From Candidatus Hadarchaeota archaeon (GTDB lineage Archaea; Hadarchaeota; Hadarchaeia; Hadarchaeales; JAWBSP01): a stretch of 64,000 nucleotides of DNA. The notes below the pieces were generated by a model that was not told the DNA's origin, searched no databases, and saw only the letters and a program-made list of their open reading frames with translations. Location of the stretch: NCBI GenBank assembly GCA_964474885.1, contig CAYYWO010000003.1:1-64000 (forward strand). The letters are read 5' to 3'. The translations under genes were made by a program, and so were the position numbers. Each line of letters opens with the position of its first letter. Positions within the stretch are counted from its first letter, which is position 1. This document shows positions 1 to 64,000 of the stretch, piece after piece.

Positions 1-2
1 GG

Positions 3-212
3 GTTGGGAGGGCTTTCGGGATAATAATGACAGCAGCCCTGACCACCGTCGGGGCCATGTTCATGCTCATGTTCATAGGGTTCGGTGCCATGAAGGGTTT
101 CGCCATCGTTACCATCCTGGGTCTGCTCATCGCCGTCTTCCTCACCCGTCCGGCCTACGGTGAGATGGCGAGCTCCATCCTCTCCAGGCGGTTGCAGCTC
201 AGAGCAGGTTGA
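3..212 (+). CDS. secD: Preprotein translocase SecD, C-terminal part (truncated by window edge)
   Basis: TM segments ending KGFAIVTILGLLIAVFLTRPAY, typical archaeal SecD C-terminus. Confidence 0.8.
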   Translation, partial: VGRAFGIIMTAALTTVGAMFMLMFIGFGAMKGFAIVTILGLLIAVFLTRPAYGEMASSILSRRLQLRAG

Positions 213-462
213 CCAAGGTCATCAGCAGGGCCAGGGTGCCCGTCAGGCTTAGGAAGCCCAGGTAAAACCTGGACACGTTCATCAGGCGCAGGGTCTTCCT
301 CCCGAGGACGTAAACGAGCGAGCCGCTGGCGAAGCAGAACCAGAAGGTGATCATGGAGACGAGCGGCTTCTCGAGGCCTATGTAGAGCAGGAGTGCGGCC
401 AGGAAGCCCGAGAGTGCCAGCACGTTCGCCAGCGGGTACAGGGGTATCAGTTCCTTCCTCAA
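199..462 (-). CDS. Small hypothetical membrane protein
   Basis: 87-aa ORF with about 3 hydrophobic segments, abutting the DUF61 gene. Confidence 0.55.
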   Translation of the reverse strand: MRKELIPLYPLANVLALSGFLAALLLYIGLEKPLVSMITFWFCFASGSLVYVLGRKTLRLMNVSRFYLGFLSLTGTLALLMTLVNLL

Positions 463-463
463 G

Positions 464-856
464 TCAAGCCACGAAGCAGTACTCGGTCACCGTCGAGAGC
501 CTGTCCCTGAGCTGGGCGAGCTCCGGTCGGTAAAGCAGGAGCTCCTCGGCCGGCTCCTTCCCCAGGAGCTTAGCGATCACCTTGCATTCGTAGCTCCCCC
601 TCACCCTAGCCGTCCCCCTCCCCAGCCTGGGATCCAGCTCGATCATGATGGGCAGCTTCAGCTTGCCCCATTCCCCCGGGGGGAGGAGGGATTTGAGGAG
701 CTCCAGCTCCGACCTGCGGAACCTGTGCTTCCCCCCATTCGCCAGCTCCACCTCCGGCTTCTCCAGTGCCTCGGCGAGCGTGACCCTCCGCTTGGGCAGG
801 TGCGCGTTCAGCCTGTTGATCTCCCTCAGGATTACCTGGTCACCGGAACCTAACAT
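464..856 (-). CDS. DUF61 (UPF0216) family protein
   Basis: INRLNAHLPKRRVTL...HRFRRSEL...LKLPI...YRPEL motifs; ATG at 856. Confidence 0.8.
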   Translation of the reverse strand: MLGSGDQVILREINRLNAHLPKRRVTLAEALEKPEVELANGGKHRFRRSELELLKSLLPPGEWGKLKLPIMIELDPRLGRGTARVRGSYECKVIAKLLGKEPAEELLLYRPELAQLRDRLSTVTEYCFVA

Positions 857-859
857 ATC

Positions 860-1674
860 TCCACGTGGAGACATGGTAGGCCGTGCCTAGCCTGCCGTAC
901 ACGACCCTCGCTTTGTGCCGGGAGATGTTGCGGATCATTCGCGGCCGCGTGGAGCAGGTTGTTTGTTTTGTTCGTCGGGGCGTGCTGAACTTCATGGCAG
1001 TTTATGCGCGCCATGCCAGCACACGCTCGTGCTCCGCAACTGCGAAGTCGATGTGCCCCATTCATGTCGAGCACCATCACCCGCCTGGGCTCTGGCTCCG
1101 ATTCCTCGGAGACCTCGACCACAATACGCACGTCGTGCCCCCTGCCATCGTCGCGTCGCTTGATCATCACGGTGTACGGGTGCTCCCCGTCCAGCAGGTG
1201 CCCGTATCGCTGGAGGTACTTCTTAGGGATGAAGATCTCCGGGTAGATCCAGCGCCTGCCCGCACCTGGCACGTTGATCCTCAACACGATTTTTCCGTTT
1301 TCCTTGATAATTCGGGCGTTCAGGTTGCCCTTTTTTGTCCTGTCGCCGCGGGAGATGATAAGCGAGTTCCGCCGCTTGTGATATTCTCCTCGCGATATCT
1401 TTTCCTGCTCGCGCAGGCGCTGGAGCTCGAGCCCCCCGAAGGTCGCATGGGGAGGCAGGTCTTTGATCGAGATGTACGCGTCCTTCGCATAACGGGAGTT
1501 TATCCCGATTTGCTCCTGAAGCGTACGCTCTATCTCGGCTTCTGGCACGCCACGCTGCTTGAGCGCGTATGCCCTGCGCCTAGCGCTGCCAAAGCGGTGG
1601 TGGAGCTCCTTCAAGCGTGCCTCGTCTCGCGGGTCGATGCGCACGATCGTCGCAGGGATCGTCAGCTTAGGCAT
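860..1674 (-). pseudogene. tnpB: Truncated, frameshifted IS200/IS605-associated TnpB/Cas12f-like nuclease
   Basis: N-terminal INSRY and SRGDRTKKGNLNARI motifs, RuvC-I-like VMVLDMN, then frameshifts (HIDFAV continues in another frame); no Zn finger or RuvC-III. Confidence 0.7.
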
Positions 1675-1988
1675 GGTTCGTCAATTATAACTTTTTGCCG
1701 TAAATGGGAAGAGAGTTGGCTCGAAGTATTCGTCCCACGCACAGTCTTGATTTATGCATTCATGCACTACGACAGGTAGTACTGAACAGGATTTAGTCAT
1801 CGTGTTTTTCAAAACAGAGATACATTTCCGTGCTTCGAGTGCTGTGAACCTCAGAGAAATCACCACAATCGCCTATTTTCCATGTCAAGCCTGGGCAATA
1901 CCCAATAGAGACCGATCGTTCTTGCTAACTGTTCGTTTATTCTTTTCCTAATCTTGTGAAAATATGTGAAGTTATCGGCGACTGTTAC

Positions 1989-2636
1989 TCACCTCCATCT
2001 CCTCTCCTCCAGAATCACCTTCACCCTCTTCAGCCTGACGAAGTTGTCCCTCTCCATCTCCTCCAGCCTGAAGCTTATGAAGGAGATGAGGGAGCGGAGC
2101 CTGGGTATGAGCACGTGCTCCAGGGCGTTCACCCTCCTCCTCGTCCTCTCGAGCTCGTAGCCTATCCACCTCACGGATTCCTCCAGCTCGGCGAGCTCGC
2201 ACAGGCTCCTCAGGGCCCTCTCGAAGGCAAGGGATGCCTCGTCCAGCAGGGCGGAGGTGGTGTGCAGCTGGTACCCCCTCTCGACCGCTCTCCTCTCCGT
2301 TTTAGGGGGCTCCACGAGGGGCAGCCTCACCCCCATGACGGAGCGCGTTGAGGACTCCAGCTGCACCCGCTTGAGGGTCGAGCGGGCTGCCTGCAGCAGC
2401 CTCTCCCTCCCCATGACCGCCATGCACCTGCCCAGCTTCCTGTGGGCCTCCGCCAGCTCCGAGAAGGCCTCCCTCCGCTTTGCCTTTATCCTCCTGACAA
2501 GGCCCAGAAACTCCATCATGAGGGCCTCCATCTTCTCCTCGAGCAGGTCGTGCCCCTTCTGGGCCAGGGACACCCTCTGCCTTAGCCTTATGAGCTCCAT
2601 CCGCGTGGGCGAGACGGTCGAGACCGCCTTGGGCAT
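1989..2636 (-). CDS. atpD: A/V-type ATP synthase subunit D
   Basis: PTRMEL...GHDLL, TRRRVNALE, LEEMERDNFVRLK. Confidence 0.95.
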   Translation of the reverse strand: MPKAVSTVSPTRMELIRLRQRVSLAQKGHDLLEEKMEALMMEFLGLVRRIKAKRREAFSELAEAHRKLGRCMAVMGRERLLQAARSTLKRVQLESSTRSVMGVRLPLVEPPKTERRAVERGYQLHTTSALLDEASLAFERALRSLCELAELEESVRWIGYELERTRRRVNALEHVLIPRLRSLISFISFRLEEMERDNFVRLKRVKVILEERRWR

Positions 2637-2959
2637 TAACCTATCACCACCTGAACCCCTGCCGTCCTCCTGACCAGCCTCTCCAGCTCATCCACGGCGG
2701 GAAAGTACCCCCTGTGGTCGGGGATGGTCAGGAGGAGCGGGAAGAGCCGCTTCTCCCTGACCAGCAGCTCCAGCTCGGGGCCAAGCTCCTCCCTCACGCT
2801 GGAGGTTATCATGAGCAGTGTTACGGAAGGATCCGAAAGGAGAGCCCTTATTCTTTCCAGGGTCTCCTTCTTTTGCCTGTGAACGTGCAGTACCTGAACC
2901 CCGGCGAGGGAGAATCCGACAACCGTCTCCTCATCCCCAACCACCGCTATCTTCCCCAT
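2636..2959 (-). CDS. atpF: A/V-type ATP synthase subunit F
   Basis: KIAVVGDEETVVGFSLAGV, IPD, RRTAG; ATG at 2959. Confidence 0.92.
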   Translation of the reverse strand: MGKIAVVGDEETVVGFSLAGVQVLHVHRQKKETLERIRALLSDPSVTLLMITSSVREELGPELELLVREKRLFPLLLTIPDHRGYFPAVDELERLVRRTAGVQVVIG

Positions 2960-2999
2960 CCTCCCCCTTTTCCGGAGCTTTTTATCCAAGTGAACCTGG

Positions 3000-4142
3000 A
3001 AGTGTTTCAGTTAAACATCCCACTACCGGGAGGCGGCTTCGTTTCATTTGGGAACGCCACCAAATTTATCCAGAGCATGTGACTCCGTGATGCAGGCGAA
3101 GTACAAACAGTTAGTTGCTCGGATCTTCCAAAAGCTCAATCCCTACGAGAGAAACCGCTTTGTTCCACTGCTCACTCTTTGATCCATCAGCGTGGGAGGA
3201 GATGCCGAGTGATTCCACCGGTACCGATCCGAACTCGATGAGCGCGTAATCAGAATCCTCCACAAGGCCGACCCCAAATTTCGCAGGAAGATTACCCGAT
3301 CCCCACAAACCAGAGATGAGTTCTTCCGCGGCTTCGTGTATAGTGGTGATCTGTGTGAACAAATGATAGCGGGGGCCCTGAATGTTTGAGAGAAAATTAG
3401 AACAAGGACTCATAGAAAGGGACTCCCTGATCTGATCTCACGCGTTCGGGAAAAGGAAATCGGGACAGAGAATAAAGCGGCTGGCAGTGGGTAAAGGCCC
3501 CACCCGGCCCTGAGGGACGAGGTGTTGGACAGGCTGGAGCCCAAGGTGTGGAACAGCCTTTCGTGCTTCTCTTGACCTTCCCAGAGTTGGAGCTTGCCGA
3601 GGAAGAGCGGGAATTCGTCGAGAAGAACCCCATGAGAGTCCATATGTTCCTGAGCGGATTCCAATTTTTAGGGGATCTCATGCAAAACAGGACGGGGTCG
3701 CCAGCACGTGTCGTGTGCAAGTACATCACCTCCGAGTACTCTGAGGAGTTTTCGTTCGATGCAATAGTTCGCGAACTGGCAAAAGTAAAGAGAATTAGGA
3801 AGTTAATGGGGGTGAAGTCTTGGGAATCCGTGATGCTTAGTTTGCTTGGTGCGAAAGCTCGGTTCCAAGAGTGAGGGTAGGAAAAAGCTCATGAAGCTTG
3901 CCTTCTTGGTTGAACACTTGACGTGCGTTCAGGGATGCTTGGAAGGAGCCCAGACTTGGGAGTCTGTTCTTCATCCACTATTACGAGTTTTCAGCTTCGA
4001 CGTGATGAGGGAGTACGAGAGCCTGGTGCGTGAAGGTGTGCTAATCGATGGGTACCCTGTGAGGCTTGGCCGTGGGGTCAAGATACAACTGGATGAAGAA
4101 CTGAGGCGCGATGTTGACCAGATTATACCTCGTGCTCCTTAG
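3000..4142. other. Lower-GC insert with fragmentary hypothetical ORFs (3548-3874 +, 3891-4142 +, 3111-3413 -)
   Basis: Separates atpC from atpF; short broken ORFs with no recognisable family. Confidence 0.4.
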
Positions 4143-5203
4143 TGGATCAGGAGGGGCGCGATCTCCTCCGGCGTGAGGCCCTCCCTCTTCAGCACGAGCA
4201 GAGCCTTGAGGTCCCTAGCCTCCGCCTCCTTCATGTAGAAGTACCTCACAGCCGGGAGGATGGAGAAGAAATCCCTGCCGGCGAGCAACCGGCAGAGCCT
4301 GAGCAGACCCTTGTCCAGCTCCCTCTCGAACTCCAGCAGGCTGCCCGTAGCCTCCACCCTCGGACCCGCCCTCGCCGCCACCTCCCTATAGGGTGTCTCC
4401 CCCAGCTGGCGGAAGAAGGAGGACAGGTCGGGGGAGTTTATGAGCTGCTCCATCTGCCGGGCGGACAGGAGGAACGAGGGACGTATAACGAGCTCCGAGA
4501 TCCTGGGCGGGGGCATCCCCTCCCTCTTCATCCTGGCCATCAGCTTGAGATTTACCAGCTCCACCTCTATACCTACGAGCTCCTTCACGAATCTGCCCCT
4601 CCTCCTCGCCTCCGCCCAAAGCCTCTCGTAGTAGTGCCTCTCGAGTGCCCAGAAGAGTGCCCTCAGCCCGATCCTCCTGTACTCTTCCAGGGAAGAGCGT
4701 ACCGGCTCCTCGTAAGGGGTCCCCCTTAGGTACTCGAGCAGCTCCTCCACGCTCCTTGCACCCTTCAGCAGCTTCAGCCTGTCGGGCGGGCAGAGGGAGG
4801 GCAGGAGAGCGGGGGGCTCACCCGTCTCGATGGATGTGAGCAGGGACTCCAAGTTGAAGACATCGAACCTCTCCAGGAGCAGGTCGAAGAGCCTCCTGTC
4901 CTTCTTCGGCAGGTTCTCCCTTATCTCCAGGTACCTCTTTATACAGATCTCGTGCACAGCCTTCTCCCACTCCCCGGGCTCTCTCGAGGACAGGACCTCG
5001 TAGTCCGTGCCGGAGAGAGAGGAGAGCACGCCCTTCAGATCCTGTCCCCTCAGCTCCGCAAACTTGCCCGGGGTGAGCATCCTCCCCTCCCAGGCGCTTA
5101 TCATGGCGTTGACATATGCGTACCCGAAAGTTCGCCTGGTGTCCCAAGCTACAAATCCCAGCATGCCGGCAATCAGGGCCAGAAGGGGGTATATGATTTC
5201 CAT
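4139..5203 (-). CDS. atpC: A/V-type ATP synthase subunit C
   Basis: YAYVNA, GTDY, GTPY, LERHYY, KEAEARDL motifs; operon position. Confidence 0.92.
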   Translation of the reverse strand: MEIIYPLLALIAGMLGFVAWDTRRTFGYAYVNAMISAWEGRMLTPGKFAELRGQDLKGVLSSLSGTDYEVLSSREPGEWEKAVHEICIKRYLEIRENLPKKDRRLFDLLLERFDVFNLESLLTSIETGEPPALLPSLCPPDRLKLLKGARSVEELLEYLRGTPYEEPVRSSLEEYRRIGLRALFWALERHYYERLWAEARRRGRFVKELVGIEVELVNLKLMARMKREGMPPPRISELVIRPSFLLSARQMEQLINSPDLSSFFRQLGETPYREVAARAGPRVEATGSLLEFERELDKGLLRLCRLLAGRDFFSILPAVRYFYMKEAEARDLKALLVLKREGLTPEEIAPLLIH

Positions 5204-5773
5204 TCAGGAGAACAGAATTCGGGCTACTTCCACCCGCAGATCCTCGAACCTCCTGCGGATCCTAGACTCAAAGGTCTCGTCCAGCAAGAGCTTCCCATCG
5301 GAGGAGCTGGCCTTGAACCCCCCAATGGTCTGGAGATCCGCCTCTACCTTGATCCCGCGGATGAGCCTCCGGGCCAGCTTGGCGTCGGAAGGATTCATCC
5401 TCACCACGGCTCCCTTCCCCAGCACCGAGAGCGCCTCTGAGAGCTTCCGCTTGAGCCATTCCCGATAAGCCTGGGTCTTAGTGAACTCCTGCAGCCTCCT
5501 CCTGACCTCCTCCATCACCTCCCCCACGAGCTGCTCCCTGAGCTCTAGGATCTCCTTCCTCAGCGCGAGCTTCTCTTTCATGACCTTCTCTCTGAGGAGT
5601 TGCTTCCCCTTCTCCCTCGCCTCCGCCAGCCGCCTCTCGAGGTCCTCCTTGGCCGCGATCTCCGCCGCGTGGACTATTGTCTGCGCCTCCCGCTTGGCTG
5701 CCTCCTCCAGCTCCTTTCCCTTCCCCCTCGCCTGCGACAGGATGTCCTCCGTTATCCTCTTGCTTCCCTCCAA
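5204..5773 (-). CDS. atpE: A/V-type ATP synthase subunit E
   Basis: Coiled-coil N-terminus, IGGF..SSDG..DETFE, VARILF. Confidence 0.9.
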   Translation of the reverse strand: MEGSKRITEDILSQARGKGKELEEAAKREAQTIVHAAEIAAKEDLERRLAEAREKGKQLLREKVMKEKLALRKEILELREQLVGEVMEEVRRRLQEFTKTQAYREWLKRKLSEALSVLGKGAVVRMNPSDAKLARRLIRGIKVEADLQTIGGFKASSSDGKLLLDETFESRIRRRFEDLRVEVARILFS

Positions 5774-5774
5774 C

Positions 5775-6269
5775 TCACAGGACCCCAGTTAAGGATAACA
5801 TCAGGATGGAAGCCAGAAAGCCGAGGATCGCGTAAAGCTCGACGGACACCACATACATAGCCCCGGGTGCGAAAACTTCCGGCCTCTTGGCGAAGGCGGA
5901 AACCGCTGCTGAAGCCGTCCTGCCTTGAAGGATGGAGGTGAAGCCCTGCAGGATTGCCGGGAGGCTGCACATGAAGATCAGCAGGCCTATCTCGGGGACA
6001 CTTGCTATTGCACTTTTCAGGGTGAGGGTCCCCCCGCTCACGGCCAGGCCCGTGGTGAGGACTATGAGGAATCCAGCCACGAACCCGTAAATCCCCTGCG
6101 TACCGGGCATGATCACGAAGAGGAGGGCCTTGTAAGCCTTCTTGGGATCCTCAGCAGCTACGGCCGAGGCAGATACTCCCGCGCACCCAACACCGATGGC
6201 CGAGCAGATACCCGGGATGGCAACCGCAAGACCGGCTGCCAGGGCGACCCAAACCGCCTCAGCTACCAT
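5775..6269 (-). CDS. atpK: A/V-type ATP synthase rotor subunit c (K), 4-TM duplicated type
   Basis: PGTQGIYG, ILQG and VELYAILG motifs. Confidence 0.93.
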   Translation of the reverse strand: MVAEAVWVALAAGLAVAIPGICSAIGVGCAGVSASAVAAEDPKKAYKALLFVIMPGTQGIYGFVAGFLIVLTTGLAVSGGTLTLKSAIASVPEIGLLIFMCSLPAILQGFTSILQGRTASAAVSAFAKRPEVFAPGAMYVVSVELYAILGFLASILMLSLTGVL

Positions 6270-8236
6270 TGCTTTAACCTAACCAGCCGCCTTTTAACCT
6301 TGAAAGGGCTGAACCTTCTGCCCCCTCCCTCGAAGAACTTCCCGAAGAACTCGACGAAGTGTAGCCTCATGGTGTGGACGAAGCCCCCTAGGGAGTTCAG
6401 CAGGACGTTTGCGGTGTGCATGAAGGCGAAGGCTATCACGAGCAGGGGGAGGGAGAGCCAGAGCACCCAGACGGAGATGCCCTCGAAGAACCCGTACGCC
6501 ATGCTCAGCAGGTAATTTATCGTGAAGGCTATGATCCCCGTCGCCAGACAGAGTGCCATCAGGCGGGTGTAGGATGCCGCATCGGAGATCCAGCCCGCCA
6601 GCCCGTAGACCGTGCTCAGGGGGGCAGAAAACCTGCCCATCCCCTTCTCCTTGAGTGCGGCCGCCAGCACAGCTAGAAGCAGACCGGCGTAGAAGAGATA
6701 CCTGAAGTGCACGGGGCCCGAGGAAAGAGTTGGGTTAAAGGCATCGAACAAGCTAACCTTCTCGAACCTGTAGTCGATCCCAAACTCGTACAGCCCCATA
6801 CCCAAAATGGAAAAGGCCAGGCAGAAGAATCCTATGAGGGCTACGGCCTTCCCCAAGTTGCCCAGGGCCTCAAGCCAGTCCCTCCTCATGAATCCCTTGG
6901 CCGAAGCGAAGAGCATGCCTGTCAGCAGGTGCAGGATGCCCAAAAAGACTGAGAGTTTCACGAGGGGGACGGGATTATCCATCCCGCTCACCCACAGGGG
7001 ATGCTGGCCGAACACCCCTCCCACGAGCAAACCTACAGGGACCGTCACGGCTGCGCATGCCAGGACCACGGTCCTCAGCCTCCCGGAAATCACCTCCTTC
7101 AGAGGGCCTGGAGAGAAGTAGGCCAGGAGGCCCAGAATGACGCCGTACGCGGCATCGCTCAGGCAGATCGCGAAGAAGAGGGGGAAGGTGAGGGAGAGCA
7201 GGGGGGTCGGATCCACCTCGAAGTACTTGGGGGTGCCGTAGAGCTCAGTCAAGAGCTCGAAATCCCTGACGCCCCTAGGGTTCCTGAGTATGGTCGGAAC
7301 CTCTTCCTCCTCCGAGAGGGGGGGCTTAAAGGTCTTGAAGATGAGCTTCCCCTCCGAACTTCTCACTAGTTGCCCCTCCAGCTCCTTCACCCTGTCCGCC
7401 GGCACCCACCCCTCCAGCAGGAGGGTTGCCTCCGTGTAACCGAAGAGGGATGTTGCCTCAAGCCTGTCCCTGTAAAGCTCCGCGAGCTCGAGCAGGGCCT
7501 GTAAGTCTCTCGCCTCCTCGGAGATTCCGCTTATCCTCCTTCTGGTTTGCTCCAGCTCCCTCCCTACTCGGGCCAGTTTTCGCTGGATCTCCGCCAAGGG
7601 GTCGGGTGCCTCTGCTTCGGGGATCTCCACCATTTCCGCTCCCAAGCGGTAGAGGATGGCCGGGACCTTGCCCGCCCGCTCCCTCATGCAGGCGAGGACC
7701 ACGAGAGGCTTTTTCCCCTTCCCGGACTTCATCCAGAAACTCCCCAGTTCTGCGCGCAGCTCTGCCCCGAGCTGCTCCACCCTCTCCTCCTCAATCCTGA
7801 CCAGCCAAACCCTCACCCTCTCCGAGCCCCTCAGGTAGGCAGCCGGCACGCCCAGCTGGGCGAGCTCCTGAAGGATCGCCCTCCTCTCCTCCAAAATCCT
7901 CCTCTCCTCCTCCAGCTGCTGTTCATGCTTGAGCAGGGGGCGGACCTCCTTCTCCAGTTGCGCTACGCGGCCTTCCACCTGCCGCACGAACTCCTGGAAA
8001 GGGGGGAGCCTCTCGAGCTCGAGCGGACTGGCTGGAGGGTGCAGGGTTTCCAGGAGCTTTCTGAGCCTGAGGATGAGATCCAAGAGGGGACGGAGCTCTG
8101 GTCTCCTCCTCCCCAGTTCCAGCTTCGTCTCCCTGAACTGGGCTATCCCGAGCTCATGCAGCTCGCTAAGAACTCTCTCCCCAAGCCTTTGGGGGACGAG
8201 AGCCCTGAAGCCTAGGACTTTCTGACTGCGAAACAT
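6263..8236 (-). CDS. atpI: A/V-type ATP synthase subunit I (a)
   Basis: YGTPKYFEVDPT, SYTRLMAL, HTMRLHFVEFFGKFFEGGG. Confidence 0.95.
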   Translation of the reverse strand: MFRSQKVLGFRALVPQRLGERVLSELHELGIAQFRETKLELGRRRPELRPLLDLILRLRKLLETLHPPASPLELERLPPFQEFVRQVEGRVAQLEKEVRPLLKHEQQLEEERRILEERRAILQELAQLGVPAAYLRGSERVRVWLVRIEEERVEQLGAELRAELGSFWMKSGKGKKPLVVLACMRERAGKVPAILYRLGAEMVEIPEAEAPDPLAEIQRKLARVGRELEQTRRRISGISEEARDLQALLELAELYRDRLEATSLFGYTEATLLLEGWVPADRVKELEGQLVRSSEGKLIFKTFKPPLSEEEEVPTILRNPRGVRDFELLTELYGTPKYFEVDPTPLLSLTFPLFFAICLSDAAYGVILGLLAYFSPGPLKEVISGRLRTVVLACAAVTVPVGLLVGGVFGQHPLWVSGMDNPVPLVKLSVFLGILHLLTGMLFASAKGFMRRDWLEALGNLGKAVALIGFFCLAFSILGMGLYEFGIDYRFEKVSLFDAFNPTLSSGPVHFRYLFYAGLLLAVLAAALKEKGMGRFSAPLSTVYGLAGWISDAASYTRLMALCLATGIIAFTINYLLSMAYGFFEGISVWVLWLSLPLLVIAFAFMHTANVLLNSLGGFVHTMRLHFVEFFGKFFEGGGRRFSPFKVKRRLVRLKQW

Positions 8237-8541
8237 CAGGCCAGAATCCTCTCCATCACGCGTTCACATGCCTCGCTCAGCTTCCTCTCGGCCTGCTTCC
8301 TCATCCGCTCCTTCTCTTTTTCGGTCTCTTTCCTGAGCTTCTCGATTTCCTTTTCAGCCTGTTGTTCCCACTTCCTGAGCTCCCGCTTGGCCGCCTTTTC
8401 CGCCTCCTGGGCCATCTTTTGCTTGAGTTCCTCCGCCCTCCTCCTAGCCTCCTCCCTGATCCGTTGCGCGGCCTCCTCGGCGACCCGGATAATCTCCCTG
8501 GCCTTCTCCTCGGCCCTAAAAATCTCCCCTAGCTCCTCCAT
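8236..8541 (-). CDS. atpH: A/V-type ATP synthase subunit H (G)
   Basis: 101-aa charged coiled coil at the head of the operon. Confidence 0.85.
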   Translation of the reverse strand: MEELGEIFRAEEKAREIIRVAEEAAQRIREEARRRAEELKQKMAQEAEKAAKRELRKWEQQAEKEIEKLRKETEKEKERMRKQAERKLSEACERVMERILA

Positions 8542-8571
8542 CGGGTTTAAACGGGAGGGCTTTTAAAAAGG
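8542..8571. promoter_or_regulatory. Back-to-back TATA boxes of divergent atpH and atpA promoters
   Basis: TTTAAA at 8546-8551 and TTTTAAAA at 8561-8568, each about 20-27 nt upstream of the opposite ATG in a 30-bp gap. Confidence 0.6.
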
Positions 8572-10302
8572 ATGGGCAAAATACTCCGCATAACCGGACC
8601 CGTGGTGATCGCGGAGGGCATGAAAGGGACGGCCATGTACGAGCTCGTCAGGGTCGGGGAGCTGGGTCTGATCGGGGAGGTGATAGGGCTGAAGGGTGAG
8701 CAAGCCATCATTCAGGTTTACGAGGAGACCGTGGGGCTGCGGCCCGGGGAGCGCGTTGACCCGACGGGCAGGCCCCTCTCCGTCGAGCTGGGGCCAGGCC
8801 TGATAGGTGCCATTTTTGACGGAATCCAGAGGCCCTTGACGGAGATAAGGAAGGAGGTCGGGGACTTCGTGACGAGGGGCATCTTCCCCCCCGCTCTGCC
8901 CAGAGACAAGAAGTGGGAGTTCGTGCCCACAATAAAGAAGGGACAGGAGGTAAGAGGGGGTGAAGTCCTGGGAATCGTAAAGGAAACCGAGCTGGTGGAG
9001 CAGAAAATCCTGGTTCCTCCGGACGTTTCGGGGAGAGTCACGGAGATCCGGGAGGGGAAGTTCACGGTCAAGGAACCCATTGGTGAAGTCTCGAACGGGC
9101 GAAAAGTTGAGCTGAGGCTCATGCACAGCTGGCCCGTGAGGAGGCCCAGGCCCTACCGGAAAAAATTGCCCCCCTCCGAACCCCTCATCACGGGTCAGAG
9201 GGTGGCGGACCTACTCTTCCCGGTGGTCAAGGGGGGGACGGCTGCCATCCCGGGAGGCTTCGGTACCGGGAAGACCGTTTTCCTGCATCAAACCGCAAAG
9301 TGGTCGGATGCAAAGGTCATCGTCTACGTTGGGTGCGGAGAGAGAGGAAACGAGATGTGCGACGTGCTCGTGCACTTCCCCCAGCTGAAGGACCCCAAGA
9401 CGGGAAGGCCCCTGATGGAAAGGACCGTGCTTGTCGCCAACACCTCAAACATGCCCGTGGCTGCTAGGGAGGCCAGCGTCTACACCGGCGTGACCATAGC
9501 TGAGTACTTCAGGGACATGGGGTACCATGTGGCGCTCATGGCGGACTCCACCTCGAGGTGGGCGGAAGCCATGAGGGAGATCTCGGGGAGGCTGGAAGAG
9601 ATGCCGGGAGAGGAAGGTTTCCCGGCTTATCTGGCTTCTAGGCTGGCGGAGTTTTACGAGAGGGCGGGCATGGTGGAGACCTTGAGCGGGGAAAGAGGTA
9701 GCCTGACCATCCTGGGGGCCGTCTCCCCGCCCGGGGGGGACTTCTCGGAGCCCGTGACGCAGAACACCCTCCGAATAGTCAAGGTGTTCTGGGGGCTGGA
9801 CAGCTCCCTGGCGGACAGGAGGCACTTCCCCTCCGTGAACTGGCTCACGAGCTATTCCCTTTACTTGGAAGACGTCCAGCGATGGTGGGGGGAGCTGGGG
9901 AACTGGTCCGAGCTGAGGAAGGAGGCCATGTCCATCCTCCAGAGGGAGGCTGAGCTGCTAGAGATAGTCAGGCTGGTCGGGCCGGATGCCCTGCCAGAGC
10001 CAGACCGTGCCCTCTTGGAAGTCGCGAGGCTGATAAGGGAGGACTTCCTCCAGCAATCTGCCTTCGACCCTGTCGATACCTACTGCCCACCCAAGAAGCA
10101 GCTGCTCATGCTGCAGGTTATCCTGCACTTCTACAAGGTGGCGATGGATGCCGTTAAGGAAGGTGTGCCCGTCAGCAGGCTCAGGGAGCTCCCCGTGCTG
10201 GCGGACATCGCCCACATGAAGAGACTCCCGGAGAAGGAGTTCCTGCAGCAGTTCGATGGGATGCTCAGGAAGATCGATGAACAGATAAGGGGATTGAAAT
10301 GA
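8572..10302 (+). CDS. atpA: A/V-type ATP synthase subunit A
   Basis: GGFGTGKT P-loop, [19 protein letters not shown]; no intein. Confidence 0.98.
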
Positions 10303-11714
10303 AAACGCTCGAGTACTCGAGCATAAGCAGCATCTCCGGACCCCTGCTCGTGGTCGAGGGGGTGAAGGACGCCGCCTACGGGGAGGTCGTGGAGGTGACC
10401 GGACCGGACGGGAAGCGGAGGAGGGGGCAGGTGCTGGACACCCACGAGGGCAGGGCCGTGGTGCAGGTCTACGAGGGGACGACGGGTCTGGATACGAGGG
10501 GCACCAGGGTGAGGTTCACGGGGGAGACCGTGAAGTTCGGCGTGGGCCTGGAGCTCCTGGGCAGGATCTTCGACGGGAAAGGGGAGCCCGTAGACGGCAG
10601 TCCTCCCCCCATACCAGAGGAGAAGAGGGATGTGTACGGCTCCCCCTTGAACCCCGCCTCGAGGGAGTATCCGAGTGAGTTCATCCAGACGGGCATCTCC
10701 GCCATCGACGGGATGAACACCCTAGTCAGGGGGCAGAAGCTCCCCATCTTCTCGGCCTCGGGACTGCCACACAACCAGCTGGCTGCCCAGATCGCCAGGC
10801 AGGCCAAGATCCCGGGCAAGGAGGAGGAGTTCGCCGTGGTGTTCGCCGGGATGGGGCTGACGCATGCGGAAGCTACCTTCTTCAGGTCGGAGTTCGAGCG
10901 GACGGGTGCCTTGGAGCGGACGATCATGTTCCTTAACCTAGCCAGCGACCCCGCCATCGAGCGCATCCTGACCCCCAGGCTGGCCCTGACCTCCGCGGAG
11001 TACCTGGCCTTCGATCAGAACATGCACGTGCTGGTCATCCTGACGGACATGACCAACTACGCCGAGGCTCTGAGGGAGATCTCCGCGGCCAGGAGTGAGG
11101 TGCCTGGGCGCAGGGGGTATCCCGGGTACCTGTACACGGATCTCGCCACCATTTACGAGCGGGCGGGGAGGGTGAGGGGGAAGAAGGGATCCATAACCCA
11201 GATGCCCATCCTGACCATGCCCGGTGACGACATAACCCACCCCGTCCCCGACCTCTCGGGGTACATCACGGAGGGGCAGATCCTGCTGGACAGGGAGCTC
11301 CACCACAAGGGCATCTACCCGCCCATAAACGTCCTCCCCTCCCTCTCGAGGCTGATGAAGGATGGGGTCGGGCCCGGCAAGACCAGGGAGGATCACATGG
11401 AGCTCTCCAACCAGCTCTACGCCGCATACGCCGAGGGGAGGGATCTCAGGGCCCTCGTGGCCGTCGTAGGTCAGGAGGCCCTGACGGAGAGGGACAGGAG
11501 GTACCTGGAGTTCGCGGAGAGGTTCGAGAGGGAGTTCGTCAACCAGGGGCTCTACGAGAACAGGGAGCTGGAGCAAACCCTCGCCCTGGGCTGGAAGCTC
11601 CTGCGCTTGCTCCCCGAGAGCGAGCTGAAGAGGGTGAGGCCCGAGCTCATCCGGAAGTACCTGAAGGGGGAAACGGCTCAGAACTCAACATCCTCATCAT
11701 CCGGGTCAGGCTAG
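10299..11714 (+). CDS. atpB: A/V-type ATP synthase subunit B
   Basis: [25 protein letters not shown]. Confidence 0.98.
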
Positions 11715-11899
11715 CCTTTACTTCATCGCCTCAAAGACTGGGAGACAGCCTTTTTAGCAGTTTCCAGAATCGAAGACATTTGTATGCACATGTGTGATAT
11801 ACCGAAGGTGACGGAACATTCCTTTAAACTGGGGAAGGTGGCAAAATTTTTTTTTTCGGTGCACATCCGCTCAGGAATTGTTAGTAATCCTCGATGTCG

Positions 11900-12900
11900 T
11901 CTTCAATCCCGACGGAGCTGGAGAACGAGGTCACGCTGATGGCCATGGGGCCCTTAGGGTTGGAGTGAAAACCAAATGAGGGACTACCCACTTATGGACA
12001 CCAGCTAGAGTTGGGGACCCCGTGCACTCCTGTCCTCCACTCTACTGCTGGAGAGTTACCGTAACGGCTGGCAACTTCGCGAGAAATATTTCAGACGATT
12101 TGAACGCCGTGGTCCCGAGCGGGCAAGAGGCGCCCGTCCCTATGTGGACAGCATCAGTGGGCCTTCGTCTGCCAGAAGCCGGACTACGGATAGTCACTAC
12201 ACGATTCTTCCTACTGAAATGCCTCCTAGGCATACTCACCGATGACATCCACGTAATCGCTCCTGAGCGCCATCGTCACGATGTTTCCTCCCGAGCCGGT
12301 GATCCATCCCGTGGCCGTCGCCGGTAGGTTCCCCCAGGCGTCTTGGCCTCTGCGAGGAGGCTGGGGGTATCCTTCTTCTGCCCGTCCCAGTACTCGTCCA
12401 CGTACCCGTACTTCCCAAAGACGGTGTAGTACTTCAGCCAGTAGTCGGAGTTCACGGGTAGTCCGCCTCAGCGGAGAGGAAACGGTGGCGGTGAGCGCAT
12501 CAAGTTTGAGGTAGAGCTTGGGGGTCGTATCCCATCCTTCCCAGCTGAGCTGCACCCACCCCTCCCTCGGCTCCAGTGCCGCACACCTCAATGATGTTTG
12601 CATGTCATGCCGTTCAAGCCCACGCTGTAGGTCCCCGAAATCTTGATCGCGGAGGGGTAGTGTCCTCTGGTCACGATCTTGAGCTTCCCCGGTAAATGCC
12701 CAGTCCGCGACTCCCATCTGCTCACCGTTTGGCTCCTGTGCACGGCTACCCAGACGGGTCTCCGTGCTGTCGTGCCAGATGTCGTTCACGTGTTCTGAAA
12801 GACCTCCCCATCAGCGTGAAGTGAGCAATAAAGCCGAGCAGGCTGAAGGATGCCGGGCATGACGGCGAACCAGGAGCCCGCGGCTCCCATTCTTTCTTTT
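11900..12900 (-). pseudogene. Degraded fragments of a probable secreted/surface protein gene
   Basis: Broken frames with protein-like stretches (e.g. DYWLKYYTVFGKYGYVDEYWDG) but no intact ORF. Confidence 0.3.
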
Positions 12901-13062
12901 CGAAGTCAGGTTCAAAGAGCAACGCATGATTAGCTTTACTTACAGCCTACTCTCTCCACTTTTAGGGGGGTAAGTTTCAACCTCTGGTGGTGACGGCCTC
13001 GCTGCAGGTCAGGGCATACGCAATAAGGCACACGAGCTAAGAGGGAAGCTGAAGGAGGGCTG

Positions 13063-13508
13063 GCTCATCCTCAAGGACGACTCGCTCATCCTGACCTTCA
13101 GGGAGGTCCGCGCCCAAGGACCGTCAGCGGCTAGCATGGGACTCGAAGGAGGCATCCCTCGACGCCTTCGACCCGGCGAACTGGTCGCAGCTACGAGCCA
13201 TGCTACAAGGCACGCGTCGGCGAGCCCCTCGACCCGCACGACTCCACCAGGTGGGGAACTCAACGAAGCCCCGAAAGGAGCTACCTCCGGGTGCGGAGCG
13301 TGCGGGCTGGGATTGACAGGCAGCTGAACGCAGCAGTAACCTTTACCTTCAGATGGAGGGACTCCCCCACGACCCGGAGTGGTTCGATAGGGTCGTGGGG
13401 TTCGTCCTGACAGGGGAGGAGCGTGAGGAGGTCCCTGTGAACCCTCGAGGGGGCCGAGCGCGATGATTCCCGAGAAAAACGGTACGTTTGTTACCGTTTT
13501 TAAGAACC
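13063..13508 (+). mobile_element. Decayed IS200/IS605-type (TnpB) element remnant, copy 1
   Basis: CGACG followed by DRQLNAAV (13315-13338; TnpB Zn finger/RuvC-III-like), terminal hairpin 13475-13501; near-identical inverted copy at 45023-45468. Confidence 0.75.
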
Positions 13509-13565
13509 GATTTATGCCTTTGGTTCGTTGCCATAAAAAATAAATCTTCCCGCGTCCGTGCTAAG

Positions 13566-14837
13566 ATGCCCAGGTTCAGAGGGGGGGTTCACCCGCCGGA
13601 GAGCAAGCTCACCGCCCACCTCGCGATAAAGCCCGCTCCGCTCCCTAAGCGTGTCGTCATACCCCTCAGGCAGCACATAGGCGCGCCCTGCGAGCCCACC
13701 GTGAGGGTTGGGGAGAGGGTCAAGACGGGGCAGAAAATCGGGGACAGCAGCGCGAAGGTGTCTTCCCCCGTGCACTCCTCCATAACCGGTACGGTTAGCT
13801 CGATCTCCCCCGCCCTTAGCCCAGCCGGGGTGACGGTGAACTGCATCACCATCGAGGGGGATGGCACCGACAAGCACGTGAGGCTGCCTCGCCTCAGCCC
13901 GGATGCCCCCAGGGAGCTGCTACTGGAGAGGATTAGGGAGGCAGGGATAGTGGGCATGGGGGGTGCGGGATTCCCCACGCACGTGAAGCTGAATCCCCCC
14001 AAGCCCGTGGACACCCTGATAGTGAACGGGGTAGAGTGCGAGCCCTTCATCACCTGCGATCACAGGCTGATGGTCGAGCACTGCGAGCACATCCTGGAAG
14101 GGGCGAAGATAGTCGCCAGGATCCTGGGGGTGGAGAGGGTGATCATCGCCATCGAGGACAACAAGCCGGATGCCATCGAGCGGATGAGGAGGGAGGCCGA
14201 GGGATTCGCCCGGGTCGTTCCCCTGAAGACGAGGTACCCGAGGGGTGACGAGAGGCACCTGATAAAATCCCTGCTCGGGAAGGAGGTGCCGGCCGGGGGC
14301 CTGCCCTTCGATGTCGGGGTGGTCGTGCAGAACGTTGCCACCCTGAAGGCGATCAGGGATGCAGTGCTGGAGGGGAAGCCCCTGATCGAAAGGGTCGTGA
14401 CCGTAACGGGGGATGTGAGCGAGCCGGGAAACTTCCTCGTCAGGATAGGGACTCCCATCTCGGAACTCCTGAAGCTCTGCGGGGGAGGAGAGCCCGCCAA
14501 GCTCATAGCCGGCGGGCCCATGATGGGGGTTGCCCTCCCAGCCGATGCCCCCATCGTGAAGACCACAGGGAACGTGCTCGTCATGCGGGAGGTCAGGGAA
14601 GAGGAGGAGCGCCCATGCATAAGGTGCGGCAGGTGCGTGGATGTGTGCCCTATGGGCCTAATGCCCACCCTCCTCGCCAAGTTGGTTAGGGCCTCAAAGT
14701 GGGAGGAGTGCCTGAAGAACGACATCCTGAGCTGCGACGAGTGCGGGTGCTGTGCCTACATCTGCCCCTCCAGGCTGCCGCTCGTCCAGCTCATGCGGAC
14801 GGGAAAAGCAAAAGCCATGGCACTGTTGAAAAGATGA
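13566..14837 (+). CDS. rnfC: Rnf complex subunit C
   Basis: FRGGVHPP, GMGGAGFPTHVKL, NGVECEP, two CxxCxxCxxxCP clusters. Confidence 0.95.
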   Translation: MPRFRGGVHPPESKLTAHLAIKPAPLPKRVVIPLRQHIGAPCEPTVRVGERVKTGQKIGDSSAKVSSPVHSSITGTVSSISPALSPAGVTVNCITIEGDGTDKHVRLPRLSPDAPRELLLERIREAGIVGMGGAGFPTHVKLNPPKPVDTLIVNGVECEPFITCDHRLMVEHCEHILEGAKIVARILGVERVIIAIEDNKPDAIERMRREAEGFARVVPLKTRYPRGDERHLIKSLLGKEVPAGGLPFDVGVVVQNVATLKAIRDAVLEGKPLIERVVTVTGDVSEPGNFLVRIGTPISELLKLCGGGEPAKLIAGGPMMGVALPADAPIVKTTGNVLVMREVREEEERPCIRCGRCVDVCPMGLMPTLLAKLVRASKWEECLKNDILSCDECGCCAYICPSRLPLVQLMRTGKAKAMALLKR

Positions 14838-15742
14838 AACGACTTATCGTCTCCCCCCCGCCCCACATCCGTGCCCGTCTCTCCTCCGACATCATCATGC
14901 TCTCCGTTATCCTGGCCCTCCTCCCCGCTACGGGCTGGGGGGTTTACGTTTTCGGGCTACATGCGCTGGAGGTCATCCTAGTCTCTATAGCATTCGCCCT
15001 CCTCTCCGAGGTTTTGGGATGCAAGCTGGCTGGTATCAGGCCCGACATATCCGCCGCCCTCACGGGGCTCCTGCTCGCCCTCTGCCTCCCTCCCTCCGTT
15101 CCCCTCTGGCTCCCAGCCGTCGGATCTACCTTCGCTATTTTAGCCGGGAAGATCGCCTTCGGGGGGACGGGAAAAAACCTCTTCAACCCGGCCTTGGTGG
15201 GGAGGGCCTTCCTGGCCCTTTCTTGGCCCGCCCTCGTGGCTCCGGCTGCCTGGCCTGCCCCCCTGCAGACGACCTCCTCCGCAACTCCTCTCAACGTGTG
15301 GTGGCACGAGGGTGTGCAAGCTTGGCCGGTCTGGGACATGTTCTGGGGGTACAGGCCGGGCTGCATAGGTGAGATATCCCCTTTTCTCCTGCTGGTAGGA
15401 GCTCTTCCTCTCATCTGCCTCAAGATCATCGACTGGAGGATCCCCCTGTCCTACCTAGGCACCGTGGGGTTGCTCGCCCTCGCCTTGGATGAGCCCGTTA
15501 TTTTCCACCTGCTCGCCGGGGGCCTGTTTCTAGGAGCTTTCTTCATGGCGACGGACTACGTCACTTCCCCCGTTACCCCAAGAGGGAAGCTCGTCTTCGG
15601 GGCGGGATGCGGAGTATTGACAATGATCATACGTAAGTTCGGGTCCCTGCCCGAGGGTGTGTGCTACTCAATCCTCGTGATGAATGCTTTCGTCCCGCTG
15701 ATCGAAAGAGTTACCAAACCCAGGGTCTACGGTAAGGCTTAA
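14834..15742 (+). CDS. rnfD: Rnf complex subunit D
   Basis: PPHIR, FGGTGKNLFNPALVGR, SSATPL FMN site, FMATDYVTSP. Confidence 0.95.
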   Translation: MKRLIVSPPPHIRARLSSDIIMLSVILALLPATGWGVYVFGLHALEVILVSIAFALLSEVLGCKLAGIRPDISAALTGLLLALCLPPSVPLWLPAVGSTFAILAGKIAFGGTGKNLFNPALVGRAFLALSWPALVAPAAWPAPLQTTSSATPLNVWWHEGVQAWPVWDMFWGYRPGCIGEISPFLLLVGALPLICLKIIDWRIPLSYLGTVGLLALALDEPVIFHLLAGGLFLGAFFMATDYVTSPVTPRGKLVFGAGCGVLTMIIRKFGSLPEGVCYSILVMNAFVPLIERVTKPRVYGKA

Positions 15743-16554
15743 CCTGTTAAGGCTGCCAGCAGGCGCCTGGTGGTCTCCCTCACCTCCCTCTCCTCAATGG
15801 GCACGTAGGGCAAATCCGCCTCTCCTGCCACAACAGAGGCGAGGTGCCTTATGGCTTGGGAGGCGGGGCTGCTGGGCTCATAAACGACCGCCGGCACCCC
15901 CTCCATCTCCGCCTCCCTCACTTTCGGGTCCTCCGGGATCTCGGCTAGGATAGGTATGCCCTTCACCGCCCTGTCCATGAAAGCCTGAACCTCGCTCCTG
16001 TCTAGGTACTCTCCGCCGACACGGTTGAGTACAAGCCCCCTTGGCCAGGTTCTGAGGAGGTTAGCCAGCCTCACAGTCTTGTAGCAATCCACCAAGCTTG
16101 GGTAGGAGGGTAGGCTCACGGCTATCGTCTCCCTAGAAGCAGCCAAGGAGAAGATGGTCGCCTCCTGGATGCCTGCAGGTGCGTCTATGAGGAGGATTTC
16201 AGTCCTGCTGAGCAGCTCTCTCACCACCTCCTCTACTCTCTCCCTCCTTACCTTTCCGAGCATCTCCTGGACGTCCTCAAACCTGAAGCCCGTGGGGAGG
16301 ACCTTGACCCCGTAGTTCTCGTAGAGGGCCTGTCCTATCTCCGCCTCCCCTTTGAGCACATCAAAGAGGGTCACATCGCACTTGCGGAGCCCCATGACGA
16401 TAGAGAGGTTCGCCATCGCCAGGTCCGCATCCATGATGACCACCTTCCTGCCCAGGGAGGCCAAAGAGACGCCCAGGTTGGCAGTCAGGGTGGTCTTTCC
16501 CGTCCCGCCCTTTCCCGAGCAAACTGAGATCGATCGGGGATGAGGCTTAGGCAT
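15739..16554 (-). CDS. minD: MinD/ParA-family ATPase (archaeal MinD-like)
   Basis: SGKGGTGKTT deviant Walker A, DADL, IDAPAG, IPEDPKVREA. Confidence 0.85.
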   Translation of the reverse strand: MPKPHPRSISVCSGKGGTGKTTLTANLGVSLASLGRKVVIMDADLAMANLSIVMGLRKCDVTLFDVLKGEAEIGQALYENYGVKVLPTGFRFEDVQEMLGKVRRERVEEVVRELLSRTEILLIDAPAGIQEATIFSLAASRETIAVSLPSYPSLVDCYKTVRLANLLRTWPRGLVLNRVGGEYLDRSEVQAFMDRAVKGIPILAEIPEDPKVREAEMEGVPAVVYEPSSPASQAIRHLASVVAGEADLPYVPIEEREVRETTRRLLAALTG

Positions 16555-16749
16555 TAATCACCACCCAGCTCCGGCTTGCCCGACACGACTGAAGCACAAC
16601 CTCTATAGGTGTGTGAATTCGGGCCCTTCCGGCCCTACTGAGTTTTTTTTGCATCCCAACTACGACCTTCTGCCATAAATCGGGAGAATTGAGGCAGACG
16701 GTTAAAAGCTGAGCTTTTACGTGATTTAAAAAGGACAACCCAAATATAA

Positions 16750-17097
16750 ATGACGGGGATTCTGAAAGAGCTCGGCTTGACCGAGGTGTTGGAGACTCTT
16801 TTCACCCATCTCTCATCCATCCCGAAGGCCATGGAGCTGAACGATCCTGAATTTGAACAGGCCTTCCAAAAATTCCTTTCGGATCCTAGGGTGAAGGAGG
16901 CCTTTGGGATTTTGAGAAGCATCAACCTAGAGCTGGTGGAGTGGCTCGATATCATACCTGCAGTTGCAGGCATGTCCTCTCCCTTTCTGACGGACATGTT
17001 CCAGAACGAGCGCACACGCGAGTACCTCTGCAACATCCTGCTGAGCTCTGCCAGGGTGCTGAGAGAGGCGCTAGCAATAGCGGTGGCGAAAAGATGA
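16750..17097 (+). CDS. Hypothetical protein
   Basis: 115-aa ORF, stop overlaps the next start. Confidence 0.6.
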   Translation: MTGILKELGLTEVLETLFTHLSSIPKAMELNDPEFEQAFQKFLSDPRVKEAFGILRSINLELVEWLDIIPAVAGMSSPFLTDMFQNERTREYLCNILLSSARVLREALAIAVAKR

Positions 17098-18425
17098 AGA
17101 AGAAATTAAACGTGCTCCTCTTGGGCTGGAACGGTGTGGACAACACAGGCTCAGAAGCGAAGCTCCTCGTCACCATCAACGACGTCAAAAAGGTGCTGGG
17201 GGATAGACTGGGAAAGCTCTACGTGCTTGTGGTCGGACCTTCGGATGAGCGCAGGTACATCAAGGACCCGGACGTCGAGATAATTTCCTTCTATCCGCTT
17301 TTCGAGGGAGGGCTGGAGAACTTTTACAGGCTCATATGGGGGGACATTTACGACATCGTGCTCCTATGCGAGGGCTCCACTTTCCTTGATACATACCACG
17401 ACGGCTTTCTCTGGCTCTTCTTGCTGGCAGCTAGGCTCCAGCACCTGAGGGGGAGGCACACCATCTCCTACTCCAACGATTGCAGCCCGATGAAGTTCTA
17501 CAACGCCCCCGCTGCGGCCAGAACCTTGAACAGGTGCATAGACCTGATCATGGTCAGGAACCCCGACGCGAAGAAGCGCATGCTCCAGTACGGGGTCAAA
17601 AAGGAAGTGCACGTGACGGCAGACGGTGCCTACCTCTACCCGACTCCTTCTCCAGAGTACAGGAGGAGCCTGATGGAGAGGCTGGGGCTGGGGAAGAAAC
17701 CCATGATCGCCGTCGCTCCCAAAGAGTTCTGGGGCCTCCTCCCAATCACCCCAAAGCTCTACCCAAGGGAGGGATACCCGAAGGTGGATGCCATGTGGAG
17801 GAAGGAATATGGCTATGCGCCCATGCTCTGCTCGAAACACTACCTGCCCGACTACTGGCTAGCAGTGGACACGAGGAGGAGGGAGCTGAGCGAGCGGTTC
17901 AAGCGGGATATGGCCAAGTTTTGCGATTACCTAGTTGAGGAGTTCGATGCGAATGTGCTACTGATCGGCATGGCCGCCTTCGAGGGAGACTGCCAGAATG
18001 CGAAGGAGATAACGGAGCGCATGAAACACAAGGATGAGGCCAGGTGGATACCGAGTTTCAAGTTCAACGTGGACGACATAAAAAGCCTGCTCGTCGAATC
18101 CCGCTTCCTCATCACAACGAGGTACCACGCCTCCGTTCTTTCATCCTCCGCTGGTGTCCCGATGATCGCCATCTCCTCGGATACGAGGCTGGAGGCTGTC
18201 TTCAGAGAACTCCGCCTCATGGACTTCTACATACCCGTGAGCGTCAAGCCGCCCAAGATGCCTGAGGATTTATACAGTGAGCTCGTGAAACGGATGGAGA
18301 AGCTCGTCAAGAAGGAGAAAGAGATAAGGGAGAGAATAAAGAAGCACGACAAGATCTTCGTGCAGAGGGCTCTGCAGAACCGAGAGCTCTTCAGGAGATG
18401 GGTGAGGGAGCATTTCGGTGATTAA
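17094..18425 (+). CDS. Polysaccharide pyruvyl transferase family protein
   Basis: GWNGVDNTGSEA, MVRN, VTADGA, TTRYHA motifs. Confidence 0.75.
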   Translation: MKKKLNVLLLGWNGVDNTGSEAKLLVTINDVKKVLGDRLGKLYVLVVGPSDERRYIKDPDVEIISFYPLFEGGLENFYRLIWGDIYDIVLLCEGSTFLDTYHDGFLWLFLLAARLQHLRGRHTISYSNDCSPMKFYNAPAAARTLNRCIDLIMVRNPDAKKRMLQYGVKKEVHVTADGAYLYPTPSPEYRRSLMERLGLGKKPMIAVAPKEFWGLLPITPKLYPREGYPKVDAMWRKEYGYAPMLCSKHYLPDYWLAVDTRRRELSERFKRDMAKFCDYLVEEFDANVLLIGMAAFEGDCQNAKEITERMKHKDEARWIPSFKFNVDDIKSLLVESRFLITTRYHASVLSSSAGVPMIAISSDTRLEAVFRELRLMDFYIPVSVKPPKMPEDLYSELVKRMEKLVKKEKEIRERIKKHDKIFVQRALQNRELFRRWVREHFGD

Positions 18426-18890
18426 ATGGGAGCGCTGAGGAACCTCCTGAGCCTGCTCACGCTGCCTTTCTCTCTGAGCAAAGTGATCTTCAGGCTGGAC
18501 AAGCGCCTCCTGCGCAGGTACCTTTCCTCCCTTGATCCGCGTTTGATAATGAGCCTCATCAAGCTCTTGGAGAAGCTGGGGCCCGACCTAACAGCCAAAT
18601 TCATAAACAATTTCCTCCTTTTCGCCGCCAGCTTTCAGGAGAAGATGAGTCAGTTCCTGAAGCCGGAGACAATAGAGGGGATAGAGCTGAGCGAGGATTT
18701 CAAGAGGAGTTTAGAGGGGTTCACGGTCGTGCACCCCGAGATCCTGCAATCGGTGGGCTCCTTCCTCGGGCTGATAGCAGGGAGAACTCTGCAGCGCATG
18801 CTCGAAAGCCAGGAGCTGAGGAGGGAGCTCGGGAAGCTCATTAAAAACCTCGGCTTGTTCCTAGAGGAGACCTACCGCGTCCCTCGGTAG
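18426..18890 (+). CDS. Hypothetical protein
   Basis: 154-aa ORF directly after the previous stop. Confidence 0.6.
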   Translation: MGALRNLLSLLTLPFSLSKVIFRLDKRLLRRYLSSLDPRLIMSLIKLLEKLGPDLTAKFINNFLLFAASFQEKMSQFLKPETIEGIELSEDFKRSLEGFTVVHPEILQSVGSFLGLIAGRTLQRMLESQELRRELGKLIKNLGLFLEETYRVPR

Positions 18891-18945
18891 TCCCAAAATT
18901 CTTTTCCGTTGTTCTAGGTTCTCCCAAAACTGAGCGGCAAAATTC

Positions 18946-19173
18946 TCACCTCAAGAACAGGTTCAGCAGGACGAAGAAGATAGCCAAGGATATGCCCACC
19001 GCTAACATGAGTTTGGCTATCCCCTCACTCGTGCCGAAGGCAATAGGGAAGGGTCCTATCAAAATAACCCCTCCTCCCTCAGCCCTCTCGGCACCCTTCA
19101 CGGCCCCAAAGAGGAGCAAGAGGAAGCCAGCCAAAATCAGGATCATGCCTGCCCCGATAGCCCAGAGTTCCAT
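18946..19173 (-). CDS. DUF131/TIGR00304 small membrane protein
   Basis: GGGVILIGPFPIAFGT signature. Confidence 0.85.
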   Translation of the reverse strand: MELWAIGAGMILILAGFLLLLFGAVKGAERAEGGGVILIGPFPIAFGTSEGIAKLMLAVGISLAIFFVLLNLFLR

Positions 19174-19199
19174 CAAAATACATCACTCTAAGGATTATT

Positions 19200-20582
19200 G
19201 TGAGGCTGACGGTCTACGGAGGTGCAGGGGAGGTAGGAGGCAACCAGATCCTCCTGCAAGAGAAGAGCACGAGCCTGATGCTGGATTTCGGGAGGAACTT
19301 CAACAGGGAGTCCAAGTACTTCACGGATCCCTTCCTCCAAGCTAGGGAGCTGGAGGACCTGCGCACGCTTGAGCTGCTGCCCCCTCTCGACTATCTTTAC
19401 AAGAAAGAGGGAGAGTCACCTGTATCCGCCATCCTCCTCAGCCATGCGCACTTGGATCACATGGACTACATCAGGTACATCAGGAATCCGCACGTGAGGG
19501 TCTGGGCCGGAGAGGGGACCTGGAGAATCATATGCGCTAGGGAGATAATCAGGCCCAGGAGAAGGGAGTACAGGCTGGCGGAGGCGCCGGGGAGGGAGCA
19601 CGAAAGGGAGGAGAAGGGGAGGCTGGATGGGATCCCCATTTACGTGAATTTCGGAAAGTTCAGAACAGGAGACGAATTTCAAGTTGGAGAGTTCAACGTC
19701 TGCCCCGTGCACGTGGACCACTCCGTCCCCGGATCCTACGGGTACATTATAGAGGGAAAAAACAAGCGCATCGCGTACACGGGGGACCTCAGGTTCCACG
19801 GCTTCAGGCCCGAGCTCTCGGAGGACTTCGTGAGGGAGGCAGAGGAGGTTGACCTGCTCATCATGGAGGGGACGAACGTCCTAGAGAACAAGCCCAGCTC
19901 GGAAAAAGAGGTTGAGGGAAAGGTCAGGCAAGTCGTGGAGAGGACGAAGGGGCTGGTGGCTGCCAGCTTCTCTTGCGTGGATGTGGACAGGATGAGAACA
20001 TTTTACAAGGTGGCGAGGGATGCGGGGAGGAAGTTTGTCATCTCCATGAAGCAGGCGCAGCTCCTAGATCTCATAAGGCCGGAAATAGAGAGAGGACGCC
20101 TGGAGTTCCCCTGGCTGGAGGACAGGAACTTCCTTATCTACTGCAGGGAGAAGGAGAGGTACATGGGGTGGGAGCAGGAGCTGATGGACAGGTACCAGTC
20201 CAAGATTGTCAGCGCGGAGCAGGTCTCCGAAAAGCAGAAGGAGGTACTGCTGTACGCCACTTACTACGACATGTTCGAACTCCTGGAGATAAAGCCCATG
20301 CCGGACTCCGTTTTCATTTACTCGGAAAGCGAGCCCTGGAACGAGGAAGGGGAAATAGAGTTCCAGAAGCTGGGGAACTGGCTGGAGCTGCTGGGCATGC
20401 CCCTGGTACAGGTGCACGCCTCGGGCCACGCGAGCGTGTTCGAGCTGAAGAGGCTGGTGCAGGAGCTCAAACCCGAGAAGGTGGTGATCGTGCACTCAGA
20501 CAGGCCCGAGCTCTTCAAGCGCTTCGTGGGGGACGAGGCGAGGGTGGTGGCCCCGCAATGGGGGAAGGAGATCGACTTCTAA
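19200..20582 (+). CDS. MBL/beta-CASP fold nuclease (RNase J-like)
   Basis: GGAGEVGGN, SHAHLDH, VDHS, YTGDLR, HASGH. Confidence 0.85.
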   Translation: MRLTVYGGAGEVGGNQILLQEKSTSLMLDFGRNFNRESKYFTDPFLQARELEDLRTLELLPPLDYLYKKEGESPVSAILLSHAHLDHMDYIRYIRNPHVRVWAGEGTWRIICAREIIRPRRREYRLAEAPGREHEREEKGRLDGIPIYVNFGKFRTGDEFQVGEFNVCPVHVDHSVPGSYGYIIEGKNKRIAYTGDLRFHGFRPELSEDFVREAEEVDLLIMEGTNVLENKPSSEKEVEGKVRQVVERTKGLVAASFSCVDVDRMRTFYKVARDAGRKFVISMKQAQLLDLIRPEIERGRLEFPWLEDRNFLIYCREKERYMGWEQELMDRYQSKIVSAEQVSEKQKEVLLYATYYDMFELLEIKPMPDSVFIYSESEPWNEEGEIEFQKLGNWLELLGMPLVQVHASGHASVFELKRLVQELKPEKVVIVHSDRPELFKRFVGDEARVVAPQWGKEIDF

Positions 20583-20628
20583 GTGTCTATAAGAGTTCTA
20601 CAAAACTATCACCCAATTGAGAGTTAAC

Positions 20629-20652
20629 TGTCTGTTACCATAGTAACAGACA
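20629..20652. repeat. 24-bp palindrome copy 1
   Basis: TGTCTGTTACCATAGTAACAGACA. Confidence 0.95.
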
Positions 20653-20727
20653 GCAAGAAACACAGACGTATCTGTAGATTGGGCCCCATGGGCCTGAAGA
20701 TAGCTGTCCTGAGGAAGAGCAAACATC

Positions 20728-20751
20728 TTGGTGAATAAATTGGTGAATAAA
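20728..20751. repeat. 12-bp tandem direct repeat x2
   Basis: TTGGTGAATAAA-TTGGTGAATAAA in an AT-rich intergenic region. Confidence 0.7.
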
Positions 20752-20945
20752 TCTGAAATACTAGCGAACCGATTTCGGGGACATGCCTGAAGGCTGTGAG
20801 TTGAGAAAGAAGGTTCAGGAGATGTGGGATTAAGAGTGAGCCTTTTTGGTTCAGGGGCGAGAGAAAGAGGTTTAGTTCCGTCTGATTGCGTGGTTTTAAA
20901 CCGATGACAAGAATCTATTTCTTCACTCCGAGCCCTCCGACGTTC

Positions 20946-20969
20946 TGTCTGTTACCATAGTAACAGAAA
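20946..20969. repeat. 24-bp palindrome copy 2
   Basis: TGTCTGTTACCATAGTAACAGAAA. Confidence 0.92.
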
Positions 20970-21001
20970 GCACCCGAAATAAAGTAGACAAGAAGTAAAT
21001 T

Positions 21002-23404
21002 ATGCGCCCCGCCGCCCTCCTCCTCTGCCTAGCCCTAGTTAGCTCGTGCTCCGCCGGGTACCGATGGGAGCATGCCTCCTACGTCGTGCGGTTTTGTACC
21101 TTCCTCTCCGGAGTGGTGGCGGATGAACAAACCGGCTCGCCCGTGGAGGCCCAGTTGGAGCTGGAGCTCAGGGCAGAGAACGGGGAGACCGAGAAGGTGC
21201 AGGCCGTGGCCTCGGGAGGGTGGTTCGAGTTCCTGCTCCCTCTCGAGAACTTCTCCTATAGGCTCTCGGCCTGGGCACCGGGCTACCAGGCGAAGAGCGT
21301 GGAGGGAAGGCTTCACGCCGGGGAGCAGGAATGGGTGGAAGTAAAGCTACGCTATGACCCCTTCGACCTTAGCCTGGGTGAGGAGAGTGTCCAATTTTGG
21401 AGGAGGTGGGAGCCGGCTGAGCTGCTGGTGGAGAGCTGGGAGGAGCTCAGCTGGCGGACGGAGAGGGAAGTGCTACCCGAGGAGGTGGATCAGTTCACCG
21501 AGGAGGTGGCCAAGTATTGGATCGGGTGGAGATACAAGAAGGATGTGGCCGAGTACAGGTATACTTACCTGACCAGAGAGTTCCATTGGTTCCCCTATCC
21601 AAGCTGGGGCGTGTGGAGACCCAGGCTCAGGGGGAAGGTGCACATGCCTGAGTGGAAAGGGGAGGAGTTCTTGATTGGGGGAGGATGGTCAGAGGACTGG
21701 AAGCTCGTGTACGAGTGGACGGGGAAGAAGGGGACCTACTTCGCACCTGGGGAGGAGAACGCTAGGGTCCTGAGCTGGGACGGACGGTCCCCAACCATGC
21801 TGATGGAGGGCAACAGAGAAGTGAACTGGCTCTTGGACTTCCCGAAGAGCAAATACGAGGGCTACCCGTACGTCGGAGGGAGGATAGAGAACTGGTCACC
21901 GGCCTTCGCCTATGTGGGAGGGCTGAGGGTCGTCCCCTGCGAGTGGAGAGCGGAGGTCCACGAGAGGGTGGTTCAGTGGGCAGAGACCGAGGAGGAGATG
22001 ACTCTCCAAGTGGATGAGGAAGATTACGAGTCCGCCGGGCTTGGGGATGAGCTGCAGGTGGAGGGGGAGGTCTATCGGATCGTCGGGAAGTCCAGGTTCG
22101 GGCTCCAGCAGGTTAGTCTGGATCCCCAGGAGTTCTCCTTCAAGCCACCGCACGTGAAGGGGGACAGGGAGCTCATGGCCAAGCCGGACAGGCCCGTGAA
22201 CCTGCATGCCTCGGCTAGCCTTTACAGGGAGGGCAGAAAACTCTGCCTCCGCGTCTGGTTCGAGGTGAGCGAGCCCAGGCCCGATCACACGTGTTTCAAG
22301 GGGGGCAGGGAGTGGGTGCTTTACGAGGCGGGAGGATGGCTGGTGGACTCCTTCAGGGGGGAGGGGGAGCCCAACTATGTCGGGCTCGTGCTCTGGTCCG
22401 TGCAGTTCCAGGACAGGGGTGAACACGAATGGAGGGAGTTCCAGGAGGGTCCCATAAGAATAAAGGTTTGGGGGGACTCGGTTGGAGAGGACGCCCCGGA
22501 GATCCGCATCAGCCTCCGGCCCCTCAGCCTCCTGCTCAAGAAGGAAGTGCCTGCCTTCTCCCTCCGCCTGCGCAGGCTCCAGCCCTCCTCCACCTGGGTG
22601 AGTAAGGGGGAGCGGACTCTCAGGGAGGAGCCAAGGGACACTGGGGATGTAAAATACACGAACATCAGGGTGACCAAGTATGCCCTCCAGAGGCCCTACG
22701 TAAAGGAGCTGGGGAGGTTCCAGAGGGTTTACAAGCATGCCCCCTGGCCCAGAAAGGAGGTGCTGGTCAGGGTGACTCCGAAAAACGGCTACCAAGGATC
22801 AGTCAGGCTAAGGCTACAGTTCACGGGTCCCTTCCTCACCGAGCTCGAGGAGAACCTGCTCCCCCTGCCAAGTTCCTCCGCGCTGAGCTTGGAGCCCGTG
22901 GGAGAAGGGGAGGGGAGCGTGGAGGTACTGGCGATGGATGAGGGAGGGAGGCTCGTGGAGAGTGCACGCCTGAGGCTGGCTGCGAGCTGCCTCCCCTACC
23001 CTGGAGACTCACAGGTCGTGGAGAGAGTGGTGAGGGAGGGCCCAAGCCTGTCCAGTTTCGAGCAACTGCCGGATCTGCCCCAGGAGGAGCCCTTCAGCAC
23101 GATAGAGAACGTGCAGGTGAGCCGCATCTTCATGGGGCTGATCGAGAGCCTGAGTGGGTACGTGGTGGTCCCCGGAGGCGTGGGACAGCACGGGGAGGTG
23201 CTGGAACCCAAAAAAGTGCGCTGGCGCATAGGTGGGCTCAGGCTAACGCCCAACCAGCTGCGCGACCTCCTGCTCAGGCCCATCCTGTTTTCCGACTTCC
23301 TCAGGCTCTGGACGAAAAAGGCGGAGGAGGCCTGCCACCAGCTGGCGAAGGAGGGGATCCGAAGACAGTCCTCGCACCTAGAACAACCCACCGGAAGAGA
23401 CTAA
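21002..23404 (+). CDS. Large hypothetical secreted protein with N-terminal carboxypeptidase-regulatory-like domain
   Basis: Signal-peptide-like start, LSGVVADEQTGSPV...APGY; 800-aa ORF. Confidence 0.6.
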   Translation: MRPAALLLCLALVSSCSAGYRWEHASYVVRFCTFLSGVVADEQTGSPVEAQLELELRAENGETEKVQAVASGGWFEFLLPLENFSYRLSAWAPGYQAKSVEGRLHAGEQEWVEVKLRYDPFDLSLGEESVQFWRRWEPAELLVESWEELSWRTEREVLPEEVDQFTEEVAKYWIGWRYKKDVAEYRYTYLTREFHWFPYPSWGVWRPRLRGKVHMPEWKGEEFLIGGGWSEDWKLVYEWTGKKGTYFAPGEENARVLSWDGRSPTMLMEGNREVNWLLDFPKSKYEGYPYVGGRIENWSPAFAYVGGLRVVPCEWRAEVHERVVQWAETEEEMTLQVDEEDYESAGLGDELQVEGEVYRIVGKSRFGLQQVSLDPQEFSFKPPHVKGDRELMAKPDRPVNLHASASLYREGRKLCLRVWFEVSEPRPDHTCFKGGREWVLYEAGGWLVDSFRGEGEPNYVGLVLWSVQFQDRGEHEWREFQEGPIRIKVWGDSVGEDAPEIRISLRPLSLLLKKEVPAFSLRLRRLQPSSTWVSKGERTLREEPRDTGDVKYTNIRVTKYALQRPYVKELGRFQRVYKHAPWPRKEVLVRVTPKNGYQGSVRLRLQFTGPFLTELEENLLPLPSSSALSLEPVGEGEGSVEVLAMDEGGRLVESARLRLAASCLPYPGDSQVVERVVREGPSLSSFEQLPDLPQEEPFSTIENVQVSRIFMGLIESLSGYVVVPGGVGQHGEVLEPKKVRWRIGGLRLTPNQLRDLLLRPILFSDFLRLWTKKAEEACHQLAKEGIRRQSSHLEQPTGRD

Positions 23405-24157
23405 GGCATTTTCAGTTCCGTAGACACCCAATTTTTTCAGCGGGTACATAATGACCGCGACTACTGGTTCAGAGTTATCATACACCCTGTACCAGGCCTC
23501 AATGAAGTTTTCCTGCCCTTCTTGGCGGAGGTATGTTTCCACAGTAATGTTGTAGGTCAGCTCTGGTCTCGTGGTTTCCAAAGTGCCCACTCCGGAAAAA
23601 GCTTGAAATCCCATGACACAGTTTTCGGGTCGTTTGGAATGCGATCCTCGTAGCGTTACGAGATCTAGGTCCTTCTTCGAGAACTTCGTCTGCGTGAACA
23701 TTACGAAGGCCTCGCCGGGGTAGAGCTTGTCGATGTAGTAGAGGTCATAGTCCCCGTTGGTGTTCCAGAAGACGTCCAAAATCTTCACGGGCCCCTTCCT
23801 CGGCTCCCTGTACCCGTGCTCCCGGAGGATCCAGCCGAAGGGCGCGTACAGGACCCTCTCGACCTGCAGGTGGAAGTTGTTCTCCTCGTCCACCCAGTAG
23901 AGGGACCAGGTGCCCGAGACTTCCAGGGGCCTGACACCCGTTGGTGTCCTGGGCAGGGGGAACTCTATGACCACGTTCTCTATGGGCAGGTCAGGGTCCT
24001 GCACACACCCCCTATAATGGAAGATGGACACCTGGTGGAAGTAAACCCAGTCGGGCTCCTCATACCCGGATTCCCTGAGGAGCCCGTAGGCCCCCAGGCC
24101 CCCGTAGGTGAGCGCCGCCGCCAGCAGGGCGAGCATTGCGATCCTCCTGCGGCTCAT
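23378..24157 (-). CDS. Hypothetical membrane-anchored protein
   Basis: N-terminal TM segment, 259 aa. Confidence 0.6.
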   Translation of the reverse strand: MSRRRIAMLALLAAALTYGGLGAYGLLRESGYEEPDWVYFHQVSIFHYRGCVQDPDLPIENVVIEFPLPRTPTGVRPLEVSGTWSLYWVDEENNFHLQVERVLYAPFGWILREHGYREPRKGPVKILDVFWNTNGDYDLYYIDKLYPGEAFVMFTQTKFSKKDLDLVTLRGSHSKRPENCVMGFQAFSGVGTLETTRPELTYNITVETYLRQEGQENFIEAWYRVYDNSEPVVAVIMYPLKKLGVYGTENALVSSGGLF

Positions 24158-24199
24158 TCTCGATAGAAACAGGAAGCTTAAACCGTCGGTGTGCTCAGG

Positions 24200-24450
24200 T
24201 CAGGGTTTTTCCGTTCGAGCCGCGCGAGAGAAGGGAGAGGAGCTTCAGCATTGTCTCATCGAAGCCCTCATGAAAGTTGGCGTGTATCCTGCCGTGCCGG
24301 ACGAGGAGCGCTTTCCCCTTCATGCGAGGAGAGAGGATGGCTTTGGTGCAGTCCCAAGGAGCTCCCCGGCTCTTCCGGTACTCTCCTCTCCAGCTCAGGG
24401 ACCTTCTTCAAGAACTCGCTCGCCTCTTCTCTCAAATGCGAGGAGGCCAA
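24200..24450 (-). pseudogene. PaREP1/HEPN-like gene remnant
   Basis: LREEASEFL start, then IHANFHEG in a shifted frame. Confidence 0.4.
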
Positions 24451-24529
24451 AGTGTTTATCTGTTACAAACAGTTTGGAAGTGTTTGAACAGTTTACCTAG
24501 AAGTGTTGTTGATAACAATAAACAGTTCG

Positions 24530-24553
24530 TGTCTGTTACCATGGTAACAGACA
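24530..24553. repeat. 24-bp palindrome copy 3
   Basis: TGTCTGTTACCATGGTAACAGACA; half-site TATCTGTTAC nearby at 24457-24466. Confidence 0.95.
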
Positions 24554-24566
24554 AATGCTTTGCCGG

Positions 24567-25328
24567 CTAGTGGAGCTCGAACCTGTGCAGGATCCTCTTT
24601 TCCTTCCCCCTCACTTCCGCCACCACATCTATGTAGGGGGCGAGCCCGGACTTCTTTATCCTCTTCCCGAGTAGCTCATCCACTTGGAAGATGCCAGCCG
24701 AGTTCGACATCTTTATCCGGATGAGCACGGGTTTCTCGTCCCCCTTCAGGATCTCCACCTTCTCTATCGCCAGGGCGGAGACGGAGTGAATGTCCACCTT
24801 CCCCTCGTCGAAAGGTATCCTGGCCCTCCCCTTCTCCATGTCCAGGGCGTCCGCGATGCAGAAGATCCCCGCCTCCTTGGTCAGCACGGGGCAGTCCGGG
24901 TGGTGGGAGGAAATCGCGTGCAGGGTCTCGGCTATTATTACCTCCCTCTCCTCGGGTGGGTAGTCGTGCAGCAGGCGCTTCAGGATCGGGTAGCTCAGAA
25001 GCACGCTGAAGAACTCGTGTTCCTTGCGCTGAACCACCATCCCTATGTCGTGGAGGACGGAGGCCAGGAAGATCACGATCTCCGAGTACTCCTTCGGCAG
25101 CTTGTGCTGGGTGATGTCGGGCAGCTTGACCCCTTCGAGCAGCTTGTAGAGCTTCAGGGCCGCGTTCGCCACTATTTTCACGTGCACGGGCCCGTGGTCC
25201 GTGTAGCCCAGGCGCTCTATCGCCATCAGGTTGGCACACCTCCACAGGGTGTGGAGCTCCTCGTCCCTCTCCACCCTCCTCACCAGCTTGGCCAGCTTCC
25301 TGTTCTCGGTTTTCACATCCAACCTCAT
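24567..25328 (-). CDS. HD-domain phosphohydrolase
   Basis: DHGPVH, LHDIG, ADALDMEKGRAR, NSAGIFQ. Confidence 0.88.
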   Translation of the reverse strand: MRLDVKTENRKLAKLVRRVERDEELHTLWRCANLMAIERLGYTDHGPVHVKIVANAALKLYKLLEGVKLPDITQHKLPKEYSEIVIFLASVLHDIGMVVQRKEHEFFSVLLSYPILKRLLHDYPPEEREVIIAETLHAISSHHPDCPVLTKEAGIFCIADALDMEKGRARIPFDEGKVDIHSVSALAIEKVEILKGDEKPVLIRIKMSNSAGIFQVDELLGKRIKKSGLAPYIDVVAEVRGKEKRILHRFELH

Positions 25329-25383
25329 CGAATGAATAGTGCGGGCTCGCTCGAAACGACTTCGCCATGCCTACAATTCCTTT

Positions 25384-25530
25384 TCAAATGGTGATTTCGA
25401 TCTTGCCGTTCTTGTTGCAGATGGCCAGGAGCCTGCCGCGCTTCTCGTCGTATATCAGGGCACACTCGTTTGGCTTCAAAATTCTCACAAGCTTCTCCTC
25501 GAGCTGCCGTTCTTCCGTTTGAGTCCACAA
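25384..25530 (-). CDS. Possible 48-aa small protein
   Basis: TTG start; ...LVRILKPNECALIYDEKRGRLLAICNKNGKIEITI; below ORF-track cutoff. Confidence 0.3.
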   Translation of the reverse strand: MWTQTEERQLEEKLVRILKPNECALIYDEKRGRLLAICNKNGKIEITI

Positions 25531-25701
25531 ATGATTAATATCCTGCTAATATTTTGTTGTGGTGCTTGTCCTTGGTTAATTCACAAGGAGAATAAACCGG
25601 TATTCCGCTTCACGTCCTCCCATAGAGTTTGGTGTCAAGCACCCGCAGAACGGATCCCACAAAGAGGCCGTTGCAAAAGGTTTGCGTTACAAGCAGGATT
25701 A

Positions 25702-25775
25702 CGGGCCGGCCGGGATTCGAACCCGGGTTACAGGCTCCGCAGGCCTGTGTCCTATCCAGGCTAGACTACCGGCCC
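25702..25775 (-). tRNA. tRNA-Arg(GCG)
   Basis: GGGCCGG/CCGGCCC acceptor stem, CAGGC-CTGCGGA-GCCTG anticodon arm, GTTCGAATC T-loop; no intron, no encoded CCA. Confidence 0.95.
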
Positions 25776-25805
25776 CTTCATTACTTCTTGAGCCAGGATA
25801 AGTCG

Positions 25806-27863
25806 ATGGGCTTGCGGAGAGTCGCCTTGGCCCAAGGTATAGCCACTTGCTCGGGCGCGTGCTTCTGGATCCTCCTAGCCCTTAGCCTCCACCCCTACGC
25901 GCTCGGGGAGGTGGGGTGGGTTTACTGCTTGTCCATGCTCTGCTCCACCCTGGCCTCCCTTGGCCTGGGGAAGTCCATCGTGGTCTGCCACTCTCCAAGT
26001 CCCTCCACCGCCTTCTATACCCTCCTCCTCTCCTCAACCTTTGTGGGGCTCCCGCTCTCCTTCCTCCTTCACCCCTGGGCTGGCCCGCTGCTCTTCTCCT
26101 TCTGCCTCTTCTCCCTGAGCTTCCACCTGTGCCTAGCGGAGGCGGATTACTCTCATTACCTGCTCCTCTGGGTGCTCAGGTCCTGCATGCTCTCCCTCCC
26201 CCTCCTGCTCTACCTGCTGGTAGGTGAGGTCTGGGTCATCTACCTGGGCCTAGTGCTCTCCCACCTCTGTCCCGGGCTCTCCGCTCTCCGCAGGCTGTCT
26301 GTTACCATGGTAACAGACAAACCGCACCCGGGCAGGCTGGCGGGCTTCCTCCTCACGGACCTAGGGGCCGCCTCCCTGAGCTTCCTAGACAAGGTGGTGG
26401 CTGGACCTCTGCTTGGCATGACTACTCTAGGGCTCTACTACTTCTCCTGCAGGCTCTTCTACCTCCTAGCCTTCCTCCCCCAGACCCTCTTCTTCTACGG
26501 GCTCTCTACCGGCTCCAGGCGCCTCCGCCGCTTGGCCCTGCGCTCCTCCCTCGGCCTGCTGGCTGCCTGCCTGCCCCTCAGCCTCCTGCTCCCTAACGCC
26601 TTCCCCGATTACTCCGCCTGCCTGCCCGCCTTCCAGCTCATGCTGCTGGCCATAGTCCCCGCCACCCTCTCCCAGGTCTGCAGTGCTGAGCTCCTTTCCG
26701 AGCGCAGGCCTGCAGGCACCTCCGTAGCCTACGCCACCGCCGTCCCCCTCCAACTTCTGTCCGTGCTCGTGCTGGGGCGGAGGTTCGGGCTCATGGGGCT
26801 GGCTGGGGCCTTCCTCCTCACCCAGTGCGTGCTCGCCTGCATGCTATGGCTCATGCCCAGACTCAGGGAGGAGTCCAGGCGGATCTGCCTGGGGCTGCTC
26901 TCCCTCGCCCTCCTCTGCCCGCTGCTCCTGCTCTCCCTCTCCATGCCCAGGTACGAGTACGGACCTGGGTACGTGAGCGCGGAGGACCTTGTCATGGACA
27001 CCCTAGTTAGAATCACGGTTCTGGACGAGAACCTGCAACTTGCGAGGTCAGCCGTTTCCAAGGCCCTAGAGGAAGTGCACAGGCTGGACCGGATGCTCTC
27101 GAGCGAGGAAGGGGGGACTGAGATATGGGAGGTGAACCATTCGGCTGGGTGGGTGCGGGTCTCCCCCGAGACCTATCAGCTCCTGCAGGCCTCCCTGCAC
27201 TACGCCCGGCTAACTGGGGGTGCCTTCGACCCAACCGTCAAGCCCCTCGTTGACCTCTGGATGAAGGAGGTGAGGCGGACGGGGAAGCTCCCCAGCCGGG
27301 AGAGACTGGAAGAAGTCAGAGGGCTTGTCGATTGGAGGAGAGTGAGGCTTGAGAATGGGCGGGTCAGACTGGAGCAGGGGATGGAGCTGACCCTAGGAGG
27401 GATAGCGAAGGGTTATGCGGCGGACAGGGCATGCGAGATTCTCAGGTCGGCCGGCATCCGTGCGGGCATGGTGCAGATAGGAGGGGAGATCAGGGTTTTC
27501 GGGAAGACATGGGAAATCGGCATCCAGCACCCCAGACGGCCCGAAAAGCTCCTCGGGAGGGTGAAGCTCCGGGATGCTGCCATCTCCACCTCAGGGGACT
27601 ACATAAGGGTTTACTTCTTGGGCTCCAGACGCCTGCACCACATCATCGATCCACGTACGGGGGAGCCGGCCACGGGCTGCCAGAGCGTAACGGTGATCGC
27701 CCCCACAGGCATGGAGGCAGATGCCCTGAGCACTGCCGCCTTCGTGCTCGGCCCCCAGGCAGGGCTCGAGTTGCTTGAGAACCTCGGGCTGCAGGGTGTG
27801 ATCGTGGACTCGGAAGGAAAGATCTACTGGACTGAAAACCTCAGCTGGTCACCCGAAAGCTAG
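25806..27863 (+). CDS. apbE: MOP/flippase-like membrane domain fused to ApbE FAD:protein FMN transferase
   Basis: About 12-13 TM segments with LDKVVAGPLLG..LGLY, then MDT, GAFDPTV, LGGIAKGYAAD, STSGDY, HHIIDPRTG, ADALSTA. Confidence 0.85.
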   Translation: MGLRRVALAQGIATCSGACFWILLALSLHPYALGEVGWVYCLSMLCSTLASLGLGKSIVVCHSPSPSTAFYTLLLSSTFVGLPLSFLLHPWAGPLLFSFCLFSLSFHLCLAEADYSHYLLLWVLRSCMLSLPLLLYLLVGEVWVIYLGLVLSHLCPGLSALRRLSVTMVTDKPHPGRLAGFLLTDLGAASLSFLDKVVAGPLLGMTTLGLYYFSCRLFYLLAFLPQTLFFYGLSTGSRRLRRLALRSSLGLLAACLPLSLLLPNAFPDYSACLPAFQLMLLAIVPATLSQVCSAELLSERRPAGTSVAYATAVPLQLLSVLVLGRRFGLMGLAGAFLLTQCVLACMLWLMPRLREESRRICLGLLSLALLCPLLLLSLSMPRYEYGPGYVSAEDLVMDTLVRITVLDENLQLARSAVSKALEEVHRLDRMLSSEEGGTEIWEVNHSAGWVRVSPETYQLLQASLHYARLTGGAFDPTVKPLVDLWMKEVRRTGKLPSRERLEEVRGLVDWRRVRLENGRVRLEQGMELTLGGIAKGYAADRACEILRSAGIRAGMVQIGGEIRVFGKTWEIGIQHPRRPEKLLGRVKLRDAAISTSGDYIRVYFLGSRRLHHIIDPRTGEPATGCQSVTVIAPTGMEADALSTAAFVLGPQAGLELLENLGLQGVIVDSEGKIYWTENLSWSPES
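26296..26319. repeat. 24-bp palindrome copy 4 (intragenic, in frame)
   Basis: TGTCTGTTACCATGGTAACAGACA, read as LSVTMVTDK. Confidence 0.95.
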
Positions 27864-28145
27864 GGACATCACTTTCCTCTCCGCCTCCTCCCTCCTCCGC
27901 TTTTCCTCCTCGCAGAGCTTGTGAATGTACCTGACCTCGCTCTCGGACGGGACCTGCATGCCCATCTTGGAGAGCCTGGCGAGCTCCTCCATCTTCTCCT
28001 CCAGCGTCCAATCCAGCTGCCCCATGACGCACCTGCACCTCCTGTCCATATCCGGTCTGTCCGGATCCTCGCACCGGAAGGGGACACCAGGCTCGGGTGA
28101 GAAGAAGAGGCATCGCTGGCACGCCAGGACCTTCATTATCTTCAT
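27849..28145 (-). CDS. Small Cys-containing hypothetical protein
   Basis: 98 aa, CxxC plus further Cys, charged tail. Confidence 0.5.
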   Translation of the reverse strand: MKIMKVLACQRCLFFSPEPGVPFRCEDPDRPDMDRRCRCVMGQLDWTLEEKMEELARLSKMGMQVPSESEVRYIHKLCEEEKRRREEAERKVMSLAFG

Positions 28146-28181
28146 ATCACTACAACAGCCTTCAGGGTTTTTAAAAGGGTT

Positions 28182-28205
28182 TGTCTGTTACCATGGTAAC
28201 AGACA
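28182..28205. repeat. 24-bp palindrome copy 5
   Basis: TGTCTGTTACCATGGTAACAGACA. Confidence 0.95.
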
Positions 28206-28276
28206 AGTTACCCGTCAAGAGTGAAAATTTTATCCCCGCCCGAGCAGTTTTTGATTTCCTCCCGTTAGGTGATCCT

Positions 28277-30100
28277 GTGATTGCCCTCATCCTTGCCGCT
28301 GGATACGGGACTAGGCTCAGACCACACTCCGAGACCAGGCCCAAGTCTCTCATGGAGATAGAGCCCGGGGTGACCATCCTTGAGTACCAGCTTAAGCAAC
28401 TGAGGGAGGCTGGCCTGAGCAGCATCTATGTGGCGACGAGACCGGAGCTCGCCAGGCTCTTCTCCAAGTACGTGGATCCCTCCCACATCCTCCCCGTCAG
28501 GGTTTCGGAGGGGGATGGAAACCTCGTCACCCTAGTGAAGGCTTGGAAGCAGCTGGAGAAGAGGGGGGTAAGAGGGGATTTGGTGGTGGTGATGTCTGAT
28601 CATATCTTCGAGAGATCCATCGTCACTAGGCTCCTCCAGGCTAGGGACGGGAGGCTTCTGCTCTGCCTGGACCGAAGGCCGAGGGGCTCGGTGGTGAAGG
28701 AGGGCCTGAAGGTGGCCATAGACGGGAATGGCATGATAAAGGTCTCTAAACAGGCCGCCCCGATCCAAGGGGTGGACACGGGCCTCTTCCTCATCCCTAG
28801 ACAGCTGCTCAGGCTGGCCGAAAAACTCGTCAGGACTGGGAGGGGTACCCTAGCGGACCTCGTGAACGAGGCCTCAGATCACGAGAAAGTCGGGTGCGTG
28901 GACGTGACGGGGCTGCTCTGGCTGGATGTGGACTCAAGCAAGGATCTGCACAGGGCGAGGAGGGTGTACCCCAAGATTCTAGCTAGGAACCTTGTAGAGG
29001 AGGGGGACGGCCTTGTTTCTAGGTACATAAACCGGAGGTTCTCAACGCCCCTGAGCATCTTTTTCTACCAACGCAGGGTGAACGTGAATCCCAACCTTAT
29101 CACCGTCCTTGTAGCCTGCCTAGGCATCCTAGCCTGCATCTCCCTCTTCTGGAATCCCATAGCCGGTGCCTGCCTGATCCTCCTCACCTCCATCCTGGAC
29201 GGCGTGGACGGGGAGGTGGCCAGGCTCTTCGGCACCACGAGCAGGTTCGGAGCCGTGCTGGACAGCCTCTGCGATAGGGTGGTGGATACCCTCCTGCTCT
29301 CAGTCGCCTGCATCTGGGTTTATCAGTCCGGCCTGCTCCCCGCCCAGCATCTGCTCCTCCTTGCCACCTTCACCATCATGGGTGCCGCCATGGTGAGCTA
29401 CCTAAGCAACTGGCTGGGGTGGAGCGAGTCCCTCTGCAGGCTTAGGAACTCCTTCCCCCCAGCCACAAGGGATGTCAGACTCCTCGTCCTAGCGCTGGGA
29501 TTTTGCTTCGAGCACCCTGAAATGTCCCTCATCTACATCCTCATGTCCTCCTGGATCTTCGTGGGCAGGGTAGTCTGGGGGCTGAGGGAGAGGGTGCCCA
29601 AGAAGGTGCTACCGAAGCGGAGGGCTTTCCCCGAGATCACCCCACACCCTAGGGTGGAGCTGGAGGGTATGATCATAAACACCCTCTCCCTTATCCTAAC
29701 CATTTACCTTCTCCAGAAGGCCCTCTCCCTTACCTCCCAGCTAGGAGGAGGCTGGGTGCTGGTGGGGAGGACCGTGGCTGTGGTCGGGGTGGCTTTCGTC
29801 CTCCTCTTCTCCCTGAGGCTGCTGAAGAACATCGTGGGCCTCTTCACGGGCCTCAAAGAGCACGTGGTCAGGACCTTCTGGGTGGGGCCGGGCCTCTACG
29901 AAAAGCTGGGATACGAACTCGCCGCCTTCATCTCCCTCCTCATCATCCGCTCGCTCGTCGGACCCTTGGCGGGCATCTTCGGGCTCTCCAGGTGGGGGGT
30001 GGAGGTGCTTGACTTCGCCCTACTTGCCCTCCTCTGTTTGTCCGGTGTGAAGCTGGTGCTGGACTTCATAAGAACCTTCGAGCACAAACTGGCGCGCTAA
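28277..30100 (+). CDS. Bifunctional NTP-transferase/CDP-alcohol phosphotransferase (IPCT/DIPPS-like) with extra C-terminal TM domain
   Basis: LAAGYGTRL, MSDH, DTGLF, DGLVSRYINRRFS, DGVDGEVAR..GAVLDSLCD; GTG start after AGGTGAT. Confidence 0.85.
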   Translation: MIALILAAGYGTRLRPHSETRPKSLMEIEPGVTILEYQLKQLREAGLSSIYVATRPELARLFSKYVDPSHILPVRVSEGDGNLVTLVKAWKQLEKRGVRGDLVVVMSDHIFERSIVTRLLQARDGRLLLCLDRRPRGSVVKEGLKVAIDGNGMIKVSKQAAPIQGVDTGLFLIPRQLLRLAEKLVRTGRGTLADLVNEASDHEKVGCVDVTGLLWLDVDSSKDLHRARRVYPKILARNLVEEGDGLVSRYINRRFSTPLSIFFYQRRVNVNPNLITVLVACLGILACISLFWNPIAGACLILLTSILDGVDGEVARLFGTTSRFGAVLDSLCDRVVDTLLLSVACIWVYQSGLLPAQHLLLLATFTIMGAAMVSYLSNWLGWSESLCRLRNSFPPATRDVRLLVLALGFCFEHPEMSLIYILMSSWIFVGRVVWGLRERVPKKVLPKRRAFPEITPHPRVELEGMIINTLSLILTIYLLQKALSLTSQLGGGWVLVGRTVAVVGVAFVLLFSLRLLKNIVGLFTGLKEHVVRTFWVGPGLYEKLGYELAAFISLLIIRSLVGPLAGIFGLSRWGVEVLDFALLALLCLSGVKLVLDFIRTFEHKLAR

Positions 30101-30107
30101 AAGAAAA

Positions 30108-31055
30108 CTACAAGCCTTTCCTGAACTCGAGCAGGAATCTCTGACTCGCTGCCGCCACCGCCCCATACATGCCTACTTCCTCCCCGAGAACCGTAAGCTC
30201 AATCTTGGGCACGGCATTGATTGCATACTCCTTTACCCGCTCCCTCACGGGATCCAAGATCAGCTGCCCGGCCGCCAGGGCTACCGCTCCCCCGACGACT
30301 ATGAGCTCGGGATCGTAGGAGTTTATCACGTTGGCGAATCCTATGGTGTTAAACTTGTGCACCTGCTCCATCAGCCGCTGAACCCTCTTGTCCCCTTGCC
30401 TGGCGAGAGAGAGGATCTGCTCGCAGGACTTCTGCATGCCCATGTGCCTAGCCAGAGCCTCTATGCCAGGTCCGGAGCAGTAAGCCTCCCAATGCCCCCT
30501 CCTGCCGCACCTGCACTTGAGCTTTCCCTCCGGATCCACCGTGTAATGCCCGACCTCGTGGGCATTCCCGTCCTTCCCCCAAAGCACCCTCCCATCCACG
30601 TAAATGCCTGCCCCTATGCCCGCACCTAGGTTGATGTAAACCATGTTGTCCACTCCCTTCCCCAAGCCGAACTCGTGCTCACCTATCGCTGCCGCCACAC
30701 AGTCGTTTATGAGATAAACATCTGTCTTTAGTTTCTTCTGTAGGGTCTGAACCAAAGGAACGCGCTCGAATGGGAGATGGACGGGATTTACTAACTCGCC
30801 CTTGCTCAGATCCATGGGGCCGAAGGAAGCTACGCAGGCGATGGAGAGCTCCGAGGGCTGGATGCCGGCCTTCTTGCACAGGTTCTCCGATATCTTGACC
30901 AGCTGAAGGAGGAATTCTCTCATGCTTCCCTTCTTAGTCGGCTCTTTGATCGTGTAGAGCAACTCCTTCCCGTCGGAGATGCCTGCCCTTACCTTCTTCC
31001 CACCAACATCTATGCCAAGATAGATGCTCCCCCAGGTTTCTTCGATCTTGTACAA
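30108..31055 (-). CDS. ROK family sugar kinase
   Basis: GIDVGG, NDCVAAAIGE, GIGAG, EVGH, CRCGRRGHWE; start uncertain. Confidence 0.88.
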   Translation of the reverse strand: MYKIEETWGSIYLGIDVGGKKVRAGISDGKELLYTIKEPTKKGSMREFLLQLVKISENLCKKAGIQPSELSIACVASFGPMDLSKGELVNPVHLPFERVPLVQTLQKKLKTDVYLINDCVAAAIGEHEFGLGKGVDNMVYINLGAGIGAGIYVDGRVLWGKDGNAHEVGHYTVDPEGKLKCRCGRRGHWEAYCSGPGIEALARHMGMQKSCEQILSLARQGDKRVQRLMEQVHKFNTIGFANVINSYDPELIVVGGAVALAAGQLILDPVRERVKEYAINAVPKIELTVLGEEVGMYGAVAAASQRFLLEFRKGL

Positions 31056-31064
31056 AAATGTTTG

Positions 31065-31928
31065 ATGGAGATTCTGAGCGATTTCGATCCTTGGGGGGAT
31101 CCCCTCTGCACCTGCCCGCCCAAGTACTCTCTTAACCCTTACACGGGCTGCCAGCATGCGTGCGTTTACTGCTATATCACCTCCTATATCCCCAACGGCT
31201 TCAAGTGCAGAGCTAAGAAAAACCTCATAGCCAGGCTTTCAAGGGATCTCAACAAGGTGGACAAGGAAAAGCCCATAAGCCTTTCGAACAGCAGCGACCC
31301 CTACCCGCCCATGGAGGCTGAGCTCAAGCTGACGAGGAAATGCCTAGAGCTCATCGTGCAGGCAGGTGTCCCTTTCCAGATCGTGACCAAGGGAGACCTC
31401 GTGACGAGGGATCTGGATCTTTTAAAAGAGGGTAAATGCGTAGTGAGCCTCACCATAACCACCTTAGATGAGGGACTGGCCAAGAGGCTGGAGCCTGGAG
31501 CGCCCAGGCCCAAGGAGAGGCTCAGGGCGATGCGAGTGCTCTCCAAGGCAGGCATCCCCGTCACTCTCAGGGCCGACCCCATCTTCCCGTACTTGAACGA
31601 GGAGGGGATCGTGGAGGTTGTGGAGGCTGCCGCTCAGGCAGGGGCGAGGCACGTCACGGCCTCCACCTTCAAGCCCAGGCCCGACTCCTGGAGGAGGATG
31701 ACGCTCTCCTTCCCGGAGTTCTGCGAGCGCACGAAGCGGCTGTATTTCGACTACGGGTGGAAGCACGGCCCCAGCAGGTACCTCCCGAAAAGGCTGAGAG
31801 TCCAGCTCCTAGACAGGGTCAGAAGGGTGTGCGAGAGGCTGGGAGTTTCTTTCGCGACATGTAGAGAGGGGCTAAAATTCCGGGCGCCCAGCTGCGACGG
31901 GACTCACCTGATCAGAGCGCGTCCTTGA
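31065..31928 (+). CDS. Radical SAM protein (spore photoproduct lyase-like)
   Basis: NPYTGCQHACVYCY, SDPYPP, LEPGAP. Confidence 0.88.
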   Translation: MEILSDFDPWGDPLCTCPPKYSLNPYTGCQHACVYCYITSYIPNGFKCRAKKNLIARLSRDLNKVDKEKPISLSNSSDPYPPMEAELKLTRKCLELIVQAGVPFQIVTKGDLVTRDLDLLKEGKCVVSLTITTLDEGLAKRLEPGAPRPKERLRAMRVLSKAGIPVTLRADPIFPYLNEEGIVEVVEAAAQAGARHVTASTFKPRPDSWRRMTLSFPEFCERTKRLYFDYGWKHGPSRYLPKRLRVQLLDRVRRVCERLGVSFATCREGLKFRAPSCDGTHLIRARP

Positions 31929-32409
31929 GCCTCCACCCGAATCTGGAAACCCTCTCCTCCAAGTTTGATAGGAATTCCCTGTCCGGGGCTGGGAGACTTC
32001 CCTTTCTAAGTAGTGCCTTTCCCAGCTCCAGCTCCCCCGTGGAAAGTCTGACGGGGCCTTCCAGCATGCTCCTGAGGGCCTCCCTGTACTGCTCCCGGGT
32101 GAGGAGCCCATCTACTACATGGATCTCGATGGGCTTCCACTCGGGTTTGGAGAGGAAGCTGAGGATCTGCTCGCATGCCCCGGGCGGGACAGCTATCACG
32201 CTCTTGCCTAAAGCTAGGTGTGGTATGGTAGAAAGGAGACCTGGTACGTATGTTCTGTAAAGGCGATTCCCCCTGCGCTTGCTGGTGTAATACCCGAACA
32301 GTTGCCTGTAAAACTTCACCTTCTTGGAGCCCTTTGCACCCAAGTCGAAGCTGATTATCTTGGCCCAGACCCCCTTCTTTCTAGTGGAACTACCTTCATC
32401 CTTTAGCAT
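31912..32409 (-). CDS. Hypothetical protein, possible Cas2/PaaX-like ferredoxin fold with basic insert
   Basis: IISFDL...KFYRQLFGY...GLL..IP...LGKSVIAVP pattern; ATG at 32409. Confidence 0.6.
   Translation of the reverse strand: MLKDEGSSTRKKGVWAKIISFDLGAKGSKKVKFYRQLFGYYTSKRRGNRLYRTYVPGLLSTIPHLALGKSVIAVPPGACEQILSFLSKPEWKPIEIHVVDGLLTREQYREALRSMLEGPVRLSTGELELGKALLRKGSLPAPDREFLSNLEERVSRFGWRLKDAL
32369..32390 (-). promoter_or_regulatory. ORB-like (Orc1/Cdc6 origin recognition box) element
   Basis: Minus strand GTTCCACTAGAAAGAAGGGGGT matches the TTCCAnnnGAAAnnnGGGG ORB pattern. Confidence 0.65.
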
Positions 32410-32411
32410 GC

Positions 32412-32435
32412 TGTCTGTTACTATAGTAACAGACA
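32412..32435. repeat. 24-bp palindrome copy 6
   Basis: TGTCTGTTACTATAGTAACAGACA (perfect palindrome). Confidence 0.95.
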
Positions 32436-32464
32436 CCTTAATAACTTGGTTGAGTTTTTCTTAG

Positions 32465-32486
32465 CTTCCAGTTGAAACTAGGGGGT
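32465..32486 (+). promoter_or_regulatory. ORB-like element
   Basis: CTTCCAGTTGAAACTAGGGGGT; 17/22 identical to the inverted box at 32369-32390. Confidence 0.65.
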
Positions 32487-33518
32487 TCCTTTCACCCAAC
32501 TGCTGACCTGCCCAAGCAATTCAGCTGCCCGCTTGTTTCTCTCGAAATGCGCTCTGACAGGCTCAATCAGTCTGTCTAAGTACTCGGCGCATGCGAGCTT
32601 CAGATCGAGCGGGTGTATTTGTCCATCCCTGTAGGCCTGCTCGAGCTCTCCAAAGTGCGTGAAGGTCTCCCAGTTACCTCCCCTAAGTCTGACCCTGAAC
32701 TCTTGGAACTCCTCGAACACTAGGTGCCTGATGTAGTCCATGATCGGATTGTTTGGGTCCCGCTGGGGGCAGTAGGCCCTCCTCAGCTTCCGCTCGATCT
32801 CCTGCTTGGAGTCGTGCACGAAGATACAGGTCTCTGGCCTGCTCTTGCTCATCTTCTCCTCCGAGGTTCTCCCCATGAGCCCCATCAGCATGTGGTGGTG
32901 GATGGCGACAGGTTTGGGTTTCCCTATTTTGGGCGCTACCTCCCTAGCCAGCATGTTCGCCCTCCGTTGATCCATGCCCAGCTGGCAGACCTGAACGCCC
33001 AGGTAAAAGATGTCCGCCACTTGCATACTGGGGTAGAAGATCCAAGCGGTAGGATTGTGCAGGCTCTCCCCCCTTCCCGCGATGGTGAGGGCCCTGAGGC
33101 TCCTGGAGAGAGTGTGGTGCTTGGCTATGTTGAGGACGAGCCTCCAATACTCGGGATCCCTGACCAAGTCGGAGGACCAGACTATTTCCACTCTGTCCAG
33201 AGGGACGCCTGCGGCCTTCCAGACCTCGATCAGGTATTTCCCTACGGTCCTTATCTTTTCTAGATCCCCCCCCACCTTGTCGTTTATCCAAGCGAACCAG
33301 TCCGCAAGCAGTAGTTTGAACCTGAAGCCGGCCTGCAGGAAGCGCCGGAGCGTCAGGGGCCTGTAAATGCCGAAGGGGAGGTGGGCTAGGCCTGAGGGCT
33401 CGAAGCCGTCGTAGGCAAGGGGGGACTCCTCGGTCTCCAGCAGGCTCCTGAGCTCCTCCTCCGTTACGATCTCCTCGGCCACACGTTTGACCAGCTGGAG
33501 CTTGGTTTCAACGTCCAC
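32478..33518 (-). CDS. tyrS: Tyrosyl-tRNA synthetase
   Basis: YDGFEPSG, YPSMQVADI, GMDQRR, KMSKS, HPLDLK. Confidence 0.95.
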   Translation of the reverse strand: MDVETKLQLVKRVAEEIVTEEELRSLLETEESPLAYDGFEPSGLAHLPFGIYRPLTLRRFLQAGFRFKLLLADWFAWINDKVGGDLEKIRTVGKYLIEVWKAAGVPLDRVEIVWSSDLVRDPEYWRLVLNIAKHHTLSRSLRALTIAGRGESLHNPTAWIFYPSMQVADIFYLGVQVCQLGMDQRRANMLAREVAPKIGKPKPVAIHHHMLMGLMGRTSEEKMSKSRPETCIFVHDSKQEIERKLRRAYCPQRDPNNPIMDYIRHLVFEEFQEFRVRLRGGNWETFTHFGELEQAYRDGQIHPLDLKLACAEYLDRLIEPVRAHFERNKRAAELLGQVSSWVKGTP

Positions 33519-33996
33519 CTTTCAGCCTCTCCGCCAGCTGGGCGACCTTCCTGCCCAGGCCCCGGCACTCCTTCTCCGCCTGCTCGTCCGGCGCCCCGTT
33601 AGCAGCCGCCCCGAAGTGCCCGCCGGTTGAGAGAGGATCCCCGCACACCACCATGCCGTGCACGAGCAGGGAGTGAAGGATAGAGAGCATGGTAGTCTCT
33701 CTTCCTCCTGCCCTGTGTCTGGAGGAGCAGAATGCTGCACCTACTTTCCCCTCCAGCTTCCCCCTCACCCTTATGGATTCGTCGAGGAACTTCTTCACCT
33801 CTGCCGCAGGTCCGGCGAAGTAAGCCGGGCTGCCTATGATGACCCCATCGGCTTCCAAGAGCTCCTCGACCCTCGCCTCCCTGACATCCTTCAGAACGAC
33901 TTCGGCCCCGGCCTCCCTAGCTCCCCTAGCTACCTCCTCAGCCATCCGCTTCGTGTTCCCGGTTCTCGAGTAGTAAAGGACGAGTATCCTAGCCAT
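33508..33996 (-). CDS. Flavodoxin/WrbA-like NAD(P)H-dependent oxidoreductase
   Basis: YYSRTGNT, GSPAY, GKVGAAF, GGRETT. Confidence 0.88.
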   Translation of the reverse strand: MARILVLYYSRTGNTKRMAEEVARGAREAGAEVVLKDVREARVEELLEADGVIIGSPAYFAGPAAEVKKFLDESIRVRGKLEGKVGAAFCSSRHRAGGRETTMLSILHSLLVHGMVVCGDPLSTGGHFGAAANGAPDEQAEKECRGLGRKVAQLAERLKGGR

Positions 33997-34032
33997 CTAT
34001 TCAGTTTTCCCAATTTCAAAAATCAGGCCGAG

Positions 34033-34056
34033 TGTCTGTTACCATGGTAACAGACA
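34033..34056. repeat. 24-bp palindrome copy 7
   Basis: TGTCTGTTACCATGGTAACAGACA. Confidence 0.95.
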
Positions 34057-34091
34057 AACCTCAACGGGTTAAAACGTGTTCGAAAGATTAG

Positions 34092-34580
34092 ATGGAGGCA
34101 AAGCCGATAATAGCCCTTACTCTGATCTGTGCCCTCTGGGGGATGGTTCTAGGTTTTGTGCACCAGCTGACCGAGGCGAAGATCAAGGAGGCCGAGCAGA
34201 AGGAGAAGGAGAAGCAGTTGCTTCAGATCTTCCCCGGCTGCACCTTCGAGGAGGAGAACGGCATATACTACTGCTATTCCGAGAACCAGCTGGTCGGGAA
34301 GGCCGTGGAGGTGCAGGTGAGGGGTTATGGGGGGCCCATGAAGGTATTAGTAGGCATCAGGATAGACAACACGATTCAGGGGGTTCGGGTGCTCTCTCAT
34401 AATGAGACGAGAGGAATAGGGACGAAAGCCACGGATCCTGAGTACCTCGCCCAGTACGAGGGGCTGGCATACGAGCAACTGGCGTTCAGACCGGAGGGGG
34501 AGGTGGAGGCGATAACAGGAGCTACGATAACCTCAACCGCCATCCTGCAGGCCGTGAGGGAGGCGATGCAGCATGCCTGA
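34092..34580 (+). CDS. rnfG: Rnf complex subunit G
   Basis: GYGGP, HNETRGIG, ITGATITS FMN site. Confidence 0.93.
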   Translation: MEAKPIIALTLICALWGMVLGFVHQLTEAKIKEAEQKEKEKQLLQIFPGCTFEEENGIYYCYSENQLVGKAVEVQVRGYGGPMKVLVGIRIDNTIQGVRVLSHNETRGIGTKATDPEYLAQYEGLAYEQLAFRPEGEVEAITGATITSTAILQAVREAMQHA

Positions 34581-35166
34581 GCTGGGTTGGGAGCTGAAGA
34601 AGGGGCTGGCGAAGAAGAACCCGATCTTCATGCTAATGCTCGGGCTCTGCCCCTTCCTGGCGATTTCCACCTCCGTTGAGAACGCCCTGGGCATGTCTGC
34701 GGCCTTCTCCTTCGTCCTCTTGGGCTCATGCCTGCTCGTCTCCTGCATCAGGAGGTGGGTGCCGAGGAACGTGCGCATCCCGATCTTTGTCGTCATTATT
34801 TCGGGCTTCGTGACGGTCACGGAGCTCCTGGTGAGGGCTTACTCCCCCACCCTCAGGGAGCGCTTGGGCATCTTCCTCCCCCTGATCACGGTCAACTGTA
34901 TAGTGCTGGGGAGGATAGAGGCCTTCGCCTCCAGGCGGTCCCCCCTCGAGACGGTGGCGGATGCCCTAGGCATGGCGGGGGGCTTCTGCCTGGCCATAAC
35001 CTCGGTGGCTCTCATCCGGGAGCTGGTGGGGACGGGAGGGATCAGCTTCTTCGGGCATACTTGGACCCTGCTAGCCCAGTCCATCTACGGCTTCCAGCTC
35101 TCCCCGGGAGGGTTCATTGTTATGGGTGTGATACTGGCTGCACTCAAGAAGAAGGGGGTGATATGA
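34573..35166 (+). CDS. rnfE: Rnf complex subunit E
   Basis: LGLCPFLA, VRIP, PLITVNCIVLGR. Confidence 0.93.
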   Translation: MPELGWELKKGLAKKNPIFMLMLGLCPFLAISTSVENALGMSAAFSFVLLGSCLLVSCIRRWVPRNVRIPIFVVIISGFVTVTELLVRAYSPTLRERLGIFLPLITVNCIVLGRIEAFASRRSPLETVADALGMAGGFCLAITSVALIRELVGTGGISFFGHTWTLLAQSIYGFQLSPGGFIVMGVILAALKKKGVI

Positions 35167-35741
35167 TGGAGAACCTGCTGAGCATCTTCCTAACTTCCAT
35201 GCTGATAAACAACATCGTGCTCACGCGCTACATAGGCCTCTGCCCATTCTTCGGCATCTCCAGAAATCTCGCGAACTCGGGCATGATGGGCCTGGCTGTC
35301 ACCTTCGTCATGCTGGGCTCCTGCACGGTCACCTGGTTTGTGAATCAGTTCCTCCTCGCTCCTTTTGGTGTTCAGTACATGCGCATAGTGGCCTTTATTC
35401 TCGTCATAGCCTCCTTCGTGCAGCTGGTGGAGATAATCATGCGGAAAGCCCTCCCCAAGTTTTACTCTGCTTTTGGAATATACCTGCCCCTCATAACCAC
35501 CAACTGTGCTATTCTAGCGGTCAACCTGATAAACTTCGACGAGGCGTACTCCCTGCCTGCCTCCTTGGTGAATGCCCTCGGGACGGGTTTAGGGTTCATG
35601 CTCGCCATATGCCTGCTTGCAGGCCTGAGGGAGAGGCTGGAGTCCGAGGAGCTCCCGCGCTCCATGCGGGGGGCACCTATAGCCTTCATCTCGGCTGGCC
35701 TCCTCGCCCTCGCCTTCCAAGGATTCGTGGGAATAGGATGA
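35163..35741 (+). CDS. rnfA: Rnf complex subunit A
   Basis: NNIVL, GLCPF, GIYLPLITTNCA. Confidence 0.93.
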   Translation: MMENLLSIFLTSMLINNIVLTRYIGLCPFFGISRNLANSGMMGLAVTFVMLGSCTVTWFVNQFLLAPFGVQYMRIVAFILVIASFVQLVEIIMRKALPKFYSAFGIYLPLITTNCAILAVNLINFDEAYSLPASLVNALGTGLGFMLAICLLAGLRERLESEELPRSMRGAPIAFISAGLLALAFQGFVGIG

Positions 35742-36511
35742 TAGGTGAACTCCTGACGCTGTCCTTGGTGGGGCTGGGGTTTGGGGCCCTCCTGAGCTGG
35801 GCTTCCTCTAGGTTCGCCGTTCAGGTGGACGAGCGCGTGGAGGAGGTGAAGAGCATGCTCCCGGGAGCCAACTGTGGGGCATGCGGGTTCAGGGGGTGTG
35901 AGGATTACGCCAAAGCACTAGTTGCAAACCCGAAGCTAATAGACAGGTGCAGAATTCTTACGCCATCGGAAAGGAAGCGCCTGGCCTCCTATCTAGGGAT
36001 AGAGACGGGGGAGGTGGAGTGGACAGTGGCGGTTCCTCTCTGCTCCGGGAAGAGCAAGAGGAGGTTCGAATACGTGGGGGAGCGCAGCTGCTTGTCCGCT
36101 TCCCTTTTGGAAGAAGGGCCCACCGCATGCAAGTATGCATGTCTTGGATTCGGGGACTGTGAGAGAGCATGCCCGTTCGAGGCCATAAAGATGGTGGACG
36201 GACTTCCACAAGTGGACTGGGAGAAGTGCAAGGGCTGCGGGCTCTGCGTCCAGGCCTGTCCCAGAGGAGTGATGAAGTTGCTACCTAGGAATGCCGCAGT
36301 GGTGGTGAGGTGCAACTCTCCGGAAATTGGGAAAGTGGTAGTGACAAGCTGTGACAATGGATGCATCAAGTGCAGGCTGTGCGAGAGGAACTGTCCAACT
36401 GGTGCGATAAAAGTTACCGACAAGGTCACGATCGACTACTCAATCTGCAACGCGTGCATGAAATGTGTTGAAGCCTGCCCCAGAAAGATCATCCAACCCC
36501 TCAAGGGCTGA
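35738..36511 (+). CDS. rnfB: Rnf complex subunit B
   Basis: LPGANCGACG plus multiple ferredoxin motifs. Confidence 0.93.
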   Translation: MIGELLTLSLVGLGFGALLSWASSRFAVQVDERVEEVKSMLPGANCGACGFRGCEDYAKALVANPKLIDRCRILTPSERKRLASYLGIETGEVEWTVAVPLCSGKSKRRFEYVGERSCLSASLLEEGPTACKYACLGFGDCERACPFEAIKMVDGLPQVDWEKCKGCGLCVQACPRGVMKLLPRNAAVVVRCNSPEIGKVVVTSCDNGCIKCRLCERNCPTGAIKVTDKVTIDYSICNACMKCVEACPRKIIQPLKG

Positions 36512-36526
36512 TAGTTTCACCTGATG

Positions 36527-36550
36527 TGTCTGTTACTATGGTAACAGACA
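36527..36550. repeat. 24-bp palindrome copy 8
   Basis: TGTCTGTTACTATGGTAACAGACA. Confidence 0.95.
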
Positions 36551-36608
36551 ACGAGGTCGTGACATCTCCGAGTTTTTTAAATTTTCACTTTGGGACTTTA
36601 CAAACTGC

Positions 36609-36632
36609 TTTCTGTTACCATGGTAACAGACA
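36609..36632. repeat. 24-bp palindrome copy 9
   Basis: TTTCTGTTACCATGGTAACAGACA. Confidence 0.92.
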
Positions 36633-36645
36633 GCAGTCAGAGATT

Positions 36646-38244
36646 TCAGCTCTTTTTGTGTTCTAGGCAGCTCTGGAGGAAAGCAACGAAAACTGGGGAA
36701 GGCTTTTCGAGTCTGGAGGTAAACTCGGGGTGGAACTGGGTACCCAGAAAGAAGGGATGATTGGGGAGCTCTAAAATCTCCATCCTCCTGCCATCGGGGG
36801 ATGTGCCCGAGAATTTCAGCCCGGCGGACTCGATCCTGGGGATGTAGGAGGGATTCACCTCATACCGGTGCCTGTGCCTTTCCCTTATGAGTTCCGAACC
36901 GTAGATGCGATGAGCTATAGTCCCTTTCTTGATCACGATCTCGTGGGCACCCAGCCTCATGGTCCCCCCCTTCTCCCTCACCTGTTTCTGCTCGGGTAGC
37001 AAGTCTATGACGGGATGGGGCGTGTTGGGGTCTATTTCGGTGCTGTTGGCATTCTTCAGCTTGAGGACGTTCCTAGCGAACTCCACGACGGCAAGCTGGA
37101 ATCCGAAGCACAGGCCTAGGAATGGCACCTTCCTCCTCCTGGCATACTTTATAGAGAGGATCTTCCCCTCGGTTCCCCTGCGACCGAAGCCTCCAGGGAC
37201 GAGAACGCCGTCGAAGGGATCGAGCAGGGAAAGCTCCCCAGCCTCCAGCCTCTCCGCCTCTATCCACCGAATGTCCACCCTCACCCCGAGGAAGGCGGCC
37301 GCGTGCTTGAGGGCCTCGTTGATGCTCAGGTAGGTGTCTGCGATCCTGACGTACTTCCCCACCATGGCTACCCTGATTTTCCTCCTCGCTTTTTTGACTT
37401 TCTCGACCAGCCTCCTCCACTCGGAGAGGTCGGAACTGCTGCCCCTGAGCCCCAGCCTCTCTAGGATTTTTTCGCCCAGCCCTTGGGCATCCAGCATGAG
37501 CGGGATCTCGTAAATGTTTTCAACGTCCACGTCCGAGAACACGGAGCCCTCGGGCACGTTGCAGAAGAGGGAGATCTTCCGCCTTGCCTCCTCCGTCAGA
37601 GGCTGTTTGCATCTGCATAGGATGAGATCGGGGGTGATGCCGGCTTCCCTGAGCTCCTTCACCGAGTGCTGGGTGGGCTTAGTCTTCTGCTCCCCAACTA
37701 CGTCCAGCGAGGGCACTAGGGTGACGTGGATGAAGATCACGTTGTTCGGTCCCTCCTCCAGTCTGAGCTGCCTGACGGCCTCTAGGAAGGGCATGGCCTC
37801 TATGTCCCCCACCGTCCCCCCGATCTCGACCAGGCAGACGTCTACGTCACAGGCCTTGGCGACACGTCTGATGCGGTTCTTGATGGCGTCCGTCACGTGG
37901 GGGATTATTTGTACAGTTTTTCCTAGATAGTCCCCCCTGCGCTCGGCTTGGATCACCTCCCAGTAGATCTGGCCGGTGGTTATGTTGTGCTCCTTCGTCA
38001 GGTTCTGGTTCAGGAAGCGCTCGTAGTGCCCCATGTCCTGATCTATCTCCCCCCCATCATCCGTCACGAAGATCTCCCCGTGCTCGAAGGGATTCATGGT
38101 TCCCGCATCCACGTTGAGATAGGGATCTATCTTAATGGCGGTAACTCGGAGACCCCTAGACTGCAGGATCTTCCCGATGGAGGCTGTGACTATCCCCTTT
38201 CCCAGCCCGCTTATAACACCGCCAGTTACTACCACGAATTTCAC
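36646..38244 (-). CDS. pyrG: CTP synthase
   Basis: [30 protein letters not shown]. Confidence 0.98.
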
Positions 38245-38436
38245 GGAAATCTAACCTAGGAGGTAACCTAATTAAAGGTTTCGTTACCCACGGTTATGGT
38301 CTTTCTAACAGTCCCTTTTCTTTTGTTCCCACCACGTCTTGTAGTTCATCTTTCTTTGAGTTCTCCCCATGCCTCCTTGTAGCTTCGGTACATCTTGAGG
38401 AAGATTCCCATAGGCTTAAAACCGCATACAGGCATT

Positions 38437-38460
38437 TGTCTGTTACCATGGTAACAGACA
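38437..38460. repeat. 24-bp palindrome copy 10
   Basis: TGTCTGTTACCATGGTAACAGACA. Confidence 0.95.
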
Positions 38461-38466
38461 GCGGAT

Positions 38467-38617
38467 TTAGGCTTCGCCGAAGAATCTGCCCCGCTGAATG
38501 TTTTCTGCTATGGTCTTCAGGATGCACTGCTTGCGGCCCTTGTCGTACCACATGCAGTCCTCCCCCTTACATGGGCCCTTCGTGAGGGGGGCAGAAACCA
38601 GGCTGTTTATCCTTCAT
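38467..38617 (-). pseudogene. Small Cys-rich protein with a +1 frameshift in a homopolymer run
   Basis: 151 nt; removing one C of a C6 run gives MKDKQPGFCPLTKGPCKGEDCMWYDKGRKQCILKTIAENIQRGRFFGEA. Confidence 0.45.
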
Positions 38618-39536
38618 GGGCCAGGCCTACAAGATCCTCCACCCGCCTGAAACTCTGCTCCTCGAGATATTTCCTCAGTCCCTCTTGGAGCTCCGGAAAG
38701 ATCCCGGGTCCCTTCAGGGCGACGGCGGAGCCCACCTGCACCGCCCTGGCGCCCGCCAGGAGGTATTCCACCGCATCCCTCCAGCAGGTGACCCCACCGC
38801 AGCCTATAAGGGGGATGGATAGCTCCTCGTACATTTCGTACACGCAGCGGAGGGAGACGGGCTTCAGGGCGGGCCCGGACATCCCCCCGAACTTGTTCGA
38901 GAGGATGGGCCTCCGGGAGCTGGGATCGATGAGCATGGAGCGGAGGGTGTTCAGCAGGACGAGGGCATCCGCCCCCTCCTCCTCCGCCCTCCTGCCGCAC
39001 TCGAGCAGGGAGTCGCAAAGCCCCAGCTTCACCCACATGGGCAGCTCCGTTTTTGACCTCACGCACCTCACGATCCTCGCCACTATTTCAGGGTCCGAGC
39101 CCAGCTCCAGCCCTCTCTTTTCAGCATGGGGGCAGGAGAGGTTGAGCTCGACCCCGGAGACCCTGAACCCGTTCACGAGCTCGGCCATTCGCGAGAACTC
39201 CTCCTCGCTCGAGCCGGCCAGGCTAACTATGACGGGCACGTTGGCTTTCAAAAGCTCGGGCAGCTCCTGCTTCAAGTACGTCTCGCAACCAGGGTTCGCC
39301 AGCCCCAGGGCGTTCAGGAGCCCCCCCTCGAAGCCCACGATAACGGGGGTCGGATATCCTTCCTTGGGTTCTAGGGTGAGGCTCTTTGTGACCACAGCAC
39401 CCGCGCCGCTCTCATAAGCCTTCCGGAGCAGGGAGCCGTAGGAAAGGATACCGGAGGCGAGTATGAAGGGATTCCTGAGCCTCAGCTTCCCCACGCGGAC
39501 CTCTAGACTCACAGGAACTTTAAGTTCTTTCCCCAT
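38607..39536 (-). CDS. pyrD: Dihydroorotate dehydrogenase, catalytic subunit
   Basis: NPFILASG, ELNLSCPH, GGMSGP. Confidence 0.95.
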   Translation of the reverse strand: MGKELKVPVSLEVRVGKLRLRNPFILASGILSYGSLLRKAYESGAGAVVTKSLTLEPKEGYPTPVIVGFEGGLLNALGLANPGCETYLKQELPELLKANVPVIVSLAGSSEEEFSRMAELVNGFRVSGVELNLSCPHAEKRGLELGSDPEIVARIVRCVRSKTELPMWVKLGLCDSLLECGRRAEEEGADALVLLNTLRSMLIDPSSRRPILSNKFGGMSGPALKPVSLRCVYEMYEELSIPLIGCGGVTCWRDAVEYLLAGARAVQVGSAVALKGPGIFPELQEGLRKYLEEQSFRRVEDLVGLAHEG

Positions 39537-40684
39537 CCGGGCTCACCAACAACTTCCTCTTCTAGCATAACAGGTTTTCCCCGGACGAAGGTTGCGACGG
39601 GCAGGCCCCTCACCTTCCACCCCTCGAAAGGAGACAATTTGCTCTTGCTCCGGAACTCCTCAGGCCTGATCACGCTCTCCGCCTTGAGGTCCACAACGGT
39701 GAAGCTCGCGTACTTCCCTTCCTCCAGGCTGCCCAGCCTCTTCAGCCCCAGGATCCTGGCAGGCTGCTCGGCCATGGCGCTTACCAGCCTCTCTAGGCTC
39801 AGCTCCCCCTTGTTCACCAGGGTGAGCAGGAGCGGGAGGGAAGTCTCGAGCCCTGGGAAGCCCGCCGCACCCTCCGCCTTCTCCTCGGGCAGATGGGGGG
39901 CATGGTCGGATGAGATGGCCTGGATGCCCCCCCGCCTGACCGCCTGAAGCAGGTACTCTGAGTCCTCCCTCCCCTTGATCGAGGGGTGGACTTTGGAATG
40001 GGGAGGGGAGCTCCCGCCCAAGAGCAGGTAGTGCGGACAGGTGTCGCAGGTAGCACCCCTGATCTGAGAGTGGCCGGCCCTAGAGGAGACGTGGGTTATG
40101 TGCAGCCTCCTCAGACCCAGCCCGCAGATCTCCCGGATGGCGTGGGCCTCGGCTTCGGGCGTCTCCCCGAGGGAGGGGTCCTCCGCGTGCACGACGGTGA
40201 GCATGCCGTGACCTTCCGCGTACTCGATGGACCTCAGAGTCTTCTCCCTCTGCCCGCTGTAGTACTCTTGGGGCATGAAGACTTTGAGGCCTAGGGCTAG
40301 TTTTTCGGTCCCCTCCAGCCTCCCCACGCCCACGTAAAAACCGTAGTCCACCAGGGCCTTCTGCCTGGCGATTTCCTCCCTCCACTTCAGAACCTCGAGC
40401 GAGTCCACTCTGGGCTTGGTGTTGGGCATGTCCGCAACGGCCACGAAGCCCCCAGCCGCGGCGGCGGAGGTCCCCGATTTGATGTCCTCCTTATAGGACA
40501 GGTCGAAATCCCTCAGGTGCACGTGCATGTCGATGAGCCCGGGTAGCACGAGCTTCCCCCCGAAATCGTACGTCTGGGGATCCCTCTCCCCCAGCCTGGA
40601 AATCCTGACTATGCGCTCCCCCTCGACCTTCATGCACCCCTCGATCAAACCCCTAGGCGTCAGGAGCCTGCCCTTAACCAACAA
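39509..40684 (-). CDS. pyrC: Dihydroorotase
   Basis: DMHVHLRD, DMPNT, SDHAPH. Confidence 0.93.
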   Translation of the reverse strand: MLVKGRLLTPRGLIEGCMKVEGERIVRISRLGERDPQTYDFGGKLVLPGLIDMHVHLRDFDLSYKEDIKSGTSAAAAGGFVAVADMPNTKPRVDSLEVLKWREEIARQKALVDYGFYVGVGRLEGTEKLALGLKVFMPQEYYSGQREKTLRSIEYAEGHGMLTVVHAEDPSLGETPEAEAHAIREICGLGLRRLHITHVSSRAGHSQIRGATCDTCPHYLLLGGSSPPHSKVHPSIKGREDSEYLLQAVRRGGIQAISSDHAPHLPEEKAEGAAGFPGLETSLPLLLTLVNKGELSLERLVSAMAEQPARILGLKRLGSLEEGKYASFTVVDLKAESVIRPEEFRSKSKLSPFEGWKVRGLPVATFVRGKPVMLEEEVVGEPGWGKNLKFL

Positions 40685-41450
40685 TTTCTTTCCTCCCGGC
40701 GGGATCTCTCCTCACCCTGCCGAAGTCCGTCCCCTCCAGCTCCCAGTCCTCGAAGACGGGCCCATCCGTGCACACCCGGAGGCCCCTGCCCAGCTCGCAG
40801 GAGCCGCATATCCCGAAGCCGCACTTCATGTACCTCTCCAGGCAGAGCTGGACCCGCCAGCCCTTCATCCTCCCGTGCTCCAGCACTTTTACCATCATGG
40901 GCTCAGGTCCGCACGTGAGCACCCAGTCGTACTCCCCATCCCCCAGCAAGTCGGTCACCAAGCCCTTCACCCCTGCAGATCCGTCTTGGGTTGCAACTAG
41001 GGTCTCCCCAAGCTCCCTGGCCTCATCCACAAAGAGGAGCTCCCCTCGCTTCTTGGCACCGATGAGGAACGTCAGCTCCTTACCCTTCAGCTCGTGCCCG
41101 GCGAAGATCAGGGGGGCCATTCCGTATCCTCCTCCTACAAGCAGGAACTTGGAGCCCTCGAGCTTGAACCCCCTTCCGTAGGGTCCCCTTATCCCAATGC
41201 GCTGGCCTGGCTCCAGTCCCTGCAATTTGGCACTTGTCTCACCTTCCCGGGAAACGGAGAGCCTAAGCAGGCCGTTGAAGTACCCGGAAGCACTTATAGG
41301 CACCTCTTCCGCCCCAGGCAGCCAGACCATGTAGAACTGCCCAGGCTTGGGAGGCTTGAGCGGGGTTCGGAGGTAAAGTGAGACCACCCTCTCGTTCTCC
41401 ACCCTCCTATCCTCCACCCTAGCAGCCGAGAATCCGAACTCTTTGAACAT
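40674..41450 (-). CDS. pyrK: Dihydroorotate dehydrogenase electron-transfer subunit
   Basis: PGQF, GPYG, CGPEPM, MKCGFGICGSC. Confidence 0.93.
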   Translation of the reverse strand: MFKEFGFSAARVEDRRVENERVVSLYLRTPLKPPKPGQFYMVWLPGAEEVPISASGYFNGLLRLSVSREGETSAKLQGLEPGQRIGIRGPYGRGFKLEGSKFLLVGGGYGMAPLIFAGHELKGKELTFLIGAKKRGELLFVDEARELGETLVATQDGSAGVKGLVTDLLGDGEYDWVLTCGPEPMMVKVLEHGRMKGWRVQLCLERYMKCGFGICGSCELGRGLRVCTDGPVFEDWELEGTDFGRVRRDPAGRKEIVG

Positions 41451-41920
41451 TACTGGAACTGGTCGACGACCTCCTCCTGCGTGATGTATGTACCGCAGTA
41501 CTCACAGCGGAGGAGGACGGGGGAGCGCGAGAGGGTCCTGAAACGGGGAGTAACGGGCTCCCTAGGTTTGTTTGAGATGCAGTTCGGGTTGGTGCAGCGA
41601 ATGAGGTCCCTTATCTCATCTGGGAGCTGGACTTTCAGCTTGCTCACCACGCGGTAGTCCCTGATGGTGTTTATGGTGGCTTGTGGGGCTACGAGCGCGA
41701 TCTTGTTCACCTCCTCAGCTTTAAGTTCCTTTCCTTCTATCTTGACCATGTCCTTCCTCCCCAGCTTCTTGGAGTCAGCTTGGATCACTATAGCTATGGT
41801 CAGCCCCTCCCTCCCCGTCAAGCCGAGAATTCTGAGGACTGAGAGGGCCTGCCCAGCAGGGATGTGGTCTATGACGGTCCCGTTCTTGATCCTCCTAACG
41901 ATCAAGCCTTCCTCTCTCAC
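41450..41920 (-). CDS. pyrI: Aspartate carbamoyltransferase regulatory subunit
   Basis: GTVIDHI, CTNPNC, CEYC. Confidence 0.95.
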
Positions 41921-42828
41921 TCCACCGCCCCCAGCACCATGCTAAGCAGGGCCTGTCTGACGCTTACACCGTAGGCCGCCTGCCTGAAGTACTTGGCGTG
42001 GGGGGTGCTATCCACCTCTAGGTCTATTTCATCCACCCTGGGCAGCGGGTGCATGACTATCAAGTTCTTTTTCGCCCTCCTCAGGTCCTCCACCGTAAGC
42101 CTGTAGCTCCCCTTCACCTTCTCGTACTCGGCGGGATCGGGGAACCTCTCCTTCTGGATTCTGGTCACGTAGAGAACATCGAGCGACTCGAGCTCCAGCT
42201 CCTCCTTCTCCTCGATCGGGATGCCGGCCTGCTTGAGGTGGTCCCTTACCTCCCTCCTGATCCTGAGGAGAGGGGGTGAAATGAGGTGGATCTTTTTTGG
42301 CCTGAACTTGGACAAGCCGTAGAGGAAGGAGGAGGCAGCCCTGCCGTACTTCAGATCCCCCAGCAGTCCTATCTCCAGGTCATCTATCCTCCCCATCTCC
42401 CTCCAGACCGTGTACAGGTCCAGCATGGCTTGGGTGGGGTGGTGCCTGGAGCCGTCCCCCCCATTTATCACGGGGGCCTCGGCCACCTCGGCGGCGAGCT
42501 TGGCAGCACCCTCCATTGGATGCCTGATCACGATCACGTCCGCGTAGGCGTCCAGCATCCTGATGGTATCGGCCAGGTTCTCCCCCTTCATGACTGAGGT
42601 GCCCTCGGTCCCACCGAAACCTATGACGGAGCCCCCCAGCCTCTGCATGGCGGTGGTGAAGCTGAGGCGCGTCCTCGTGCTGGGCTCGAAGAAGGCAGTG
42701 GCGAGGATCTTACCCCTGAGATAGGGCTTGATCTCCCCCTCCTCGACCTTTCGTGTCACCTCAAACAGATGCTCCAGCTCCGACCTGTCGAAGTCCAGAA
42801 TGGTCAGGATGTCCCTACCCCTGAACAT
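41917..42828 (-). CDS. pyrB: Aspartate carbamoyltransferase catalytic subunit
   Basis: [18 protein letters not shown]. Confidence 0.97.
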
Positions 42829-43420
42829 GCTCTCCTTTCACATAGATCAAGAGGTTTTCAAGCTGTCTGTCGCTAAGCCTCCCCGCCTCATGCAGTTCCT
42901 TGAAAAGCTGGGTCACCCTCATGAAGGAGTGCAGGGAAATGTTCCCACGTTTCAGCCTCTCTTCAGCTCCTTGCTCCCTGTCGACCAGCACCGTAGCATC
43001 CCTGACCTGCGCTCCTTGTTCTCTGAGAGTCTCTGTAGCCATGAGCAAATTCTGGCCGGAAGTGGCGACGTCATCCACGAGCAGAACAAGGTCCCCTTTC
43101 TGGATCTCCCCCTCCACCGTTCTCTCCGTCCCGTGGGGCTTCTCCCGCTTCCGGACGTACAGGAAGGGCTTCCTCAGCCTGTACGCGAGCAGGCACGCAA
43201 GCGGTATGCCTGCCGTCGCTATCCCGGCCACCCTGTCAAACTCCAGCCCCCTGACCACCTGCAGGTAGGCCTCTAGGGTCAGATCCAGCAGCTCCGGGTA
43301 GGAGCACACCCTCCGCAGGTCGATGTAGTAGGGGCTGGAACCGCCCGAGGACAGCTTGAACTCACCGAACAGGATGCACCCCTTTTCCAGCAACTCAAGG
43401 CTTAACTTCCTTGAGAGCAT
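42815..43420 (-). CDS. pyrE: Orotate phosphoribosyltransferase
   Basis: [22 protein letters not shown]. Confidence 0.95.
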
Positions 43421-44090
43421 GCCAGATCCGCTCCGCCTCTTTTTCGGGCTCTTCCGACAGCAGGATCCTCCTGCCCACGATCTCGAAGTCCGCACCGACG
43501 GCGACGGCACTGCCAGGCTCCGCACCTTGAGCCCCGACCCCTGGGGATAGGATGAGGACCTCAGGGTACTCGGAGCGGGCCCGGGAGATGAGCTCGGGCT
43601 TCTGAGCGGGAAGGATGAAACCGTCCACCCCAGCCTCCCAGGATTTCCTCATGAGCTCTTGGGTGTGCAGGTTGAGGAACTCTGCAGAGCCCGGATGGCT
43701 CATGGAGCAAACGGCGAGCAAACCCCTGTTACCTTTCCTCTTGGCAAGCTCTGTAGCGGCCCCCTCAAAGCCCACAAAAGGATGGAAAATCAGAGCATCG
43801 AAGCCTGCGTCAAAGACTCTCTGGGCAACTATCGCCTCTATGTGCCCGACATCAGCGAGCTTCCCATCGAAGATGTAAAGCAGATCAGGATCCACTTTCG
43901 GGAGCTCGAGAGCCCTCAGCCCTAGGTGGAGCAGAGCCGGCAGGCCGACCTTTATCCCCGCAATGAAGTCCCTGAGCCTGCGGAGGAGGGAGGAAGCCTC
44001 CTCCAGCTCCATTCTGTGCCCGGGGTCAAAGGCGAGCAGTACCCTGGACCTGCTCGCAACCCTCTTCGCCTTTAATTTGAACCCTTCCAA
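43395..44090 (-). CDS. pyrF: Orotidine-5'-phosphate decarboxylase
   Basis: LAFD, DGKLADVG, SMSHP, SPGVGAQG; TTG start inferred. Confidence 0.9.
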   Translation of the reverse strand: MEGFKLKAKRVASRSRVLLAFDPGHRMELEEASSLLRRLRDFIAGIKVGLPALLHLGLRALELPKVDPDLLYIFDGKLADVGHIEAIVAQRVFDAGFDALIFHPFVGFEGAATELAKRKGNRGLLAVCSMSHPGSAEFLNLHTQELMRKSWEAGVDGFILPAQKPELISRARSEYPEVLILSPGVGAQGAEPGSAVAVGADFEIVGRRILLSEEPEKEAERIWHALKEVKP

Positions 44091-44128
44091 ATCCCCCCTA
44101 TCTTCCGATCGGGGGCTTAAAAAAGGTG

Positions 44129-45004
44129 TCAGAGACCGGGTAGCTCGAAGGAGTCGCTCAGGAGGCCCCTCATGGGATCCCCTTTTTCCAGCCTCTCCCG
44201 GATAGTGCGCATGTTGAAGGAGGAGGGAGAGATATCTCCTTCCAGCTCTTTCCATTTGAGGGGCGTCGAGACGGGAGCCTCGGGGAGGGGTTTGAGGGAG
44301 TACGGGGCGGTGATGGTCTTCCCTAGTGAATTCTGGGCGAAATCGATGAGGACCTTGCCCTTCCGCTCGGAGACAGGGATCATCTGCGAGAGGACGACGG
44401 GCTCTAGCCTTTCCAAGTTCAGGGCGATGGCTCTGACGAGGGTCCTCGTCTCCTCAAAACTGTACCTCCCCCTCCTCAGTCCTACCAGGATGTGGAGCCC
44501 GGTAGCCCCGGAGGTCTTCACGTAGCCTTTTATCCCCAGGCTCTGGAGCAGGTCCTTTATGAGAAGGGCGACCCGGCAGGCGTCCCTGAAGTTAGCCGGC
44601 GGGAAGGGATCCAGGTCGAAGAGCAAAAGGTCGGGATGCTCGTAGTCCTGGGTGGTCGAGAGGGTGATGTGGAACTCCAGGTTCGAGAGGTTGGCCAGCC
44701 AGACCAAGGTGGCCTTGTCGTTGCACAGGACGTAGCGGATCCTCTTCCCCGTCTCCGCCACGTACTCGAACTTGGGCACCCACTCAGGGGCGAAGGGTGC
44801 GTCCTTCCTCACGATGCGCTTTCCGCCCACCCCATCGGGGTAGAGCTGGAGTGTGAGGGGCCTCCCGCGGAGGTAGGGGAGGATCAGGTCGGAAACGGAT
44901 AGGTAATACTTTATGACCTCTGCCTTGCTGATCCCGGGAAACATCTCCTTCTGCAGCCTCGTGAGTCTGATGACCTTCCCCTCGAACTCCACGGGGGTTT
45001 CCAT
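44129..45004 (-). CDS. Stand-alone LigD-type primase-polymerase (NHEJ Pol domain)
   Basis: RPLTL..YPDG, FDLDP, KTSGATGLH, IDFAQN, APYS, PVSTPL.W. Confidence 0.9.
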   Translation of the reverse strand: METPVEFEGKVIRLTRLQKEMFPGISKAEVIKYYLSVSDLILPYLRGRPLTLQLYPDGVGGKRIVRKDAPFAPEWVPKFEYVAETGKRIRYVLCNDKATLVWLANLSNLEFHITLSTTQDYEHPDLLLFDLDPFPPANFRDACRVALLIKDLLQSLGIKGYVKTSGATGLHILVGLRRGRYSFEETRTLVRAIALNLERLEPVVLSQMIPVSERKGKVLIDFAQNSLGKTITAPYSLKPLPEAPVSTPLKWKELEGDISPSSFNMRTIRERLEKGDPMRGLLSDSFELPGL

Positions 45005-45022
45005 CAGAGTTTGATGTTCTAG

Positions 45023-45468
45023 GGTTCTGAAAAACGGTAACAAACGTACCGTTTTTCTCGGGAATCATCCCGCTCGGCCCCCTCGAGGGTTCACAGGGAC
45101 CTCCTCACGCTCCTCCCCTGTCAGGACGAACCCCACGACCCTATCGAACCACTCCGGGTCGTGGGGGAGTCCCTCCATCTGAAGGTAAAGGTTACTGCTG
45201 CGTTCAGCTGCCTGTCAATCCCAGCCCGCACGCTCCGCACCCGGAGGTAGCTCCTTTCGGGGCTTCGTTGAGTTCCCCACCTGGTGGAGTCGTGCGGGTC
45301 GAGGGGCTCGCCGACGCGTGCCTTGTAGCATGGCTCGTAGCTGCGACCAGTTCGCCGGGTCGAAGGCGTCGAGGGATGCCTCCTTCGAGTCCCATGCTAG
45401 CCGCTGACGGTCCTTGGGCGCGGACCTCCCTGAAGGTCAGGATGAGCGAGTCGTCCTTGAGGATGAGC
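45023..45468 (-). mobile_element. Decayed TnpB element remnant, copy 2 (inverted)
   Basis: Reverse complement of 13063-13508; both ends align without offset, mismatches seen only near the right end. Confidence 0.8.
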
Positions 45469-46100
45469 TCCCTTGGCCCCCCTGCTCCAGAACCAAGCGT
45501 TTCAGAGGTCAAGCTCCAGGTAGCGTTTTCTAGGTTCGAGCGTTATCCGGAGCTTCCGGTCGCGCAGCACGTAAAGCGTCTGGGTGGAGGTGCACAACAG
45601 GGGCCTGCGGGGGACGTACGTCACTGGGTTCCTGGTCAGGAGTGGGGGAAGCTGAGCCTGATATCCTTGGAAGAGGTCGCCTACTCGGCAGGACGCACCC
45701 TCCGTTTCTCCAATCATCCATGACCCAGGAGATCGTGTGGAGGCAGGAGAACCCGAAACTACCTGCTGCCCAACGAGACCAAGGTTTTCGTGCTGGATCC
45801 TCGCAGCTTCGACTACATAGCGGTCAAGGGGGACCACACAAGTTCTACCCCCCCATCCGGCATCTGGAGCCCTTCCTGATCACCGTCCTGGGCGTGGCCC
45901 TGGATGCCGAGACCTCAGGCCCGTCCCCTTCTCCTATTCCCTGACGCTCTCATCTTCCCCGCTGCACCTGAGAAGGGAAGGCTGAGAATGGAAAGTTCAG
46001 ATTGCGCGTCTCGGACGAGGACCACACTTGCCTGCTCCGCCTGTCCTCCCCAGGCTACAAGAATGTGGTGCTTACGGGGCAACTGAAGGCCGGGGAGTGC
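45469..46100 (+). pseudogene. Frameshifted remnant of an unknown protein gene
   Basis: Protein-like segments in alternating frames (NYLLPNETKVFVLDP; HKFYPPIRHLEPFLITVLG). Confidence 0.3.
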
Positions 46101-46116
46101 AAGATCCTCAGGGTGC

Positions 46117-47193
46117 TCATGGACTACGACCCCTTCGACCTCCGGCTGTCCTAGGAAGCGTCCAGTTGAGCCAGTCGGCCAGCTCCCCCACCGGGATGAG
46201 CCTGACTTTCCTCAGCTCGCGGAGGTTTTTGCTCCCAGTGAGGAAGAGCGTGACCTTCAGCTCCCAGATGAACCTCTGCAGGTAGGAGTAGAGGAAGCGC
46301 TTCCCTTTCAGCGCAGCCCTGAGCAGGGGGAGCGCCAGGGAGACGGCCTTGGCTCCCAAGCAGAGGGCCTTGGCCGCATCACATCCCGATCTTATCCCCC
46401 CTCCCGCCACCACCGGGATCCTCAGCGCGCGAGCCAGCTCGGCCACGCAAACGGGGGTGGGGATGCCCCAGTTGACGAACGGGTTGTCTGGCTCGCCCCT
46501 CCTGATCCCCTCCACCTTTCCCCAAGAAGTACCTCCAGCCCCTCCCACATCCACTGCGGACACGCCTGCCTTTTGCAGGGCCTCCCCCACGTCCCTGCTT
46601 ATGCCGCTCCCCGTCTCCTTGACCAGAACGGGCGCTTCAAGGTCAGAGCAGATCTTCCGTATCTTTTGGAGGACACCTCTGTACCTCGGGGATCCCTCCG
46701 GCTGGATGGCCTCCTGGAGGGGGTTGAGGTGGAGGCAGAGGGCATCCGCCTGGATCATCTCGATGGCGAGCTTGGAGAGCTCTACCTCACGCCCCTCGGG
46801 GAGCTGGGAGGGACTCAGGTTGGCGAAGAGGAGGACGTCGGGAGCCACATCCCTGACCTGATAGGTGTAGGCCAGACTCCGATCCTCCAACGCGGCATGC
46901 AGACTCCCGACCTCGAAGCCCAGGCCGAAATCCTGGGCAGCCGAGGCTAGGAGCTTGTTTATCTTCGTCGCCTCCTTCGTCCCTCCGGTTATGGCTGAGA
47001 TGATTATCGGTGCTCGGAGCTCCTTCCCCAAGAACTCCGTGGAGACGTCCACCTCGTCCAGATCGATCTCCGGCAGGGCATTGTGCACGAAGTTGAGCTG
47101 CTCGAAGCCCGGCACCCCCTCCATCTCCACATCCCTCTTCGCACAGATCCAGAGCTGGTCGGATTTCCTCCGGCTGATCCGCCCCGTCCCCAC
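46117..47193 (-). CDS. fni: Type 2 isopentenyl-diphosphate isomerase
   Basis: HNALPE, AITGG, HLNPLQE, KETGSG, GAGGTSW. Confidence 0.95.
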   Translation of the reverse strand: MGTGRISRRKSDQLWICAKRDVEMEGVPGFEQLNFVHNALPEIDLDEVDVSTEFLGKELRAPIIISAITGGTKEATKINKLLASAAQDFGLGFEVGSLHAALEDRSLAYTYQVRDVAPDVLLFANLSPSQLPEGREVELSKLAIEMIQADALCLHLNPLQEAIQPEGSPRYRGVLQKIRKICSDLEAPVLVKETGSGISRDVGEALQKAGVSAVDVGGAGGTSWGKVEGIRRGEPDNPFVNWGIPTPVCVAELARALRIPVVAGGGIRSGCDAAKALCLGAKAVSLALPLLRAALKGKRFLYSYLQRFIWELKVTLFLTGSKNLRELRKVRLIPVGELADWLNWTLPRTAGGRRGRSP

Positions 47194-47196
47194 GCT

Positions 47197-47724
47197 TTAT
47201 AGGGTTGCAGAGTTCTTAAACATCTGCCTGCATCGGCTGCAGAAATCCCTCCCCTTCCTATCCACGTCCAGCACGCTGTTGGAGAAGCTCATGACGCATC
47301 TGGGGTTGGGGCAGTGCAGGAGCCCAAAGGTGTGCCCGAGCTCGTGGACGGACTCCTTCACGAGCCTCTCGAAAAAAAGCCCGGGATCCGGCTCCGCACC
47401 GTAGAAGGAGGGGTCAAGCCGGTGGGTGGACACTACAGCCCCTCTCCCCGGACACTGGGCCTGGCCGAAGATGAAGTTCAGGTTCAGGGAGGAGGAAGTG
47501 TAGAGGTCAACGGAGGTAACGGCTAGGAACCTGCCCGGAATCCTGGAGAGCAGCCTGTCCAGGATGACGTTCGCGTCGTACTGCCTCCTGCTCGGGTTGA
47601 AGGAGCCCGGGGGCACCTCCAGGAAAGGGCCCACCAGGAACCTCATTCCAAAGACCTCCTCGAGCTCCCCGGAGAGCTCCTCCAAGCTTGCGTCCGTCTC
47701 CAAGCCCAGGACCCGGATGACCAT
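47197..47724 (-). CDS. amzA: Archaemetzincin (M54 zinc metalloprotease)
   Basis: KESVHELGHTFGLLHCPNPRCVMSFS...FCSRC. Confidence 0.92.
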   Translation of the reverse strand: MVIRVLGLETDASLEELSGELEEVFGMRFLVGPFLEVPPGSFNPSRRQYDANVILDRLLSRIPGRFLAVTSVDLYTSSSLNLNFIFGQAQCPGRGAVVSTHRLDPSFYGAEPDPGLFFERLVKESVHELGHTFGLLHCPNPRCVMSFSNSVLDVDRKGRDFCSRCRQMFKNSATL

Positions 47725-47755
47725 CGGCTCTTAACCGAGAGCCGCAAAATGCTTG

Positions 47756-48928
47756 ATGGGGATATTTCTGGACAGCGGGAAGCTCCTGCCGGATTACCTC
47801 CCTCCTAGGTTGCCGCACAGGGAGAAGGAGCTCAAGCGTCTGCACAGCCTCTTCTCGGACTTCTTCCGGGAGAAAATTTCCAAGCGCGTGCTGATAGTCG
47901 GCGGGATAGGAGTTGGAAAGACAGCCCTTAGCCAGAGCTTTGGGAGGGAAGCGGAGAAGAAACAGGAGGCTCATTATGTTCACGTTAACTGCAGGATCAC
48001 CTCCTCCCCCTACCTGATACTCCACCAAGTGATGAGGAAGTTCAGGCCAACCTACCCGGTGAGGGGGTTCTCCACGTGGGAGGTTCTGAACGATCTCGTC
48101 TCGCATTTGGAGAAGAGGGACGAGAGACTCATCGTGACCCTAGACGAGCTCGACTTTCTGGTCGAGACGAGGGGTCCGGACTTGCTCTACAATCTGACCA
48201 GGTACGTGGAGCAGAACCCCCAGGCTTGGAGGATCGCCCTGATCGGGGTGAGCAGGGACCCGCACTTCCTGAACAGACTCGATGCCCCCACCCGTAGCAC
48301 CTTCATGCACAATCTGCTCGAGCTCAGTAAATACACCCGAGAGCAACTCTTCGACATCCTGAAGTACCGGGCCGAGGAAGCGATTCTGCCTGGAAAGGTG
48401 GAGGAAGAGTGCCTTAGGCTGATAGCGGACATGGCTGCGCCCCTGGGGGACGCCAGGTACGCCCTGGAGATCCTTTACCGGGCAGGCTGCCTGGCGGAGA
48501 ACAGGAGGGATCCGGAGATAACGCCCGAGCACGTGAGGGAGGCCAAGGCGAGCATCTACCCCAGCTTTCCCAAGCACAGGCTGGAGGGGTTGCACCCTCA
48601 TGAGGTTCTGATCCTGCTAGCAGTCGCGAGGCGGCTCAGGTCCACCCGGGCAGCCTACACGACCTCGGGGGAGACATACGAGGCGTACCATATCGCCTGC
48701 GAGGAGTACGGCTTTAAACCGCTAGTTTACGCCCAGTTCCTAGTTCACTTGGACAGGCTGAGGGCCCTCGGGATGCTGAGCGCGAAACACTTCAGGGCGA
48801 GGGGCCAGACCACCCTCCTGAGCATAGAGGAGGCCCCCGTCGAGGGGCTAGTGAAAGAGCTGGAACAGCTGGTTGAGAGGAGGCTCAAAAGGGCCGATCA
48901 GTCTCGGTGTGGGTCATCCTATTTTTAG
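47756..48928 (+). CDS. cdc6: Orc1/Cdc6 replication initiator
   Basis: LLPDYLP.RLPHRE, GGIGVGKT, LDELD, GDAR, C-terminal winged helix. Confidence 0.93.
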   Translation: MGIFLDSGKLLPDYLPPRLPHREKELKRLHSLFSDFFREKISKRVLIVGGIGVGKTALSQSFGREAEKKQEAHYVHVNCRITSSPYLILHQVMRKFRPTYPVRGFSTWEVLNDLVSHLEKRDERLIVTLDELDFLVETRGPDLLYNLTRYVEQNPQAWRIALIGVSRDPHFLNRLDAPTRSTFMHNLLELSKYTREQLFDILKYRAEEAILPGKVEEECLRLIADMAAPLGDARYALEILYRAGCLAENRRDPEITPEHVREAKASIYPSFPKHRLEGLHPHEVLILLAVARRLRSTRAAYTTSGETYEAYHIACEEYGFKPLVYAQFLVHLDRLRALGMLSAKHFRARGQTTLLSIEEAPVEGLVKELEQLVERRLKRADQSRCGSSYF

Positions 48929-48933
48929 AAGGT

Positions 48934-49370
48934 ATGCCTGTATACCAAATAATAACGATAAAGCTCACGCAAGAAATCAAAAGGGCCCAGCGAAGAGGAA
49001 AAAAGGGCATCCGAGAGAGTCCTACGAGAGTGTCATCAAGAGACTGCTGGAGACGGAGCCACCCCCCTTCTGTGAGATGCTGGTGAAAGCTTACCACTAC
49101 CTCAGGAGCCGGGGGGTCAAAAACATTCAAGTTTTTGGCTCCAGGCTCAGGGGGGAGGGTGGCCCAGAAAGCGACCTCGACCAGCTCGTTGACCTTCCCG
49201 AGGGCACGAGCCTCTTGGACTTGGTCGGGATGGAGCATGAGCTCTCGGAGCTACTGAGGGTTAAGGTGGACCTTGTGCCGAGATCGGCGTTGAACCCCTT
49301 TCTGCGTGATCGGATTTTGCGCGAGGCTCGGGATGTACTCGAGGTCGCGAAAGATGAGCGAAAGGAGTGA
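48934..49370 (+). pseudogene. MNT antitoxin with frameshifted N-terminal RHH-like segment
   Basis: FGSRLRG...SDLD...KVDLV; upstream IITIKL and HPRESYESVIKRL lie in different frames. Confidence 0.65.
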
Positions 49371-49676
49371 CCTCCCTTACCTCAAGCAAATTCTACGCTC
49401 CAAGAAAGGATAGAGCGGTACACGGAGGGTGTGGAATACAACGAGTTCTTGAAGAACGAGATGCTCCAGAGCGCTGTCCTGAGGGAGCTGATGGTGATAG
49501 CCGGAATAGCCAAAGAAAGACTCTCCAAGAGTGTGAAGGAAAGGTATCCCGAGGTCCCTTGGAGTGAGGTCGCGGGGATGAGGGGCAAACTCGCCCATTC
49601 CTACCTCGATGTGGATGTGGATCTGGGAATCGTGTGGAGCGTGGTGGAGAAGGGTCGTGGAGCGGGCCATTGGTAG
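49354..49676 (+). pseudogene. HEPN (DUF86) toxin, frameshifted and truncated
   Basis: YPEVPW..AGMRGKLAHSY (RxxxxH); the MSERSDLPYL start is out of frame. Confidence 0.7.
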
Positions 49677-49735
49677 CATCGAATCCCGCAGGCGAAAAAG
49701 TAGCTAGCAGTAAAAGGTGGCACGGTAAAGATTTT

Positions 49736-49810
49736 AGGGTCGTGGGGTAGCCTGGTCTATCCTTCTGGCTTCGGGAGCCAGAGACTCGGGTTCGAATCCC
49801 GGCGACCCCA
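49736..49810 (+). tRNA. tRNA-Pro(CGG)
   Basis: CTGGC-TTCGGGA-GCCAG anticodon arm, TTCGAAT T-loop, acceptor AGGGTCG/CGACCCC-A. Confidence 0.92.
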
Positions 49811-49842
49811 CCCCAGTGTTTTTCACTCCGGGGACATTTTTG

Positions 49843-50355
49843 ATGGCGGAGGCGGTCGGGCACTTCCATCCCAAGAAGATAATAGTCACGGGGGAGCTGG
49901 AGGAGCTCCTAAAGGGGTATTACGGGAAGGACTTGGGGGGGAGGGTGCAGCTGGCTCCGGTCGAGGCCCTTTACTTGGTGGAAAAGGGGAAGATCAGGGT
50001 GATCGAGGACGAGAGGGAGCTGAGTTTCGAGGAGCTCTTCAAGAGGTTCTCGAAGGAAGATCCCGACCTGCCGCTGAAGTACGCAGCTTATTCGGACCTC
50101 CGGTCCAGGGGCTACATAGTAAAGACAGGCCTGAAGTTCGGTGCCCACTTCCGAGTCTACGACAGGGGAGATAAGCCAGGCAAGGCGCACTCGAAGTACA
50201 TAGTTCTGGCCGTCCCCGAGTGGATCAAGCTGACCCCGACCGACTTCGCCAGGGGTGTGCGACTGGCAAGGAGCGTGAGAAAGGGGATGCTATTCGCGGT
50301 GGTAGACGACGAGGGTGACGTGACGTACTACTCCTTGACGAGGGAGAAGCCATGA
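49843..50355 (+). CDS. endA: tRNA-splicing endonuclease (single-unit, alpha4-type size)
   Basis: EALYL, YSDLRSRGY..KTGLKFG.HFRVY, HS, R.ARSVRK. Confidence 0.93.
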   Translation: MAEAVGHFHPKKIIVTGELEELLKGYYGKDLGGRVQLAPVEALYLVEKGKIRVIEDERELSFEELFKRFSKEDPDLPLKYAAYSDLRSRGYIVKTGLKFGAHFRVYDRGDKPGKAHSKYIVLAVPEWIKLTPTDFARGVRLARSVRKGMLFAVVDDEGDVTYYSLTREKP

Positions 50356-51440
50356 TCAGTCCTTGGACCACGGAGATCCCCGAGAGCTACGAGAGGCTCA
50401 TGAGGGGCTTCGGGATAAGGAGCTTCTCCGAGCTCTTGGACAGAATACCGGAACCGAATCACCTCATGCGGAGGGGTATCATCTTCGGCCACAGGGACTT
50501 TGAGCGGGTGCTTGATGCAATGCTGAATGACAGAGACTACGCCGTCATGACGGGCCTCATGCCCAGCGGCCCCATGCATCTCGGGCACAAGATGGTGATC
50601 GATGAGCTGATATGGTTCCAGAGGCGGGGGGCTGAGATCTTCCTGTGCGTGGCCGATGTGGAGGCGCACGTCATGCGGGGTCTGAGCTACGAGCAGATAA
50701 GGAAACTAGCGGTGGACCAGTACCTCTCCAATTATCTGGCACTGGGACTTGATTTGGACAAATGCCATGTGTACTTCCAATCCGAGAGCGAGGATGTCAA
50801 GAATCTAGCCCTGACTCTGGGCACGAGGGTGAACTTCAGCGAGCTGAGGGCGATCTACGGCTTCGGTGCCGACAGCAAGGCTTCCCACATCTTCTACCCG
50901 CTCATCGATGCGGCGGACATACTCCACCCCCAGCTCCCGAAGTTCGGGGGCCCTAGGCCGGTAGTAGTTCCCGTCGGGATAGACCAGGACCCGCACCTGC
51001 GGCTTGCAAGGGACTTGGCTTCCAGACTAGGTTATGTTCCCCCCTCCTCCACCTATCACAAGCTGATGAGAGGATTGCTGGGGGAGAAGATGTCGAGCTC
51101 GAACCCAGAAACTGCAATCCTCCTGCAGGACAGCCCAGAGAGTGTGGAGAGGAAGATCTGGAAAGCCTTCACGGGGGGTCAGCCGACGGCGAGGGAGCAG
51201 AGGGAGAAGGGGGGAGATCCCTCGAAGTGCGTGGTTTTTGAGCTCATGGCATATCACCTACTCGAGGATGACAGGGAGCTGGCTAGGCTTGCGGAGGCCT
51301 GCAGGTCGGGGCAGATCGTATGCGGGGAGTGCAAGCGCAGGGTGATTCATCTAACGAACCGCTTGCTTGAAGAGCTGACGCTAAAGAGAAAAAGGTATTT
51401 GGAGAGGGCACGCGAATACCTGAAAAGTGTTAGGCCTTGA
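50352..51440 (+). CDS. trpS: Tryptophanyl-tRNA synthetase
   Basis: TGLMPSG.MHLGH, VPVGIDQDPH, KMSSS, AFTGG. Confidence 0.95.
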   Translation: MISPWTTEIPESYERLMRGFGIRSFSELLDRIPEPNHLMRRGIIFGHRDFERVLDAMLNDRDYAVMTGLMPSGPMHLGHKMVIDELIWFQRRGAEIFLCVADVEAHVMRGLSYEQIRKLAVDQYLSNYLALGLDLDKCHVYFQSESEDVKNLALTLGTRVNFSELRAIYGFGADSKASHIFYPLIDAADILHPQLPKFGGPRPVVVPVGIDQDPHLRLARDLASRLGYVPPSSTYHKLMRGLLGEKMSSSNPETAILLQDSPESVERKIWKAFTGGQPTAREQREKGGDPSKCVVFELMAYHLLEDDRELARLAEACRSGQIVCGECKRRVIHLTNRLLEELTLKRKRYLERAREYLKSVRP

Positions 51441-51475
51441 CAAAAAGTTAATAACTAGGGTTTAAGGGGAAGAAT

Positions 51476-54133
51476 ATGAAAAGACTCTACTTCTTCGAAG
51501 AAGGAGACGGCAGGAATAAGGATCTGCTGGGAGGCAAGGGAGCGGGATTGTGCACGATGACTCAACTCGGCCTGCCCGTGCCGGCGGGTTTCGTTATAAC
51601 GACCGAGACATGCAGGGAGTATTACAAGCTCGGCAAGCTGCCTGAGGGTCTTATGGAAGAAGTGAAGGAAGCGATGGCGAAGTTGGAGCAAAAGACGGGT
51701 AAGAAGTTCGGGGACCCATCCAACCCATTATTGGTCTCTGTCAGGTCCGGAGCTAAGTTCTCCATGCCGGGCATGATGGACACAGTGCTGAACTTGGGCA
51801 TGAATGACCAAGTAGTGCAGGGCCTTGCGAGACTGACGAATAACGAGAGATTCGCCTGGGATGCTTACCGCAGGTTCCTACAGATGTTTGGGAAGATAGT
51901 GCTGGGGGTAAAGGGAGAGAAGTTCGACCAGATCTTTGAGGAAAAAAAGAGGGAGAAGGGTGCGAAGTCGGATCTGGACTTGACGGCTTCCGACCTGAGG
52001 GAGATCGCGGAGGAGTTCAAGCAGCTGATCAAGCAGGAAACGGGGCAGGACTTCCCACAGGATCCAATGAAGCAGCTGCAACTAGCAATAGAAGCGGTTT
52101 TCAAGTCCTGGAACAACCCGAGGGCGATCGAGTACAGGAATTTCTATAAGATCCCGCATGATCTGGGGACCGCTGTAAACGTCGTGACCATGGTCTTCGG
52201 AAACATGGGAGAAGACTCGGGTACAGGAGTAGTCTTCACGAGGGATCCCGCGACGGGGGAGAAGAAACTCTATGGGGAATTCCTGTTCAACGCCCAAGGA
52301 GAGGATGTGGTGGCAGGCATCCGCACCCCCCTGAAGATAGAGGAGCTGAAGGAGAAGTGGCCGGAAATCTACAGGCAGCTGCAGGATGTGGCGGAGAAGC
52401 TCGAGAGGCACTACAGGGACATGCAGGACATGGAGTTCACCGTTGAGAGAGGAAAACTCTACATGCTCCAGACGAGAGCAGGGAAGCGGACAGCCCTGGC
52501 GGCCGTCAGGATAGCCGTGAGCATGGCGAAGGAGGGACTCATCTCGAAGGAGGAGGCAATCCTGAGGATAGAACCCAATCATGTTGAACAGCTTCTTCAT
52601 CCGCAGGTCGATCCCAAGGCCAAGGTCAAGGTGATAGCTAAAGGGTTGAACGCGAGCCCAGGCGGAGCGGTGGGGAGGGTTGTGTTCAGCTCGGAGAAGG
52701 CGAAAGAGTGGGCTGAGAAGGGGGAGAAGGTCATACTAGTCAGGCCCGAGACGAGCCCGGATGATGTGGGAGGGATAATCGCATCGGCGGGGGTGCTCAC
52801 CTCGAGGGGAGGCATGACCTCGCATGCCGCCGTCGTGACGAGGGGTTTAGGGAAGCCCGCTGTGGTGGGGTGCGAGGAGATAGAGATAGACCTGGAGAAG
52901 GGTGAGTTCAGGGCTCCTGGTGGCGTGGTCATCAGGGAAGGGGATGTCATAACGATAAACGGGACCTCGGGAGAGGTGATTTTGGGAGAGGCCCCCCTCA
53001 TCCAACCCCAGCTGAGGGGGGAACTGGCAGAGCTCTTGCAGTGGTGCGATGAGGTGAGGAGGCTCCAGACTTGGGCAAACGCAGACTACCCAAGGGATGC
53101 CAAGAGGGCGAGGGAGTTCGGGGCCCAAGGGATAGGCCTGTGCAGAACCGAGCATATGTTCTTCGAGGAGGATAGATTGCCCATCTTCAGGCGTGTGATA
53201 ATGGCAAAAACCAAGGAGGAGAGACTGGGGTATTTGGAGCAACTTGGGAAGATCCAGAAGAAAGACTTCAAGGAGATCCTTGAGGTCATGGATGGACTGC
53301 CCGTCATAATCAGGCTATTGGATCCACCCTTGCACGAGTTCCTGCCCAGGTACGAGAAACTACTGGAAGAAGTAATCACGGGGAGGGTAAAGGGCGAGCT
53401 CCAGAGGGAGAAAGAGGAGCTCCTGAAGAGGGTGGAGGCCATGAGGGAGGCTAACCCCATGATGGGTCTTAGGGGATGTAGGCTGGGTCTGCTCTTTCCT
53501 GAGATAAACGAGATGCAGGTGAGGGCAATCATGGAGGCGGCATGCGAGCTGAAGAAGGAGGGTCGTGACCCCAAGCCGGAGATCATGATCCCGCTCACCT
53601 GCCATGTGAACGAGCTGAGGAAGATAAAGGAGAGGCTGGAGAGGGTCGCTCGGGAGGTCATGGAAGAGTACGGAGTTCAGATCAGCTACAAGTTCGGGAC
53701 GATGATAGAGGTACCCAGAGCCGCCCTCACGGCAGATAAAATCGCTGAGGTCGCGGAGTTCTTCTCCTTTGGTACGAACGACCTGACCCAGATGACCTTT
53801 GCCTTCTCGAGGGATGACGCTGAGCGCTCCTTCCTCTTCCCATACTTGGAGCAGGGGATACTCCCGTTCAATCCTTTCCAGACGCTGGACAAGGAAGGGG
53901 TGGGTAAGCTCATGAGGATGGGGGTGGAGCTGGGGAGGCGGACCCGACCTGATCTAGAGATAGGCATCTGTGGGGAGCACGGAGGAGATCCAGCCTCGAT
54001 CGAATTCTGTCATGAAATAGGCCTGAATTATGTCTCATGTTCCCCCTTCCGGATCCCCGTGGCTAGACTGGCAGCAGCCCGTGCTGCACTGAAATCGAAA
54101 TCCTCAAAAATTTCCGAAAATCAAACTCTTTAG
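51476..54133 (+). CDS. ppdK: Pyruvate, phosphate dikinase
   Basis: LLGGKGA, SVRSGA..SMPGMM, GGMTSHAA, GTNDLTQ, GICGEHGG. Confidence 0.97.
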   Translation: MKRLYFFEEGDGRNKDLLGGKGAGLCTMTQLGLPVPAGFVITTETCREYYKLGKLPEGLMEEVKEAMAKLEQKTGKKFGDPSNPLLVSVRSGAKFSMPGMMDTVLNLGMNDQVVQGLARLTNNERFAWDAYRRFLQMFGKIVLGVKGEKFDQIFEEKKREKGAKSDLDLTASDLREIAEEFKQLIKQETGQDFPQDPMKQLQLAIEAVFKSWNNPRAIEYRNFYKIPHDLGTAVNVVTMVFGNMGEDSGTGVVFTRDPATGEKKLYGEFLFNAQGEDVVAGIRTPLKIEELKEKWPEIYRQLQDVAEKLERHYRDMQDMEFTVERGKLYMLQTRAGKRTALAAVRIAVSMAKEGLISKEEAILRIEPNHVEQLLHPQVDPKAKVKVIAKGLNASPGGAVGRVVFSSEKAKEWAEKGEKVILVRPETSPDDVGGIIASAGVLTSRGGMTSHAAVVTRGLGKPAVVGCEEIEIDLEKGEFRAPGGVVIREGDVITINGTSGEVILGEAPLIQPQLRGELAELLQWCDEVRRLQTWANADYPRDAKRAREFGAQGIGLCRTEHMFFEEDRLPIFRRVIMAKTKEERLGYLEQLGKIQKKDFKEILEVMDGLPVIIRLLDPPLHEFLPRYEKLLEEVITGRVKGELQREKEELLKRVEAMREANPMMGLRGCRLGLLFPEINEMQVRAIMEAACELKKEGRDPKPEIMIPLTCHVNELRKIKERLERVAREVMEEYGVQISYKFGTMIEVPRAALTADKIAEVAEFFSFGTNDLTQMTFAFSRDDAERSFLFPYLEQGILPFNPFQTLDKEGVGKLMRMGVELGRRTRPDLEIGICGEHGGDPASIEFCHEIGLNYVSCSPFRIPVARLAAARAALKSKSSKISENQTL

Positions 54134-54216
54134 CCAAAAAAGGTATTATCTTCAAGAAAATTCGAAAAAATACCCAAAAAAGCCTTCCTTTTAAGGAACA
54201 AAAAGGCAACTAGACG

Positions 54217-57111
54217 ATGCCGAAGAAGAAAGTCAACCAGCAGAAGAAGCAGATGAAAATGAAGCTTTCTCAGCTGGCAGAGGAGATCAAGAAAACCCCT
54301 GGAAAATCCCAAGCACGCTCCATTAAAATTGGGACGCTCAAGATTAAGATGGGTGGGTCAACCATGAAATGGGTTCTTGTAGGTGCTGTTGCTGCGGTAG
54401 CCTTGTTAACGATTTGGAAGTTGGGTGCCTTGGGGGCAGGTGGGCCAGCTCAAGAAAATGTCTCTGAGATCTTAAGTGTTCAGCCGGTTAATCTGCCAGA
54501 GGAGATGATTCCAGGACAGGAATATCAAGTTCCACTTAGGATAACGAACAGAAGCAAACAAAAGTTTGCGGGTCATGTGAGGGTTCACGCTGAGGGACTG
54601 GATTACGACTACCTCATCTATATTAAGCTCGCACCTGGTGAGTCCCAGACGATAGAAATCCCCTTCAGGCCCGTGAAATCAGGGACCAACTTCATCGAAA
54701 TAGCTGGGAGGAAGGTCGCACTTTCAGTAGCTGAGCCTAGTCCGGGTCACCTAAAAGTGGAAGATCTTAGGGTTGCGCCAGAGTCTGTCATTTTGGATCC
54801 GGACAAAGGAGGCGTGGAGGTGATCCATGTTTTAGCAAAGGTTATGAATGACGGGCAACAGCTACTTCAAAAAGATGTCACATTATATGCTGGCTTGGAG
54901 GGATATGAGGAGCCCTGTGGTAGCCAGTTTGTCAAACTAGCTCCCGGTGAGAGTCAGGTGGTTTCCTTCACTTATACCATCACTGCCGATCAGGTCGGTG
55001 AACTGGAGGAGGGGGAGGAGAGGAATGTGAACATAGTGGTTGAAGGGAAAAGCGCAACGGTCAAGGTGAGTGGTTATGCCAAATTTGAGGTCAAGAAAAT
55101 ACTCTGGAACTGGTATCCCACAAGCGTAGGGCACCAGCTGGTTGCCAAACCTGAGGAGAACATATACCCCATGGCTGGGGATAAGGTGGAGATAATCTTC
55201 AGGGTTAAGAATGTCGGGACAGCCGGGGGGACGGCAAATCTCAGGCTCTGTATAAATGCCACTGACATCGACACGAAAACCTTGCATCTCAAGCGCGGAG
55301 AGGAGGTAAAGGAGAACTTCATCTGGTACCCGCCAGCTGGCGGCTCCTATGAGATTGAGATAACAGGTGATGAGAAAGTGGTAGGAAAGGTTGCTGGGGA
55401 GAAACTGGAGGTGAAAACTCCGCCAACCTTCAGTTTGGGAGAAGTGACGATCCAAGTCAAGCATGCCCAACTTGAGAGAGCTCTTTCGGATTGGAGACTT
55501 GAGACGAGGGAGTTTTTGCAGGATGAGCCCTTCATGGTCGGAGTCTTCGTGAAAAATGACGGAGATGTATCTGGAAAGTGCAAGCTAAAGTGCTCTTGGG
55601 AAATCGGAGAGAACGAAATAACCGAGGTCATCCCGCCGGGAGGTGACATGGTTTGGATGTATGGAAGGGCGAAGTCCACAGACGGTCCCCAGCAGATTCT
55701 CATCCAGCTCATGTACGAGAATCGCCAGATCATCTCGGAACATGTGGATAACATTATGGTTCAAGGATGGATAAGACAGCCCAAGGAAGGGGACAAATGG
55801 ATTTATAAAGTGCCGACTGGGGAGAGGGAGGATGCCTATCAGGGTATTGGGCAGATGAGGGATTTGATTAACTACCTCAAAAATGGCGGTTTTGCAGGTG
55901 GTACACCTCCGGACAACATACCGGACTGGGAGTGCTCGATTGCTGACGCTTCCCGCAACCTCAAGGCTCCTCCGAATGACTACGACGGAGACGGTGGATC
56001 AATATACGTGTATGCTGAGCCACCGCTGGCAGGAACGAGCGATACCTGTGACATGACCTGGACCCAGAGTTTGGATATCCCAGCGGGAAGGAAAATAGTG
56101 CTTGCAGGTGCCTACAGATTTTACTCGGCTGTCAATGATGATGAAGTTGATAATGCGCTTATCGAAGTTAAAGTAAACGATGGTGGGACCGAGAAAACGC
56201 TGTTCTCAGCTTTGATCAACGAAAGTACAAGTGTAACCCTAGACACGTGGTACGGGATATATGCGGACTATGTGGTCCAGTCAGGCTTAAAGAGTATAAG
56301 CATTCACCTTGAAGTAATGGACAAGGAGGGACTAGGTGGCGGAGAGGAGATAGGTATCCAGGCCGACGGCTTCTTCCTGAAGACGGCTGACCCCTACCCG
56401 ATCGAAAACTATGCCCCTGCATGGGCCAGTACGCCTGGCTCCGATGAGCAAATGTATTCATACCTTTCCCTCTCAGCTGATGAGGTTCAGCAACTCGGCT
56501 GGGTTCTTTACAGGAATGGATTCAAGGAGCTCCTACGCCTGAAAAACCCGATCGAACTATACTCACGCACACTAGGTGAAACGATCACCTACCCAACCGC
56601 AGTGACTCTCTGTTACGTAAAGGGGATATCCTCAACTACGGGTCGTAGGCAAATGTTGATAGCCGAAGATGTCCCCATCACGTACCACATATACTCTGTA
56701 AGCACAGTCGAGGATCCTTACTTTGGAGAGTGCTTGGTCTACAACTATGAGTTCTACGCAGAAGGGGTCAAGGCCCTGGTCATGGGTGACGTCTCTGGTG
56801 GAGGCTCGGTTATAACAGGTTCTCCTCCTCCCTCCTATGGTGAAGCAGTTGGAGAAGTTAGCTTCCACATCAACGGGCAGATATGGTATTCGAGGAGGTT
56901 CGGCCTGATCAAGGACGAGCGGAACTCGGAACAGTGGCATGCCACAGCAAGTTGGAGCGTGCCAGCACCAATGACTGTAAACGTCTACGGGATCGAAATG
57001 GAGATTGATATGGGCGGTGCTGTATACATAAACTGGGACGATTCGGTCGGTAAGTCCGTTGTCCAGCTCGAGCAGGATCTGGAAGCGGTAAAGACCTTCC
57101 TGGACCTGTAA
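54217..57111 (+). CDS. Large membrane-anchored surface protein with CARDB/Ig-like repeats
   Basis: N-terminal TM, repeated V.N.G...LAPGES motifs, NGGF jelly-roll-like segment, C-terminal beta-rich domain. Confidence 0.75.
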   Translation: MPKKKVNQQKKQMKMKLSQLAEEIKKTPGKSQARSIKIGTLKIKMGGSTMKWVLVGAVAAVALLTIWKLGALGAGGPAQENVSEILSVQPVNLPEEMIPGQEYQVPLRITNRSKQKFAGHVRVHAEGLDYDYLIYIKLAPGESQTIEIPFRPVKSGTNFIEIAGRKVALSVAEPSPGHLKVEDLRVAPESVILDPDKGGVEVIHVLAKVMNDGQQLLQKDVTLYAGLEGYEEPCGSQFVKLAPGESQVVSFTYTITADQVGELEEGEERNVNIVVEGKSATVKVSGYAKFEVKKILWNWYPTSVGHQLVAKPEENIYPMAGDKVEIIFRVKNVGTAGGTANLRLCINATDIDTKTLHLKRGEEVKENFIWYPPAGGSYEIEITGDEKVVGKVAGEKLEVKTPPTFSLGEVTIQVKHAQLERALSDWRLETREFLQDEPFMVGVFVKNDGDVSGKCKLKCSWEIGENEITEVIPPGGDMVWMYGRAKSTDGPQQILIQLMYENRQIISEHVDNIMVQGWIRQPKEGDKWIYKVPTGEREDAYQGIGQMRDLINYLKNGGFAGGTPPDNIPDWECSIADASRNLKAPPNDYDGDGGSIYVYAEPPLAGTSDTCDMTWTQSLDIPAGRKIVLAGAYRFYSAVNDDEVDNALIEVKVNDGGTEKTLFSALINESTSVTLDTWYGIYADYVVQSGLKSISIHLEVMDKEGLGGGEEIGIQADGFFLKTADPYPIENYAPAWASTPGSDEQMYSYLSLSADEVQQLGWVLYRNGFKELLRLKNPIELYSRTLGETITYPTAVTLCYVKGISSTTGRRQMLIAEDVPITYHIYSVSTVEDPYFGECLVYNYEFYAEGVKALVMGDVSGGGSVITGSPPPSYGEAVGEVSFHINGQIWYSRRFGLIKDERNSEQWHATASWSVPAPMTVNVYGIEMEIDMGGAVYINWDDSVGKSVVQLEQDLEAVKTFLDL

Positions 57112-57139
57112 CTCTTTAATCTTGGATTCTAAATCTTAA

Positions 57140-57778
57140 GTGAAGCGCATCCTCCTGCTGGCAACAGTGGTCTTCGCCGCTTTAATGTACGTCCAAGTGA
57201 GTCTCACCTTTCCGGCGGCAAGCTGGAAGCTCGCTTCAGTGGAGTTGTCGCCTGCCTTCCCATTTGAGAACGAAGAGGTGGTGATGAAAGTAGAAGTCAC
57301 TAAATTGGGTCCGGCCGGTACATGCACGGTGGTATACTTCGTGGACAACAAAAGATGCGAGGAAAACTTCAAGATAAGGGGAACACCGAGGTACGTTTAC
57401 CTGATCCAGAAGCTTCCAGCAGGGGTGCACTACTTGCACCTCGAGAACGAGAACAAGCAGTGGAGAGTTAAAGTGACCAGCGCTGGGGCAGTCGGGACCG
57501 TACCCATTGAAATAGAGTCCTTCAAAGTCGAACCAGTCGATGTCAAGCTCTGGGAAACTTTCTTTGTTAAGGTAAGAGTCAGAAACAAATCGACTGACAC
57601 GGGTTGGGCAACTGTCCGCCTGTGGGTGGACAATGAGCCCATCGAGCGCAGGGTTTTGATTGGCGGGGGCAGACTGAAGGACATTTGCTTCCGACTACAG
57701 GCTGATAAGCCCATACTGAAGATTCGAGTTGAGAACTGTCCCCAGCCCGAGGAAAACCTAAGACCCTCACTGTGGTGA
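57140..57778 (+). CDS. Secreted two-domain CARDB/Ig-like protein
   Basis: Signal peptide, two beta-sandwich-like repeats. Confidence 0.6.
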   Translation: MKRILLLATVVFAALMYVQVSLTFPAASWKLASVELSPAFPFENEEVVMKVEVTKLGPAGTCTVVYFVDNKRCEENFKIRGTPRYVYLIQKLPAGVHYLHLENENKQWRVKVTSAGAVGTVPIEIESFKVEPVDVKLWETFFVKVRVRNKSTDTGWATVRLWVDNEPIERRVLIGGGRLKDICFRLQADKPILKIRVENCPQPEENLRPSLW

Positions 57779-59683
57779 TTACAGCTGGGAGAGGTTGGTG
57801 AGACTGTAATCTAGTAGCTCCATGTTGGTTTCGCTTATGATGGTGAACTGCTGCCCCATGTAAGTCACCTTTGACGTAGTTCGCTCCTCTGACTTGAGGA
57901 GTATGCCCACGCGGTTCAGTCGCCTTGTTATCACGGTATCCGATACCACGTCACAAACTTCTCCTCTAAATGTGGCCTGCCCTTCTAGGTGGATTGTTAC
58001 TACGACGACAAAGGCCTCAACGGGCTGGCCCTTCACCACGACGGTCTCGGTTCCCACCACTTCGTACTGGCAAGTGCACTGCCCGCTTAGGGTGATGTCT
58101 ATCGGGTAGTAGTTGTGTACCGTCATGGTTGAGGTGGAAGAGGAAGTGGCACCAACTTCCAGGGGGAAGGAAGCGATCTGGAGCGGGGGATCGTACTCTA
58201 CCTCGGTGGTTTTGGAGCCTTGGTAGTAGTTGATCAGGGCGAAAAGATAAGCAGCGGTGTCTGTGTCGGGTGAGTAGAAGATTTGATAGCTCTCCTCTCC
58301 ACCTTCTATTTCAGACACAACTTTCCTGCACTTCTTTCCTCCTATTTCCACCATGCCCTTGTAACTAACCGTGACGGTTGCCGTCCCAGACTCCGGGAAG
58401 TTGTACTCCTGTCCTAGCTCTGGGATTCGGTTGGTGGATGAGAAACGGTATTTCAGCCAGTCAACATCCTCCAGCATGAGATCTTTGTATCCCAGCACAC
58501 GGACGCTTTTCTGCTTCCCCCCGATCTCGATGTACATGATGCCCTTTTGGGTGGCTTGAACAGTAGCGTCCACAATTTTCTCTTGGCCCGGAGCTACTTC
58601 AGCCGTTACGGTCTGGGTGCCTCCTGGGGATGCGATCAAGTCCTCGGAGAAGGTCTGAGTAGAGGTACCGTTGTTCCGGATGGTTATTCTGACGGGTACG
58701 GAACTCCCAACGATAACAACTTCTGGGACCGAAATGTCCTTCACGAAAACCTCCGGTTTTTCCGAGACCTGCAGAATGCGACTGTAGTCACCAGCTTTAA
58801 TGGTGTGGGAGCCTGTTGTTAGCTCGCCGAGGTTGAATACGAAGATCTTCTCCTCCCCGGGTGCTATACTCTCGGCCCTCGGATAAGTAATTCTCTCACC
58901 GTCTACGAGGATTTCGGGCTTGTACTGACCGGTATCGTTACCGACGTTTTTCACGACCACCGTGGCCTGAGCTTCACCTACATAGGCGAAGGAGGGCACC
59001 ATGAGATCCTCGATGCTGAACTCCGGTCTCGACTCCTCTACAGTTATCTTGACTGGGGACCCAACGTAGTTTTCGATCGTCACATCGAACTTGCCCGCTT
59101 CTGTTGGTGTGAACCTGAATGATATCATCCTCGTGGCTTTCGGGCCGATCGTCACGGGGTATCTCTGATGGATGTCTTGGGCTCCGATGTGTAGAACACC
59201 CGAGTATGAACCCTCCATCTCCCCTTCATTGACCACCTCTATGCACGCCACTACTTCCTTTCCCACAATCGCCCTAGAGGGGATATCGATCTTGGTCACC
59301 TTGAATGATGGGGGTGTGGGTTCGTGTACGCTGAAGCTGATAGGCGCAACCTCAGGAGCTACAACCTCGAAGGATCCGGCTTGCATTGGGATGTATTCAA
59401 AATCCACAAGCAAGACTTGTCCAGCATTCTCAACTTCTACTGACTTTGTCAGTTCCTCTCCCCCTATACTGATACTCACGTCAATCCAACCTGTTTTAAG
59501 GGCTTTGACTTTGGCGGTCACGTAAACCTTAGATCCCACAGGTGTGTCCTCCGGGTACACTTTTAGCTCCATGACCTCATAACTTGCTTTCTCAGTTACA
59601 GGTTGCTCGGGTTTCAGGAAAAGGAAGTACGCTGCCACGCCCAGGATCAGGACGACAACAATTGCAGGCACTGCCTTATTCAT
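57779..59683 (-). CDS. Membrane-anchored CARDB-repeat protein with C-terminal DUF3108/LolA-like beta domain
   Basis: ATG 59683, TM, four Ig-like repeats, FPLEVG...VVGTETVVVKG...EAFVV. Confidence 0.7.
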   Translation of the reverse strand: MNKAVPAIVVVLILGVAAYFLFLKPEQPVTEKASYEVMELKVYPEDTPVGSKVYVTAKVKALKTGWIDVSISIGGEELTKSVEVENAGQVLLVDFEYIPMQAGSFEVVAPEVAPISFSVHEPTPPSFKVTKIDIPSRAIVGKEVVACIEVVNEGEMEGSYSGVLHIGAQDIHQRYPVTIGPKATRMISFRFTPTEAGKFDVTIENYVGSPVKITVEESRPEFSIEDLMVPSFAYVGEAQATVVVKNVGNDTGQYKPEILVDGERITYPRAESIAPGEEKIFVFNLGELTTGSHTIKAGDYSRILQVSEKPEVFVKDISVPEVVIVGSSVPVRITIRNNGTSTQTFSEDLIASPGGTQTVTAEVAPGQEKIVDATVQATQKGIMYIEIGGKQKSVRVLGYKDLMLEDVDWLKYRFSSTNRIPELGQEYNFPESGTATVTVSYKGMVEIGGKKCRKVVSEIEGGEESYQIFYSPDTDTAAYLFALINYYQGSKTTEVEYDPPLQIASFPLEVGATSSSTSTMTVHNYYPIDITLSGQCTCQYEVVGTETVVVKGQPVEAFVVVVTIHLEGQATFRGEVCDVVSDTVITRRLNRVGILLKSEERTTSKVTYMGQQFTIISETNMELLDYSLTNLSQL

Positions 59684-59730
59684 TTGTCTTTTCCCCCAAA
59701 TACCTTTTAAGCTTTTTAAGGGAAAACAGA

Positions 59731-62190
59731 ATGTCAAAACGGATCCGTACTCAGAGGGCCTCCTTCCTCCTTGTAGTCTTTGCAGTCCTGGTTTACATAG
59801 CACTCTGTGCTATTTTCAATCCAGGGGTCCCAGCCACTTCATATCTTCTCCCCGCTTGTGTCTTGGTTCTGGCCACAATTATGTACCTCAATGTGAACAG
59901 AGTTTCCGAGTTTGTCAGAGAGCACCCCAAAGAGGTGGTCATCGCCATCTTAATCGTGACCGCGTGTTTAGCGACGGGTCTTCCCAAACTAACCTTCAAT
60001 GTCGAGCTCAGGTCATATTTGCCACCCAGCTATGAATCGGCTAGGACGACACTGGAGGTGGAAAACATGCTGGGAGGTGTGAGCAGTGAGGTGATCCTGC
60101 TTTACTCGGACAATCTCTTAGATCCAGCGTGCGTTGCGGCCGCCCATAACCTACGTGTCGCTCTGGAGAATGAGCTTGATGGTTATCTCGTTGCAAGACT
60201 GTTCTGGTACCTTGAGCCCATCGAGCGGGAACTTGGGGAGAACTTTCCGACAGGCCCTGAGCTGGAGAACAGACTCCGGCAGTTGCTTTCAGATCCAACC
60301 ATTTTGGGGGAAGTGGAGCCCCACATAAGGCGAGTTGAACCCGAGCTCGCTGAAAACTTTCGGATAGTCAGGGGAAAGGAGGGCAAGCAAGTAGCCAGGC
60401 TCGTGTACAGGGTGGCCAAAATGCCTAGCTGGGAGGAAATCTCTTACGCTAAGAAGCTGGAGCGGATCGTGAAATCCTGTGTGGAAGACTCCGGCTATGT
60501 ATTCGAGGCGACGGTGGGTGGTGACCACTCGACATCTAAAGACTTGATGAGGACGATCGAGGAGGAGCGGATTTATCTCTTCGGTACAGCAGGAATCCTG
60601 GTCTCACTATGTCTCTTCCTCACCTTCAGAAAACCTAGGGACATTCTCCTCGCACTGTTCACCATCGGTCTAGCCATCGCCTGGGTGGTTTGTCTGATGG
60701 GGTGGCTGGGGATAGAGTTCTCACCCGTGGTTGTGGGGGTCTTCCCACTCCTCATAGGCTTGGGGATAGATTATTCGGTCTACATGAACTACAGGTACTC
60801 TGAGGAAAGGTTGAAAGGGAGAGGCCCGGGTCTTGCCGCTGGCTTGGCAATAGCCACGGTGGGGACGGCCATTTATCTATCATGTATGACTACCATGTTT
60901 GGTTATGGATCTTGGTTGACTTCCCCTATGGAGCCCTTGTTTGACTTCGGCGCACTGAGCATGGCAGGCATAGGATTCGCTTACATGCTTTCCGTAACGT
61001 TCTTGCCCTCCTGCAGGATCCTCTTAGACCGGGGTGTTCGGAAGGGAGAACTGGTAGACAGGTTCTCCGCTAGGGCACTTGAGACGGGCCTCTCCAAACT
61101 GGCAGTGGTCGTCGAACGTCATGCCAAATGGTTCTTGGTTGGAGCGGTGATCGTTACTCTACTGGCGGCCTACAGTGCGATGCATACCAGAACGGCTCTC
61201 GAATGGGAGAAGATGACCCCTCAGGGTATGGAGAGCCTTGAAACCTCGGACTTGTATCTCAAGCTGTGGCCGGAATACAATCCCATGGGTGCCATTCTTG
61301 TTATGGTCAAGGGAGACATAGCTTCTCCGGAAACTCTACGATGCATGGATCAGATACAGACTTATGCTCCTCAAAGGTGCAGGTATGTAACGGATGCGTG
61401 GAGCATCGTGGACTTTGTCAAACAGAAGAACGGTGGGATACTCCCGAGCACTAGAGAAAGGGTAGTTGAGATATTGTCGGAGCTAAGTGAACCGACCTAC
61501 GCTTCCCTGATATCTCCCACCTACGACCGGACGATCATGTTTATTACGACATACACGACTACCGATCAGGAAGTACTTGCTGCCACAGAAAACGTGAGGT
61601 ACTTGGTGGAGAAGTACGGGCAAGTAGAGAACACGAAGTTCCTAGTCGGAGGACTGCCAGCCATCGGTGCAGATCTCTTGTCAGAATTGGTCCCCTCACA
61701 GCTGAGGACGACTCTTATAGCCCTAATCGGGTGCTTCCTCATCTTGTGGGCGGTGTTCCGGAACCCAAAGGAGGCCGGGATTTGTATGGTACCCGTCGTG
61801 CTCACGGTGGTCTGGGGACTGGGTATGTTCTGGCCTCTGGATATTCCCATAAATATCGTCACGGTTCTGGTTTCTGCAATCCTGATTGGTATTGGTATAG
61901 ATTACGCGATCCATGTGCGCCACAGGTACGTGGAAGAGCTGAGCAAGGGGAGGAGTATAAAGCACGCCATCAGGGAGACCATGGTCAGGATAGGGGGAGC
62001 AGTCTTCGGTGCCGCGACGACCTCTCTGTCCGCTATGGGCACCCTGATGGCCTCTAGGATGCCCGCGATTGCTGTTTTCGGGAAAATGATCGCCTTGGAG
62101 TTTGTAGCTTGTCTATGCGCGGTTTTCTTCGTGCTTCCGGCTTTGTTGGTCTGGCTGACCAAGAGAGGGAGCATACGTGTAACCACTTGA
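59731..62190 (+). CDS. RND/MMPL-family (HAE3-like) transporter
   Basis: Two repeats with GLGIDYSV and GIGIDYAIH, large external loops. Confidence 0.92.
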   Translation: MSKRIRTQRASFLLVVFAVLVYIALCAIFNPGVPATSYLLPACVLVLATIMYLNVNRVSEFVREHPKEVVIAILIVTACLATGLPKLTFNVELRSYLPPSYESARTTLEVENMLGGVSSEVILLYSDNLLDPACVAAAHNLRVALENELDGYLVARLFWYLEPIERELGENFPTGPELENRLRQLLSDPTILGEVEPHIRRVEPELAENFRIVRGKEGKQVARLVYRVAKMPSWEEISYAKKLERIVKSCVEDSGYVFEATVGGDHSTSKDLMRTIEEERIYLFGTAGILVSLCLFLTFRKPRDILLALFTIGLAIAWVVCLMGWLGIEFSPVVVGVFPLLIGLGIDYSVYMNYRYSEERLKGRGPGLAAGLAIATVGTAIYLSCMTTMFGYGSWLTSPMEPLFDFGALSMAGIGFAYMLSVTFLPSCRILLDRGVRKGELVDRFSARALETGLSKLAVVVERHAKWFLVGAVIVTLLAAYSAMHTRTALEWEKMTPQGMESLETSDLYLKLWPEYNPMGAILVMVKGDIASPETLRCMDQIQTYAPQRCRYVTDAWSIVDFVKQKNGGILPSTRERVVEILSELSEPTYASLISPTYDRTIMFITTYTTTDQEVLAATENVRYLVEKYGQVENTKFLVGGLPAIGADLLSELVPSQLRTTLIALIGCFLILWAVFRNPKEAGICMVPVVLTVVWGLGMFWPLDIPINIVTVLVSAILIGIGIDYAIHVRHRYVEELSKGRSIKHAIRETMVRIGGAVFGAATTSLSAMGTLMASRMPAIAVFGKMIALEFVACLCAVFFVLPALLVWLTKRGSIRVTT

Positions 62191-62615
62191 AACACATTTA
62201 CACACTCGGTTATGGGGGGAGGAAATGGGAGGAGTTCCTATCGCTGGTTCGCGAGCATGGAGTGAAGATGGTGATCGATGTTCGCGCCTTTCCTAAGTCG
62301 AAATACCCCGAATACTCCGCCCAGTCGATGGAAGAGAACCTGAGGAGAGCGGGCATCGGCTACGCTAGGATCCCTGAGCTTGGGGGCTATAGGAGAGGGG
62401 GTTACCAAGCCTACACTAGGACGGAGGAGTTCAAAAAGGGGGTGAAGATGCTGGAGGAGCTGGCAGGAAAGCAAACCTCGGTTGTGGTCTGTCTGGAGAG
62501 GGACCCCAAGGGTTGCCATCGCAGATTTATCGCAGATGAGCTCGCGCGCAGGGGATGGAAGATCCTGCACATCCTGAAGAAGGGGGAAGTAATTGAGCAT
62601 GCCGCTCTCCGCTGA
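62187..62615 (+). CDS. DUF488 family protein
   Basis: IYTLGY, IDVRAFP.S, LGG.R, CLE.DP..CHR. Confidence 0.88.
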   Translation: MKHIYTLGYGGRKWEEFLSLVREHGVKMVIDVRAFPKSKYPEYSAQSMEENLRRAGIGYARIPELGGYRRGGYQAYTRTEEFKKGVKMLEELAGKQTSVVVCLERDPKGCHRRFIADELARRGWKILHILKKGEVIEHAALR

Positions 62616-63723
62616 AGAAATGCGTAGGCTGGATGAGGCAGCTGAGCGGGTAGGGATACCGCGAGTGTTACTGATGGAGAACGCAGGGGCCGCGGTGGCG
62701 AGGAGGGTGATCCAGCGGTTCGGGGCGAGGAAAGTTCTAGTCCTGGCGGGAACGGGAAACAATGGGGGAGATGGCATGGTGGCGGCGCGGCACCTGTCAA
62801 ATCTCGGGTGTGAAGTCAGCGTTGTCTTGGTGGGCGAGCCTTCCGCCATAAGGACGCAAGAGGCTAGGTTGAACTGGGAGATCCTGTCGAGGCTTGAGAG
62901 AGTGAGGACCTCCGTCTTCAAGAACTTGGATGAAATCACTCGTGCAATAGATCAGTCCGAGCTGATCTTGGATGCCATGCTGGGGACGGGTGTTAGAGGG
63001 GAGCTCAGAGAGCCATTCCTGTCGATCGTGAGGAAGGTGAACTCGTCCGGAAAACCAGTGGTAGCTGTGGACAGCCCAACTGGCTTGGATCCCACGTCGG
63101 GCCAGGTCTGCGGTGAGGCCATCAGGGCAACGATGACCATCACCTTCCATTCGCCGAAGTCAGGACTGCCGCTGGTTAAGGATTACACGGGGGAGCTCTT
63201 GGTAGAGGACATCGGGATCCCTCATGAGCTCGAAAGAAGGGAAATAGGGAGGGAAGTTGAGCATACCAAGCCTGAGGCACCCGTTCTCGTATCGGCCTGC
63301 CTTCTAGGGGTGAACTGCAGGTACGACGGGGGGAACTGTTACGAGGAGAAAGTTCTGAGGCATGTGCGGGGCAGACTTGTCATCCCAGTTTGCCCGGAGC
63401 AGCTTGGTGGGCTCCCCACTCCTAGGAGGCCTAACAGGCTCTTGGGCCCCGGATCAGAGGTCCTAGCGGGGAGGGCCAGAGTTGTGAACGACTTGGGGAA
63501 GGATGTCACGGAGAACTTCGTTCGGGGGGCTCAGGAGGTCCTCTCTATAGCCAAGCTCTTCAATGTCAGGGAGGCGATCCTGAAGTCGGGAAGCCCCTCC
63601 TGTGGGGTCGGGAGGGTGAAGCTCCCCGATGGAAGCTGGCTACGGGGAGATGGTGTGGCGGCTGCATGCTTGAAAAAGGAGGGCTTGAGGCTCATCACCG
63701 AGCATGAGATTTCTGGCTTCTGA
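62599..63723 (+). CDS. nnrE: NAD(P)H-hydrate epimerase (YjeF_N) fused to a DUF523 (2-thiouracil desulfurase-like) domain
   Basis: LMENAG, GNNGGDG, DAMLGTG, DSPTG, then VSACLLG..CRYDG, VCPEQLGGL, SPSCG. Confidence 0.88.
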   Translation: MPLSAEEMRRLDEAAERVGIPRVLLMENAGAAVARRVIQRFGARKVLVLAGTGNNGGDGMVAARHLSNLGCEVSVVLVGEPSAIRTQEARLNWEILSRLERVRTSVFKNLDEITRAIDQSELILDAMLGTGVRGELREPFLSIVRKVNSSGKPVVAVDSPTGLDPTSGQVCGEAIRATMTITFHSPKSGLPLVKDYTGELLVEDIGIPHELERREIGREVEHTKPEAPVLVSACLLGVNCRYDGGNCYEEKVLRHVRGRLVIPVCPEQLGGLPTPRRPNRLLGPGSEVLAGRARVVNDLGKDVTENFVRGAQEVLSIAKLFNVREAILKSGSPSCGVGRVKLPDGSWLRGDGVAAACLKKEGLRLITEHEISGF

Positions 63724-64000
63724 GCTGAAGCAGATCCTCTGCTCTATTTTGATTCTAGCCATTGCGGTCTCGGGCCTCAGCCTGCACCGCTTGACAGTCT
63801 TTTCCCTTCCTCTTGTGTTGGGCTTCTTCCTGCACGAGATGTCCCACAAGTGGATGGCCCGCAGGTACGGTTTCTTCTCGGTTTACTCATGGTGGCCTCC
63901 CGGCTTGCTATTTGCTTTGTTCTTGGGTCTGGCCTCTGGGGGAGAGGTGATTTTCGCAGCGCCCGGAGCAGTGGTCATCCTGAGCAGCTTCTTTTCCAAG
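63704..64000 (+). CDS. Site-2 (M50) membrane zinc protease, N-terminal part
   Basis: GFFLHEMSHK (HExxH) in TM context, FAAPGAV; runs off the window. Confidence 0.8.
   Translation, partial: MRFLASELKQILCSILILAIAVSGLSLHRLTVFSLPLVLGFFLHEMSHKWMARRYGFFSVYSWWPPGLLFALFLGLASGGEVIFAAPGAVVILSSFFSK

Follow-up and report, generated by a model that had tools for sequence, protein, structure and literature searches.

The window examined here, a stretch of 64,000 nucleotides, comes from an uncultivated Hadarchaeota archaeon whose assembly amounts to 1,183,335 bp in 60 contigs and is 92% complete. The Hadarchaeota (Hadesarchaea) are an uncultivated phylum of the subsurface and of hot springs. Near the middle of the window, two ORBs and a palindrome lie between, and partly within, the tyrS gene and a gene for a basic protein of 165 amino acids, called hyp165 below. 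The features relevant to this locus are as follows.

31912-32409, minus strand: hyp165, a basic 165-aa protein (pI 10.0) whose gene adjoins the ORB pair here and in relatives
32369-32390, minus strand: left ORB, GTTCCACTAGAAAGAAGGGGGT, G-string outward (left), within codons 7-14 of the hyp165 gene
32391-32464: spacer of 74 bp between the ORBs
32412-32435: perfect palindrome of 24 bp, TGTCTGTTACTATAGTAACAGACA, 0 mismatches
32436-32464: AT-rich stretch of 29 nt, 31% GC
32465-32486, plus strand: right ORB, CTTCCAGTTGAAACTAGGGGGT, G-string outward (right), overlapping the last two codons and the stop of tyrS
32478-33518, minus strand: tyrS (Pfam tRNA-synt_1b, E 1.3e-41), transcribed toward the candidate origin
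47753-48928, plus strand: Orc1/Cdc6 paralogue (NCBIfam TIGR02928, 257 bits)
20629-38460: ten palindrome copies of 24 nt each, starting at 20629, 20946, 24530, 26296, 28182, 32412, 34033, 36527, 36609 and 38437

Together, the boxes and the spacer form a unit of 118 bp (32369-32486) with the order ORB(-)/spacer/ORB(+). On the plus strand, positions 32369-32390 read ACCCCCTTCTTTCTAGTGGAAC, the reverse complement of the minus-strand box. The hyp165 reading frame, with its ATG at 32409 on the minus strand, reads through the left ORB, and the tyrS stop codon (32478-32480) falls inside the right one. An earlier sequence-only reading of this DNA had described inverted ORBs 74 bp apart that enclose a palindrome and an AT-rich stretch, with both boxes overlapping coding sequence (the tyrS stop and the 5′ part of the 165-aa frame), and the sequence at 32369-32486 agrees with this description down to its coordinates. 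The intergenic gap between the two genes is 68 bp long (32410-32477) and lies for the most part inside the spacer; it must also hold the promoter of the hyp165 gene. A TATA-like TTATTAA can be seen by eye on the minus strand of 32436-32464, approximately 28 nt upstream of the ATG. The GC content of the spacer is 35%, compared with an assembly mean of 52%, which puts it in the bottom 2.9% when the assembly is divided into windows of that length. The spacer presumably serves as the helicase-loading and unwinding region, and the AT-rich stretch at 32436-32464 is most likely the segment that melts first. Relative to described origins, the presence of just two ORBs, the shortness of the AT-rich segment (29 nt) and the overlap of both boxes with coding sequence are unusual.

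The two boxes are singular in this genome. When up to 2 mismatches to the pattern TTCCANTNGAAANNNGGGGGT are allowed, the window holds 2 matches where 0.09 are expected, and none of 100 shuffled sequences reaches 2. Strict and loose regular expressions likewise recover just these two boxes across all 60 contigs (1,183,335 bp). Furthermore, a weight matrix trained on 37 ORBs from related genomes, with the present genome left out, ranks the left ORB first (28.6 bits) and the right ORB second (25.8 bits) in the assembly. The next scores, 18.4 and 18.0 bits (C8:22676 and C1:80569), belong to single sites in GC-rich coding DNA, which we rejected as ORBs. An ORB scan had been proposed as a check on the sequence-only reading and, by expression and matrix alike, it returns a pair that is unique in the assembly.

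The same reading had raised the question of whether the boxes are conserved beside tyrS in relatives, and the ORB(-)/spacer/ORB(+) arrangement is indeed found next to this gene across the Hadarchaeota. By tblastn, tyrS lies beside an ORB in 14 of 30 loci and the hyp165 gene in 9 of 30, our own locus counted in both cases. Among the 16 of 30 fetched loci that were inspected, which were picked because their matched words resembled ORBs, 12 show the (-)/(+) pair at no more than 2 substitutions, and in the remaining 4 a partner box appears once the settings are relaxed. Loci found by way of the hyp165 protein carry the pair in 16 of 17 cases. Orientation is constant, in that every pair consists of a minus-strand box on the left and a plus-strand box on the right, and spacer lengths of 70-77 bp are seen in several genera. 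When 8 compact origins, among them 7 different sequences, are aligned, the positions that never vary are concentrated in both boxes and in the palindrome. Some families place the boxes 60-90 bp upstream of the hyp165 gene and keep the inverted pair; others, which we call type B, keep the pair without this gene and carry a LAGLIDADG ORF instead.

Strand composition switches at the pair in two relatives. In the near-complete relative G041, contig C1 (1,030,738 bp) exhibits a single V-shaped skew. Its cumulative GC skew reaches the global minimum at 790,950, and the MK disparity peaks at 790,858. The ORB pair lies at 790,997-791,104, and the gene for the cdc6 paralogue is 38 kb away from it. The GC-skew minimum is thus 47 bp from the pair, a proximity with a chance of approximately 4e-4, and regression places the breakpoint of both measures at 790,000. 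In the second relative (G003, contig C2), the MK maximum at 326,419 falls inside the pair (326,354-326,732) and the slope of the GC skew breaks at 326 kb; the GC-skew minimum proper is at 365,941, which is 39 kb from the pair. The cumulative GC skew, another check put forward at the outset, therefore gives a mixed outcome, with a switch at the pair in these relatives and a raw minimum on our own contig (150 kb) at 47,274, a position that adjoins the cdc6 paralogue and is 15 kb away from the boxes. An 11-kb stretch of genes on the minus strand, comprising pyrG and the pyr operon, precedes this minimum. When the coding-strand effect is regressed out, the best GC-skew breakpoints on the contig are at 36, 32, 34 and 30 kb, with a modest gain (RSS 0.308 to 0.275, F of approximately 8.8 before allowing for the choice of breakpoint). 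A keto-excess measure breaks at 58 kb.

The ORB pair is not adjacent to an initiator gene. The product of 47753-48928, which the sequence-only reading had taken as the reference cdc6, has its closest solved relative in 1FNN (195 bits) and scores 163 bits to 2QBY_A and 151 to 2V1U_A. A 418-aa ORF on contig C7 of the same genome scores far higher, reaching 316 bits with Orc1-1 of Sulfolobus (2QBY_A) and 303 bits with ORC1 of Aeropyrum (2V1U_A). By sequence similarity, the C7 gene is the Orc1-1 orthologue and the gene at 47753-48928 is a second paralogue, and so the earlier choice of reference gene has to be revised. Its companion observation, that the region upstream of this cdc6 lacks an ORB, holds more broadly, as there is no ORB matrix match, repeat cluster or AT-rich gap in the 43.4-49.5 kb around the paralogue. 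The Orc1-1 gene on C7 adjoins the gene for the PolD small subunit, and in relatives orc1-1 is located 7-12 kb from the ORB pair. Adjacency of origin and initiator gene is usual and not obligatory, given that the main oriC of Hyperthermus butylicus lies apart from its initiator gene (preprint 10.64898/2026.08.15.744077) and that the origins of Thermococcus litoralis and T. sibiricus are 453 and 349 kb from cdc6 (PMC4640148). An ORB-defined origin separated from the orc1/cdc6 gene is common to these three organisms and our own. Unlike in those three, the separation in Hadarchaeota is conserved across the phylum and the origin is tied to tyrS instead, as well as to a lineage-specific gene in about half of the genomes searched.

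Because the boxes are unique in the assembly, are conserved beside tyrS and sit at a switch of composition in two relatives, we consider it very likely that 32369-32486 is a chromosomal replication origin of the Orc1-1/ORB type, similar to oriC1 with its ORB(-)/DUE/ORB(+) order. It is probably the sole origin of this hadarchaeon. The same three lines of evidence bear out the original proposal of a compact origin made of inverted ORBs around an unwinding stretch. By analogy with Sulfolobus, Aeropyrum and Haloarcula, one monomer of the Orc1-1 orthologue would bind each box in a fixed polarity, and its winged helix would probably contact the inner TTCCA..GAAA dyad while its AAA+ domain reaches the outer G-string. 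The two inward-facing initiators might then load MCM onto the 74-bp spacer. If the parallel with studied origins extends this far, unwinding would start in the AT-rich 32436-32464 and forks would leave in both directions.

The alternative that survives best, which we nevertheless consider unlikely, is that the pair does bind Orc1 and resembles an origin but is dormant or secondary, with replication starting elsewhere, either near the skew minimum at approximately 47 kb by way of a different, unrecognized motif beside the cdc6 paralogue or in DNA that was not assembled. The raw minimum at 47,274 does adjoin an Orc1/Cdc6 paralogue at a point where gene orientation also switches, and archaea with multiple Orc1 proteins are described in PMC12141716 as often having several origins, each with its own initiator. 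A second origin is possible because the assembly is 92% complete and divided among 60 contigs, and one relative (G012) has its ORB pair and its hyp165 gene on different contigs. Against this alternative, the region of 43.4-49.5 kb offers none of the three origin features that were sought there, the 47-kb minimum trails the pyr gene run and shifts to 30-36 kb after the coding correction, and in the near-complete relative the single V of the skew reaches its lowest point at the pair, 38 kb from the gene of the cdc6 paralogue.

Less probable still is that the boxes are regulatory sites of the Orc1 type that control the hyp165 gene together with the palindrome and have no origin function. The unit lies where that gene has its promoter and 5′ end, palindromes bracket the gene in several genera, and a non-initiator Orc1 paralogue of the Sulfolobales has been reported as a transcription regulator (PMC9738581). 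However, the inverted pair is kept where the boxes lie 60-90 bp upstream of the gene and also in type B loci, where the gene is replaced by the LAGLIDADG ORF; moreover, the pair sits at a composition switch in two relatives and is the sole ORB site in the assembly. That the boxes merely resemble ORBs by chance within coding sequence is scarcely credible even though both overlap reading frames, given that none of 100 shuffles yields two matches, that the two best matrix scores of the assembly lie inverted and 74 bp apart, that the boxes stay conserved as DNA in relatives in which they do not code for protein, and that the residues they encode belong to the disordered tail of hyp165 and to the non-conserved C-terminus of TyrRS (tblastn TyrRS matches end at residues 323-335 of 346).

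A chromosomal origin at 32369-32486 also finds counterparts among origins that have been studied, for which the Ori-Finder-Arch preprint (10.64898/2026.08.15.744077) names ORB(-)/DUE/ORB(+) as the minimal functional pattern. For the minimal oriC1 of Haloarcula hispanica, the printed strand shows CCCCCC at G-string I and GGGGGGGG at G-string II (Wu et al. 2014, PMC3936714). If ORB I is taken as the left and ORB II as the right box of that origin, the G-strings there point outward as well. The outward G-strings noted in the sequence-only reading are therefore a sound observation, and the anomaly relative to haloarchaea that it attached to them falls away, at least with respect to this origin. 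Both origins hold an AT-rich region between two inverted ORBs and an extra inverted repeat just inside them, which in H. hispanica modulates efficiency; according to the same paper, both ORBs and both G-strings are essential there. The haloarchaeal origin differs in lying beside its own cdc6, in its extended G-strings, and in its G-rich inner repeat, which acts as an enhancer, whereas Hadarchaeota have the TGTTAC palindrome. The Pyrococcus oriC lies beside the cdc6-dp1 genes and has the invariant ORB core TTCC and GAA (Matsunaga et al. 2007, PMC1904270). The hadarchaeal boxes share this TTCC..GAA core and a G-string, and the orc1-1 gene likewise adjoins that for the PolD small subunit. In contrast, the orc1-1/dp1 pair is detached from the ORBs here, Pyrococcus has many ORBs and mini-ORBs, and its G-string, as presented in that source, is approximately 8 nt further from the dyad.

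The closest parallel that we have considered is the Sulfolobus/Saccharolobus oriC1 (ORB3-DUE(ucm)-ORB2), where two inverted ORBs, each of them needed, surround an AT-rich region within 130 bp including the boxes, compared with 118 bp here, and where a short conserved motif midway between the boxes is also found at numerous other positions on the chromosome, most of them intergenic (PMC12141716). An Orc1-1 orthologue is encoded in both organisms. The differences are that Sulfolobus has three ORBs as opposed to two and that the origin here is not adjacent to orc1-1. The motif in question, ucm, is said to have been defined by Robinson and Bell in 2007. It is the 10-bp TTATACAAAC (preprint 10.64898/2026.08.15.744077) and is bound by UBP as a monomer, whereas the hadarchaeal element is a palindrome of 16-24 bp whose likeness to ucm is partial (7-8 of 10 positions by eye, in some genera). 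UBP is bound at ucm between two loaded helicases (Dhanaraju et al. 2025, PMC12141716) and, in the parts of that paper drawn on here, is reported just from Sulfolobales and Desulfurococcales.

The palindrome itself is centered 4 bp from the center of the ORB pair and contains a conserved core, TGTTAC-N4-GTAACA, at 32416-32431. As single-stranded DNA it could form a 10-bp hairpin (z -3.1); an Rfam search of 31.5-33.5 kb gave nothing real, with a single miRNA model at E 0.21. The sequence-only reading had considered the palindrome a foreign site within the spacer, a view that is contradicted by the retention of the core at the same spacer position in the origins of many genera, at a distance of 26-34 nt from the box on the hyp165 side (counted by eye in relatives).

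The palindrome also occurs well beyond the spacer. The ten copies around the origin fall within 17.8 kb, where 0.32 would be expected, and account for 10 of the assembly's 21 exact matches to TGTTACNNNNGTAACA; the remaining 112 kb of the contig has none. All 21 sites are intergenic, and many palindrome sites sit between convergent genes. Exact copies number 21 in our genome (G000), 30 in G001, 15 in G009 and 2 each in G002 and G012, with 0 for the reversed control in all five, and these totals for G000 and G001 compare with 329 UBP peaks in Sulfolobus (PMC12141716). With up to 1 mismatch, G015 has 18 sites and G006 has 10, compared with 7 in the reversed control of each. In G001, 13 of the 30 sites are on the 32-kb origin contig, some of them as tandem arrays; no clustering around the origin is evident in G009 or G018.

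The distribution of the palindrome partly follows that of the hyp165 gene. It is absent (0 copies) from all 5 of 5 genomes without the gene, and palindrome sites bracket the gene in G018, G006, G015, G011 and G009, yet G002, G011, G012 and G028 have no more than 2 true sites despite carrying it. We also looked for a separate gene for a palindrome binder among the families that neighbor the sites in G000, G001 and G009, and the only ones shared by all three are the neighbors of the origin itself, tyrS and the hyp165 gene. Another candidate binder, a 161-aa ORF that follows a ParA-like gene, was set aside because it looks spurious and is without relatives in two genomes.

The hyp165 family comprises 84 homologues, all named hypothetical, and is confined to Hadarchaeota/MSBL1; the protein matches no family in Pfam or NCBIfam. 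Its AF2 model (pLDDT 90.5) predicts a ferredoxin-like (Cas2-like) N-terminal domain and a helical C-terminal part. Residues 1-10 have pLDDT values below 50, and those encoded by the left ORB lie in this disordered N-terminal tail. A profile search of PDB sequences with hyp165 yielded just designed helical proteins, none with an E value below 0.02. Three structural searches suggested no function: Foldseek against the PDB (best E 0.05, with Cas2 entries at probability 0.85-0.90 and an rmsd of 4-6 Å), VIA-align wide (Z of at most 7.7, generic ferredoxin-like folds) and ESM Atlas (a single unnamed cluster at 0.82). No recognizable DNA-binding fold emerged from the fold searches, and there was no UBP entry among the matches listed. 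A homodimer model of hyp165 scores 0.74, compared with 0.54 for the best of 3 controls, with at least 79% of contacts agreeing between runs and a partner pLDDT of at least 87. The model thereby reaches a mark that 20 of 30 proteins with structures solved as pairs attain, as does 1 of 23 solved as single chains. This result may reflect a likeness to solved Cas2 dimers.

What the central element does can be approached through these comparisons. The earlier idea that the palindrome links initiation to a palindrome-binding protein is plausible by analogy, for which ucm and UBP provide a precedent (PMC12141716). It seems to us an evenly balanced question whether TGTTAC-N4-GTAACA serves the origin as an accessory element to which a protein binds, similar to ucm; alternatively, it might be a centromere-like site. 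Short palindromes of this latter kind occur near origins as the SegB sites of the SegAB system in Sulfolobales and as bacterial parS. The clustering around the origin (10 of 21 sites within 17.8 kb in G000 and 13 of 30 in G001) resembles these systems, as does a gene for a MinD/ParA-type ATPase that adjoins tyrS and the origin in two relatives and is 16 kb off here. Unlike those systems, no SegB or ParB homologue was identified, G009 and G018 lack the clustering, and the ParA-like gene is also present beside the origin in G003, a genome free of the palindrome.

Because the central element is palindromic over 16-24 bp, its binder may be a dimer, and the predicted hyp165 dimer is a tentative candidate for this role. 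The association of hyp165 with the palindrome could also be plain synteny with the origin. Because the promoter and start codon of the hyp165 gene are superimposed on the origin, binding at the same site would also repress this gene. Perhaps Hadarchaeota have independently evolved an origin accessory system of their own, in which a hyp165 dimer occupies TGTTAC-N4-GTAACA between boxes bound by Orc1-1, although we regard this as rather doubtful at present. If it were true, the hyp165 site would lie about four helical turns from the nearer box, and the protein would also bind between genes at dozens of further sites, most densely around the origin. It would then be a UBP-like spacer or release factor for two loaded MCM rings that represses its own gene, and it might also be an organizer of the origin domain or a centromere protein. 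In genomes without hyp165, the origin contains a LAGLIDADG-type gene instead, and this may represent an alternative accessory factor.

Origins of this kind could be overlooked by current prediction schemes. Ori-Finder-Arch (preprint 10.64898/2026.08.15.744077) looks for intergenic regions of at least 120 bp that are adjacent to an initiator gene or hold at least 3 ORBs in the (-)/DUE/(+) arrangement. Because the unit described here has a 68-bp gap, two ORBs and no adjacent initiator, it would be assigned to neither Type I nor Type III; the Type II of the preprint, which is assigned by BLAST to known oriCs, is outside this comparison. Similar compact origins may thus be missed elsewhere. Our literature search found no description of Hadarchaeota or Hadesarchaea origins, and the predicted-oriC tables of the preprint might list some. 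The literature that names the lineage in that search concerns G-quadruplexes.

For an uncultivated phylum, a defined origin would allow assemblies to be oriented and growth to be estimated from metagenome coverage by the peak-to-trough ratio. An origin of 118 bp with two boxes, lying partly inside genes, would also lend itself to the study of the minimal archaeal origin sequence. The relationship between the palindrome and hyp165 could be addressed with recombinant proteins and the 118-bp fragment, without culturing. In 2025, the discoverers of UBP asked whether analogous proteins act at origins in other archaeal lineages (PMC12141716). The central palindrome and its linked orphan gene would be a concrete candidate answer to that question.

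The candidate replication origin in the window is a 118-bp unit in which two origin recognition boxes (ORBs) enclose a palindrome, between tyrS and a gene for a 165-residue protein.

Features of the candidate origin in the window
31912-32409, minus strand: 165-aa ORF
32369-32390, minus strand: left box, ORB(-); the plus strand carries the reverse complement of GTTCCACTAGAAAGAAGGGGGT
32412-32435: perfect palindrome of 24 nt within the 74-nt inter-box spacer
32465-32486, plus strand: right box, ORB(+), CTTCCAGTTGAAACTAGGGGGT
32478-33518, minus strand: tyrS, tyrosyl-tRNA synthetase (Pfam E 1.3e-41)

As the sequence-only reading had described, the boxes are inverted, lie 74 bp apart and enclose the palindrome along with an AT-rich segment (29 nt, 31% GC), and both overlap coding sequence. 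The right box holds the tyrS stop codon, the left box coincides with codons 7-14 of the 165-aa ORF (ATG at 32409, minus strand), and the intergenic gap proper is only 68 bp. A degenerate ORB pattern matches the window twice (0.09 expected; two or more matches in 0 of 100 shuffles). When strict and loose regular expressions were run over the entire assembly, which is fragmented (60 contigs, 1,183,335 bp, 92% complete), these two boxes were the sole sites. They are also its two best matches, at 28.6 and 25.8 bits, to a weight matrix trained on 37 ORBs from relatives with the window's own boxes left out; the next matches (18.4 and 18.0 bits) are lone sites in GC-rich coding DNA. Furthermore, the GC content of the spacer (35%) is among the lowest 2.9% of 74-bp windows.

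The paired arrangement is conserved. Across the order, an ORB pattern search matched 26 of 41 genomes, but a reversed-pattern control also gave scattered matches, and therefore single matches carry little weight and the signal resides in pairs. Among 30 fetched loci, we inspected 16 whose matched word resembled an ORB; 12 of these have a minus box followed by a plus box at no more than two substitutions, and the remaining four have a partner box at looser settings. A pair is likewise present in 16 of 17 loci found independently via the 165-aa protein, a set that overlaps partly in genomes with the first; the sole failure is locus L045. A GC-rich second "pair" at two of the 17 was taken as chance. 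Spacer length varies: several genera, the window's own among them, have 70-77 bp, others have 118-218 bp, and spacers with a small gene nested between the boxes span 341-415 bp. The boxes are kept beside tyrS in relatives: by tblastn with the window proteins, and with the window's own locus counted, 14 of 30 loci have tyrS next to them, nine have the 165-aa gene and none has cdc6. When eight compact origins (seven distinct sequences) are aligned, it is the boxes and the palindrome that hold the invariant columns. Both coding overlaps are incidental to an element at the DNA level, because in other families the left box lies 60-90 bp upstream of the 165-aa gene start, the residues that it specifies in the window's genus belong to an N-terminal tail disordered in the structure model, and tblastn matches to the synthetase stop at residues 323-335 of 346.

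The G-strings of the two boxes point outward, as first noted, but this polarity is not opposite to the haloarchaeal arrangement, as had been feared. Passages of a study of the minimal oriC1 of Haloarcula hispanica (PMC3936714) describe mutation of G-string I from CCCCCC to TTTTTT and of G-string II from GGGGGGGG to AAAAAAAA, report that both are essential, and attribute G-string recognition to the AAA+ domain. We read I as belonging to the left ORB and II to the right, which would place these G-strings on the outside. The Ori-Finder-Arch preprint treats ORB(-)/DUE/ORB(+) as the minimal structure of a functional origin and states that 67% of the CDC6-type origins it predicts in complete genomes have this layout. 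Given this agreement, the outward orientation seen here is canonical.

Strand composition in two relatives switches at the pair. In G041 (which we infer from identical coordinates to be one genome with G011), a contig of 1,030,738 bp has a single global cumulative GC-skew minimum at 790,950 and an MK-disparity maximum at 790,858, and its ORB pair occupies 790,997-791,104; the chance of such proximity of skew to pair is about 4e-4. Regression with the coding-strand effect removed places the break at 790,000 by both measures. In G003, from another family (314 kb of contig C2 examined), the MK maximum at 326,419 falls within the pair (326,354-326,732), and the GC-skew slope breaks there, with the minimum proper only at 365,941. 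The window's own 150-kb contig instead has its raw GC-skew minimum at 47,274, following 11 kb of genes on the minus strand (pyrG and the pyr operon). Once the coding-strand effect is removed by regression, GC-skew breakpoints fit best at 36, 32, 34 and 30 kb, with a modest improvement (RSS from 0.308 to 0.275), and keto excess prefers a break at 58 kb. This weak skew is compatible with an origin at the pair and is not decisive, and thus the case stands on the relatives.

Two genes of the assembly are clear Orc1/Cdc6 members, and a third match, to Cdc6_C, is weak. By similarity, the Orc1-1 orthologue is a 418-aa protein encoded on contig C7, with scores of 316 bits against Sulfolobus Orc1-1 (2QBY_A) and 303 bits against Aeropyrum ORC1 (2V1U_A). 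The window's cdc6 (47753-48928), which the sequence-only reading had correctly found to lack an ORB in its 31-bp upstream gap, is a paralogue rather than the true orthologue (best match 1FNN at 195 bits; 2QBY_A 163, 2V1U_A 151). The orc1-1 gene is directly upstream of the gene for the PolD small subunit (DP1; locus L031, 2-2658, on C7), an arrangement shared with Pyrococcus, but here no ORB lies near it, as is also the case for the paralogue. In relatives, orc1-1 is 7-12 kb from the origin.

The core TGTTAC-N4-GTAACA or a close variant (e.g., TGTTAC-N4-GTATCA or TGTTAT-GGGT-GTAACA) was seen by eye in every spacer of the 16 paired loci derived from the protein search, and in other inspected loci carrying the 165-aa gene. 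The distance from GTTAC-N4-GTAAC to the box that faces that gene is always 26-34 nt, which makes the core central in compact origins; in the window its center is 4 bp off the pair center, and the two dyad centers lie 39.5 and 47.5 bp away from it. Exact copies elsewhere number 21 in the window's assembly, 30 in G001 (same genus), 15 in G009, and two each in G002 and G012, versus none for a reversed control. At up to one mismatch, counts (control in parentheses) are 26 (1) in G018, 18 (7) in G015, 10 (7) in G006, 4 (2) in G011 and 1 (1) in G028. Ten of the 21 copies in the window's assembly surround the origin inside 17.8 kb (0.32 expected), and 13 of the 30 in G001 are on its 32-kb origin contig (1.07 expected); G009 and G018 have no such clustering. 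The sites occupy every type of intergenic gap, including those between convergent genes, which rules them out as simple promoter operators.

G001 also carries tandem arrays of TGTTACTATAGTAACA (spacing 52-111 bp) that bring centromere or iteron arrays to mind.

Tandem arrays in G001
C18:11709-12067 (locus L126, 3210-3553): seven copies
C13:8954-9195: four copies
C13:3827-4007: three copies

The palindrome translates as SVT(M/I)VTD with GTG or TTG start codons (window 28181-28205, 26296-26319, 32412-32436). Because it is an open frame with such starts, mechanical ORF lists extend genes into it (a 639-aa ORF from 28181, a form of the 165-aa gene lengthened to 174 aa, and a 744-aa ORF fused upstream of an ApbE domain), and gene callers may misplace these starts.

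The 165-aa family comprises 84 unnamed proteins, all from Hadarchaeota, Hadesarchaea or MSBL1, and has no Pfam domain. The gene occurs in 20 of the 41 genomes (by family, f1 2/2, f5 8/9, f4 1/1, f3 8/22, f2 0/6), with only a weak match in G022, G029 and G031. The protein is basic (pI about 10), and its structure model (pLDDT 90.5) combines helices with an N-domain that is ferredoxin-like and Cas2-like; structure comparison returned no specific relative. A homodimer model passes the tool's mark (0.74 versus 0.54 for the best of three controls; contact agreement at least 79%, partner pLDDT at least 87), a mark reached by 20 of 30 solved pairs and 1 of 23 solved single chains, although a resemblance to Cas2 dimers may account for it. 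Exact palindrome copies are absent from all five of five genomes without the gene. In G018, G006 and G015 the palindrome occurs just past the 165-aa stop codon, at the gene start and in the origin, and in G011 and G009 the gene has two sites. This co-occurrence may be plain synteny. Together with the flanking sites and the dimer model, it makes the 165-aa protein a candidate palindrome binder, and no more.

Genomes without the 165-aa gene present what appears, from sequence, to be a second hadarchaeal origin type (type B) with a nested homing-endonuclease-like gene. An ORF of 118-129 aa matching LAGLIDADG_1 (Pfam E 6.7e-9 and 6.5e-8) lies between the boxes, and its 3' end overlaps the plus-strand ORB.

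Type B loci
L002: 1571-1960
L024: 1534-1890
Also L004, L026, L022, L010 and L009

In G012, a 1.6-Mb relative, two ORBs at C21:1388-1601 form a pair around AT-rich DNA, a full palindrome lies 83 nt outside that pair, and the 165-aa gene is on another contig (C2:48916-49464); this split could represent two origin-like loci or a rearrangement. Two relatives have a gene for a MinD/ParA-type P-loop ATPase (61-63% identical) immediately next to tyrS and the origin; in the window it is 16 kb from the origin.

Other genes of the neighborhood
Window 15742-16554, minus strand: MinD/ParA-type gene
G041:C1:789043-789852: MinD/ParA-type gene
G003:C2, about 329.4-330.2 kb: MinD/ParA-type gene
Window 44132-45043, minus strand: LigD-type primase-polymerase domain gene (Pfam E 1.7e-76), 12 kb from the origin
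Window 50352-51437, plus strand: second class-I Trp/Tyr-type synthetase gene, probably trpS, 18 kb from tyrS and beside a tRNA-intron endonuclease gene

Our literature search found no paper on hadarchaeal replication origins, and the main text of the Ori-Finder-Arch preprint mentions other phyla, Hadarchaeota not among them. At the sequence level, the 118-bp unit qualifies as an Orc1-1/ORB origin, and the one usual feature it lacks is adjacency to an initiator gene; such adjacency is usual but not obligatory, and exceptions have been published. Passages of PMC12141716 describe Orc1-1 binding as a monomer per box with fixed polarity, and recruitment of MCM by initiators at Sulfolobus ORB2 and ORB3 to the DNA between them. 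This binding has two parts, one made by the winged helix and the other by the AAA+ initiator-specific motif (PMC3607249). By homology and position, the Orc1-1 orthologue would occupy each box here in the same manner, with monomers of fixed polarity making two-part contacts, and the two initiators would bring MCM to the spacer as at ORB2/ORB3, with melting starting in its AT-rich part. The central palindrome might hold a dimeric factor between the helicases, much as passages of PMC12141716 propose for UBP at the Sulfolobus oriC1 motif ucm; the palindrome is not a member of that module by sequence but resembles it in position and genome-wide spread. In the window's genus, by inspection, a TATA-like element and the start codon (ATG) of the 165-aa gene flank the palindrome, so that its occupancy would also shut off that gene.
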